DNA of 64,000 bases, taken from positions 496,001-560,000 of the forward strand of contig NIVC01001022.1 in NCBI GenBank assembly GCA_002269645.1. Reading direction: 5' to 3'. Made by a program: the position numbers and the translations under genes. Below, piece by piece: positions 1 to 64,000 of the stretch. The stretch comes from Macrostomum lignano. Lineage: Eukaryota. Within the stretch, counting starts at the first letter, position 1, and each line of letters starts with the position of its first letter. The notes under the pieces were generated by a model. That model had not been told where the DNA came from, did not search any database, and saw only the letters and a program-made list of their open reading frames with translations.

Positions 1-1235
1 GGATGCCAAAGCGCACCCGTGGCACACTAAACGGTCGGCCTGGTACAAAGACTGCCAAGCCACGGCGAGGCGGCTCTGCCCAATCAGGGCCAGGCAGCTC
101 GGCTAAACGGGGGACAGGCAGACACGAAGACGTGGGTACGATTGTGCGCATAATCGGACCGACGAGTGAGGCGGAAGAAGTCGCCGCTGACTCGGACAAT
201 GCCCCCGCTAGCGCGATCTTTGACCAGGCCAGAGCTGTCTTCGCAGAGGTTGGGCCCACAAGTCAGCGTCCGGCCGGCGATGTGGACAATGCGGAAGATA
301 TGCTACTTTCCCTGATGGGATAGTAGGCTATATAGTCGTGGGCCAGTCGTTTTGTCGCAGACTATAGGATATAAGAGGGAGCCGTGTGCCATTGCCAGTG
401 GCCGCGGCGTGGCGCGAATATGCTCATGACACTACTGCTTCTGCGACTGCAACTTAGCTATTGGTCACGAATCAAATATGTAGCGCCTAGGGGTCTTAAG
501 AGCATGTGCTCGATTAGACAGTAGCATATCATTAGGACAAAAATTCCTCAAAAATTCTGCAGTATGTAAAGTGCACGATGTACCCATCGCCTGCAATCTG
601 TACATCATGGTGGGTGTTTTAGAACAGTAACGTTACTTAACGTTACTAACGTGTACAGTAATCACTGTTCTGCAGATAGGTAATATCGCCCTCGGGTCTG
701 CGTTTCTGGTTTTCTGTTGACACTTTCTGTTTCACTCCCAGTATGGAAAATGTATATGTCGCTATTTTTTCTGTTGTCCCCAATTTTATAAGTGAGTTTT
801 TTTTTCTGCGCCTGTTTCTTCGTGTAGCTTGAAGTTTTTCTTCTGTGAAATTTCTAGTTTTTCTGCCTGGTACTAATTTGTAGCCGCCCAAAAGACAGTG
901 TGTCGTCTCATTCTCCATTTCTCCTGATTTGTCCACCCAATGTGAGGTTTTGCCATTCTATTTTTGACTCAAGCATGTCTTGTGTATTTGCATTTTTAGC
1001 GACACGCAACTTTAAAAGTTATCTTCGGTTTCAATATATTCAGCTTCCACTACTCTATCCAGCACAGTGAATTAGAGGTTGGCCACCCTCTGTGCAAGTG
1101 CAATATACCTTGCTTTCTTTGAGGTGTTTCCAGCAATTTGTTTTCTTACGTTTTCAAAAGATTTCGTCTTGTTGTCAACCTTACTTAGTTCTTTAACATG
1201 TCATCTGCTTTACCATCCGGTAGACATGTGCATAT

Positions 1236-1604
1236 ATTTGATCTGGCATTCATCCGGAATTTCGTCCGGTTTCTCATCCGGTGGAGGCGTGCATACATTT
1301 GATCCGGCATTCATCCGGAATTTCGTCCGGTTTCTCATCCGGTGGAGGCGTGCATACATTTGATCCGGCATTCATCCGGAATTTCGTCCGGTTTCTCATC
1401 CGGTGGAGGCGTGCATACATTTGATCCGGCATTCATCCGGAATTTCGTCCGGTTTCTCATCCGGTGGAGGCGTGCATACATTTGATCCGGCATTCATCCG
1501 GAACTTCGTCCGGTTTCTCATCCGGTGGAGGCGTGCATACATTTGATCCGGCATTCATCCGGAATTCGTCCGGTTTCTCATCCGGTGGAGGCGTGCATAC
1601 ATTT
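1236..1604. repeat. 61-bp tandem repeat, ~6 copies (ATTTGATCCGGCATTCATCCGGAATTTCGTCCGGTTTCTCATCCGGTGGAGGCGTGCATAC)
   Basis: Unit read directly; register shifts by 1 nt per 60-nt line, giving period 61. Inverted sub-motifs (CCGGATGAAATTCCGGATG) follow at ~1665-1835. Confidence 0.95.
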
Positions 1605-1974
1605 CGTCCGGATTCGCTCCGGAATTTGCTCCGCCCTGTTCTCCGCGGCTTTCCGGATAGCTTCCCGGATGAATTTCCGGACTAATGTTGGTTGAACACC
1701 CGGATGAAAGGTCAAATATGCATGTTTTCATCCTGTTTGTAAACTTTTCATCCGGCTCTCATCCGGTTTTTAAATGGGACATTTGTATTACGTACCGGAT
1801 GAAATTCCGGATGTCGCTCCGGATGAAAACCGGATTACGACAGCCAGGCGGGGACAAATTTCATGAAGTTTGAAATCATGAAATCCACCCCTGGGCCTCC
1901 CCCCTCGAGAGATTAAAAATAAAGATTTTGTCTATGATCTATAGAGTTTTAGTTGATGAATATGTTATCTCAAT

Positions 1975-2490
1975 GGCCAATTTTACGAAGCACTTACCAC
2001 TGGTAATTACCAGGGAACCAGTGGTATTTTTCTATCTCCATTTTACAAAGCACTGTTTTTTTACCACTCATCAACCATCGATAACCATATAGACAATTTT
2101 GTGTGGCAGAGGTGCTGAATCCAATTTTACGAAGCTCTTATCAGTCTACCACTGGTAAGAAATCGTAGATAAAATCAAGCAAATTTTAATCCACCCTCGA
2201 AACAGGATAAATATCAAAATTATGGGCCTTCTTCAACTGTGGAGTCACAGTTTAAGAACTATTGAGTATTGACTATTGAGTCACAGTGGCGAACCAAGAA
2301 AGCTAGTGAGCTCTTTCCACTCAGAAATGGAGAAATACGAAGCAAATTTTAAGAGACAATTCCTTGTCCCTTTCTACTTGTCGCGACTTTCGTTTTATTT
2401 GTCTATGGGCCAACTTCCAAATTTGGTAGCAAGCGAGCTACTTATATATCAACCAAGCAAAATCTTTTATCAGTGCTTCGTAAAATCGAA
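1975..2490. mobile_element. Possible MITE remnant bounded by a 15-bp inverted repeat
   Basis: ATTTTACGAAGCACT (1980-1994) versus AGTGCTTCGTAAAAT (2472-2486). A second direct copy is at ~2121, with internal TACCACTGGTA/TACCAGTG motifs. No TSD verified. Confidence 0.4.
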
Positions 2491-3232
2491 CTTATCAGCA
2501 CTGGTAACTGATAGGCTACCAGTGATTTTTTACCACTGGTTATTAGGTTATTAAAAAGTACTACTCCTAATACATTTAGGGTTGCTTTTCTTTTTAAACA
2601 CTATGCTTCTATCGAAAAATGCTTGAAACTTTATTTTACACACTCAAGACTCTGTTAGCTTGTTCTACTGGTTATAAAATGTGCATTTAGAAATCTTCTA
2701 AAGTTTTTTAAAGGCGACAGTTAAAAATACTCCTACCAGTACAAATTAGATCATACATTAACACTTATTTTACACAGTTTCATAAAGTTTTCCGTTAAAA
2801 TTTGTTAACATTTTTTTAATTCTACATTGTTATTAAAACGAAGCAATACTTTCTCTAAGTATTATTTCATTTTTTATTATCGATGTGCTCTGTTTGTTAT
2901 ACGGGAGAATATTTTTTAAAAAATTTAATTTACTCAGACAGAAAATTCATTAAGTGACAGAGAGAAAACAGCATATCAAAGGCATAGAAATGCTGCAGCT
3001 TTTGAAATGTGACAGGTGCAAGTACAGAAGAAGCAAAATTTGATTTTTTGAAAAACATCCTTCGACGCTAAGTTTACCTGTTCACTTCTTGTCTGCAAGG
3101 CAAAAGTAATTAAATACGTTATGGAATGGCGTTTCTTAAATTAAATATGATACTGTTGACTAAAATGGCTCTTCTAATTATAATGGTAATGGAGGTTAAA
3201 AGTAATGTTAAACCAACATAACTCTACCAATT

Positions 3233-4360
3233 AAATGGCACTTTGCCTATCAAAATGGCATTTTCACTATTAAAATGGCACTTTGACTATCAAAATGGCG
3301 CTCTGACTATCAAAATGGCACTTTTACTATCAAAATGGCACTTTGACTATCAAAATGGCGCTGACTATCAAAATGGCACTTTGACTATCAAAATGGCACT
3401 TTGACTATCAAAATGGCACTTTGACATTCAAAACGGCACTTGGACTATCAAAATGGCGCTTTGACTGTCAAAATGGCACTTTGACTATCAAAATGGCGCT
3501 CTGACTATCAAAATGGCGCTCTGACTATCAAAATGGCATTTTCACTATTAAAATGGAACTTTGACTATCAAAATGGCACTTTGACTATCAAAATGGCATT
3601 TTCACTAATAAAATGGCACTTTGACTATCAAAATGGCGCTCGGACTATCAAAATGGAACTTTGACATTCAAAGGGGCACTTTGACTATCAAAACGGCACT
3701 TTGACTATCAAAATGGCGCTTTGACTATCAAAATGGCGCTCTGACTATCAAAATGGCGCTTTGACTATCAAAATGGCACTTTGACTATCAAAATGGAACT
3801 TTGACTATCAAAATGGAACTTTGACTATCAAAATGGCGCTCTGACTATCAAAATGGCGCTCTGACTATCAAAATGGCACTTTTACTATCAAAATGGCACT
3901 TTGACTATCAAAATGGCGCTCTGACTATCAAAATGGCAGTTTCACCATTAAAATGGCACTTTGACTATCAAAATGGCATTTTCACTATTAAAATGGTACT
4001 TTGACTATCAAAATGGCACTTTGACATTCAAAGGGGCACTTTGACTATCAAAACGGCACTTTGACTATCAAAATGGCGCTTTGACTATCAAAATGGCGCT
4101 CTGACTATCAAAATGGCGCTTTGACTATCAAAATGGCACTTTGACTATCAAAATGGCGCTCTGACTATTAAAATGGCGCTCTGACTATCAAAATGGCACT
4201 TTGACTATCAAAATGGCGCTTTAACGATAAAAATGGCGCTTTGACAATCAAAATGGCACTTTGACTATCAAAATGCCGCTCTGACTATCAAAATGGCACT
4301 TTGACTTTCAAAACGGCACTTTGACTATCCAAATGGCTTTTAACTACCAAAATGGCACTT
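3233..4360. repeat. 20-bp minisatellite (AAAATGGCACTTTGACTATC), ~56 copies
   Basis: Direct reading; variant lines at 3661 and 4021 are identical (360-bp internal duplication). Confidence 0.97.
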
Positions 4361-4462
4361 CGCCTATTATATGACACTGGATCATAATAGCGTATTTTTA
4401 AAATAACATCAATGGTTAGATCATAAAACAGAAAAACATGTCACAAAGACACCAACACTCAC

Positions 4463-4774
4463 CTGGAGACCGAGTTTGCCAACATTGCTATGGGCAGCAG
4501 TCCGGATCGAAGAATAGATCACCAAGATAAGGAAGATTGCCAGACTGACACCTGTCTCCCAGTTAAATTGGGCAACCACAGAGTCCCCGGTAACGGGCGG
4601 AGCGGCCGTAGTTGTTGAACCACTAGACGAGGTTGGAGGAACCATCGTGTAGTTAACCATCTCCAGAGTGGGATTGCAGGCTTTCTCAGGCACAGAGGTG
4701 ACGGCGGACCAGGTCAGGTACATCACGTACAGGCTGATTAGGCCGCTCTGCAGGATGCCCGATCGCTGGTGGTC
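4463..4774 (-). CDS. SERINC: Serine incorporator (SERINC/TMS1) internal coding exon, phase 0-0
   Basis: Translates DHQRSGILQSGLISLYVMYLTWSAVTS...CNP...LAIFLILVIYSSIRTAAHSNVGKLGLQ, matching SERINC motifs SGLLQS..LY.MYLTWSA and YSSIRT. Acceptor ccgcAG at 4775-4776, donor GTGAGT at 4462. C-terminal exon(s) not found in the window. Confidence 0.9.
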
Positions 4775-4852
4775 CTGCGGACGGTGACGTCAATGAAAGA
4801 AAAGCTAAATTGTAGTTAAGCTTCTTAAAATTATTTTTATATAATCATGAGG

Positions 4853-5405
4853 GTTGCTATGTAAATCCTAGAGGTACATAACTGTTGCTATGGAAACCCT
4901 AGAGGTACATGATTGTTGCTAAGGAAATCCTAGAGGTACATGACTGTTGCTATGGAAACCCTAGAGGTACATGATTGTTGCTAAGGAAATCCTAGAGGTA
5001 CATGACTGTTGCTATGTAAATCCTAGAGGTACATGTACATGATTGTTGCTATGGAAATCCTAGAGGTACATGACTGTTGCTATGGAAATCCTAGAGGTAC
5101 ATGATTGTTGCTATGGAAATCCTAGAGGTACATGACTGTTGCCATGGAAATCCTAGAGGACATGACTGTTGCTATGGAAATCCTAGAGGGGCATGGGAGC
5201 TAGGATCCTATGAGACATCACGGTTGCTATGGGAGTTATAGAGTACATGACTGTTGCTATGGGATAGAAGTATATGGAGCTATAGTAGTAGAAGCACATG
5301 GTTGCTATAGAAGTATATCACGGTTGCTATAGGAGTCCTAGAAGCACGGTTGCTATGAGTATAAATACCTAGATACATCACGGTTGCTATGGAGTCCTAG
5401 AAGTA
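4853..5405. repeat. 31-bp minisatellite (CTAGAGGTACATGACTGTTGCTATGGAAATC), degenerating after ~5200
   Basis: About 11 clean copies to ~5200, then decayed variants. Confidence 0.9.
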
Positions 5406-5495
5406 CATCAGTCCTTTGCTCATAAAGCTGGCATCGCTACATAAAACACGCACAGTCAGAGCACAAAAATAAAAATCAATAAAACGCTTCCTTAC

Positions 5496-5790
5496 CTGGC
5501 CAGCTCAGCAGTGCGCGAAAAATAAGCAGCAATCAGGATGAACAGAAAAATTTCTGAAAGCCATTCCAATAAAAAACGCCCCAACCCCAGGCCAAAAATT
5601 AGAAGCTTAAAAAAAGCAGCCGTTTTGAGATCGAGGATCTTTCGAGCGCCACAAAAGGTAGCATGATATGTTACAACAAGTAAGAAAATTATTTCCGGAA
5701 TCCCAGGCCAATTAGAATTAGAAGCTTAAAAAACCAGAAGCCGTTTTGAATTTTAGACGAGGATCTTTCGAATTTCCAATGATATGTCCA
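5496..5790 (-). pseudogene. SERINC: Two tandem, indel-riddled partial copies of the SERINC middle exon
   Basis: Copy A (~5700-5775) reads SKDPR-[frameshift]-SKIQNGFWFFKLLILIGLG. Copy B (~5496-5650) reads RSKDPRSQNG..FKLL..GLG....LFILI...FAH, followed by donor GTAAG at 5495. Neither is in frame; could be an assembly artefact. Confidence 0.7.
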
Positions 5791-5859
5791 CAGTAAGAAA
5801 ATCATATTTAAATATCCAAAAGTAATCCTATAAGGTAAATCCCACCAGGTAATCAATAA

Positions 5860-6215
5860 AATGATTCCACAGGAAATCCATAGGAAATCCCATAAGAAAC
5901 CCATGTAGGATAAGGAAATCGATAATAAAAATACCCGGTAAAGGGAAATCCCAGAGTAAGAGGAAAGGAAATCCCACAGGTAAAGGAAATTCCAGGGAGA
6001 TAAGAGAAATCCCACAGGAAAGGGAATCCTACAAAAACAGGAAATCCTACAAGGGAAATCCCACAGGAAAGGGAATCCTAGGAAAGGGAAATCACGGGAA
6101 GGAAATCCGCAGGAAAGGAAATCACGGGAAATCCCGCAGGAAAGGGAAATCTCACAGGAAAGGGAAATCTCACAGGAAAGGAAAATCCCGCAGGAAAGGG
6201 AAATCCCACAGGAAT
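5860..6215. repeat. ~18-bp purine-rich degenerate tandem repeat (AGGAAAGGGAAATCCCAC)
   Basis: Direct reading; cleanest at 6005-6215. Confidence 0.8.
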
Positions 6216-6296
6216 TTCTTCAGCTTTAAGGCAAAGGAAGCTTAAGTTAAAACTAAAATAGTAAACTATAAAAAGATGCAAAATTCAACAACTGAC

Positions 6297-6650
6297 CTTT
6301 ATCATCAGGAGTGCAAAGAGCACAAAGAAGCAGGTCATGCCAAAGGCCACCCTGTACACGGCTCCATAGCCAATGACCAGGTAGCATTTGAATCCCGAAT
6401 AGATTTTGGTGTCAATCTGCCCAATCTGAGTGTCAATTTTGTAGTTGTCGCATAAAGCTGGTATTTTTTGCAGCGTTTTGTCTAGGTCAGGAATAAGCAT
6501 GATGCAGCACAGAGCGGCTCCTAATAGAAAAATCAAGGAGTACATAATTCTACTTGAGGTGCTGCTTTTGCACGAAGGCAAACAAGTGCAGCAAAGAGAA
6601 GCAGCTGAACTGCAGAAGCAGCAAGCAATGGCACTGATGCAGCAGCCCAT
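6297..6650 (-). CDS. SERINC: Serine incorporator first coding exon
   Basis: MGCCISAIACCFCSSAASLCCTCLPSCKSSTSSRIMYSLIFLLG...CIMLIP...GYGAVYRVAFGMTCFFVLFALLMIK is the Cys-rich SERINC N-terminus with the GY.AVYR motif. Donor GTCAGT at 6296, 118 codons. Confidence 0.93.
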
Positions 6651-9600
6651 TGTTTTCTTATGAAGATTCTTCTAATTTAGATCAGTAAGTATATGGATTT
6701 AAGAAATTTGTATTGTTTTGTTGATTCTCTTCAAGAGTCATGCATGAAAATATAAATATTATTAGTTAAGTTTTGCATTGCCTAAAAAACATTATAGGCC
6801 CAAATTTTCCGGATAGCAAATTAATTAATGGCTACTGTAACAAAAAAGATATTAAGTCAAATTGACATACCAAACTAACATGCTAAATGAGATACACATA
6901 GATTTACTTACTAGATACAGTTTTTAGAGGCAAAGGAATCTGTGCATTCTGGTGCAATGTACTTATAAGCATTAAACTTTCAGAAAATATTTGAATACTT
7001 GGTACTAGAAATTATGTGCACAAGTTTAAATAGCACAAAAATCCTGCATACACATTACATACAATGAGTCAATGACCATGGCATTGCATTGCAAAAGAAA
7101 ATTGTCTGGTCTGTACCACTGTAGACAAAAATGGCTGGTTGTAAGTGGACAGGTAAATGGCCAAAAAAGTATCTACTAGTGGCAGAATGTTATACACTTT
7201 TGTTCACTCATAGTCTACTTATAACTGGCCACTTCTTTTCTACTTACTTGTCTAATTTTCATTTACAATACATGTTAGTTGGACTTTAAAATCCTCACAA
7301 ACTGTCACATTATATCTGATTGAGTGAGATTTGGGCATGTAAAAATGTTTTATTAAGCAATGTCTGCTTTTATCATGAGCAACAAATGCAAAAATGCTGC
7401 AAGCAAAACAATATAGTTGAATTCAAAGAATCAATGGTTTGCTTGTTTTTGCATTTTTGGAGTCTTGAAATTCATTTTGTATTAGGTTTAAAAATTTTGC
7501 CTTAATGTATCATTTTTATATTTGACACAAATTTGTCTTATGTTATGGTCACTGATTCTATACATTTAAATTTTTACTAGAAATGCACACATTAAGTGCA
7601 CATCAAGTATTTGTAAGCATACATATAATATATCTAGGATTTTATACAAAAATTATATCCTACTCTAGAAACCAAATGCACAGGGCATTGTTAAGGTATC
7701 TATTAAATCAATTTAAAAAAACTAAAAAATAGATAGAAACAAATATTGCTTTTTGCTTGTGTCTACCTAAAAACACAAAAATCAAATATACACTGTTCAA
7801 AAGCACAAGAATTGTTTTATAGAGAAGCAATAAATTGTTAAAAGGTATATAATAAAATGGCATTTAATATTATAGCAGGTATATCTTGGACCTGTACCTT
7901 GGAGGGTGACCCCTTGGTAATTTTTGCTAGACCCTTAATGAGCATCTATGCATTTAAAAAAATTATTTCAATCATACATGCACAACCTTGGGAATCACTT
8001 GGCCACTTCTATTGGCAACACACACATGTAAGTTGCTATTGGCTGAGAGTAGTCACATGACTACTATTCCATCCAATAGTGACTTGCATAATGCAAAAGC
8101 ATTTGCAATGCAAATGCAAAAGCATAATTTATGGCACATGACCAAGATAGCCATACACCAAGATGGCCACAGATCTAAATATCTAAATTAAATAAAATAA
8201 TAATAAGTATAGGTCTATATATTTCATTCATTTCCATTTTCCTATTAGTAATAATTAGAAAGATAGATGCTAAAATAGAATTATATTACATTATAATCAT
8301 TCCCTTTGTTTTTAGGCCTAGCTTTTATTTTGGCTTGACCTATATATGTTTATTTACTAAATAAAGCAAGTAGCCAAGCATAAAATAAATACCTAGTTGC
8401 ATTTTTATCTCATTTTTGATAGCATTATTATTAGCAATGGTTTCTTAATAAACTAATAATATATTTAATATATATGGCCTTATGGGAATAAATTGGCACA
8501 GAAACTAAAAAGATTCATATTTTTATATTATGATTAATTGGTTTCAAATCTATTTATTGTATCAATATTTATAAATATGATTGATTAAAACAAAATATTG
8601 CATGACTATCAAACTATGATAATAAAACAATAGCTATTAAGTTGCTAATTATTGTTAGAGAGAAAGCAGATATAATAGAGATTTAATGTTGTGGCTATGG
8701 CCATCTTGGTGTGTGGCCATCTTGGTCTTACACCTAATTTATATATACTTTTTAGCTTTTACATTAACTAGGTTTATAAATATATTATTATCAAAACTTT
8801 ATGGCATATTTCAAAACTGTTTGTTTTTACTTGTTTTTTGCTATTTTGTTTTTATTGCTTGTTTTTTTTACAATTTGTTTGGTTGGTTATGATTAAAATT
8901 ATCATATTTATTATTTTTAATGCTTTTTTAATTTTAGAGTATTGCCTATTGCATTGGGCATTGCATACTATATTATGTCTACTTTGCTTTTTAAATGCAA
9001 AATGTATAGATAAATGACTGTTCATAAGCTTTTGTGTCTTAATTCTAGCCTACTGTAAAATAGTAGGCCTTTAGTAGGGCCTAATGCGAAGTTGCCTATA
9101 ATTTTATAAATGTATAAATGAGTGTAACAGACAAACTGCTACATAAAAATATAGTGCACTTAAAATTGTGTACCGTGAAGTTGCTTTCTTACCAAATATT
9201 TGGAATAAGCACTACACTTCCTTTAAAATTTCAGCTCATTTTATTTTTAGTTAGGCCTAGTGTTATATTATAGCATCGCAGATCAAGACTAAAAATATCA
9301 CCTAGGCAGCCCGCAGCTAGGCTATGCCTATATGTTTCTGCTTTTATGGTGCAGTAAACATAATGATGTTTTAAAAATAAGTACAAGAATGCAAGTGAAG
9401 CTACACAGAGGATAAAATTCAGCTATCATTTTGTAACAGTGACCCCAGTAGAGCCGTACAGTACAGTGCAATACAGGTAATACACTAAATACAGGTAACA
9501 GGACATGAATCATATTTCAGATTTGGAATGATTTTAAATTATTTTATTGTACACAAATATTAGAAAAACTTTTCTAACTAACTATCTAATTTTCTATTCT

Positions 9601-10029
9601 TTACTGCTCAGCTTTGTCTTTTATTTTGTGTGCTACGTATACGCAGTAAGCAAAACGCTGCAAATGTTTTTTATACTAAAGTATTTCGCAATTAATTTAA
9701 ATTTTTCTTTTACAATGCGGAGAGTCCGGACCGTTGACTGTCCATATAAATATTTAAAAGGAAACCGAAATCAACATAGGTTGAATGGAAGGACGCATTT
9801 TTCACAAAAAAATGTGCATCTTTAGGTTTATTTGAACAACTGAATAGGTTGCGAATGAATAAATAATGATATTAGTGTAAAATTGAATCATGCAATAATA
9901 TTGTAATTACAATGTACATAAATTTATAGTCCGCGTAACCGATAGGCAGGTCGTCCAGGGACGAGCGGTTGGGGTTGCAGCCAACTGCACAGAATTTGCA
10001 GCCTGTGCCCCCTCTTAGAACACACGGAG

Positions 10030-10500
10030 AACGTGATCAGCGCCACTGTTGAAGTTAAATGTTAAGGCTGGCCGGGACAGATTTAATGTCAGCGCTTCGA
10101 TCTATAGAATCTAAGGTTTAGATCGAGTCAAAATGAGCAATGGTCAATGACTTTTGAAGTGTTCTCCATGTTTACAATTAGAAGCAATTATTGCATTCTA
10201 TAAGAGGTGGTTTGGATTGCTAACCATTTGAGCCTGTGCTTTCTGGTTCTAGATAGTGTGCAGGGTGCCTTTCACCACATGTAGGATGGATGCTCTGATC
10301 ATTTGAGCAGTTGAATTGGTAAATGACACCAGCACGTAAAACACAGCGACAACCAACCAACCAACTTGACTTTAAACAACCAACAATTTTTCCTGCTTTA
10401 GCAGTACGAAAGACAATGCGGATTTTGCAATTGAGGGATTTTTTAAATAACAAAACAATAGTAAGAATTACGTATTTAAAAACTCCTAACATCTTCAATT
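10030..10500 (-). mobile_element. Decayed Penelope-like element, GIY-YIG endonuclease/C-terminal fragment
   Basis: LNCKIRIVFRTAK...LKS...AGVIYQFNCSNDQSI and, after frameshifts, KVIDHC..IEAL.IK..PALN align by eye with the intact fragment at 26047-26628. Confidence 0.75.
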
Positions 10501-10504
10501 CAGT

Positions 10505-10900
10505 TGCCAGAGAAAACCTGAAGGTGCGCCTGTTTCGCGCGGCCGTAGACCCGATTCTCATGTACGGATTGGAGGCTGTGCCGCTGACCGAGTCGCGAGA
10601 GTGAGGCCCTACACGCGCTCTATAAGCCGCGATCGCTGCTGCGCTAATGGCCGTATGCACCACCCCGGTGCACCTGCCGAGCAACGCTCAATGGCCCGCG
10701 CTAGAGCTCCGCCTCTGAGTGCTACCCTGCGCCGGCGCCGTCAGGTGCTGCTGGCCGCCACTGTCCAGGGACCCTGGGCCGTGGTGCGCCCGTCCCACTG
10801 GCCCTGGCCCTGCTGCACCGGCCAACCGAGCGATTGCGCCACCGCAAGCCCGCACTGCAACTCTCTGACTGACTGCCTCATCGCTGACTTTCAGGCGCTT
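10505..10900 (+). mobile_element. 3' fragment of a non-LTR (RTE-like) retrotransposon ORF, frameshifted
   Basis: KVRLFRAAVDPILMYGLEAVPLTESRE...LLR...RARAPPLSATLRRRR is a typical post-RT C-terminal region (K..L...V...LLYG.E). Confidence 0.7.
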
Positions 10901-11010
10901 GCACTAACCCCTCAGGTTGCTGCTGTCTGTCCCCCCCACCTGTTCTGCAAGCACGTGCACGCATGCAGGGGTCTCCGGCTCTCTGCGTTCTAAAACGAGC
11001 GTATATATTG

Positions 11011-11377
11011 TGTGATTGGCTGGTGAATCTATTTGGGCAAGTCTGTGATTGTCTGGTGAATCTAAGGCTAGTCTGTGATTGTCTGGTGAATCTAAGGCTA
11101 GTCTGTGATTGTCTGGTGAATCTAGGGCTAGACTGTGATTGTCTGGTGAATCTAAGGCTAGTCTGTGATTGGATGGTGAATCTAAGGCTAGTCTGTGATT
11201 GGCTGGTGAATCTAAGGCGAGTCTGTGATTGGCTGGTGAATCTAAGGCGAGTCTGTGATTGGCTGGTGAATCTAAGGCGAGTCTTTGATTGGCTGGTGAA
11301 TCTAAGGCTAGTCTGTGATTGTCTGGTGAATCTAAGGCAAGTCTGTGATTGTCTGGTGAATCTATTGCTTGTCTGTG
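11011..11377. repeat. 30-bp minisatellite (GTCTGTGATTGTCTGGTGAATCTAAGGCTA), ~12 copies
   Basis: Direct reading. Confidence 0.96.
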
Positions 11378-11966
11378 AATGATGAGGACGCACTTTTTTC
11401 CAAACTTCACGCTCATGCACATGGGCTCCAAACTTACTAGCCTACTAACAACAGGCTATGGGCATTTTTTCTTCCCTTTATGTAATTTTCCTAGAATTCA
11501 TACTAGTTATATGATTTTGCCTAGATTATGTAAGATTCTTAAGATTTTAAGTTGTAAGATTAAAGCGGGATTGCCTAGATTTTGCCCTAGATGACTTGTA
11601 GTTATCATAACATACAGTAGGTGCTGCTTTTGGGTCAAAAATCATTGCTTTCGAGCTGGTCTGACAGCCACCTGCGCCTCACTCAATGCTGAGACTGGCG
11701 CCAGATGGTCTGAGAGGATGCGGGCGGTAGCTTTTTTCTCATCATTTTGACAGGCCATCAAGATTTATGAGGTCAGAGCCTATTGTTCGTGTTTACTCAA
11801 GCGTGTGACAGCTTTGACAGCTATGCGTTTTACCCTTAAAAGTACGCTGGGATTAGCGATTAGCGATTTCTCTTCATTATCTTCACTTTCTGCCTAATAA
11901 GAGCTTTCTAATGTATATTTTTTCATTAATTTTTGTCATTCCTACGCGAAAGGTTATAAATCATTA

Positions 11967-12679
11967 TGTAGCGATTTTGAGTGATTTATGACCGCACCTG
12001 TCGTATTTTTATGGCCCCGAGGGAACTGATAGGATCTTCTGGTCACGTGAGTTTGGGTGACAAGAAGCTCAGCCAATTAGAAAATTTGACGTGCGTTATA
12101 ACAAATCGGCTCAGCCAATCAGCGTCAAGGTGTTCCATTATAACAAATTGCGGTCCAGTTGGCGGCTATTTAAACAGGTGTTTTTGGCCCGCTTGGACTC
12201 AACCTCCTGCTCCGCCTCCTGGGACTTTGGCCTAACTTAGACCTCCCGGAGCTCGACCGTCGTCTCTTGATCCCCGGATCGCGACTCCCCCATCATCATC
12301 ACGGACGAATCCCCCCGGTCGTCAGCAGCGAACATCAAGATTAAGAACATCACCTGCTAGCTATCTGCAAAGATTGTGACATCAGCATCATCCCAGGCCT
12401 ACAGCTGCGAAGCACTAAGCCGATTCGGTCACTGTGGATTACCTGGTCTCCGGCTGTTGAGTTTCTGATTGGTTGGGTGAGAGGCTACCTAGACTTGCTT
12501 GATTGGGTGATTCCTTACCTGTCCCCTATTTCGGTAGCTGGATTAGGCGCACACTTTTGCTCATTTTGTTCAATAGTGCTGTTATTGAGGCAGAAGTCAT
12601 TCAATAATACTGTTAGTAGTCTAAGACTCCAATTCAATCTGAAGTGTGAAGTGATCTGAGGAGAAGGTTAAATCTAACA
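11967..12679 (+). mobile_element. Candidate solo LTR
   Basis: Ends TGTAG...CTAACA; flanks ATTA/GTTA (3 of 4 match); two CCAAT boxes (12073, 12115) and TATTTAAA (12167-12174). No internal coding region. Confidence 0.3.
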
Positions 12680-12886
12680 GTTATTTTTATCGGTTTTATT
12701 TCTTTGTTCGCCGATGGCTCAGATGAGTAGCTAAGCTAGTAGGCGCCGGTTACAGTGGACCAATGGCAAGGCGGTTCTCAGTCGACCAATCTATCAAATC
12801 AGTGAGCAAAATTGCCAATAGTGCAAAATCGGCGCCAGAGATGTACTCTGTGCACTCTAGGTTAGCCAAGCGGCTCGGGTAATGAA

Positions 12887-13132
12887 TCATGCGGTCTCTG
12901 AAGTTCGAGTTAGTCTATCATCAGCGCTATGAGAGGCTAGTTGGCGCGTTGAAGGCCAAAAGTACAATTCTTCGTATTTAGCAATGTAATAGTACATGTA
13001 GCTACCCCATAGTCTCGCCACCGCAAGAATCCCCTGCACAAGTCCCCTCTGTACCTGCATGGCCAATGCGATCAAGTCCCAGCAGTGTCCCTTAACATCG
13101 GCTATGACTTCGAGATTGACAGCAAAAGACAC
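12887..13132 (-). mobile_element. Possible highly decayed reverse-transcriptase fragment
   Basis: QRGLVQG....L...YM followed ~35 aa later by ADD resembles RT motifs QG and YADD; match is by eye and weak. Confidence 0.25.
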
Positions 13133-14682
13133 TAGTTGCCGTTGGCAGGTAAGTGCAAAGCCCCTTCTAGTTGGAAGCCCGATTTCGAGAGTCCCGGTGT
13201 GGTGAGCCAGGACACACGGGCTGGTGGCAGCGGGTTAGTTAATCTGCGGATTAGCTGATCTCTACCTTCAAAATTCTCCCTGCTTGTCTCTCGCTGTCCT
13301 CTCTTAGCTATAGGACCTAGACTGCTCGCCACACGATCAAGCTACCATGGGGCTGACCATCTGACAGGAGTGGGGGGCCAGGTCTCTAATTGATTTATTT
13401 CTGAGACCTCAGGCCCGAAGGCTTTCCGAAAGGGGCCGAAAAGGCCGAAACTCATCAATAGATTACTCTGGTGAATATCTCTGCTACCGAAAAAGTGTTT
13501 GCAAGACACTTTGGTGGAAAATTCACCTTTTATTCACGGAAGCTTTCTCAAAAAAGAAGAAATTGACAACCACCCAACCACCGCTTGTCGAGTACGAGAG
13601 CCAGAGAGCGTAGCTGATGATTGACAGATCAACAGAAAGTTTGTTAGGATTTTTCCTCAGCTGCATGAAAGCCAAACCGTTGTTTAAATATCAGAGCGAG
13701 AGTGAGCTTTTGTTTGAAACCACAGCTCTAACAATAGTTTTCGTTTCTACTCCAAACGTGTTGCCTACAAGACAGGCCTAAAACTTAAAAAACCTCCAAA
13801 GCGAGAGTTATGTTTCTTTAGTGACAGTTGCTTTAATGGATGCGTGCGTTGTATGTGGTTTAAATTTAGCAAGAACTAAACCCAAAGAGTGTGTCAATAG
13901 CCAGTAAAAGGTAAAAAAAGCTTTTCGAAAGCTGCTGTCGTTCTGTTTTTTTCAGTTGAGTGCTTGGGCGTAAAGCGAAAAGCAGAAGATTGAGCAGTAG
14001 AAAATTAAAAATGTACTGTTATCCGATCGAGCAGGTTGTAATTGTGAACTTCTTTCCTTTGCTAAAAGTTTCTGTGGAAAATCGATTTCATTTCACGTTA
14101 TTGAAGTGTATGGAAACAGAATACAAATTTACATGTATCAGTAATGCTTGATTAGATTTCAACAGTTACTGTATGTCCCTTTTGAATTTATTTGAATTAA
14201 AAACTGGCAACAGGTGAGAATGTGAAGGTCATAGCTTCCACAGATGATTTTCCTGTCTCTTCAAGATCAACTTTTTAACTATAAAATAGGTAGCCATGGG
14301 AAATTACTGACTTTGAAAAAAATCGTCAGGCGCCACAATAACGTCAAGCACTATTGGAAGTGAATATCTATTAGAAAAGACAGCTAAGACTTAATAAGGA
14401 AATTCCTACATTCGCAGACAGAGCTAGCCTCAATAAATAGTTTAGAATAAACATTTTGGTATATAACGGAATACAGAAAAGTCAATAATTGTATAATAAA
14501 TTTCATTTAAGATAGAAATTAGTAAGATTACAGCTCTGCGCCCATATGTCAATTAAAGAGACGCCTATAACGACCATCAAGAAAAATGACTGGCTTTTAG
14601 AGGGCATAACTAGGACGCTAAATAGATATTTTCGCAAATCACTTTGCGATAAAAAATGTAGCGTTTCAAAAAGCTCAAATAG

Positions 14683-15453
14683 CTACACGCTAAACTTGAC
14701 CCAGTCGGCGCTCGTCTCGATCTCCGCCTCCACCTGAGCGTCGGTGAACAGCAGCAGGCGGCAGGCTCTCAGCTTGCTGTTGTACAGCACGTGTCTGCAG
14801 TTGCCTGAGTTGATGGCAGCCGCCATGCACTGCAGCGAGTTGGCCACCGGCTGCAGGTCAGAGTAGCAGTACTCAGTGCTGGCGTGGTAGCTGGTCTGCT
14901 TGAACCGAGTCAGCTTCCACGAGGCAGCAGTTGGCAGCGGCTGAGCGGCACTCGGAGTCCACTCGCAAGTGAATCCGAGTGAGCGAGAACAATAGAAATT
15001 TCCCATTTTTCCATAGGATAAATGCAGTACGCAGTTTTCTCCGGTTCCTCCGTTTGGCTCAGTTGAAGCACCCCACAGTGAGTCATTCAGCGGCATGACG
15101 CCGTTGCCGTTGACCAACTGCCAGCCCGATCGGCTCGAAGATCTCTCGTCAGCCAAGTCGGTCACTCCAAACCAGATGTGGCAGCTGCTGCAGGCGAAAC
15201 TGGGCATGCTGCTGAGCAGCTGCAGAGAGCTGTACGAGTTGAGCAGCTCGCCTCCGATCATGGCGCACTGCCGGTTGGCCTCGCACCAGCTGAAGCTCCT
15301 CACCTTGTTCACGAATATGCATTTTCCGGCTTCAAGGCTGAATGGCGAGGGGCACAGCTGGGCCAGGGCTGGCTGCTGCTGGCTGTCCAGAAAGGCGAGA
15401 AGGAACACCATGAGGGGCTTGGACTCCATGACAAGCCCACGCATAATAATCAC
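14683..15453 (-). CDS. Secreted C-type lectin domain + C-terminal PAN/apple-like domain protein (copy 1), intronless
   Basis: 256-aa ORF. Hydrophobic leader ending PALA/Q; CTLD motifs CP.PF...C...WCEA...C...GGEL...WFG.TD...W...EPNGG.GENC...C...F.CE; C-terminal Cys module CY..QC...NCRHVLYN....CRLL. TATAAAA at 15488-15494 upstream. Confidence 0.92.
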   Translation of the reverse strand: MIIMRGLVMESKPLMVFLLAFLDSQQQPALAQLCPSPFSLEAGKCIFVNKVRSFSWCEANRQCAMIGGELLNSYSSLQLLSSMPSFACSSCHIWFGVTDLADERSSSRSGWQLVNGNGVMPLNDSLWGASTEPNGGTGENCVLHLSYGKMGNFYCSRSLGFTCEWTPSAAQPLPTAASWKLTRFKQTSYHASTEYCYSDLQPVANSLQCMAAAINSGNCRHVLYNSKLRACRLLLFTDAQVEAEIETSADWVKFSV

Positions 15454-15591
15454 AGGCTGTAGCCAGATCTTTAATTCGCAGTCGGCTTTTTATACGTGTG
15501 TATGAGCTTTGTTATAAAAGGTTTTTGATGGTATTGTCTTAACTCTACTCTCATTAGACCTGCTAGGATTTGAAATCTTAGCAACGCTGCA

Positions 15592-16030
15592 CAGGGGCGG
15601 GATTTAGGCGGCGGGGCGGGGGACTGCCGCCCACCCCCGACCCATTGTGGCTGGCGGTGATGACGCCCCTGAATAAAGCCAATAGAGGTTCTCACGCCCT
15701 CGATTTGCTCAGAATGGCGCCCCTCTGTTGCGTATTATGGCGCCCCTCTATTGTGTATTATGGCGCCCCTCTATTGTGTATTATGGCGCCCCTCTATTGT
15801 GTATTATGGCGCCCCTCAATTGTGTATTATGGTGCCCCTCAATTGTGTATTATGGCGCCCCTCTATTATGTATTACTGGTATGGCGCCCCTCTATTGTGT
15901 ATTATGGCGCCCCTCTATTGTGTATTATGACGCCCCTCTATTGTGTATTATGGCGCCCCTCTATTGTGTATTATGGCGCCCCTCTATTGTGTATTATGGC
16001 GCCCCTCTATTGTGTATTATGACGCCCCTA
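15592..16030. repeat. 23-bp minisatellite (ATGGCGCCCCTCTATTGTGTATT, 15714-16030) next to CAGGGGCG/GACGCCCCTG TIR-like motifs
   Basis: About 13 copies. TIR-like motifs at 15592, 15662-15671 and 16021-16030; no TSD match. Confidence 0.85.
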
Positions 16031-16197
16031 TAGTCTTACCAACATTTGTTACAAGTATAATTATAAAGCTTACTTTCAGACTTTTCACGTTTGGCATAAA
16101 ATGTTATAATTTCAACAAAAAGCAAAGGAAAAAGAGGGAAGTTCTACCTGGCCTGGTGCGAGGCCAATGGCGCAAGATGATCGAATGTCGAGGGGAT

Positions 16198-16506
16198 GCT
16201 TTCACAAGCTTTCACAAGCTTTCACAAGCTTTCACAAGCTTTCACAAGCCTTCACAAGCTTTCACAAGCTTTCATAAGCCTTCACAAGCTTTCACAAGCT
16301 TTCACAAGCTTTCAAAAGCTTTCACGAGCTTTCACAAGCTTTCACAAGCTTTCATAAGCCTTCACAAGCTTTCACAAGCTTTCACGAGCTTTCACAAGCT
16401 TTCACAAGCTTTCATAAGCCTTCACAAGCTTTCACAAGCTTTCATATGCCTTCACAAGCTTTCACAAGCTTTCATAAGCCTTCACAAGCTTTCACAAGCT
16501 TTCACA
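16198..16506. repeat. 10-bp tandem repeat (TTCACAAGCT), ~31 copies
   Basis: Direct reading; inverted unit CTTGTGAA at ~16587. Confidence 0.96.
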
Positions 16507-16821
16507 ACATCGAAAAGCAAATTATTTCACTAGGTAAAAATTTGAAATGTCGAAAACTTAAATTAAGCTACTAAAGAAATTTCGAGCTTGTGAAGGAAGG
16601 TGCCATCGACGTAGTGAAAAATTTCGATTTCGTGAAACCCCCTCCCCATGTCGAGCTGTCAAACTCGAATAACTATCTCGCCTGTAGTGACTGTGATGTG
16701 TTTAACTCGAAGTTAGCGGTGTGGTCTGATTTGGTTTGACTGACATCTGAATTTGTGTCGCTAATATAGTAGCTACTTGCATAGCTCGTATCGCTTTTTT
16801 GTAAACTTAGATCTGGTCGAA

Positions 16822-17192
16822 CAGAGAGTGCTAGCCAGAGAGTGCTAGCCAGAGAGTGCTAGTCAGAGAGTGCTAGCCAGAGAGTGCTAGCCAGAGAGTG
16901 CTAGCCAGAGAGTGCTAGCCAGAGAATGCTAGCCAGAGAATGCTTGCCAGAGAATGCTTGCCAGAGAATGCTAGCCAGAGAATGCTTGCCAGAGAATGCT
17001 AGCCAGAGAATGCTTGCCAGAGAATGCTTGCCAGAGAATGCTAGCCAGAGAATGCTTGCCAGAGAATGCTTGCCAGAGAATGCTTGTCAGAGAATGCTTG
17101 CCAGAGAATGCTTGCCAGAGAATGCTAGCCAGAGAATGCTTGCCAGAGAATGCTAGCCAGAGAATGCTTGCCAGAGAATGCTAACCAGAGAA
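16822..17192. repeat. 14-bp tandem repeat (CCAGAGA[G/A]TGCT[A/T]G), ~26 copies
   Basis: Direct reading; G-variant block followed by A-variant block. Confidence 0.96.
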
Positions 17193-17899
17193 TTTTATTG
17201 TTGAAAAAGGAAAAAATGAAAACTTCTGTGCTGAAAAAATGAAAAGGCTGTGAAGACTGCATGACGACTGTTTTTTCGGAAAGATTCGCTTCAAGTCTGT
17301 TGACAAACATTTTATGTTTTAACTGCAATTTTTTAGTTCAGTCCTACCCCATAATCTATAGGAAAGCAAATAGCTTAGCATTTCTGTGCGCTTTATCTTG
17401 GGCTTTGTCGGTCGCAATTCGGAGATCAAAGAAATGCTATTTACGATTTAAATGGATCGTAAAATCTTGTTTTATTTGCTTTAAAATACATTTCAACGAA
17501 TTTCTCCGCTTGGAGAAGAATCTGATTCGACTTCAATATTACAATGGTACTAAATATATACAATTAAAATGTGTTGAAAGAACCCGAATAAAATTTGATA
17601 GCTAATGATGTTTAAAGTATTTAATGTGCTTCTGATGCTACTTCCACAAATTTCGAAAGTAGCATCATAACAAATCTTCAGAGTCAAATGCTGAAAGCAG
17701 GACAAAGCATTTTTCTCCACCGTGAACCAGGGGCTACCTTTCTCTTGCTTTCGGGAGTTTCCAGACTCGTCTGCTTTAGTAGAGACAAATTTTGCCAAGT
17801 CAGATAAGAAAGCTACATGTTAGATGATAGTAAGATGATAGATGTCTAAAAAGGATAAAAGGAGTTGAACGCATTTTTGCTAGCCCGCAAAAGCTGAGC

Positions 17900-18700
17900 A
17901 AAAGCAAGGACAACTTAAGTAGAAGAACGCAACACTCGAAATCTACGGTAAATGTTTTAAAGGCAACTTTTCGCCGAAAAGTTTTGTTATTAAAACCACC
18001 TCTGTGACGAATCTCCCCAAGGAAGTGTTCCAGCGTAAAGGGTACGTCAAGAGGTACTTAAAGCAAGCGGACGGCTGATAGAAAATATGCTGAAGTATCA
18101 GCTTCAGGGCTGTGATATTGTTGCAATATCCTATTACAGACCATGTTTTTCGCCGACTCTCAATCAGCGGTACCTCATTAATCGTTTAGAGGCTGCGAAT
18201 GTAGTCGCGCGCCTCATCGAGAAGCGCGAATGTGGTCTAAAGGCTTGCTTGCTTGCGACTTCCAAATGGGACCTTTCCAGCCTGAGTCCTGCAAAAAACG
18301 GATGCAAGTTTAAGGGCCATGATTGCGCGTCTTTATGCTATTTTGGTTTAATATACCGGCTCCCCTCGAGTTGAAGATGTCGAACAGATCATCAATGCAA
18401 TAAACCGGACCGTTTAATCACAATTTTGGAAATCCGAAACTCCAAGCTGCTTTTGGAAGGTGAGAGCGTCAGCGACGGACGAACTGATTGTCTGTGCAGC
18501 CAAGCAGACCTTCATCTTTTGTCGCTGCCACAATTCAATGCATTTCTTTTAGAGCCGATTTCCGATTCGAACCCCCTCAGCTTCTTGCAGATTGTGCAAT
18601 AGTTCCAGATAGTGCCAGCCAGGTTAGCGGTGTCCTGAGCGAAACGGTTGCAGCTGATTCAAATGAGCCTTTTGAAGTGCTACTCCTATTCTGGTTCTTG
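17900..18700 (-). mobile_element. Decayed P-element/THAP9-like transposase
   Basis: Motifs in the expected order across stops and frameshifts: WHYLELLHNLQEAEG; WQRQKMKVCLAAQTISSSVADALTF; DDLFDIFNSR; LLDEARDYIRSL; FKYLLTY; LEHFLGEIRHRGGFNN. These match the P-superfamily motifs QKMKV.LAAQ..S.SVA, LFD..NSR and YLLTY..SQD.LE..F..IR..GG.N. Confidence 0.85.
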
Positions 18701-19111
18701 ATGATGTTCCTAGAAATAGAACCCGCTGCTCCTGAAGTAGCTAGATAGCACCGTTGTACTACCTATCGATTTGCCTGAAAATGAACCTAAAACGTTAGCC
18801 TTGACTTGGTAGGGTTGCTGCCACCTTAGTGTGCGGACTCGACGCGTCGGCAGAGTTGTCTATCCGTCACATGAAATAAAATAACGAAGTCGCTCGGAGC
18901 AAAGGCAAATCTGAAAATGTCTCGACAGTCGATCGTCTTAGTAGAATGCTGCTCGAACCTGAAAACCTGTAAACCTGAAATGAGAGAGGATAGCTCGGAG
19001 GACGCTTCTCGAGTCAGCCACGATGCTCCGCGAGACGACTCGGTCTGGGCTGCGACGCGATGGTCCGCGCTGCTCCACGAAGTCTGGAGAAAATGGCTCG
19101 CAGATGCTCCG

Positions 19112-19474
19112 TATTTATAGCCGAGCAGACCCCCAAAAGTCACGTGAGTTTCATGCGGTGAGCGCGTGAAACTTCCTTATTTGGTCACTAAAATCATGCG
19201 AGCGACGCGTGATTCAAGGCCAACTTCCAAACAAGGCAACCCTGTCACGCAGCAGTGGCGTGACCCAAGGTCAGTGGCCACGCACAGCATGCGTGCACAG
19301 TCACGTGCTTTTCTGTGCTAAAAATAGAACTTGGGCGGATGAGTCATCCTGTTTACTCCATCTAGGCAGCCATTACACTCCGCGCAGGTGATGAGTCATC
19401 CTGCTACGCCTCGCAGCGCGAGTGGGAAGACATTGAGTGTGGCTGCCCACGCCTGCTCAGGCGATGAGTCATCG
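19112..19474 (-). promoter_or_regulatory. Candidate TATA promoter/enhancer with three AP-1 palindromes and two E-boxes
   Basis: TATAAATA on minus strand (19112-19119); GTCACGTGA at 19139-19147; CACGTG at 19302; GATGAGTCATC at 19338, 19390 and 19463. Confidence 0.5.
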
Positions 19475-21589
19475 GGCAGTAAACACTTAGGCCCAGCACA
19501 GGGTATCTCTCTCACTAGATCAGGTGGACTGAGCTACTGTGCAGCGGACCACAGCACTCTGAGGGAAAGCTAGCGAATGCTGCTGAATAACCAGTTAGCA
19601 GCCAGTCACTCCACTTTCTAAATTGCTCTGGTCCAACCTTGATTATTGCTGTGTTGGATCCTTTCGGACAGACAAGGTGTCCAAGAACATACAACCTTTG
19701 TTTTCAACAGTGGTTTGTCTACCAATAGTTCAACTGGGGATGCAATTTACCTTTGCCAACGGTTCGTAAAATAACAGGTATCAATCAATGACACATTGTG
19801 TCAGACTGAAAAGGGTTGAATGAACCCGTGTAATATTTGATATTTAAAATTAAATAATTAAATATGCTACTGCATACAAAAATTTCGAAAGTAGCACAAT
19901 AATATTGTTTTAAAGTATTTTAAATTCGTAGCTAGTACTTCAGCACGGATAGAGCTTAATACACATTTAACTCGCATATCTTGCAAAGCTGAAATATTCG
20001 AGATTAGTCGCTTCAATAAATAAATAAATAATTTAACTTAATAAATAGGAAGTCAAAGAATAAAAACGCTCTAGGAGCGTATTGTCACTGTACTTCTTAA
20101 TTAATGAGGAACTGCCTAGTGGCTGAGGCATGCTACTGCAGTGGCGGTCTACTGGAAATAGTCATTGCACTAATTTGCATTAGAGTAAGTTTGAAATAGA
20201 CAATCGGGCGTTAAATGTCATTAACTGCCCGCTAATTTGCATTAAAGTAAGTTTAAGGCATTAAAGTCCTGCAAGCGGGCTTAAATGTAGTCTATGGCAT
20301 TAAAAGGCAAGAATAAGTGCCCAGCGGGCACAAAGGTCATGGTACAATAAAGGTAAAAGTCTGGCTCAGCTCACCCATAGGTAAAAAACAAAGGCTTCTT
20401 TAGGCGCTTGCTTATACTATACACAAATATACGATTGTACATGTGTAAAATTACTCATAACTCACAAGTAATACATGTAGATTCGAATGATCTAAGAGGC
20501 AAGAAGCAAGTAAGAGGCCAGCATAGAATGGAATAATTATTTTAATAAACTACATGTAGCTACCCCTACATGTAGGCCCCCGTAAGCCTTGGCATCTCAG
20601 CAATTACCCCCTGTAAGCCTTGTCATTTCAGCATTCCCCCGTAAGCCTTGACATCACAGCATCTTGACTTCCTGGAAAAAAGTATACCCAAAAAGTATAG
20701 AAATTTTTGTTTTCTCCACAAGCCATACGTGGCCTGGTCTGTATACCAGCAGTTGACACCTACGCAGAATACAGAAATGTAGAAACATGTGTGCAAATTT
20801 CTGTAAGATTCATTTTTCCCATCTGAACTTAGGTTACGTGGTCAGTGTTTGAGCGATGTTCAGATCCGGTTGTGAAACTCAAATAAGATATCTATATGTA
20901 GCAGCTCTATTTGTGAGAGTTTGCCTCCGGAATCGGGCAAACATTATCTTGTGCAACTGCAAGCTCTGATATATTTAACACCGAACCACCAAACGGGGTT
21001 AACTAGAAGTTTGCTCTGCACTTTCAGTTTTTAGTGGATGATTCTGTTAAATCGGTCTTTTACTTGATTATTCACTCTTCATCCTGTAAGGGCTTGATAT
21101 TCTGCTATGGTCTCTGATATTTCGTATATTCCTGTTCTCTGACTAAATCGACGTCTTCAATAGTTACATGGATTCGTTGCCTGAAATACACTGGTACACC
21201 TAGCGAAATGCTATGGCTCATGAGGGGAAAGGCTGAGACGTCAAGACTCATGAGGGGATTGCTGAAATGCTGTGGCTCATAAGGGGGGGTTGCTGAGGTG
21301 CCAATGGTTCACTGGAAGCTGTTGGTAATGAACAAGCATCAAAGAGTGAGTTAAGGTTAAGCTATAACTTAAAGACAGTTTTTAGTGCTAAAGCTCAAAG
21401 GGATGCTGATATCTTAGGCTTTTTGGGCTTTTGCTTTTTTGCGTTAAACATCATATTTGTCTAAAGAAATAAACAATAGGGACTGTACAAGATCAAAAGC
21501 TACAAGTAGTTAATTAATAAAATATTTATTTCTCTGTTGTCGAACAAACCGGGGACGCAGATGCTTCTGTTTGATAATAGTAATAATCA

Positions 21590-21890
21590 TAATTGGTACA
21601 CCTGCTCTAATTGGGCCAGATGTGCAACCGACAGCTCATCCACAGCTATTGCGCAGCGCATCTGAAGGCTGCGTACGGCTGTTCAGTCCAAGGACTGGGG
21701 GTCGCCACGCACACCCTCAATTACCCCAGCTAATGCTGGCACCCATTTTACAGCTGGCTGAACTGAAGCAATGCAGAGTTAAGTGTCTTGCTCAAGGACA
21801 CAAATTGTTCCAGTGGGATCAGGAATCGAACCCCCAACCTTCAAGTCGTGCGTCCGACGCTCTAACCACTAGGCTGCAACCCCTTTCTTG
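21590..21890 (-). mobile_element. tRNA-derived SINE with CORE-like central domain (copy A)
   Basis: Reverse complement shows A-box TAGTGGTTAGAGC, B-box GGTTCGATTCC and CORE-like TGTGTCCTTGAGCAAGACACTTAAC...CTGTAAAATGGG; homologous to the copies at 29386 and 30276. Confidence 0.9.
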
Positions 21891-23246
21891 TGTTTGCTAA
21901 CAAGTATTTGCTAAACAATTTTCATTGATCCCTCTTCTTGTCTCATTCACACAAGCCTTTTGCCACTGTCATAAACCTCTAGACCAGTCCGAACTACTCG
22001 AAGATCTTTTTCATTTTTTTTCCTACTGAGTTTCTACCGTAACCTTTAGTAGGTTGATCAAGCCTCGTTCAAAGATCAGATGGAGCTTTCTGCCGATAGT
22101 CAGTCAGGGCGGCTGTATGAGCTCAGGAGTCAGCGGAATGGGAAGAATTGACGTAGCACTGGTTATGGGATCGGGATGGTTTCGGCAGATGCAACCCTTC
22201 CACTTGAATTGTGAGGGATGTCTGTCCCGTGGAGCGAATTTTCAAACGCAGCAGAGATCTTTATCTTCTTCAACTTCTCAGTATACTGCATATGCATTGA
22301 ATCTCGGTGCGCACTTGCGAGATTTGGGCCAGGGAGGCTCTCTTTTCCCTCATCGTTCTCTGCTGCACTTCTACGGACCACAAGCTTGCCTACAAGGAAC
22401 TACTTCCTACTGCCATTGTTCTAACCAGACTCCAGTGCATAAGCTCACAGCACTGTTGTTTACTAAAGCCACTTCACTTGCGGCTTCAGCTGAAGCATTA
22501 ATAAATCATTGAGCTCACACGCAAACCAGCCTGTTTGAGAAAACTCCTGTTTAAAGTGTAAGGGTCTAAAGGCAATTAAAAACTTTGCCATCGTTGTCCG
22601 TCACCAGGCCTTTTCTTGCCTTCTTGCCAACTGCATAGACTTTTTACTAAAAGGAGTTTTAGTACATTGTAAAGGAATAATTGAAGGCCGTTAACTAAAG
22701 CCGAAAAGCATCCTGGACGTGTGGGCGTTGCAAGAACAGAGAAAGGAAAGTTGAGAACTGACGTTCTTAAAGCTTAGGATCGTTTACTGATGTATGCTGA
22801 AACTTTTGCTGAGTGAACCAATGATTCTGCAGATAAAATAAAACGAATATAGTTTAGAATGCATGGAAGACACTTGTAAACGTTTGAATGCAGCGCAAGT
22901 ATTTTAATGACTGACAGTCTATTAAAGGTATAATTTCCTCCACATCGATGCGACCCTGGTTATCACGGTCTGTCATTTTAAGTAATTCTTAAGAAAAAGC
23001 AAAAAGCGGCGCTCGGGTCTCAATGATAGATGAATGATAGAAAATCACCTTTGTATATTGCTCGAAGAAAAAAGCAAAAAAAGAAGAAAACGAGTATACT
23101 TTTGAATAGTTTTTCCGTGTATATAGCTTAGGATTCGAAGGTTGTATTACAGATAACAAGTTTGCGTTTTTAGTTTTTATCGTTTCTCAGGATTAAAGTA
23201 ATATTTCTTCGATATGATATCGGCATCAACTGACATCACGCAATTC

Positions 23247-23984
23247 TCAATACACGCTGAACTTGACCCAGTCGGCGCTCGTCTCGATCTCCGCCTCCAC
23301 CTGAGCGTCGGTGAACAGCAGCAGGCGGCAGGCTCTCAGCTTGCTGTTGTACAGCACGTGTCTGCAGTTGCCAGAATTGAAAGCTGACATGACACAAGCC
23401 AGCTCGGAGTGAACATTGGTCAGGTCAGAGTAGCAGTACTCAGTGCTGGCATGGTAGCTGGTCCGCTTGAACGGAGTAAGTTCAAAATTCAGATGCGTCT
23501 GAGAAGTCCTCGGCTTCCACTCGCAAGCAAATCCGAGTGAGCGAGGACAAAAGTAGTTTCCGATTTTTCCATGCGACAAATGTATTACGCAGTTTTCGCC
23601 GGTGCCTCCGTTTGGCTCAGTTGAAGCACCCCACAGTGAGTTATCTAGCGGCATGACGCCGTTGTCTTTGACCATCAGCCAGCCCGATCGGCTCGAAGAC
23701 CTCTCATCAGCCAAGTCGGTCACTCCAAACCAGATGTGGCAGCTGCTGCAGGCGAAACTCGGCATGCTGCTGAGCAGCTGCAGAGAGCTGTACGAGTTGA
23801 GCAGCTCGCCTCCGATCATGGCGCACTGCCGGTTGGCCTCGCACCAGCTGACTCTGTTCACCTTGTTCACGAATATGCATTTTCCCGCCTCAAGGCTGAA
23901 CGGCGCGGGGCACAGCTGGGCCAGGGCTGGCAGCAACTGGTGGCTGATAATTCCTTGAAGAAGGAGCACGAAATTAAATTTCAT
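23247..23984 (-). CDS. Secreted C-type lectin + PAN/apple-like protein (copy 2), intronless
   Basis: The first in-frame ATG at 23984 gives MKFNFVLLLQGIISHQLLPALAQ (signal-like), 245 aa; the track's TTG start at 24068 is unlikely. Same motifs as copy 1. Confidence 0.92.
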   Translation of the reverse strand: MKFNFVLLLQGIISHQLLPALAQLCPAPFSLEAGKCIFVNKVNRVSWCEANRQCAMIGGELLNSYSSLQLLSSMPSFACSSCHIWFGVTDLADERSSSRSGWLMVKDNGVMPLDNSLWGASTEPNGGTGENCVIHLSHGKIGNYFCPRSLGFACEWKPRTSQTHLNFELTPFKRTSYHASTEYCYSDLTNVHSELACVMSAFNSGNCRHVLYNSKLRACRLLLFTDAQVEAEIETSADWVKFSVY

Positions 23985-26046
23985 GATTTTAACAGAATTA
24001 TTGTTTGTTTTTGTGAGTATTACTCTCAGACTCAAGGTTAATAGTATCTTAGATTTAATTTCGAACAATGCCGAAATTTCTGATCATGTTTCCTCCGCAA
24101 AAAATCCTATATATGTTTCAGCAACCAGTAGTTCGCTGTGAGCCGTGTCGTGCTCCCATTGGTCAAAAGGCAAGTATGAAGGATTGAGCTGAATCTACAA
24201 ACGGATGGCTCAGACTTTTGGTAACCTTTTGGGCTGAAGTATTTACGAGTTACCGCTATTTGCTATTTCAATGAATTATAGAGATATTCAATAGGCTTCT
24301 CAACTACGAAATAAGGACCTACTCACCGCCCACCAGTTCTGGTAATCAATCTATGGCGTAATATGAGACCTTGAAGAAAACCATTCTCCACGACTCGAGA
24401 TCTTTTCACGAAAATTATTTAGAATCTTACTTTTTTATCAAAGCGAGTTATTGGTGTCATGTTGACGATGAATAATATGAATTTGTTTTAAACTGTGGAA
24501 AACTTCAATCTATCAGATGGACGGGTGTAGTCTGCTATCTGTATCTGAATCGGTACGACGTTTCCAATTCACCGATTTCAGAGGGCAAGCGTAATAACTT
24601 ATTGACTTTTGCAGCGTTAGCAGTTTTATATATTTTTCGTTGCTAGCTAGCTGGGTTGTAAAATCCAGTTTATTTTGATTCTGTTGTTGGCTTGCAGCAC
24701 GGAATCTTCGTAGTTTATCCTTATGTACGGTTAGCTGCTGTAACACCATTAAGATTGTTCGAAATGAAGTTCGGTGGGGTCTCAGTTCAAGATCTGGAAT
24801 CGAAAAGGTTGCATTTTTATCAAAACTGTTAGACTATCGGATAGACATTAAATGTGCGTGTGATTAGCTAAATAAATTGTTTGTAGGTTACCTGGTTATT
24901 TAAACACCAGAGGTATCAATCCTCTCATACCGATACAGTCATAATTCGATCATCATGCTCGAGTGGGAGATTTTGTAAGAACAAGTCAGTAGCTGTCTCG
25001 ATCTAGTCCAAACTTAAATTCGAAAGTATAGAGTTCAATCAAACATTGCTTTTTCTATTTTAGCTTTGACACTTCGGGGTTAGTTCGGGTTTCGGATTCG
25101 AAATCTCTGGAAGATCTTCGAGATCGGGGTTAAACTAGTTCTCTCAACTATCGTTATTAATCCCTAATATATAGTCAAAAGCAGGGGCGTCGCCACCGGG
25201 GGGACAGGGGGACATGTCCATCTATGTTATGTCTTGCCACCCTACCTTGTGTCCCGTAGTGGGAATAAAAAATTTTGTTTCAGGGCGCCAAAATCTGAGT
25301 GGATTCCTACGGCCGCTCGACGTCAGCGAGACCCACTAATTGTAAGGTCGCCACAACGTCGGGCGACGTCCACCCCTGACGCGAATAAGAAGAATAGCAG
25401 AAAGACATCACACTACTGAAATAGTATAGTTGTTTATTAATGACTCCAAACCATTTTCCGAAGCATGTAATGTTTTAGTATTAACAAGCACGAAGTTATC
25501 TGTTTCCAATATTAATTTTAAGTGGCCATTTGTATTTTTCCATAATATCTTCTTTTTCTCATACATGTAGCTATTGCTTTTCGAATATACTTTACATTGT
25601 TCTCCGAAATTTTCCCATAGTTAACCCCCAGATTTTATAAGTCATGCCAAATATTATACATAAAACTATCATGGTGAATAAGTGATCAAGTGAGCAATTG
25701 AGCAAGAGCACTGATTCAGAGATTCGAGGTCGGAAATCCCTGTCAATGTCATCATCAGTTTTGGAACTTCAGTTTCTGATAAATAAAGGTAAATATCAAC
25801 ATGAAGTATTATTTGAGTTGCCGATGCATTTCGTCCATTTTCATTAGGACATCGTCAGGGTCTTTTGATTGAGAAACAATTTGAACAAATATTTAGTATA
25901 TATAGATAGTTGAGAGTAACAAGAGTAGTTGAATTGAGTTTTTAATTGATGGTTTAAAACTTGTACATAGTAATCAATTTTTGATACAGTATTGGTTGGG
26001 TAAAGTGCATATCAGTTTCAAGCCAGTCCGGTCATTGACAAATCAG

Positions 26047-26628
26047 CTAAAAAATTCTGAGTTGACGGCTAGCCCCACCCATCGCAAGTTGGTTATTTAA
26101 CGTGGGCTGTTTGGTCTTAATGTACAGGGCTTCTAATAGGCAGAGAATGTGATCTCTATTACAAAAATCAATAGCCTTAATCATTTCGTGTGGTTCAGCC
26201 TCACAACAAGAATTGCAGGTTAGCAGGTGTTCGTTAATAGCAGAGTTTTTTAGCCAGTGCTCTCTGACCCTCGTGTATAAGTGTCGTTTAGTTTTTCCTA
26301 TGTAGGAGATGCTCTGGTCCTCAGAGCAAACAAATTTATACACGACACCAGCCGCGAGAGAACGTGGAACACTGGATTTCAACTTGCAGACGAACTTAGC
26401 AATCTTTTCGGTGCGAAACACAACACGGATTTGAGTGTTTAAGTCTTTACGGAGCAGCTTTTCTAACTTCTTTTTAAACTCTATAGAACAAACACCAAAG
26501 TAAGGCAAAGTGATCAAGGGACATTCAGAGGTGGAATCACGAACTTTCATCCGAGTAGGTTCAGTCAGTTTGTCATTGAGAAAAGAGTTGACAATTTTCA
26601 TCACAAAGTTCTTAGGATAACCATTGTT
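26047..26628 (-). mobile_element. 5'-truncated Penelope-like element: open frame with NGYP motif and GIY-YIG endonuclease
   Basis: NNGYPKNFVMK...TLPYFG...GVVYKFVCSEDQSISYIGKTKRHLYTRVREH...EALYIK...PTLN; characteristic PLE C-terminus. Confidence 0.92.
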
Positions 26629-26740
26629 AACCTCAGACTCGAAGTTTCTGAGTCTTCGTTCGAGCTGCTGATGAAGAATTCGCTCCTCTTCTTTGAGGTC
26701 TTCCTCTTCTTGGCCCTACGTTCGATGTCTGTGGGGCTGT

Positions 26741-26903
26741 GGGGTCAAAATGAGTGCCTGCGGCGCCAAAATGAGTGCCTGCGGTGCCAAAATGAGTGCA
26801 TTCGGCGCCAAAATGAGTGCCTGCGGTGCCAAAATGAGTGCATTCGGCGCCAGAATGAGTGCCTGCGGTGCCAAAATGAGTGCATTCGGCGCCAGAATGA
26901 GTG
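26741..26903. repeat. 21-bp repeat (GGCGCCAAAATGAGTGCCTGC) in alternating 42-bp dimers
   Basis: Direct reading; same unit as the array at 59440-60495. Confidence 0.95.
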
Positions 26904-27520
26904 GTAACAACACTGATTCTCAATGTACATTTAGGAATTTAGTAATGTACATGTGGAATCCTTGGCTTCTTCCCACAATAAATACATGGCGACGCCCCTG
27001 GCTAAAAGCACAGCGCTTGGTGACTGCAGCTTGGCTGCAGCCAGTCACAGCCAAAGACACCAAATTTTGAGGGAAACTCAAAAGAAACCAAAGCTGAAGT
27101 TCAGAAAATTACTTTGCATCAAACATGAAATATCATGTCGACAAATTTTATTTAGCATTCAGTTGGTTTTATTAATCACTAGCTCATTTTCAGCTTTCTA
27201 AAACTTATTAATAGATTTAGAAATTTTGAGTCTAACTCTATATGAGGAATAAACAGCGCTGTACCAAAAATCGACCTGAAGAAAATCAGTAGGACCCTAA
27301 GGATTTTAATTATTGCCCATTCAAAGCGGTTCATGGAAAACAGTGTACATTTCGATAATATGAATTCATCAACTTTTACTTTTTTTCGTTTCTATTCTGT
27401 CATTAATACGTTAACTATGAATTTAACAAAATAGGCTGCTTCTTTACAAAAAAAATTCAAAAGTTTGCTAAACCTCCGTACACTACTTATTGGTTAAGTG
27501 ACTTCACCATCTAAAATTGC

Positions 27521-28264
27521 TCAAAACACGCTGAACTTGACCCAGTCGGCGCTCGTCTCGATCTCGGCCTCCACCTGAGCGTCGGTGAACAGCAGCAGGC
27601 GGCAGGCTCTCAGCTTGCTGTTGTACAGCACGTGTCTGCAGTTGCCAGAATTGAAAGCTGACATGACACAAGCCAGCTCGGAGTGAACATTGGTCAGGTC
27701 AGAGTAGCAGTACTCAGTGCTGGCATGGTAGCTGGTTCGCTTGAACGGAATCTGCTTCCACTTAATTGGCGACGAGACAGCACTTGAACTGAACTCACAG
27801 ACGAAGCCACGGGGAATTGAGCACGGGTTGTTTCCCAGCTTGCCTGCGCCACTCCCAGCAGTCTGAAGCATGCAGTTCTCAAAAACTCCCATATTCGGCT
27901 CAGTGAGTGCTTCCCAGATGGAGTCATTCAGCGGAACAATGTCATTGCTGTTGATTCTCTGCCAGCCGGATCTGCTCGAGCCTCTCTCATCGGCCAAGTC
28001 GGTCACTCCAAGCCACAGGCGGCAGTCGCATTTCATGCTCGGCATGCTTCCAAGCAGGTGCAGAGAGCTGTACGAGTTGAGCAGCTCGCCTCCGATCATG
28101 GCGCACTGCCGGTTGGCCTCGCACCAGCTGAAGCTCTGAGCGGTGTTAACGAACACGCACTTGCCGGCCTCGAGGTTGAACGGGGCTGGGCACTGGGCCC
28201 ACACCGACAGCAGCTGGGCGCTCAAGGTGCTAATAAACAAAATTAACCTCAGTTCAGATCCCAT
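27521..28264 (-). CDS. Secreted C-type lectin + PAN/apple-like protein (copy 3), intronless
   Basis: 247-aa ORF; leader MGSELRLILFISTLSAQLLSVWA/Q; EPNMG motif; C-terminal 74 aa nearly identical to copy 2. Confidence 0.93.
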   Translation of the reverse strand: MGSELRLILFISTLSAQLLSVWAQCPAPFNLEAGKCVFVNTAQSFSWCEANRQCAMIGGELLNSYSSLHLLGSMPSMKCDCRLWLGVTDLADERGSSRSGWQRINSNDIVPLNDSIWEALTEPNMGVFENCMLQTAGSGAGKLGNNPCSIPRGFVCEFSSSAVSSPIKWKQIPFKRTSYHASTEYCYSDLTNVHSELACVMSAFNSGNCRHVLYNSKLRACRLLLFTDAQVEAEIETSADWVKFSVF

Positions 28265-29098
28265 CGGCTTGGTTTGGCTTTAGTTGACGCTTCTCGGGGG
28301 CACGACGTTCTATCAAGCTAGCAGAATCTCTTGCAGGCAGAAAACTTGCTTTCTAAAAAGACTTGGGAAACCGTTAGCGCATTGTGAAAGCTAAGACTCT
28401 GTCACTGTTACCCAATTAAAATTTTACAAACTTCCCAATAGACAGACAAGCGGCCCAGCAACAGGTGGCCATTGTTTGCAGCTCTAATTAGCTATTCTTG
28501 TTGGCTGCGAAAAAAGCTTTTGCTCATTATTTCCGTCTTACTCCTGCTTTCAGCAGCCGACACTGTTGGTCTAACTGTTTTCGACTGACGAGGATGTCTT
28601 CCATATTTCCTTCATCATTGCTGCCAATTCTGAGAATTTTTTATGAGGAAGGATGGCTGCCTGAATAACTGCGCATTTGAATCTACCATCAGTGCTTTAA
28701 CCGCACACTGGCATAAGCGCGCATGTTTGATCGACCAGTCAACTTTTCACTTGAAACAATTTGAAAATTTATGCACGAGCTACTTTTACAAACCAATAAT
28801 TCGTACCTGGTTGTCAAACATTTCTATTGTTTATTTTTATTCTGAAAACTTAACCTTACCATGCACCCAAGGTTAAAAAGTTAATTAGTATGCCCCCGGG
28901 ATTGCGGAAAAGTTGTCTAGAAAATATTTACTTCTTACAGCACTGCACCTAAACTACGCAGATTCGTGAGAAAAATTCCAAGTATGGTACACTTTACTAT
29001 AAGTAGTATCGCTGGAATTCGTTTTAGCATTCAAACAAGGGAAAGTCATACAGTACTCATTGCTATTGTTTAGTCGCATGAAAGAGCTTCGATTCTGC

Positions 29099-32496
<3,398 letters not shown>

Positions 32497-35077
32497 TTTA
32501 GAATTATATTCAATAGCTGCCTTGAACAAATGGCTTACCGTGGGCCTACCAGCGACCAGCCTTATATTTCAGTTGATATTATACCGCTTATCTCTGCAAT
32601 CTGAAACCGTGTCTCTTACAGTGTCAGCTTACTATTGGCTTGGATTTACATAAGCTTTTCAGCCGTCTACTATTGACGGTAATCGAAATATAATTTTTAA
32701 CTATAATTTTCAACTACAAAAATAGCAAAAAAAATTTTGTGTAGCTGTGTGTAATTCGCGAGCTAGCCTATCCCAGAAGAGAGAGAGAGCGTCATGCCAG
32801 TCAGGAGGCCACGTCGACGGTGGTTTCGAACTAGCTTTTTCCTACTTAAGGGTGAACACACTATGGCTATTATATGAGTTCAGAAAATGTGAATCGCTTG
32901 TATAGAACGTCCCGAAGGAAGCACTTTATGCCCTGTTCAGCATCTTCTTGCTTTACACGCGATAACATCCAAGTGTCTTATACTAGTAAGTTGTTAGTTT
33001 TTCGTTGTAAGCTAAATATTCGACTAAACTCTATTTATCCTGATGCAAGTAGCCAATTTCGCGATGCGTGTAGCTACCCTAACAGTCATACGCACGACAT
33101 ATATATAATCATAGAACCTTTGGAGCTTCTTAAAATTTGTTGGTCGGCGGGCGACTGATTAAAGGTTGCAAAAGACGTCATTACTTCGAGAAACTTCTTT
33201 TATAAGTTTCCCCATATTGGCGCTAAGTATCGTTTCATTCGTACGAGCTATCTCGCTACTTGTCAGTAAGCTAACAAGCGTACAGATGCAAATATAAAAA
33301 ATGGAATTTAGGGACATAGAGAGGAACACTTGACTATAAAAAATCTGTCCTAAGCGAGTTGCTCACCCGGCAAAATGCATTAGGAAAATCAACAAAAAAC
33401 TTTCCCGTCGTCTCATTGACCCAGCTGTACATGCTTTTAGTGCGGGCCGCTGTCATGGGGATATCTATCCCATGCTCTGGTCAAGAATACTCCGTCCTCT
33501 AATCTCGATCAGTGTTCTCAAAGCTTCGTCTAAAATATGTTTTCCCACCAGGTGCATACATGAAAACGACCTCATATTTTCATTTGTAAAAAAATCTGCT
33601 GAACAAACTTAACGTACTAATGACATATTGCAGTAACTCTACAAAGGAACATTGTGAATCACGTAGTGCCTAACTAGCTGAGACATCTCTTTACAAATGC
33701 GCTTAAGTGCAGTTGTTTGAGCGGAGAGCTCTGCTTTGTCAAAAAAACCCCAACAAGGTCCCCCCGTGCCATCAGCATTCCTCTGATTATTTTCGTGGCT
33801 GTAGGTCTCAAGCTGGCTCCGTGAAACACGCAGTTTACTCAGTTGGTGCAGGCTGCTGATTTTTTTGCGCTCACAGTGCGGTCAAGTGGTCGACACGATA
33901 GCGTGACTGAGTTGTGACAGGCGTCACTCAATCACTTTATTTAACCTGTTGAGTCCATTTAGAATTGGGGCTTGCACTGCATTAAACTGAAGTATGTGTC
34001 ATGCGCAACTTTGCCCGTGTAATGTCTTCTATAAGATCCTTTCTATATTGTGGCACAATGGCTCTTCTCGCCTTTTAATCAAACAATCAGAGAATAGAAG
34101 AGTTTTACTTTTTTTAAAACGACGCGGATTCTACAAATGTACTTTCCCTTGAAAGTGTCTTTCAGTTGTGCTTTGCTTTATTTCCACCAATATATAAGAG
34201 CGGCTGTGCCATATGCGGCATGTTGCAAATATAAAAATTGTATTCATCTGTATGTTACAATTATACACAGGCTATACAAAATATCTAACAGTAAATTTAA
34301 ATTGTCAAGTGCAATTGTCAGAGTCACGTATTCTTCTAAAAGAAACAATAGTGAGTTAGCAAGTGCCCGCATATTAATAATATTGCATTCAGAGTTTCTG
34401 TAGGCTAGCATTTAACGCACTAATCAATCAATTATGACTAAAATTCGTTGATAAAGGTAAACTTTCCGTTATTCGATCCAGTGTCTGCGCACTGACTAGA
34501 GATAACAATTAATTATTAGCAAAACATAATTTAAAAAATATTTCATTTTCCTGTAACAGTGCATTGAATTTCGCTCTAACAGCAGCATTGACAACAAGAA
34601 AGCATCTAAACAATTATTGCTATAAAATCAAGCCGAAGTTCGCGCTCAACTACAAATTCTATATACACCGTTCAGAGATTGAGTGTCTGTTGTTTTTTAT
34701 ACATAACTTTATGAGCAATAATCAATAACCGCATAATTGAAAAATTGGGTCAATTAGGGGACGAACAATGTTGGAAAGAAACGGCAATAATAATTGTAAT
34801 TTCCTAACCAATGTAACCTGTACTATCCAGTAAGTGATTTGCGTATAAATATGGACATGCAACAATACGACTTTAAACGTTACTTTTACATGTACAGGGC
34901 GCAGAAAGAGTCATCGACTCGCATTTACTCGGTAGAACTCGAATGCTTACAAACTGGCCTGTTTATATGAACTTCTGAGCACAAGATCTTAGTGTACTAT
35001 CTTCGACAAGCAACGGACAAGACTACGGCAAATGCACCGTCGAAGCTGTAATGTGCTTTCAAAGTGCAGTTCTTTGC

Positions 35078-35377
35078 TTAGATCATTGTCCCACCAACGG
35101 CGGATTCTGCGGGCTTTGGTTTGAACACCGCATGCTGCTGCTGCTGCTGTTGTTGTTTTTGCTGTCGCAGATCCTCCATGGAGCCGCCGCGTCCAGAATC
35201 GTCAACGCTGGCATCTTCCTCGGAGTGTCGGCGCTCGTGCAGGCAGAGGGTGGCGCCGGCGCCGCCACCAGCAATGGAACTGCCACCGGTTGTGGTGATT
35301 GCCGTCACTTCGGAGCCACCGCCGCCGCCGCCGCTGGAGGCGCCACCGCCCAATGATGAGGATGTCTGCATGTGAAT
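35078..35377 (-). CDS. Probable protocadherin cytoplasmic/terminal exon
   Basis: Phase-0 acceptors at 35377 (ttgcAG) or 35365 (atgcAG) fit the phase-0 donor at 55115. Encodes a Gly/Ser-rich stretch, HSEEDASVDDSGRGGSMEDL (DSGxG-type protocadherin tail motif), polyQ and TAA stop. Linkage to the large exon is inferred. Confidence 0.65.
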   Translation of the reverse strand: MHMQTSSSLGGGASSGGGGGGSEVTAITTTGGSSIAGGGAGATLCLHERRHSEEDASVDDSGRGGSMEDLRQQKQQQQQQQHAVFKPKPAESAVGGTMI

Positions 35378-38300
35378 CTGCAATTTTGTGGCAGTTTCAC
35401 GGCTTTGATTCGGTCCATAATTATAAACTTCATTGTAGCTCGTATGGCGGTTAATTAAAATAACTAAGTTAACGTGTTTTTTCTAAACTGGATTGCTACC
35501 GTCAGCCAAAATTTAATTTCGATTAACTTCGCACGCAAGGTTCCTATAGAACTGCAGTGAGGTGGGGGCAAATTTAACCTCCATGGCAACTAGAGGATAG
35601 CCCTTATACACTGTCTGTTCGCGCCCTTGTCACTAATTTCGGGCACAATGCAACCCATTTCGGAATTTCAGACACTTTTTACGGAAGATGCCCAAATGCG
35701 GCTGCAACAAAGACCAGCGCTAGCTAACACTATAGAGGAAGGTGAAGAGCGCGACCCCCCATCGGTCGGAGTGAATGAGAAAAAAACATTAATGGTGCCG
35801 CCGCCACCGCCCGCCTACTGCGCACAGAAAAGTCAACTCCCAAGGGAAGAGCTGAGACCCCGAAAAAATTCACACCTTCGATGACGGCATGACGCTCTAT
35901 TACAACCCCATTCCAGTTCACACTTCAAATAATATGCAGTCTCGAATGGTTGACCCGCGACTCTTCCCAAATGCATTCTGGCCAGATTCATCAAAGCGTT
36001 TCAAAACTCCCCCGTGCGGTGAAAGGGTTTCGGGCCTTCCCATCCGCAAGGAGGTGTGATGGGAAGTCGGGCCCAGCCTTTGTTTTAACAAACCCCAAAG
36101 TTTGGTCGCTAGGTCAACTGTCGCTTTCCCTCTTTCTGTCTCCGTCTCTGGCCGTTCAATTTTCTCCATTTTCTCGAAGATCTACCAGCCCGTATCACGT
36201 TTGCTTGGAAAGAATTTACGATGCTTTCGGGTTTGGGGACCCCAGGCAGACGGACTGACCCGTTAGCAGGCACAGCCAGACAAATCAGAGATCACTATCT
36301 GCACCCTTGGCACTCTCCCCTGGTCTCCGGCTCTGGTCTCCTTTTGAAAGATTTATTTTTGCGAACGAGAGAGAGACTGCCTGCTGGAAGTGGAAAGTCG
36401 GATGGCGAAGACAGAAGACCGTCGCGGCACCCCACAGTCAACGAGCTTATTATGCAACAACAGCCGCGTGGCAGTCTTAGCAGTTAATTGCCGACAAACA
36501 TTTTGACAACTGTAAATTGCTAAGTTGGTTTGGGGAACGGGCATCAGCAGCCTCAGGTGAAAGAGGCAATGGAATTGAAGCGGCTTGCTGATTGCTACTC
36601 CTGTTAGTTGTCCGTTCCCAGGTTTTCTAGTTCTCCCAGCGACACTTGATTGTCCATCTTAGCGGCGTGCAAAAATGCTGCGCGCACCAAAATACCGAAT
36701 CGCAGCAGTGCAGGATTGAAAAGAATGCTAGGAAAATATGCGTTCAAACCTCGTATGTTATGTTATTGCTGCGGATTCACACAGAAGCCAGGAGCAGATG
36801 GCTGATATCACAAATAGTGAACAGTTCACTACGCTAATGTGGACTGACTATAACCAAGTCGGGAAGTATGAGGAAATGAAAAAAAGTTCGGAATAGTTAG
36901 AGTCTGGTAAAGTTATTTGCTATTCGCCCATTAAATTTTCTAGGTTACCAGCTTAAAGGTACTCGTACACGGGCATCAAAATAAATAATAGACAACATTA
37001 TTTCCACTTTTTTACGAATTATAAAACCGTCTACAGCTTCAACCTTCCAGTGCAGCTTTCTCAATATAATAATAAAAACTGCATATACTCGGCAGGGCAG
37101 AGAGAAAGCTTGTCATGCTGCCACAGGGTAAACACATTTTCAAGTGGGCAATTGAGCCTGTTGGTGACAAACTCAATTGAGAATAAGTTTTGTCTTTGTC
37201 TCTGTCTCTCTCTCTTACTCCTCCTATCAGCCATAATACCGCCAGATCTTAGAAACTTGGTCGGAAGCGAGTCTCTCAATATCGGATAATTTCTGCATAG
37301 AGCAGTGCAAGAAATTACGGGCCATAAAAGACCGACTCTGCCCACCCCCCCCCAATTGGAGCATTTTGAACTGGTTGTCTCGATACAAAGCCTTTGATGA
37401 CCAAATGCAGTTGTAATTTTCTCAAGCTCTAACTATTACATTGCATTACAAGACCCTTGGACGCAATTTTTCGGCGAGCTCTTCTAGAAGAAATTATACT
37501 TTCCCACAACATGCGAACGAACGACTAACGCGGCTCAATACCCCGCAATTTTGTTCGCGAAGGCAAAGAAAAAACCTTCGTTGCTGCATACAAGGCGGGG
37601 CTCAGCATGCCCTGTGCAAATTATTAGACTGAGCTGAGATTGAGCTCACTGGGCACTGCGCCTAGAGATGCTTTAAATTTCAAACAGGCCTCTAAGCAGA
37701 TGTTGTTCGGCCGTCTTTAGAATTACTAAGAACACAAGAAAATGGATAATAAATGCAAAAAAAGCAGACAAGAAGCAACAACGGACTAAATTAAGCAAAA
37801 AAAGCTCGCTTCGCAACAAAGGCTGCAGTGATTGACAGTTTTTACTTATAATTGTTGCCAATTGTGTTGCATGGCAATGAGAGAAACTACATGCACAAGG
37901 ACCCTCGCATTTCAATGGTGCCTCTTCACTCATTAAGTGTTTCGCTTACTAGCTCAGCTGCTAATTGCTTCTCGACTTTCATCTCCGCCAAGCTCCGTTT
38001 AGTTCTTATCTCTTAGGTGTCATCTTGACCTTATCAGGTCAATTAATATTGTGAGGAAACTGAGCTACTGATTGTGCTGGCTTGATTCCCAACGGTTGAT
38101 TGAAACCTTAGGCTATACTTCCATCAGGAGACTTGCTGGACTCGAAAATCATTTAAAAATATGTATCATATCGCCATTTCACCTGGTATAAAAAATCTTG
38201 CTACCAAAATTTGATTAAAATTGAGGGAAGATAAGGTAAGGAAAAATCATAGAAAATTCTCCCCAATGTTGGTTAAGCAAATAGCCAATAGATCGTCCTG

Positions 38301-41300
38301 ACAGATCGGCTATTAGCGCAGTTATGACTAGCCATGATATACAGGATTATGTGTTGACTCGAGAATAACAACCCTAGGGGAAATTCCCCCACCCTTTGGG
38401 GCGCTCTGACGTCAGTTGGCCACGGAAGTTCCTTCCTGGAACTGTCGTCTGGCTATGATGTCTCCTCCCCTGCTCACCGGATCCGGGCTCCAAGCTCTCT
38501 GAGTCAGGGAGCAATTAAACAAAACGAGCAGGCTATTTCTGTCTCATTTGAGTGTTAAAGTTGACTACGAGTATATAGTTTCAATTTTCATTCACACCCA
38601 AAACTTCCTGGCGCCTTTCCTCACTAGTTAAACATTTGAGAAAGTTTTGGTCAGTTTTTTTATCACCCACAGGCAAAAATCATGATAAAAAATGCTTCGT
38701 TTGACAGGAGGTGCGCTAGCCCTGGACCATTCCGTGACTGCGTAGCCGGGCTTAACAGAGTTCAAATTTATTTTGCTACGTTTTTGTCAACCAGCATTAC
38801 CAGTTATCCCTGGGCAGCTGTAGCTGTTGAAATCAATAATTTTTTCAAGGTTTTTTCATTGCAATTTTCAGCTGATAAAGAGTCAGACTTACCACATGTG
38901 GGATCAGAGGTGAAATGCCTGCATCAATTTTAAAAGGATGAAAGCAGAAAGCTTAAGGGCCTTTCTCTCTCTCTCTCTCTGACAATTGCAGCTAGAAATA
39001 TTGGAAAGAAAAAATCTTTCATAAATTTTTGTCTTGGCAAAAGCGGCGTGACTGATGGGAAAAAAGTCGAGACTAAGCGAGAAGCATCACCCAGCCTCTC
39101 CCCTCCATCCGTGTATGTTTTTCCATTCCTTGCGGGATTAATTGCCTCGAGCGGCGCAGGTGCTAGGAAAGCTTAGAGGCTGCCTGCCTGCTGCAGTGTG
39201 TGCCTATCTCACTCCCATATTATTTGCCTTCCCTCCAGGTGGCGTTTTTTTTGTGGGAACAGATCCAGCAATGATCAGACTCTTCCTTCCTTCGCCACTA
39301 AGACTAAGAAGAAAGTGATGGATTTTTATCCCCGTTAAGTAAATGTTGTCGCTCAACAATTTCATCCTTTGTCTTTTGCTTCTGCATTTAGGCTGTGGAG
39401 AATTTTGTTATACGAGGAGCCTCTCTCTTGTTCACCTATGAAAACCAACCACTTAAAATCTGCTTCTCTTATATGCGAAAGCCCGAAAAAGCCTTCAGGG
39501 TTTGTGCTGTATACAATAGTAAGTAAAAATAGAGGGGTATGTGTTGGCCCAGGGGGTTCCTCGCGATAGGAAGCTTATAGAAACATCTAGAAATTGCCCC
39601 CGGGGGATGAGGACGAATCGAGATTGAAGAAAGTTGTTGCAATCACTACATGTACACACGCGCACGTAACCACACGAGCAGCCACGCCTACCTATTAGCA
39701 CAGCCTCCCATTTTGCTACGATGCCAAACTCAGTGGGATCCCCCTAATCAGGCGCAGCTTCCAAATAGGCAAATTGAAGGCGAGTGCTTCAATGCTTCAA
39801 TCGCGACAAATTTGCGCCACCTGTCGTTTCGAAAAATGCCGAGCAAAATAGTTGGCGGTTCGGGAAATTCTATCACTAATCGAATTAATTTGGCCGCTTT
39901 CAGCGGAACAATGGCTCTAATTTGGTCAGTTGCGTAGACTGCCGGCGCCTCAGTGTTGGTGCGATAAATCTGGGCGGCGCCATTCCCATTTTAGCAGCGA
40001 TAGACAAAAAATAAGCCAATCGAAAGTCATCAATGCCATGGGGTGAGCACTGCATCCAGCTGTAGGGTTTCACATTCCCTTGCTGGGTGCAGCTTAGGGA
40101 TACACTGAGTCGGGCGTAGTTGCCAGATTGAATTGCAAAAAGTCGGGAATTGCCACCCCCCCGATCCCCTGTGCCTCGCAGAATTGATAGACAGGGTGCG
40201 GGAAATGCCAGCAGAGGACGCCTCTATACGGTGACCCTCCTGTATCAATTTCCGATTGACCAAATGCGGGCCAAAGCACTGCAGTGGTGATCGATATAGC
40301 GCGGGGGGGGAAGGGTGCCATTGCTGAGTGAAAGGCGGATTCGCATAGTTTACAATGCGAGTCAGCATAAATTAATAGGGATTTTGGACTGCGTCACTCT
40401 TACCACGAATTGTTCTTAGTAAGTAAGCGAGTATCTAAAATAGTATCAACCCTAACCAGCCACTTTATAATCCTCCAATGCAATTTGCCAGCTAATAACC
40501 AATGTCTTCTCAATCCCGAGCTTGATTGCAACTTCGTGCATATGCAGTGTGACTAAAGCAGATTTCGCAATAACCAGAGATAAATCCCACCCGAATTTAA
40601 CTTTCAGCACGCTACTGAGGAGGAGGGAGTCAAAACCAACTGAACCGAACGTTCCAACCGTCTTGAGAAAGAGGAAATTAGTGGAAAGAAGAAGGGAAAA
40701 AGGAAGAAACTAGAAAAGGCGGTTTCTCAACGAAGCAGCTGCACACACAGCAATCACAGTCCGGCCTGCATGCTGGAGGCGACGAAATCTTGGCTCACGC
40801 ACACAGACAAAGCGAGAGCTGCGACTCCCCCTCACCGATTGCGTCATCCACAATTAGCCAAGGGACCCCCACCCGGGCCCTGATCCGACCAGCTTAACCA
40901 CCAGAAAAACGCGAAAAGCAAATTCTCTTTCTCGAGCTCTTGCAATCGCTCCCTTCATCCATTTCTGTCTGCCCATTCAGCCATCGTTCTGTCGGCTCAG
41001 AACCGTTTCAGTTTCAGTCTTTTGACCTTCTGTCCAATTAAAATCTCCTATGCGAGACGGATCAATGCGGCTGATAAGGGCTGGCGAGAGAGTTTTGTGT
41101 CGAGCTTCTTGGAGCACGAGTCACGCCAACTCATACGCTCATAGTAGTAAGTGAAATTGAATAGAAACTGTTGTAGAGAGCCCCCCTGCCCGCAAAGTAA
41201 AGCGGTTTCTGACTGACTTAGCGACTAATAATCCACTTGTGAGTGCTGAGTCGGCACCGCCCACACTCAGCGATATACATGCCAAACCCAGACTTGGTAA

Positions 41301-42078
41301 CCCGACCCACCCCCTGGGGTGTTTAAACATACTTAAAATGAGTCCTGTTATATGCCATTATTTGGGGTAAAAGGCCTCGGTCTTCCGGCAGAACTTGAAT
41401 CGCTGTCCGGTTAGTTGAGAAACAAAAAGTCTCTCGGTCTCTCCGTTGCCACACGGTAAGCGGAGGGTTGAGGAAGGCTCGCAATCTTGTGCAAGGATGC
41501 TTAAGGCAATCTCAACAATGAGAACTTGTTCTCTGTGTGGTTTGGCTGGAGGGCGGTCTCCTGCCTAGACTAATGCTCAATGGAAGCAGCGTCAGCATCC
41601 CACTAAAGCTCAAGAGAGTAAAGAAAAACACACTAGAGTGGAATTAAAGTATTCCTTCCAGCAGGTCTCTCTTTCGCTGCAAGACTGAGACCCGAATGAG
41701 TCATTGATTGTTAGCCCCCTTGAGAAGGCAGGCTAGTGCCAACTTTGATCTGCTCCACCCTTATTTATTTTTAACTATTAACTAACAGAAAATTGAGAGC
41801 AGAGAAAGTCGCAAGTTCCCAAGCGGGACTCAACCACTTCAATGCTATCAAATTCAATTCCTGGGTGAACTCTTCTTTAAGGAGTGGAAAGTTTTTAACG
41901 GTATCTTAGCACAGAACTGAAGCAACTTCGCCCATAAATCAATGGAGCTTATCTGGCAGCTAGTCTCTGTCGTTTCCTCGGCTGCTTTCGGCTCGGTGAA
42001 ATTAAATGAAGGAAAGTAAAAATTGCGATTCGCTCATGGCCTGAAGCAATTTTCAAAACTTTTTTTCCTGTCATTAAC

Positions 42079-42081
<3 letters not shown>

Positions 42082-42119
<38 letters not shown>
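42082..42119. repeat. (AG)n microsatellite
   Basis: Direct reading. Confidence 0.95.
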
Positions 42120-42122
<3 letters not shown>

Positions 42123-43814
42123 TTTCTCTCGCATTGCCTGCCTGCTTTCATGCATCCCGATTCGTCCCATTAGTCGGCCTTTAACTGCCAAAGATTCTTC
42201 TTTAAGTTCACCATCCCTGCTTTCGAAGAAGAAAGAAGAATCCCTGGGAGTCGGCGCGGAAAAAAGATCGAAATTGATTTTTTCAGGAGTTGGCCGCTGC
42301 CCTGGGGTTTGGGGGGATCGACTCAAGGGATGAGCGTGCACGGAGCTAAGAGCTATTATCTGAGGTACTATTACGGGTGAAGCATTAGCTCTAGAGGACT
42401 GCACAGGATATCTATTAAAGTCTCACCCTCGGAGACGTTTGACAGGTCATCTTCATTGGAGTCTGCACCGCTGGGCCTCGCATGAAAGTATTGTGACCGC
42501 CGATTCCACCTCTGCCGCAGGTGAGTGTGACGTGCTCCATGGGCAGGTAGTCCGACCTGTGATGCTGCGACATCTCTGGGTAGGGCCTGTACAGATGCTG
42601 CAAAGTTTTGAAAGTTTTTCGGGAGTTAATGTGAAATCAAATAAACGACTCAAAGTTTGAGAACAGGTCAGGTGAGATCATGGAAAGGACAGTCCAAAAA
42701 AGTAGATCAACCGCATCTAACTACTCATAATTTTTAAAGCTCTAATAAAGTACCCTCTGATTAATTAATTAAGACCCCCAAAGAAATTCAGAATAAAGAA
42801 TTATTGAACAATGAAATGCAACTGGAAGTTTTTCGTGATTGAAGGACAGCTAATTCAGTCCATCAAGCTGTGCAGGCAGGAAGCGAGCGACCCCCCCCCC
42901 GCTGACTTGGAGCGGTTGAGGGGAGCAACTTCTTTTTCTGTGGGGGAGTGGGGGTCCTGATGGACGCGGCGTCTCATTTGAGCTGGGCTCTACTGCCGCC
43001 TAAATCTGGTTCTGGAGGTAGTTTTTTTCTCCCAGTCTCGATTATTCTTTTCTTCCCTTACTGCATCGCGCGCAGCGGAGGCTGATGTGTGTCCTTCAAA
43101 AATTGTGCGATTTTTTGCTGCCGTATTGAAAAAACCATTTCCCTCCTCTGTATACTTGCCAGTCCTTTACGGTTCACCTGACTCAAAATTGTAACCTCAG
43201 TTTCGGGTGAAGCCGGGACTCGGGTGGGGGGGGGGAGCGTTTGAGGACTCTCCGAGGCGGTCGTCCGTTGGGTGCACCGGGTTCTGAATGCTCCCAGACC
43301 CCTCCCTGTGAATGCCGGTACATCTTTGAAACGTTGAACAGCTGGGGCATGCCGTGCGCCGGAGAGAAAGACGGTCCCTGAGCTACTTGACCATGAAAGA
43401 CCATTTCTAAGCCTGCGGTCGGGGTTGGTCGATTTTTTTAAGTTGACCCTCCTAAAAAACCTCCCAACAATGCCTTTTCTGCAGCGTTTCTCAAGCGGAA
43501 GTTTTGCCTCCCATCCTTTGGAGAGGAGCTTCCGACTCTGCATGCGCCAGGGTCTACTCTAACCTGAGCACCCAGCGCTCGCCTGACTAAGTGCTTGTGT
43601 GCTGAATAGCGTCAAACCTTAGAGCCGCAGTCACTCTATTTACGCTGTGTGCTCTTCCGAATAAGTCTTTTATGCTCAGTTGCTACAAAGCCAATTTAAA
43701 TGGTTAGTCTCCGCACGTCTCTACTTCCGTGTTCCCACTAGTCTCATTCTCTACCCTATTAATAACCTCACTGTCTTCTGCATCTCCCTCTGTCTACCTT
43801 CTGAATTCTTAGTC

Positions 43815-44885
43815 TATCTCCCTTCCCTAGCTACTTCTCTACCTACCTTCCCTAGCTACTTTTCTAACTTCCCTAACTACTTCTCTAACTACCTTTCCTA
43901 GCTACTTCTCTACCTACCATTCCTAGCTACCTCTTCATCTCCCTAGCTACTTCTCTACCTACCTATCCTAGCTACTTCTCTAACTTCCCTAGCTACTTCT
44001 CTACCTACCTTTCCTAGCTACTTCTCTACTTACCTTTCCTAGCTACTTGATCTACCTACCTTCCTAGCTACCTCTTCATCTCCCTAGCTAGCTACTTCTC
44101 TACCTACCTACTTAGCTACTTCTCTACCTACCTTCCTAGCTACTTCTCTAACTTCCCTAACTACTTCTCTAACTACCTTTCCTAGCTACTTCTCTACCTA
44201 CCTTCCTAGCTATTTCTCTAACTTCCCTAACTACTTCTCTACCTACCTTTCCTAGCTACTTCTCTAACTTCCCTAGCTACTTCTCTACCTACCTTTCCTA
44301 GCTACTTCTCTACCTACCATTCCTAGCTACCTCTTCATCTCCCTAGCTAGCTACTTCTCTACCTACCTTTCCTAGCTACTTCTCTAACTTCCCTAGCTAC
44401 TTCTCTACCTACCTTTCCTAGCTACTTTTCTACTTACCTTTCCTAGCTACTTGATCTACCTACCTTCCTAGCTACCTCTTCATCTCCCTAGCTAGCTACT
44501 TCTCTACCTACCTACTTAGCTACTTCTCTACCTACCTTCCTAGCTACTTCTCTAACTTCCAAAATACTTCTCTAACTACCTTTCCTAGCTACTTCTCTAC
44601 CTACCTTCCTAGCTATTTCTCTAACTTCCCTAACTACTTCTCTACCTACCTTTCCTAGCTACTTCTCTAACTTCCCTAGCTACTTCTCTACCTACCATTC
44701 CTAGCTACCTCTTCATCTCCCTAGCTAGCTACTTCTCTACCTACCTTTCCTAGCTACTTCTCTAACTTCCCTAGCTACTTCTCTATCTACCTTTCCTAGC
44801 TACTTGATCTACCTACCTTCCTGGCTACCTCTTCATCTCCCTAGCTAGCTACTTCTCTACCTACCTTCCGAGCTACTTCTCTACT
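43815..44885. repeat. Compound pyrimidine-rich satellite (CTAGCTACTTCTCTACCTACCTTTC and variants)
   Basis: Direct reading; ~404-bp higher-order duplication (44047 versus 44451). Confidence 0.93.
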
Positions 44886-46794
44886 TTTCCTCTCTTTCTA
44901 CTACTTTCTCCCAAAAAATTATTTACAACCTTTGCTGAAGCAAGCAATACATAGTGCGAAACAATTTTAGAAACGTGACAAATATCTGCTATGCCTTGGG
45001 CTTGAATCAAAAAAAGCGCGTGGAGTTACCAACTTACTATTGTCTCATACACCTCTATATCGCCTGCCCACCTTCTCATTAGCATTTCTTCAATCTCTCA
45101 TTCTCTTCTATAGATTGGCAACCCCCCTCTCACTATCACTCCCCAGTAATTACCACCGCTAGCCAATATCCCATTTTCTCCTACCCCCCCATCCTCGAGC
45201 GGCCGCCAAGAAACTCATCGATTCACGCCCGCCCTCCAGAGAGTCTTCTTTCGCTACTCAATAATAAGCAAGCAGGAAAAAGAAGCGTATATTTTCTTTC
45301 GGGCAGCCATCATCGCTTTCATATCTGTATATATATTTTTGCTTAAAAGCAGAAGAGAGAGTAGATGAGCCAGACCTTTCATGCGTAGGCCGTGCATTGA
45401 TTTGGCAGTCTTCCAGGGGAGACCCCCGACCGTCTCCCTCGCTGTCTCCACTCTCTCCTCTCCCAGTTGAATCAATTTCTAGCGAAATCCTCAGCCTATT
45501 CCAATCCAGCTAGTTGGCTACACCTTCTCTGCTAACCAACAGTCCTCATCGCGCACTCCTCGACTCCATCATCTCTCGCCGTGCCTTCAATCCACCCTCA
45601 TGCCATTCTCATCCCTTCGAGATCTCGCAAATCCCCTAGTTGTGACGTAATCAACTTTTCTATGAAAGCTAGAAAAAACCTGACTCTCTCCTTGCCAGTA
45701 AGCCTACTTACTATATTGTTGTCTGTGCGAGGCGCTTGCACAAACTCGGGCGTCGGAGCTCGAAGCAAATCGAACCTTTGCAAAAACTGAACGCTCCCCG
45801 ATGAACGACGTCAAATCCATCCCCCAGAGGCTGCCTCTTCTCTTCTCTTTCCTTCCTTCCTTCCGTTGCTCTGTCGCTAGAAATCCCCTTTCTCAGTCTG
45901 AAATCCGAATGACCCAACCGCAGACACCCTTGCGCACAGCTCGGGGCTCGACAAGGGAATTATTAAGCCTAGTTTGTGTTGTGCGTAATTCAATCTAGAG
46001 AGATTCGGTCTGACGCTGCCTCCTACTCACTTTTGCAACTGACGTGACGTAATCAATGGAGCCAGTTAGGCAAAAATAACGCTACTGGGTGCTGGTGGAT
46101 CCGGGAGGTTTAAGACACAGGGCTTAAGACCTGTCGCTGTGTACGCAGGCAATGTGTCAAAACTGTTAGCCCGTTGAATTGTAAATTCTGTCAACTGTGA
46201 AACAGCTTTTCCATCAAAAAGACGCGGTCCAGTTAAAAACAGTAACGTTTTTTCCCAGGGGACGCTGTCTAAATTTTAAACAAATGTTTTGGTATTTTAT
46301 GCGGGCAGACCGACGGCCTTGTCTTTTGACCGGGTTCGCGTCAATGCTCTCTGTTATTTCTGTTACCGGAGTGTGGAATGGGAGAGGGAGCGAGGCTGTC
46401 GGACAGGAAGTGGCAGGGGAAGTCAATGGCGGCTTGTATCAAACATTCTGACCTCGCAGTCCACTCACTCACGCACACAAAGAAGCCAAGGCTTTTCACT
46501 GGTGCGACCGCTGGAGTGTAGAGGACTTCTGGCTGATATATGTGTCGCATATTTCTATTTTGGAAGTGTAGGTAGAGAAATTTATGACCTCTAACAACTG
46601 AACTGGACACTTTGTTCGGCGTGTGAGAGTTATGACACTCTGCAGAAAAGTTTTTGATGGTAGCTTTTTTGTTAGCCGATCAGTTTTTTTCCGTGCGCTA
46701 ATTCTAATAGTACGAGCACTTCCTGATTTTGTTAGAAGATTTTCATATCAAATATTTTCTCTATCCATCCGTCTCGTTAATTTTCCATGTTTTC

Positions 46795-47160
46795 CATCTA
46801 CCACTCACCCTCTATCCACCTCTACCCACTCTCCCATTCACCCTCTGCCCATCAACCAGTCTCCATTCACCCTCTGTCCATCTCTACCCAACTCTCCCAT
46901 TCACCCTCTGTCCACCTCTACCCAACTCTCCCATTCACCCTCTGTCCACCTCTACCCAACTCTCCCATTCACCCTCTGTCCACCTCTACCCAACTCTCCC
47001 ATTCACCCTCTGTCCACCTCTACCCAACTCTCCCATTCACCCTCTGCCCACCTCTACCCCACTCTCCCATTCACTCTCTGTCCACCTCTACCCGACTCTC
47101 CCGTTCACCCTCTGTTCACCTCTACTCAACTCTCCCATTCACCCTCTGTCCATCTTTATC
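46795..47160. repeat. 34-bp minisatellite (CTCTACCCAACTCTCCCATTCACCCTCTGTCCAC), ~10 copies
   Basis: Direct reading. Confidence 0.94.
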
Positions 47161-47864
47161 CACTGAATAGTCTTTTTATTTTTTCAGCATATTTTACAGG
47201 AGGGAAGTCACCTACACCCCTCACTTTCCCTCAATTCCCAAGCGGGAATGCCCAATGTTTTCCAAGCTTCCAACAAAATCCATCACAAGGCTGAGGGACA
47301 CGGTTTTCCCAAAAGCAGAATGGCATCCAGAAGCAGCAAAATTGGTATTCAGTTTCAAGAATTGGCACTCTAACTTGTACTAAACTTTTAAAACTGACAA
47401 AGGTCATCAAAAATATTTAAGTCTGGAAGAAGCCAAAAAAGTTTGAAAACTTTGTTCCCACTTTTACTTTCGCTCCAAATTTCTGTGACCCCATCTCTCT
47501 GTGTCACCCGCGCAGCCTCCTTCCTCATCAGCAAGGTCATCTGTTCATCGAACTGTCCCCATTTTCTATCTTTCTTTTTCTACTTTTCCTCTTATTCAAT
47601 CTTTTACGTCCCCAGAAAATCCTGACCCAGTGTATCCGGTCGGTATATTACCCAGACACCAATTAAGAGGAATTCTGCAGTTAAAGCCGATGGACAGTGA
47701 AAGATATGGGAACAGCTTAACGTCTTAGTGATGTTCAGTAGCGATGCAACATGCAATAGGATGTCCTGCCCTAGTTGAAGTCAGGTTTTCCCTCTTTTAC
47801 TCTTTTAATTTTATTTTATCTCAGAATCCGCGATTTTATTGCCTGACATAACTCAGAATTACCT

Positions 47865-48240
47865 CTGTCTACCCTCATCTTACCTCAATATACCCCTGTC
47901 TATCTCAATATACCCCTGTCTAACCTCAATATACCCCTGTCTATCTCAATATACCTCTGTCTACCTCAATATACCCCTGTCTACCTCAATATACCCCTGT
48001 CTACCTTAATATACACCTGTCTACCTCAATATCCCCCTGTCTACCCCTGTCTAACCTCAATATACCCCTGTCTACCTCAATATACCCCTGTCTACCTCAA
48101 TATACCCCTGTCTACCTCAATATCCTCCTGTCTACCTCAATATACCCCTGTCTACCTCAATATCCTCCTGTCTACCTCAATATACCCCTGTCTACCTCAA
48201 TATCCTCCTGTCTACCTCAATATACCCCTGTTTAACCTCT
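47865..48240. repeat. 20-bp minisatellite (CTACCTCAATATACCCCTGT)
   Basis: Direct reading. Confidence 0.94.
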
Positions 48241-49697
48241 ATATATTCTACCTCTATCCACCTTTATCTATACCACTGTCTACCCTCTATCTATCTACCC
48301 TAACGGACCAACTAAACAACACCCCAGTTCTAAACTTCCATAGCATCAACTCTCAACTTTCATAATAATAGCTATATATAGTCTAGACAAAATCATAAAC
48401 TCATGTCGCTTCTCAATTCCCAATTCAGCTCACCAGCAACTGAGCAATATAACAATTTCCAGCTCATCGACTGCTCAAGCGATTGAAGACAATTGAAGCA
48501 AGAGGGGGTTTCCTTTCTCGAAATTGTCGCTAGAATGCATTTGGCCAAGTCTCTAACCAACTGCAGATTTTGTCTTCCCATAATCATATCTATCTATATA
48601 TTCCCCCACTGAGACCTTGAACCATGACACTCACCAGACCGCGAGTAATGAGGATGTGGGGAGGGGCTGGCGAACCCTCCCAGAACACGCCAAGATGCTT
48701 CCAGTCTTCCTTTCCCAACCTTTCCCAGCTGCATGCTCGCCGTTCAATCCTCCAATTACCTGCTGCTAGAATCCTAGTTGCTAGGCTGAGCTGCCCTGCA
48801 ACGACTTCATGCATATATGAACCCCATCCCCACCCCCAACCTCAGCATGTGTTCGACATGCAGCAGCCACCAGCCCCTTATGGCGAACGCTAAATGGGGA
48901 TATATTCCCATGCTGGCTTAAGCTTGATGTTCCAGTCAGCCCGCCAACTTAATGAGAGGATTTAGCATTTTTTATCACTAACGTAGAAATTATTGTACAC
49001 AGCTGCCAGATAGAATCGAAGGCACCGATTTCACCTGACTAAATAGAGAGGGAAACCTTGCTTGGGATAGATGGTTGCATAATTAATACGGCCGGAGAGA
49101 TTTCAGCTGCTTCAATTCTCTGTAGACAGGGTCTGTGGGATTAAATAATTTTTTTTCTGCATTGAAATTTTATTCTGTCTCCTCCTGATGAGTCAAGCAA
49201 GCCTCGATGCCAGAGTGACCTGCATCCGTCAGAATTCTGCGTACTCACTAATCCTCTTTAAAGCCTGCCATTATTGTTTTTATTTAAATCTTCTCTATCA
49301 ATGGGGTTCTTTAAGCGTGGGATTTTAATCCTAGTCTTTAGATAATAATGGTGTAGGTTTTTTGAGACTATACTCCTAGCGGCACGTGAAAGCAGCGCAC
49401 GATTTATCCTGTGGGGGATTTGGCAAGCCTGACTTGGCTGCAGGAACGAAAGAATCCAGCGAGACTGTTAGGGGGGCTCTGGGACTCCGCAAGAGGGTAT
49501 TTTTCCCTCAGACAGATTTGCAGAATGGCGGGGAAGGCGACGCAAAAAACACCCCACGTTATTGCTTGAAGTCGCAGGGACACAAAAGGAAGCGATTGAT
49601 ACTCGACATGGGGGATTGCGTGATCGAATGGCATTACAGTCGATTGCTGGAATTAGAGCTGCCACGTGTGATGCAATCGATACCTGCTTTGGAATGC

Positions 49698-50484
<787 letters not shown>

Positions 50485-50934
50485 CTTACTTATCTATCTC
50501 AAACTAATTAAAATTATTGTAACCTTTGACCCCAAAATATAAATGCTTCAATTGTTTAAACTTACTTGATGCCAAATGCTTTCAAAGCTAGAAAATCTTG
50601 ATTAAAGTTTTTCCTAGCCAAGCAACTGCATCCGAAAGCGTCAGCTGTTGACTTTGGCTCGGCTTGGAATATTTCAAAAGCATTGAATTTCGAATCTTTC
50701 TGACCAACGCTTCGAAGTTCAAACGTTTTTATCACAGATCAAAGAAAAATGAGCGTCGGCAAAACTCCTTGATTTTGTATCTTTTTTTAGAAGCAATCGG
50801 CTCTAAAGGTCACATATGAAATGGAGATATCAAGACATGAATAAGAAGCATTTATTTTTTACTGAGGTCAAACAAAACAGCTAAAAGACAGAAGAAAGAA
50901 GAAAGATAAACTGATTGAGAGAAAGTAGACAGTA

Positions 50935-51708
50935 GGTTGAGAGAGGGAGTAGACAGAGGGTGGAGAGAGAGAGTAGACAGAGGGTGGAGAGAGAGGAGTA
51001 GACAGAGGGTGGAGAGAGAGTTGTAGACAGAGGGTGGAGAGAGAGGAGTAGACAGAGGGTGGAGAGAGAGGAGTAGACAGAGGGTGGAGAGAGAGGAGTA
51101 GACAGAGGGTAGAGAGAGGAGTAGACAGAGGGTGGAGAGAGAGTTGTAGACAGAGGGTGGAGAGGGAGAGGAGTAGACAGAGGGTAGAGAGAGGAGTAGA
51201 CAGAGGGTGGAGAGAGAGGAGTAGACAGAGGGTGGAGAGAGAGGAGTAGACAGAGGGTGGAGAGAGAGAAAGTAGACAGAGGGTAGAGAGAGGAGTAGAG
51301 AGAGGGTAGAGGGTGTAGACAGAGGGTGGAGAGAGGGAGTAGACAGAGGGTAGAGAGAGGAGTAGACAGAGGGTAGAGAGAGGGAGTAGACAGAGGGTAG
51401 AGGGAGTAGACAGAGGGTAGAGGGAGTAGACAGAGGGTAGAGGGAGTAGACAGAGGGTAGAGGGAGTAGACAGAGGGTAGAGGGAGTAGACAGAGGGTAG
51501 AGGGAGTAGACAGAGGGTAGAGGGAGTAGACAGAGGGTAGAGGGAGTAGACAGAGGGTAGAGGGAGTAGACAGAGGGTAGAGGGAGTAGACAGAGGTTAG
51601 AGGGAGTAGACAGAGGGTAGAGAAAAGGGAGTAGACAGAGGGTAGAGAGAGGGAGTAGACAGAGGGTAGAGGGAGTAGAAAGAGGGTAGAGAAAAGGGAG
51701 TAGACAGA
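50935..51708. repeat. Purine-rich 20-26-bp minisatellite (GAGTAGACAGAGGGTAGAGG and AG-extended variants)
   Basis: Direct reading. Confidence 0.95.
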
Positions 51709-52827
51709 GGAACAATGGCAGTAGAGGATAAATAACCATTGAGAAAGCAGGACATCTCCTAACTACAAAACATACGCAATAATATTGTCTTTGTCACCAC
51801 AATTTGTTAGAAACGGTTGGCCAATGTAACTTTATCTTTTCATTATGTTTGCTAAAGTGAAATGCCGAGTGTCTATCAGATTCTAGGTTAATAACCAAAA
51901 AGATGAAGCTATCTAGATATCGCAATTATTCCAATTGATTGGATGAATGAGTTCCTAGCGACCCAATCAGCAATCTGCCACGCACTGACACCAGATGCAG
52001 TTGCTCATATTTCAGTTCTGAGGCACCCACAGAGCTCACAAATCGATCCTTGGCACGTGCCGGCTCCGACAGTCACGGGAATTTGCTTAGCTAATCGCAC
52101 ATATATTTTTCAAAGGCTCAAAGCGAAAATCAAAAGCTTTCCCTATATATGAAAAATTTCTTCAATTAAGCACAAAAGAAATGCGCCATCTGCCTGATCC
52201 CTTTGGAGCAGATTTTCTCAAATCCCACTTGGGGATGCTCTTGACACGCCTAATCTTAAGGAGGATGGCATGATAAATGCTTGGCTTTATCGAGACCTTT
52301 TCTATAATCTATTATTCCATATTGTGTCGATAGTTGCAAAAAATCACAATTCACAATCATCCTGCAAGCTCTTCCTTCTGACGCGTCTCCCACATCCTCT
52401 CTACCTTTTCCTTTTCGTCTCAGACTCTCTGAGGCTGCCTTCATCCGTCTGCTGCCTTCTCTTCCTTCCCTGCATTTCTTGCTTAGTTTTTTCCCAATCT
52501 ACAGGTGCGCCATGCGTCCCCCTCCCTTAGTGACGCACTGCTCGCTTGACCTGCTCAGGCTCCGTCCCCCATCACATTTACCTGATGTTCCCCCAGGTGC
52601 TCAAATTCCAAATTCTTACAGATCTGTCCCTGTGAATAGCGATCTCATTGATAACCTACTGGCTAGCATATAACTGATGTAGATATCTGGCTGTTAGTGA
52701 ATATTCGTACTTTTAATTTCTTGCATTTTACAGTAGGAATAGTTAACATCTGATAGGGGTGATTGGCGAAGACGGTGTCTAATGGAGCTTTGTCATCTTA
52801 ATCAAATGCAAATATGACAGAATGGGG

Positions 52828-54161
52828 TGTCAGGAGGGTGTCAGAGTAGCTGTAAGAAGGATGTCAGAGTAGCTGTCAGGAGGGTGTCAGAGTAGCTGTC
52901 AGGAGGGTGTCAGAGTAGCTGTCAGGAGGGTGTCGGAGTAGCTGTCAGGAGGGTGTCAGAGTAGCTGTCAGGAGGGTGTCAGAGTAGCTGTCAGGAGGAT
53001 GTCGGAGTAGCTGTCAGGAGGGTGTCAGAGTAGCTGTCAGGAGGGTGTCAGAGTAGCTGTCAGGAGGGTGTCGGAGTAGCTGTCAGGAGGGTGTCAGAGT
53101 AGCTGTCAGGAGGGTGTCAGAGTAGCTGTCAGGAGGGTGTCAGAGTAGCTGTCAGGAGGATGTCAGAGTAGCTGTCAGGAAGGTGTCAGAGTAGCTGTCA
53201 GGAGGGTGTCAGAGTAGCTGTCAGGAGGGTGTTAGAGTAGCTGTCAGGAGGGTGTCAGAGTAGCTGTCAGGAGGGTGTCAGAGTAGCTGTCAGGAGGATG
53301 TCAGAGTAGCTGTCAGGAGGGTGTCGGAGTAGCTGTCAGGAGGGTGTCAGAGTAGCTGTCAGGAGGGTGTCAGAGTAGCTGTCAGGAGGGTGTCGGAGTA
53401 GCTGTCAGGAGGGTGTCAGAGTAGCTGACAGGAGGGTGTCAGAGTAGCTGTCAGGAGGGTGTCAGAGTAGCTGTCAGGAGGGTGTCAGAGTAGCTGTCAG
53501 GAGGGTGTCAGAGTAGCTGTCAGGAGGGTGTCGGAGTAGCTGTCAGGAGGGTGTCAGAGTAGCTGTCAGGAGGGTGTCGGAGTAGCTGTCAGGAGGGTGT
53601 CAGAGTAGCTGTCAGGAGGGTGTCAGAGTAGCTGTCAGGAGGGTGTCAGAGTAGCTGTCAGGAGGGTGTTAGAGTAGCTGTCAGGAGGGTGTCGGAGTAG
53701 CTGTCAGGAGGGTGTCAGAGTAGCTGTCAAGAGGATGTCAGAGTAGCTGTCAAGAGGATGTCAGAGTAGCTGTAAGAAGGATGTCAGAGTAGCTGTCAGG
53801 AGGGTGTCAGAGTAGCTGTCAGGAGGGTGTCAGAGTAGCTGTCAGGAGGATGTCAAAGTAGCTGTCAAGAGGATGTCAGAGTAGCTGTCAAGAGGATGTC
53901 AGAGTAGCTGTAAGAAGGATGTCAGAGTAGCTGTCAGGAGGGTGTCAGAGTAGCTGTCAGGAGGGTATCAGAGTAGCTGTCAGGAGGATGTCAGAGTAGC
54001 TGTCAGGAGGGTGTCAGAGTAGCTGTCAGGAGGATGTCAGAGTGGCTGTCAGGAGGATGTCAGAGTAGCTGTCAGGAGGGTGTCAGAGTAGCTGTCAGGA
54101 GGATGTCAGAGTGGCTGTCAGGAGGGTGTCAGACTAGCTGTCAGGAGGGTGTCAGAGTAGC
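52828..54161. repeat. 23-bp minisatellite (GTCAGAGTAGCTGTCAGGAGGGT), ~58 copies
   Basis: Direct reading. Confidence 0.97.
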
Positions 54162-55115
54162 CGTCCATAAAATTTCGAATGTCTGTCAGGTTCCTAATCA
54201 AATTGCCACAATCTTTGTCGAATAATAAATAGCCTGAAAATAATTCTAGTCACTAATTGCCGTTACACCTAATCAATCAGTTGAGTATTTTTGGCTTCAC
54301 TCCAGACTGACCTGCAAAATTGAGCAGATTTGTCCGCGACCTCGCATAAATTTTGCTCAGTCCGCAGTTGAAGCGAGAGCTCAATAAAGTCTGATATGTT
54401 TTTCTGGCCTGCCCATTTTCAGCCTAAAAAATGTGAAAATAAAAAAATTCGCGAAAGACCTCTCGACACTCTCAGATGCAAATGCTACGCGGGAAGAAAC
54501 GTCTCAATAGAAAGTGGAGACGGAGGAAGAGGCAAGCAGGAGAGGCGATTCGAAATTTCTTTGCTTTGCTCGGTTGTTTTAGGCTGGCTGGGTTGGTGGG
54601 GCCGAAGGGGAGGAAGGAAGGAATTAATTAAATCAGGTGCACAGGCGTGACAAATCCTGACTCAAAACACGCCAGAGCCATACAGCTCAGGCTTTCCCTC
54701 TCTCTCTTTTCACTTCAACCCTCAAGGCCCTGTCCCGGGTGTTAAGTTGAGTTTGAGTTGCCCAGCGCCCTATCCGAGTAGCCGCATGGCTTTTTTAGCA
54801 AGGCTGAATACTCGCCAGGGGTCGAGGCTGGATGTGAGGCGGAGCTGCAACTCGAGCTCGCCAGAGACCTCACGCTGGCCCTGAAGTGGACTGAAAATTA
54901 ATGTACAGCACGAACTTCTGCTTCTAAGCCAAGCTTCGAAGCCGCTCTGGAGGGTACTCGGGGGCTGTTCAGAGTCGCCGGAATATGCCGGACCTCCCAC
55001 TGCTTAATTAGCAAAGTCACGCAGAACAAACACGGCCTTTCAGCTGTATGGGTGTTAATAATTACCACTCATTCCGGTTCCTGCCCCTCCCTGTCTACCG
55101 GCCCGGCTGTCTCAC

Positions 55116-57928
55116 CTGCTTAATGTCGTCTCCGTGTTGTTGCTGCTGCTGCTGCTGCAACGACATCATTGTCAGCGGGGAGCCCGGCCGCGACCAGGCG
55201 TAATAATCCTGCTGGTGCCGCTTCAAGGAGCCGTGAGGCGGCTGATGCTGATGCTGCAACAGGTGCTGCAGCTGGTGCTGGCACTGGTGCTGCTGCTGGT
55301 GCAGCAGTCGGGCATCGTAGGGCGGCACGGGGCTCTCCCGGTGGTAGCCATGGAAATCCTCAGCGTTAGCGCGCATCTTCAAGCGCGCCTCGGCCAGATC
55401 GGAAGCGCCTGCCTCGGCGACACCAGCGCCAAGGTCGTCCGGACTGTCTGCCCGGCCGCGCACGTAGCAAATCGCCACGATGAGGCCAACAGCGATGACC
55501 ACCGTGCCGGCGATGATGAGAATCAGGATGATGAGGCCGCTGATGCCGGCCGAGGCGAAGTGAGCCTCAGGCGGAGCTGTCAGTCGCACGTAGAATGTGG
55601 TCTCGCTGCTCAGTCGCACACGGCTGCCTTGGTCGGTCACCTGCACGGTGAGATAGTACAGCCCGGGCGTTGGGGGAGCCTCCTCGGGCCGCCACACCGA
55701 GTGAATCTCGCCGCTCTGCCTGTCGATGTCGAAGAGGGAGCTGGCATTGGACGCCAGCAGGCGGTAGTCGACTGTACGATTCTCTCCAGCGTCTTTGTCC
55801 TCAGCCTCGACAGTTATCAGAAGGGTCTTGCGGGGTACGTTTGTGTAGAAGACATTGCCGATGCCTAGTAGTGCTCCAGGTCGTGGCTTAACCACCGTTG
55901 GTGGACAGTCGTTGACGTCGCCGATGTTGACTGTCAGCACAGCCGTTGAGCTTCTCCTTCGCAATCCCATGTCCCAGGCGGTTAGCGCCACGGGCATGCT
56001 TGACCAAGTCTCCCTGTCGATTGGCTTTCTGACCGTCAGGGTGCCGTTGCGATGCAGGCTGAAGTACTCGTTGACTGGGCGATGCTCTTCGCTGCTGCTC
56101 AGATCGAAATCGACCGTGCCATTCTCGCCTAAATCCGGGTCGGCGAAAGACACTTGAGCTACCGGGTGCCTGGCGGGCTGTTTTCCTGGACGCTGGCAAT
56201 CAAGGGACCGGTGTAGTAGGGGTCATTGTCATTGACGTCGAGAAGCTCAATGACAACTGTCGCTGTGTCCGACAGGTTGCCTCGGTCTCTAGCTATGACG
56301 TTGAAGCGCAGGTTTTTTGCGGTCTCACGGTCCAATGGCACTTTGACTTTGATGCTGCCTTCGCTATCGATAGTGAAGTTGCGCTGCCCGATCTCGTCAA
56401 GCAAGTATTCGATTTCGCCGTAGAAGCCTTTATCGCGATCGGTTGCGCTCACCTTTAACGCTTGCCTGTTCACTGAAAGGTCTTCATCCACCTGCTTGAA
56501 GTAGCTTTTTGAGATGAATTTCGGTGGGTCATCGTTCGTCTCACGAATCGGTATGATGAACGACTGTCGCGTGGTCCTTACTGGCGATGCATTGTCCAGA
56601 CACTTAATATCCACCTTTTCCTCCTGGGCTACCTCATAGTCGAAGGTGGTGGTGCTGTACATGTTGTAGGTTGCTTGCTCCACAGTGTCAGTGGGACTGG
56701 ATATTGTGTTCCTTTCCAACTTAAACTTGGGATTTGACTCAAGCATGCACTGCACCTTGCCGATAGACACAGCATCTGCATCAGTTACCTGGATGGCCTT
56801 GACCAGAACCTCCGGCGGACGATGTTCATCAAGTTGATAGTTCGCCAGCTCTTTAATCACCGGCTCATTGTCGTTGATATCAGTGACGCTGATGCTGACT
56901 GTACACGTCGATGATTGTGGAGGACTGCCTTGATCGCGAGCCTCAATAAACACCTTGGCAGTTCGCTGCTGGGGCACCTCGTAGTCCAAGCTCTGATTAA
57001 GAAAGAGGCCCCAGAAACCGTTTTCAATCCGAACATCGAAAAAGCTGTTTAAGGTCGGCGGATCCACCGCAGCGATGCGGTAGATGACTTTCGCGTTCCG
57101 CCCTGCATCCTTGTCACTAGCGGTCAGCGGACTGATCGGGTCGTTGTTGACTCTTCTGTTCTCGGGGAATTCTGACTTAACAAACGTTCCCTGGTCAAAA
57201 ATTGGAGGATTGTCGTTGACGTCGCCTACTCGAACTGTGATGACCACGGAACCCTCGTGCTCGCCGTCATTGGCTCGCAGTGTTACCTGGTACTGCGGCT
57301 CGGTCTCTCTGTCTAGGGGGCGCAGCAGTTTTATATGCGGAACACCGGATTTTAGCACCACAGCAAAAGTACCAGTCGGGTCAGTGAGATTGTACGCCTT
57401 GACTGAGAAAGCTGGGGAATCTTTGTCTACTGCTGCAGGCAGTTTGACATTGTCCGAGCCAACCACAGCGTCTTCTCGAATGTCGATTGGCCCAGAGTTA
57501 GGGAAGCTTGGCGCCTCGTCGTTCTCATCAATGAGCACAAGCTGGAAGGTGAGCGTTCGTGCTGAGTCGGCTGGACGTACCGTCACTGAGGCGATGAACT
57601 CCATCCGGCACTCGAGGCTGCCGCAGCAGTCTAGCTTTGAGCAGATCTCGTCCCTATCGATGTCTCGATTAGCGGAAATGGTGCCCAACCGGTCAACCAC
57701 GAAGAATCCTTCGAGCTGAGTCTGGTACGGGCGCAGGCTGACTCGATAATAGCCGCTCGGATCTCCAGCAGGTGGCGGCGGGAAGTCCCGGCTCAGCGCG
57801 GTCAAGCTGGCCACTTTGCTGTTGAAGTTGATGTTGTCAGACAGTCTCGTCTCTGAGGCGACTGCGAAACGCAGACTTGCTACGAAGATAAAAGCGCCAA
57901 CCAGATGAAGCATTCTCAGCCCTTTCAT
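55116..57928 (-). CDS. Protocadherin (7 cadherin repeats, delta-1-like architecture) large first coding exon, with a 1-bp frameshift at ~56160
   Basis: Signal peptide; EC1 with IDRDEIC; repeated DRE/DYE, DxD and DxNDNxP motifs; TM GLIILILIIAGTVVIAVGLIVAICYV; donor GTGAGA at 55115. The ORFs 56159-57928 and 55095-56153 join in frame if one base is added (GTR-VAQVSFADPDLGENG). Confidence 0.95.
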
Positions 57929-59341
57929 CTGGCGCTTCTGGTTTTGAGATTAGTTAGCCGTTCGAGTTTCAACTAAATCCCATGCGAATCATCCTCGGTC
58001 GGTGGGATGTTTGAGTAAAATTTTCGACGTCCAACTGAGGAAACTTTCAAGCCACCGAGCGCGTGTTTTGTATTTCGAGTTTCGTTGATGCCACGCAATG
58101 GCTTCAGAGTAGAAGAAAGATGAGAGTTCTGTGAGGAAGGCAGAGGGCTGCATCGAAGTTTTACTAACTAAAGGAGAGACGAGCCTCCTGCCAATGCGAT
58201 TCGTTCATTCGCTTTCGTGGACTGCTATTGGTCCAGGCAATGAGCTGCCCTGTCAGACCTTAGAGTAGCTTGCTGTGTTCCTATTGAAACTGAAGGCTTG
58301 TTTTCTTTTCTTCCTCACGCACACACACATACAAACACACTCCACCCCACTCAGGGTGGGCGGAGATCGGGCGTCATACTCGTTGGTTGTGCGCCCCCCC
58401 CCCCCCCGTGAAGATAGATGAAGTGTCACGATGACACACAGTTAGTTGATGTGGCTGATCAACCACCTCTCATTTACTCTTGCAATTGAATAACGGGTTG
58501 CAGAGAGCTGCTATAAGTAGGAGATACAATTTAGATGGGTTTTTAGACACGATTTAAAGGTTCAATTCCCACAGTTTTTTTTCACAAAACCCTCTGCTTT
58601 GTAGTTGCCAGTCTGTATAAATCGCCCCTGGCGCCGTTGGAGAGGGGGGAGTTTTTGTTCCACCGGACTAAACTAAAAACTGGGCAGCAAATTAATATTT
58701 CATCGAATGGATGGGGGAGCTGGTCAAGGTGTGCAAGCAGTGGGCAGGTGGCAGTTGGACTCCTCCCACTTATATTGAATGGTATAGGCCCTCTAAACAG
58801 AGCGTGCTAATGTAAAGTGGCGTTTTGTTGTTCCAATCCCCTGAGACCATGCAGGTCTCTGGCGCAAACTGAAAGCTGTGCACGCCTCCAGCTGTCTCCG
58901 ACTCAAGCCGGTCCATGCAGTCTTGTCATCACCATCGATGAGCGCAGATGAACGGCCCACGTTCCGTCAGGCTCTTGGGAAGGGTGGCAAGCGTCTCACG
59001 CAGGAATACAAGTAAAAGTTGCCTTTCCCTTTCTCTCTGTGTGTTTATGATGTGGCGTATGGCCCTCCGCGTCCAGCTTCCCATTTTGTCCAATCTGCAG
59101 TCCCATAACCAGCTTCCTTCTTGCGCACACAAACTCCTTGCAAAGTCGTTTGAGCGGCTCAAAGCTGACCACCTGTCAATCATTTTATCACTCAATCTTC
59201 CTATGCTTATATCCCCCCCAGTGCAGTCGCATTGTCTGCAGCATTGCAGCAAAGTGGCGCCTGGAAATTCAAGTGAAAAGCGACGGATTGGAGCTTTTTG
59301 GAAGCCAAGAAAAATAAAGTCTTGTGGTCTTGTAATATTCG

Positions 59342-60552
59342 CAGGGGCGTCGCCACCGGAGGGGACAAAAGAGACATGCTAATGCATTTGCCCCCCCCCA
59401 CACCATGTGACGCGTTGTGGAAATCAATAATTTTGCTTCATGGCGCCAAATCGAGTGCCTGCGGCGCTAAAATGAGTGCCTGCGGCGCCAAAATGAGTGC
59501 CTGCGGCGCTACAATGAGTGCCTGCGACGCCAAAATGAGTGCCTGCGGCGTCAAAATGAGTGCCTGTGGCGCCAAAATGAGTGCCTGCAGCGCCAAAATG
59601 AGTGCCTGCGGCGCTACAATGAGTGCCTGCGACGCCAAAATGAGTGCCTGCGGCGTCAAAATGAGTGCCTGTGGCGCCAAAATAAGTGCCTGCGGCGCCA
59701 AAATGAGTGCCTGCGGCGCCAAAAAAAGTGCCTGCGGCGCCAAAATGAGTGCCTGCGGCGTCAAAATGAGTGCCTGTGGCGCCAAAATAAGTGCCTGCGG
59801 CGCCAAATGAGTGCCTGCGGCGCCAAAATGAGTGCCTGCGGCGCCAAATGAGTGTCTGCGGCGCCAAATGAGTGTCTGCGGTGCCAAAATAAGTGCCTGC
59901 GGCGCCAAAATGAGTGCCTGCGGCGTTAGAATGAATGCCTGTGGCGCTAAAATGAGTGCCTGCGGCGCCAAAATGAGTGCCTGCGGCGCCAAAATGAGTG
60001 CCTGCGGCGTTAGAATGAATGCCTGTGGCGCTAAAATGAGTGCCTGCGGCGCCAAAATGAGTGCCTGCGGCGCCAAAATGAGTGCCTGCGGCGCCAAAAT
60101 AACTGCCTGCGGCGCCAAAATAACTGCCTGCGGCGCCAAAACGAGCCCCTGACTGCGGCGCCAAAATGAGTGTATGCGGCGCCAAAATGAGTGCCTGCGG
60201 CGCTACAATGAGTACCTGTGGCGCCAAAATAAGTGCCTGCGGCGCCAAAATGAGTGCCTGCGGCGCCAAAATAAGTGCCTGCGGCACTACAATGAGTGCC
60301 TGCGGCGCCAAAATGAGTGCCTGCGGCGCCAAAATGAGGTTCTGCTTGCGGCGCCAAAATGAGTGCCTGGCTGCGGCGCCACAATGACTATCAGGGCTAA
60401 AATGAGTGCCTGCGGCGCCAAACGAGTGTCTGCGGTGCCAAAATGAGTGTCTGCGGCCCAAAATGAGTGCCTGCGGCGCCAAAATGAAGACCTGCGGCGA
60501 AAAAGACTGCTTTGCTCCCGCACCATAAAATCTCATTTCCATGACGCCCCTG
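59342..60552. mobile_element. Non-autonomous TIR element of the same family as 25182-27000, filled by a ~50-copy 21-bp array (59440-60495)
   Basis: Left end CAGGGGCGTCGCCACCGG, right end GACGCCCCTG; flanks AATATTCG / AATATCCA (6 of 8); array unit GGCGCCAAAATGAGTGCCTGC. Confidence 0.75.
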
Positions 60553-61179
60553 AATATCCACATTCAACACAGTTCCCTAAATCCTTATCTCTTTAGTCTA
60601 TCTAGACCCTGGAGCCACCGTAATGTCTCTCATTACTTCCTTCATTAATATCTTCACTTTCCATGTAAAAATAAACCTTATTAGCATTATTCGCGCGCGT
60701 ACGCAATGCGCCTATTGATGGAACTCGATCCCATTCGTTGGTACCGGAGCATGAAGGGGGATCGAGTCCGGAGTTCCCCAGGGGGAGTCTCCTTGGCTCC
60801 TTAGGAACCATTACGTAATCGGAGGGGGCGGGACAAGAAAAACTCTGGCTTATTCGGGCAGTTTACACTGCACTGTGCCTGCTTAGCTTGTTTGATTAAG
60901 AATGAATGCTTAGGGCACAGCGTCTTTAAGCTAGGCATGTGGGCTCCAGGTCCTGATATTTTATGTCAGTCAATTAATCGTTATTTTCATTATTAAGGGA
61001 TTCATTAATTCCTAGTCGCTTCGAAGAAATCGATAGGTCCAAACAATCGAATTCGAGGTTGAACTCAGATCTGACACAGCAACGGAGTCAGTGGTGAGCG
61101 CAGCAGTTTTCATTTTGGCTTCGTCTACGGTCTTGGTGAGCGGTGACAAGGGAGGGGCGCGCCAATATTTGATGTCTTT

Positions 61180-61612
61180 CTTGGTGAGCGCCTCTGTCTC
61201 TTGGTGGGCGCCCCTGTCTCTGGTGGGCGTCCCTGTCTCTTGATGAGTGCCCCTGTCTCTTGTTGGGCGCCCCTGTCTCTTGGTGGGCGCCGTTGTCTCT
61301 TGGTGGGCGCCGTTGTCTCTTGGTGAGTGGGCGTCCCTGTCTCTTGGTGGGCGCCCCTGTCTCTTGGTGGGCGCCGTTGTCTCTTGGTGGGCGCCCCTTT
61401 CTCTTGGTAGGCGCCCCTGTCTCTTGGTGGGCACCCCTGTCTCTTGGTGAGTGGGCGTCCCTGTCTCTTGGTGGGTGGGCGCCCCTGTCTCTTGGTGGGT
61501 GGGCGCCCCTGTCTCTTGGTGGGTGGGCGCCCCTGTCTCTTGGTGGGTGGGCGCCCCTGTCTCTTGGTGGGCGCCCCTGTCTCTTGGTGAGTGGGCGCCC
61601 CTGTTTCTGTCT
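61180..61612. repeat. 20/24-bp minisatellite (GGTGGGCGCCCCTGTCTCTT)
   Basis: Direct reading; shares the GGCGCCCCT core with the 15714 array. Confidence 0.93.
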
Positions 61613-62143
61613 CTAAGGCCGATGGACGCCACATCCAAGAGGTGGCAAAAGTTGAGCTTGGTCACCGCTTTCATTTAGTTTTGAGAGACGTGCAATTTTT
61701 GTGTAGAACCTTGAGGGGGGCCGTTCGCCGCCAGACCGATTCCAGTCTGAACACAATTAGACAACAAATCTACCTTTTCCTGTAGCAGCCCATTCACCTA
61801 CCTGTCTTAAACTGCCATACATAATAAACTGGACGAATTCTTCCTTCATTTTTCATAGTCGGGATTTTTTTCTTGCCTAGCGGTGTGATTTTGTCTTGGC
61901 ACGAGTCGACAATTTGAGCGATGCGAAGGGTAGAAGAAAAAGAAGAAGAAGAACAGGTGAAAATTGCTGCACCGATTCTTCCCTAGACGAGACTAATGGC
62001 AATTGATCGGGTTCAGGGCTCCATTAGCGGGGCTTCGCGCTTTCTGACTTCCTTTTTAGGAGGCCCCGGGAGCTAATTTTGGATAGTTCAGTCATTATTT
62101 ATCGCTGCATCCGCTTGTTGCAGACAGCCGCCCCGAAATTTAC

Positions 62144-63690
62144 TGTCTGTTCACTCTCTTATCAGTCTGTTCACTCTCTTATCAGTCTGTTCACTCTCTT
62201 ATCAATCTGTTCACTCTCTTATCAGTCTGTTCACTCTCTTATCAGTCTGTTCACTCTCTTATCAATGTGTTCACTCTCTTATCAATCTGTTCACTCTCTT
62301 ATCAGTCTGTTCACTCTCTTATCAATCTGTTCACTCTCTTATCAGTCTGTTCACTCTCTTATCAGTCTGTTCACTCTCTTATCAGTCTGTTCACTCTCTT
62401 ATCAATCTGTTCACTCTCTTATCAGTCTGTTCACTCTCTTATCAGTCTGTTCACTCTCTTATCAATCTGTTCACTCTCTTATCAGTCTGTTTAATCTCTT
62501 ATCAGTCTGTTCACTCTCTTATCAGTCTGTTTAATCTCTTATCAGTCTGTTTAATCTCTTATCAATCTGTTCACTCTCTTATCAGTCTGTTCACTCTCTT
62601 ATCAATCTGTTCACTCTCTTATCAATCTGTTCACTCTCTTATCAATCTGTTCACTCTCTTATCACTCTGTTCACTTTCTTATCAACCTTGTCACTCTCTT
62701 ATCAGTCTGTTCACTCTCTTATCAGTCTGTTCACTCTCTTATCAATCTGTTCACTCTCTTATCAATCTGTTCACTCTCTTATCAATCTGTTCACTCTTTT
62801 ATCAATTTGGTCACTCTCTTATCAGTCTGTTCACTCTCTTATCAATCTGGTCACTCTCTTATCACTCTGTTCACTCTCTTATCAGTCTGTTCACTCTCTT
62901 ATCAATCTGGTCACTCTCTTATCAGTCTGTTCACTCTCTTATCAGTCTGTTCACTCTCTTATCGATCTGTTCACTCTCTTATCAGTCTGTTTACTCTCTT
63001 ATCAATCTGTTCACTCTCTTATCAGTCTGTTCACTCTCTTATCAATCTGTTCACTCTCTTATCAGTCTGTTCACTCTCTTATCAATCTGTTCACTCTCTT
63101 ATCAATCTGTTCACTCTCTTATCAATCTGTTCACTCTCTTATCACTCTGTTCACTTTCTTATCAACCTTGTCACTCTCTTATCAGTCTGTTCACTCTCTT
63201 ATCAGTCTGTTCACTCTCTTATCAATCTGTTCACTCTCTTATCAATCTGTTCACTCTCTTATCAATCTGTTCACTCTTTTATCAATTTGGTCACTCTCTT
63301 ATCAGTCTGTTCACTCTCTTATCAATCTGGTCACTCTCTTATCAGTCTGTTCACTCTCTTATCAGTCTGTTCACTCTCTTATCAATCTGGTCACTCTCTT
63401 ATCAGTCTGTTCACTCTCTTATCAGTGTGTTCACTCTCTTATCAATCTGTTCACTCTCTTATCAGTCTGTTTACTCTCTTATCAATCTGTTCACTCTCTT
63501 ATCAGTCTGTTCACTCTCTTATCAGTCTGTTCACTCTCTTATCAATCTGTTCACTCTCTTATCAATCTGTTCACTCTCTTATCAATCTGTTCACTCTCTT
63601 ATCACTCTGTTCACTCTCTTATCACTCTGTTCACTCTCTTATCGCTCTGTTCACTCTTTCATCATTCTGTTCACTCTCTTATCTATTTTC
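62144..63690. repeat. 20-bp minisatellite (TTCACTCTCTTATCAGTCTG), ~77 copies
   Basis: Direct reading; 480-bp internal duplication (line 62641 is identical to line 63121). Confidence 0.98.
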
Positions 63691-64000
63691 TGTTTAGATG
63701 TTTTCCTTCCATCCAATTCATTATGACAGTCTAAGCCTCAGTGGAATTTCTGCTTCCAAAAAAGAATCGGGCACATTCCGAGCCACAAGAGGACTCAGAT
63801 TCAAGGCCCATATATGTATAGAGAATGAGCCAGTGCTGCAAATTGAATTGAGTAGGGGCACAGAGAGATGGAGCTCTCTGCCTTGCCTCACCACCTTCTT
63901 AGCTCTCAGCTTCACTCAGCTGCATTCTGCAAGTCCCCTTTCAAACTGATCAGACCGACAGAGAGAAGCAGAGGGTCAATGCAATTTGACAAATCTTCTT

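Follow-up and report, generated by a model that had tools for sequence, protein, structure and literature searches.

The question raised by this locus is whether three neighbouring lectin genes, near-identical in some segments and strongly divergent in others, belong to a system that shuffles cassettes or simply record exchange between paralogs. In the window, meaning the whole 64,000-nucleotide stretch analysed, the open reading frame list gives three intact frames on the minus strand, each a single exon: copy 1 (14683..15429, 248 aa, starting MESK), copy 2 (23247..23984, 245 aa), which is chimeric, and copy 3 (27521..28264, 247 aa), whose C-type lectin domain (CTLD) is the most divergent of the three. 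They share one orientation, lie within 14 kb and follow the coding-strand order copy 3, copy 2, copy 1. Whole-CDS identity is 85% between copies 1 and 2, 72.5% between copies 1 and 3, and 76% between copies 2 and 3. No further copies, partial cassettes or fragments were found in the window. Minisatellites and tandem arrays occur throughout it, and the genome is extremely repeat-rich.

The proteins, of ~245 aa, consist of a signal peptide, a CTLD and a PAN-like C-terminal domain, and are predicted from sequence to be secreted lectins with a long-form CTLD carrying an EPN motif. Against the Pfam Lectin_C profile, copies 1 and 2 scored 23.5 and 23.3 bits, above the cut-off of 22.6, and copy 3 scored just under it at 22.4. 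The profile matched 12 of 14 family members (best E 1e-11), and a family profile searched against the PDB matched MRC2 and DC-SIGN (E about 1e-7), so that a CTLD can be assigned to these copies. An AF2 model from the 14-sequence alignment, of only moderate confidence (pLDDT 69, pTM 0.66), likewise suggests a CTLD fold, since Foldseek aligned it to Endo180, CD23, mincle and SRCL in the PDB (probability 1.00; TM-scores, normalised by target, of 0.6-0.72 across ~135-140 columns). The fold, the conserved cysteines and EPN are common to these copies and the vertebrate CTLDs (Endo180/MRC2, DC-SIGN, CD23, mincle), yet sequence identity is ~20%, and here a small soluble protein joins the CTLD to a PAN-like domain. 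While EPN is present in all three copies and in L001, a homolog from a metagenome contig, at the WND position copies 1 to 3 have GNF, GNY and GNN, so the second Ca2+/sugar motif is not intact. PAN_1 matched only copy 1 within the window, weakly (16.4 bits, cut-off 21.4), and 9 of the 14 family members (best E 1.8e-5); four cysteines of this PAN/apple-like domain align across the family. The nearest named relatives are two Macrostomum lignano CTLD proteins, P0002 (UniRef A0A1I8..., 236 aa) and P0123 (A0A1I8JSG6, related in its C-terminal part), which have the same architecture and 50% identity overall but are different genes of uncharacterised function; P0002 carries the C-terminal CRHVLYNSKLRACRLLLFTDAQVEAEIETSADWVKF in identical form. 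For the window proteins themselves, neither an identical nor a nearly identical counterpart is on record. The wider ~240-aa family of signal peptide, CTLD and PAN-like domain comprises 666 representative proteins at E<=1e-3. The single-exon frames and the CTLD matches bear out an earlier description, the sequence-only reading, of the genes as intronless lectins.

Two blocks are shared by all three copies on the minus strand. The first, of 73 nt (15221..15293 in copy 1, 23779-23851 in copy 2, 28059-28131 in copy 3), is identical throughout, bounded by mismatches on both sides, and encodes SWCEANRQCAMIGGELLNSYSSL, the CTLD helix-1 motif conserved family-wide; its GC3 is 0.92. The second, a C-terminal block of 120 nt (14686..14805, 23250-23372, 27524-27646) with 1-2 mismatches among the copies, encodes GNCRHVLYNSKLRACRLLLFTDAQVEAEIETSADWVKF, the core of the PAN-like domain, and its peptide from CRHV to WVKF is identical in P0002. 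The coordinates and mismatch counts from which the idea of a mosaic had started were all exact on recount: 3 mismatches in 173 nt between 15121-15293 and 23679-23851, 2 in 224 nt between 23252-23475 and 27526-27749, the 73-nt identity, and 0-1 mismatches when 14693-14805 is set against 23260-23372 and 27534-27646.

We found the patchwork to be far beyond chance. The longest identical runs were 113 nt for copies 1 and 2, 80 nt for copies 1 and 3 and 170 nt for copies 2 and 3; permuting the columns 20,000 times for each pair gave runs of at most 83, 46 and 54 nt, respectively. When the test was restricted to degenerate codons for the same amino acid (again 20,000 permutations), the identical-codon run of 55 codons between copies 2 and 3 was reached in none of the permutations, that of 26 codons between copies 1 and 3 had p=0.009, and that of 36 codons between copies 1 and 2 was not significant (p=0.12). 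Site patterns clustered on either side of a switch at ~23496-23498 in copy 2, with 118 sites joining it to copy 1 and 19 to copy 3 upstream, and 5 and 38, respectively, downstream. Copy 2 thus groups with copy 1 over the 5' two-thirds of the gene, being copy 1-like from codon ~19 to ~160, and with copy 3 from codon ~178 to the stop, where the two are near-identical, while its signal peptide, linker and flanks match neither. It is the one clear reassortment among the three copies. The maximum chi-square was 84.0, where 10,000 permutations gave at most 19.7, and dS inside one gene pair spans 0 to >1.3, so a single topology with uniform dS, the outcome that the sequence-only reading had named against itself, does not describe these genes; the topology and dS both change along them, as its account of mosaics made by conversion or recombination requires.

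Synonymous divergence resolves the patchwork into tracts of near-identity set within old divergence. Copies 2 and 3 share a minus-strand tract (23247..23477, partner 27521-27751) with dS of about 0.03-0.04, lying between a copy-specific linker on its 5' side and the stop codon on its 3' side. Copies 1 and 2 share another (23517..23931, partner 14959-15373, minus strand), covering the mature N-terminus and the entire CTLD, with dS of 0-0.25, next to a signal peptide at 0.70 and a linker at 1.49. Past the linker, dS between copies 1 and 2 is 0.10 in codons 178-195, 1.33 in the 196-212 patch and 0.04 at the C-terminus. Along the gene, dS between copies 2 and 3 starts at ~0.9-1.0 in the signal peptide, is saturated in codons 25-45, falls to 0 in the block at codons 46-70, rises to 0.60 in codons 71-103 and to saturation in codons 104-160, is back at ~0.9-1.0 in the linker and drops to 0-0.10 from codon 178 on. 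These values suggest a very recent conversion for the tract of copies 2 and 3 and an older event for that of copies 1 and 2.

Between the tracts lie divergent islands on the minus strand. The sharpest is specific to copy 1 (14806..14856, LQPVANSLQCMAAAINS), where 27/51 nt differ from counterparts that are identical to each other in copy 2 (23373-23423) and copy 3 (27647-27697), although the flanks on both sides are near-identical among the copies. The copy 1 version differs from L001 at 20/51 nt and the version of copies 2 and 3 at 30/51. The CTLD-PAN linker (14911..14958 in copy 1, 23478-23516 in copy 2, 27752-27790 in copy 3) differs in every copy and has indels, and it forms the 5' boundary of the tract of copies 2 and 3. 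The signal-peptide region (15358..15429, 23916-23984, 28193-28264) has diverged in every copy, and detectable homology extends no further 5' than this. These variable segments, namely the signal peptide, the loop half of the CTLD and the linker, are the least constrained parts of the gene.

Could the blocks be alike merely because they are constrained, with purifying selection and codon bias or low mutation keeping them slow and unequal rates producing the pattern of copy 2 without any exchange? They do coincide with motifs conserved in M. lignano, in L001 and in the wider family, and their synonymous sites, too, have diverged slowly from L001, with dS of 0.3-0.5 compared to ~0.7 up to saturation in other segments. 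GC3 in the shared blocks is 0.90-0.93 and ~0.5 in the variable half of the CTLD. Part of the identity could therefore come from constraint or codon bias, while the GC3 contrast also fits GC-biased conversion. As the sole explanation we regard constraint as very unlikely, given that the topology switches along the gene and that the 27 differences of the copy 1 island adjoin ~120 nt with a single one. No support for RNA structure in the blocks was found (z-scores -0.35 to +0.92), and no Rfam element matched that would explain constraint at the nucleotide level.

The comparison with L001, the sole outgroup, points the same way. L001 differs from the 73-nt block at 14/73 nt and from the C-terminal block at 12-13/120. 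Outside the blocks, copies 1 and 3 differ at 170/483 nt and copy 1 and L001 at 186/483; inside them, the counts are 2/81 and 2/120 for copies 1 and 3, against 16/81 and 13/120 for copy 1 and L001 (Fisher p=0.003 and 0.008, modest values for blocks picked after inspecting the data). Measured against L001, which might itself be a same-species paralog, the window copies are thus 5-8 times too alike within the blocks, and this contrast suggests that the blocks were homogenised among the copies and are not merely slow. Copy 3 has a one-codon deletion, along with other residues, in common with L001 and M. lignano but not with copies 1 and 2, which indicates that the paralog lineages are old.

Taken together, we consider it likely that the genes are old tandem paralogs in which short-tract interlocus gene conversion in the germ line has produced concerted evolution with divergent islands. 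The duplications would be old, since neither flanks nor signal peptides align and synonymous sites have reached saturation in the linker, in the 196-212 patch and in the loop half of the CTLD. Ectopic conversion over short tracts would then have copied sequence between neighbours repeatedly, with an older event between copies 1 and 2 across the mature N-terminus and CTLD, a very recent one between copies 2 and 3 from codon ~178 to the stop, and tracts common to all three in the helix-1 block and the last ~120 nt. Because conversion would need near-identical DNA to start and extend, it would recur where selection on the protein keeps the copies most alike and would halt at the heterologous linker with its indels, at the signal peptide and at the 3' flank. 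Less constrained stretches may have drifted past the homology threshold, or selection may keep them different, leaving copy-specific islands. We infer both the mechanism, conversion over other exchange, and its germ-line setting from this pattern.

The ends of similarity bear on how the exchange took place. A blastn search (word size 9) found no homology among the flanks outside the CDS, and the match of copies 2 and 3 ends ~5 nt beyond the stop codon; similarity does stop at the stop codons between unrelated flanks, as had been claimed. As expected of non-reciprocal exchange confined to tracts, the flanks were not carried over, and since similarity ends at the stop codon and the signal peptide with no flank homology, tract-limited conversion is favoured over a crossover. 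Were copy 2 instead a hybrid from unequal crossing-over between copies 1 and 3, the gene order would be that of the duplication product and the polarity of the chimera, copy 1-like at its 5' end and copy 3-like at its 3' end, would be as expected. Yet its 3' flank, which should then be ~98% identical to that of copy 3, loses all similarity ~5 nt after the stop codon, its flanks, signal peptide and linker match neither parent, and its halves differ in age (dS about 0.15-0.2 and about 0.03), making this origin highly improbable.

The same boundaries speak to the assembly. Paralog reads mixed in the consensus or in short-read polishing might create identical blocks. In favour of this, the blocks span only 73-230 nt, repeats abound in the genome, and no other assembly on record yielded the exact proteins. 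However, every shared tract has copy-specific sequence to its left and right, the three frames are all intact, the block edges are biological boundaries (stop codon, linker, signal peptide), and the tract of copies 1 and 2 is graded (dS about 0.2), not identical, which an artefact would not yield. We therefore judge an artefact unlikely.

With conversion between paralogs as the preferred account, it remains to ask what the exchange does. The sequence-only reading took it to be cassette shuffling between constant anchors that diversifies an immune receptor; its intronless lectins and conversion mosaic stand, but the diversification system is not supported. The visible events homogenise the copies, leaving identical tracts in common, the anchors are family-wide motifs that are slow at synonymous sites against L001, and three copies show a single clear reassortment. 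After masking of the three genes, blastn-short and tblastn searches of the window returned chance hits only, a 15-nt match at 16153-16167 among them that does not extend, so there are no donor fragments or pseudogene cassettes here. No repeat brackets the three genes in common, nearby tandem arrays have unrelated units, and minisatellites are everywhere in the window. Nor do the supposed variable cassettes show positive selection: dN/dS (Nei-Gojobori, with saturation limiting power) is 0.3-0.7, exceeding 1 only in the linker of copies 2 and 3 (1.4, over 13 codons with ~9 synonymous sites). A dedicated system generating a lectin repertoire, by germ-line shuffling or somatic conversion, would suit tandem secreted lectins with evident exchange and variation concentrated in the ligand-binding half, but on these results it is extremely unlikely, and somatic or programmed diversification at the locus has no support. 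A broader version is also very improbable, in which the copies are a small visible part of a large CTLD-PAN family spread across the genome, with short-tract conversion maintained for recombining ligand-binding and PAN-patch variants into new specificities, as a flatworm counterpart, possibly part somatic, of the Sp185/333 and FREP repertoires.

On present evidence, the locus is ordinary concerted evolution, a kind of process already known elsewhere. It offers a small, clean case in which homology-limited conversion and protein constraint yield constant anchors and variable patches, a pattern that could readily pass for a designed cassette system. Attention is drawn as well to an uncharacterised, widespread ~240-aa family, in which Macrostomum-like flatworms show extreme conservation of the C-terminal motif, and the locus would become relevant to the evolution of invertebrate immune repertoires should somatic variants or a larger family come to light.

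Somatic diversification by point mutation and gene conversion has been reported for the FREPs of Biomphalaria glabrata. Like the present proteins, FREPs are secreted, lectin-type invertebrate proteins for which conversion among members is invoked, but they combine IgSF and fibrinogen domains where these have CTLD and PAN, and the FREP claim rests on somatic variants exceeding the germ-line gene number, whereas the three copies are known from a single genome sequence. In sea urchins, common short tandem repeats and segmental duplications bracket the Sp185/333 (SpTransformer) genes, which differ in the elements that are present or absent. The three copies, in contrast, have unrelated flanks, no common bracketing repeat and colinear proteins, and number only three. 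Both are nevertheless small, clustered genes for secreted proteins in a repeat-rich region, with sequences that are mosaics of common and variable elements (PMC5103432). Mosaics of high and low divergence from conversion between paralogs are described for GOT1 in Tigriopus californicus (PMC3728101) and for Caenorhabditis paralogs (PMC3966223), and a model for the HMA4 tandem paralogs has such conversion leaving islands of divergence (bioRxiv 10.1101/2025.10.29.685298). The present copies differ from these in being CTLD-PAN lectins of a Macrostomum-like flatworm host and in having homology strictly within a single-exon CDS. They share with them nearby paralogs with near-identical and highly divergent segments, heterogeneous dS, conversion favoured at high identity and divergent islands that persist.

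The three lectin genes are intact open reading frames on the minus strand, located at 14683-15429 (c1), 23247-23984 (c2), and 27521-28264 (c3). A tblastn search, together with a fragment search with the genes masked, identified them as the sole copies of the family within the 64-kb window. The products are each ~ 245 aa long, with a hydrophobic signal peptide at the N-terminus, and we consider the coding regions to be single-exon because an uninterrupted reading frame covers family members from elsewhere over their whole length. Pfam Lectin_C scores for the window copies were at about the gathering cut-off, and the family profile matched MRC2 and DC-SIGN in the PDB with E about 1e-7. An AF2 model based on a 14-sequence alignment (pLDDT 69, good enough for the C-type lectin domain, CTLD, only) has structural matches in Endo180, CD23, mincle, and SRCL (TM-score, normalised to the target, 0.6-0.72); with a 5-sequence alignment, the pLDDT was 43 and the model unusable. 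The C-terminal domain has four cysteines and is PAN-like at the family level, with a PAN_1 match in 9 of the 14 family members (best E 1.8e-5).

All coordinates and mismatch counts given in the sequence-only reading proved exact on recount. c1 and c2 differ at 3 of 173 nt between 15121-15293 and 23679-23851, while c2 and c3 differ at 2 of 224 nt between 23252-23475 and 27526-27749. A 73-nt CTLD block (15221-15293, 23779-23851, and 28059-28131) has no differences among the three genes, and a 113-nt block has 0-1 mismatches among the copies. Overall identity is 85% for c1-c2, 72.5% for c1-c3, and 76% for c2-c3. None of 20,000 column permutations produced identical runs as long as the longest ones observed (113, 80, and 170 nt, respectively). 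Three-sequence site patterns switch at about position 23497 of c2: upstream, c1 agrees with c2 at 118 sites and c2 with c3 at 19, and downstream these counts are 5 and 38. The maximum chi-square for this switch was 84, and none of 10,000 permutations went above 19.7. A synonymous-run test, confined to degenerate codons with the same amino acid, found over-long runs of identical codons in c2-c3 (55 codons, reached in 0 of 20,000 permutations) and c1-c3 (26 codons, p=0.009), with no significant excess in c1-c2 (p=0.12).

Synonymous divergence was observed to be far from uniform along the gene. Between c1 and c2, the signal peptides have a dS of 0.70; it drops to 0-0.25 across the mature N-terminus and CTLD, rises to 1.49 in the CTLD-PAN linker, falls to 0.10 in codons 178-195, climbs again to 1.33 in a 17-codon patch of the PAN-like domain (codons 196-212, with 27 differences in 51 nt), and ends at 0.04 over the last 40 codons. 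Between c2 and c3, codons 25-45 and 104-160 show saturated dS, a condition under which NG86 estimates are unreliable. In the same pair, dS is about 0.9-1.0 in both the signal peptide and the linker, 0.60 in codons 71-103, and zero in the block at codons 46-70; from codon 178 onwards it stays essentially at zero as far as the stop. Signal peptides, linkers, and flanks are copy-specific in all three genes. The flanks had been described as unrelated, and blastn at word size 9 bore this out, finding no similarity among the copies beyond the coding sequence; the c2/c3 match stops about 5 nt past the stop codon. An origin of c2 by unequal crossover would be in keeping with both the c3-c2-c1 order and the chimera's polarity, but we reject this origin because the flanks are unrelated and the signal peptide and linker of c2 are its own; the two halves of c2 also differ in age. 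It is improbable that polishing created the shared blocks by mixing paralogs, given that c1/c2 tract divergence is graded and that every tract is embedded in unique sequence.

The shared blocks, namely the 73-nt CTLD block and a C-terminal block of ~ 120 nt, coincide with the family-wide conserved motifs WC.A...C...GGEL and C.L.LFTDA...W.KF, and the C-terminal peptide from CRHV to WVKF is identical in P0002, a 236-aa lectin protein of M. lignano. Against our outgroup L001, a 967-bp metagenome contig carrying a lectin homolog, the shared blocks have a dS of 0.3-0.5, and other segments run from about 0.7 up to saturation. GC3 is 0.90-0.93 in the blocks versus about 0.5 in the variable CTLD half. 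Judging from these sequences, block identity is partly due to constraint or codon bias, because the blocks are family motifs, synonymously slow relative to L001, and GC3-rich. However, constraint alone cannot account for it: elsewhere in the gene, c1 is similarly distant from c3 and L001 (170 and 186 of 483 nt), whereas inside the blocks, c1-c3 differ at only 2/81 and 2/120 nt and c1-L001 at 16/81 and 13/120. The p-values for this difference are modest (Fisher p=0.003 and 0.008), for blocks picked after data inspection and with three copies set against one outgroup that, coming from a metagenome, could be a paralog of the same species. The three neighbouring lectins thus appear to have been homogenised relative to L001. 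A one-codon deletion and several residues are common to c3, L001, and M. lignano, against c1/c2, and the paralog lineages are therefore old. RNA-level constraint was rejected as a source of the identical blocks: in L001 as in the window copies, folding of the two blocks gave z-scores between -0.35 and +0.92, and no Rfam match was found anywhere in the window.

The closest named relatives of the window lectins are Macrostomum lignano proteins (about 50% identity), with L001 next (62%). Of the 666 representative proteins that the lectin profile retrieved at E<=1e-3, many are unnamed and full-length, measure about 240 aa, and share the architecture of the window lectins. The window probably comes from a macrostomid-like flatworm. 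For the exact proteins of c1 (with either of two alternative starts), c2, and c3, no copy is on record in other assemblies, and word-indexed protein searches for close relatives yielded just P0001 and P0002, plus one weak match annotated as globin. Two metagenome scans for further close relatives with DNA found nothing, and no contig is on record for P0002. In L001 (1-260), an in-frame stop lies just upstream of a signal-peptide-like stretch and the closest ATGs are out of frame, which suggests a frameshift, pseudogene, or assembly indel. A 738-aa M. lignano entry annotated as 'sodium/solute symporter' (P0123, UniRef A0A1I8JSG6) ends C-terminally in a CTLD-PAN lectin of the same family and looks like a fused gene model.

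Elsewhere in the window, a minus-strand serine incorporator (Serinc) gene is split into two exons (4424-4789 and 6288-6671; Pfam E=5e-17 and 5e-24, to different profile parts), so neighbouring genes have introns, unlike the lectin coding sequences. A minus-strand GIY-YIG nuclease domain ORF between c2 and c3 (26047-26604, extended frame 26050-26715; Pfam E=3e-7 to 5e-7) adjoins a 21/42-nt minisatellite (26746-26903) and is probably a Penelope-like retroelement remnant. The protocadherin-like gene at 55095-57928 (minus strand; two long ORFs, 589 and 352 aa) has multiple cadherin repeats, a transmembrane segment, and a Q-rich tail. Its best database relatives, from many phyla, are only 24-34% identical; the source genome is therefore poorly represented in public protein sets. 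Mini- and microsatellite density is very high, the 64 kb containing about 20 arrays that score >=150 in TRF (for example 3233-4360, 31448-32146, 43813-44884, 49698-50483, 52828-54165, 59442-60499, and 62146-63683), and the 21-nt unit GGCGCCAAAATGAGTGCCTGC is common to the arrays at 26746-26903 and 59442-60499. Between two minisatellites upstream of c1, 15 nt at 16153-16167 (plus strand) match the shared CTLD block exactly, in inverted orientation, with no extension and at chance level. Copies of a dispersed repeat of about 250-310 nt (21574-21883 versus 30277-30586 and 29429-29671; 90-92% identity) flank the c2/c3 pair in inverted orientation, and the ORFs across them have no Pfam match. Each lectin gene is also overlain by a long plus-strand antisense ORF (15095-15505, 23602-23958, and 27870-28139), most simply explained by GC3-rich codon usage; antisense conservation parallels the sense strand.

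The sequence-only reading had proposed that recombination or gene conversion shuffles variable cassettes between constant anchors. The site-pattern switch and uneven dS uphold the exchange itself, but nothing specific supports a dedicated diversification system. With the three genes masked, the search for orphan or donor cassettes and fragments in the window gave chance-level matches only. No repeats common to the flanks of the three genes bracket them, and the minisatellites plentiful throughout the window have unrelated units. In the variable segments, dN/dS is 0.3-0.7, the sole value >1 being that of the c2-c3 linker, on about 9 synonymous sites. Moreover, the visible exchanges reduce the differences between the copies rather than adding to them.

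The simplest account is repeated short-tract germ-line interlocus gene conversion between old tandem paralogs. Conversion tracts would start and persist where selection holds the copies alike enough, and would stop at heterologous sequence, namely the signal peptide, the indel-bearing linker, and the 3' flank. The islands of divergence may then be stretches that are under less constraint or functionally differentiated. High GC3 in the putatively converted blocks would agree with GC-biased conversion, but the same picture would result from codon bias at conserved residues. Paralog mosaics of this kind are well documented elsewhere (PMC3728101; PMC3966223; bioRxiv 10.1101/2025.10.29.685298).
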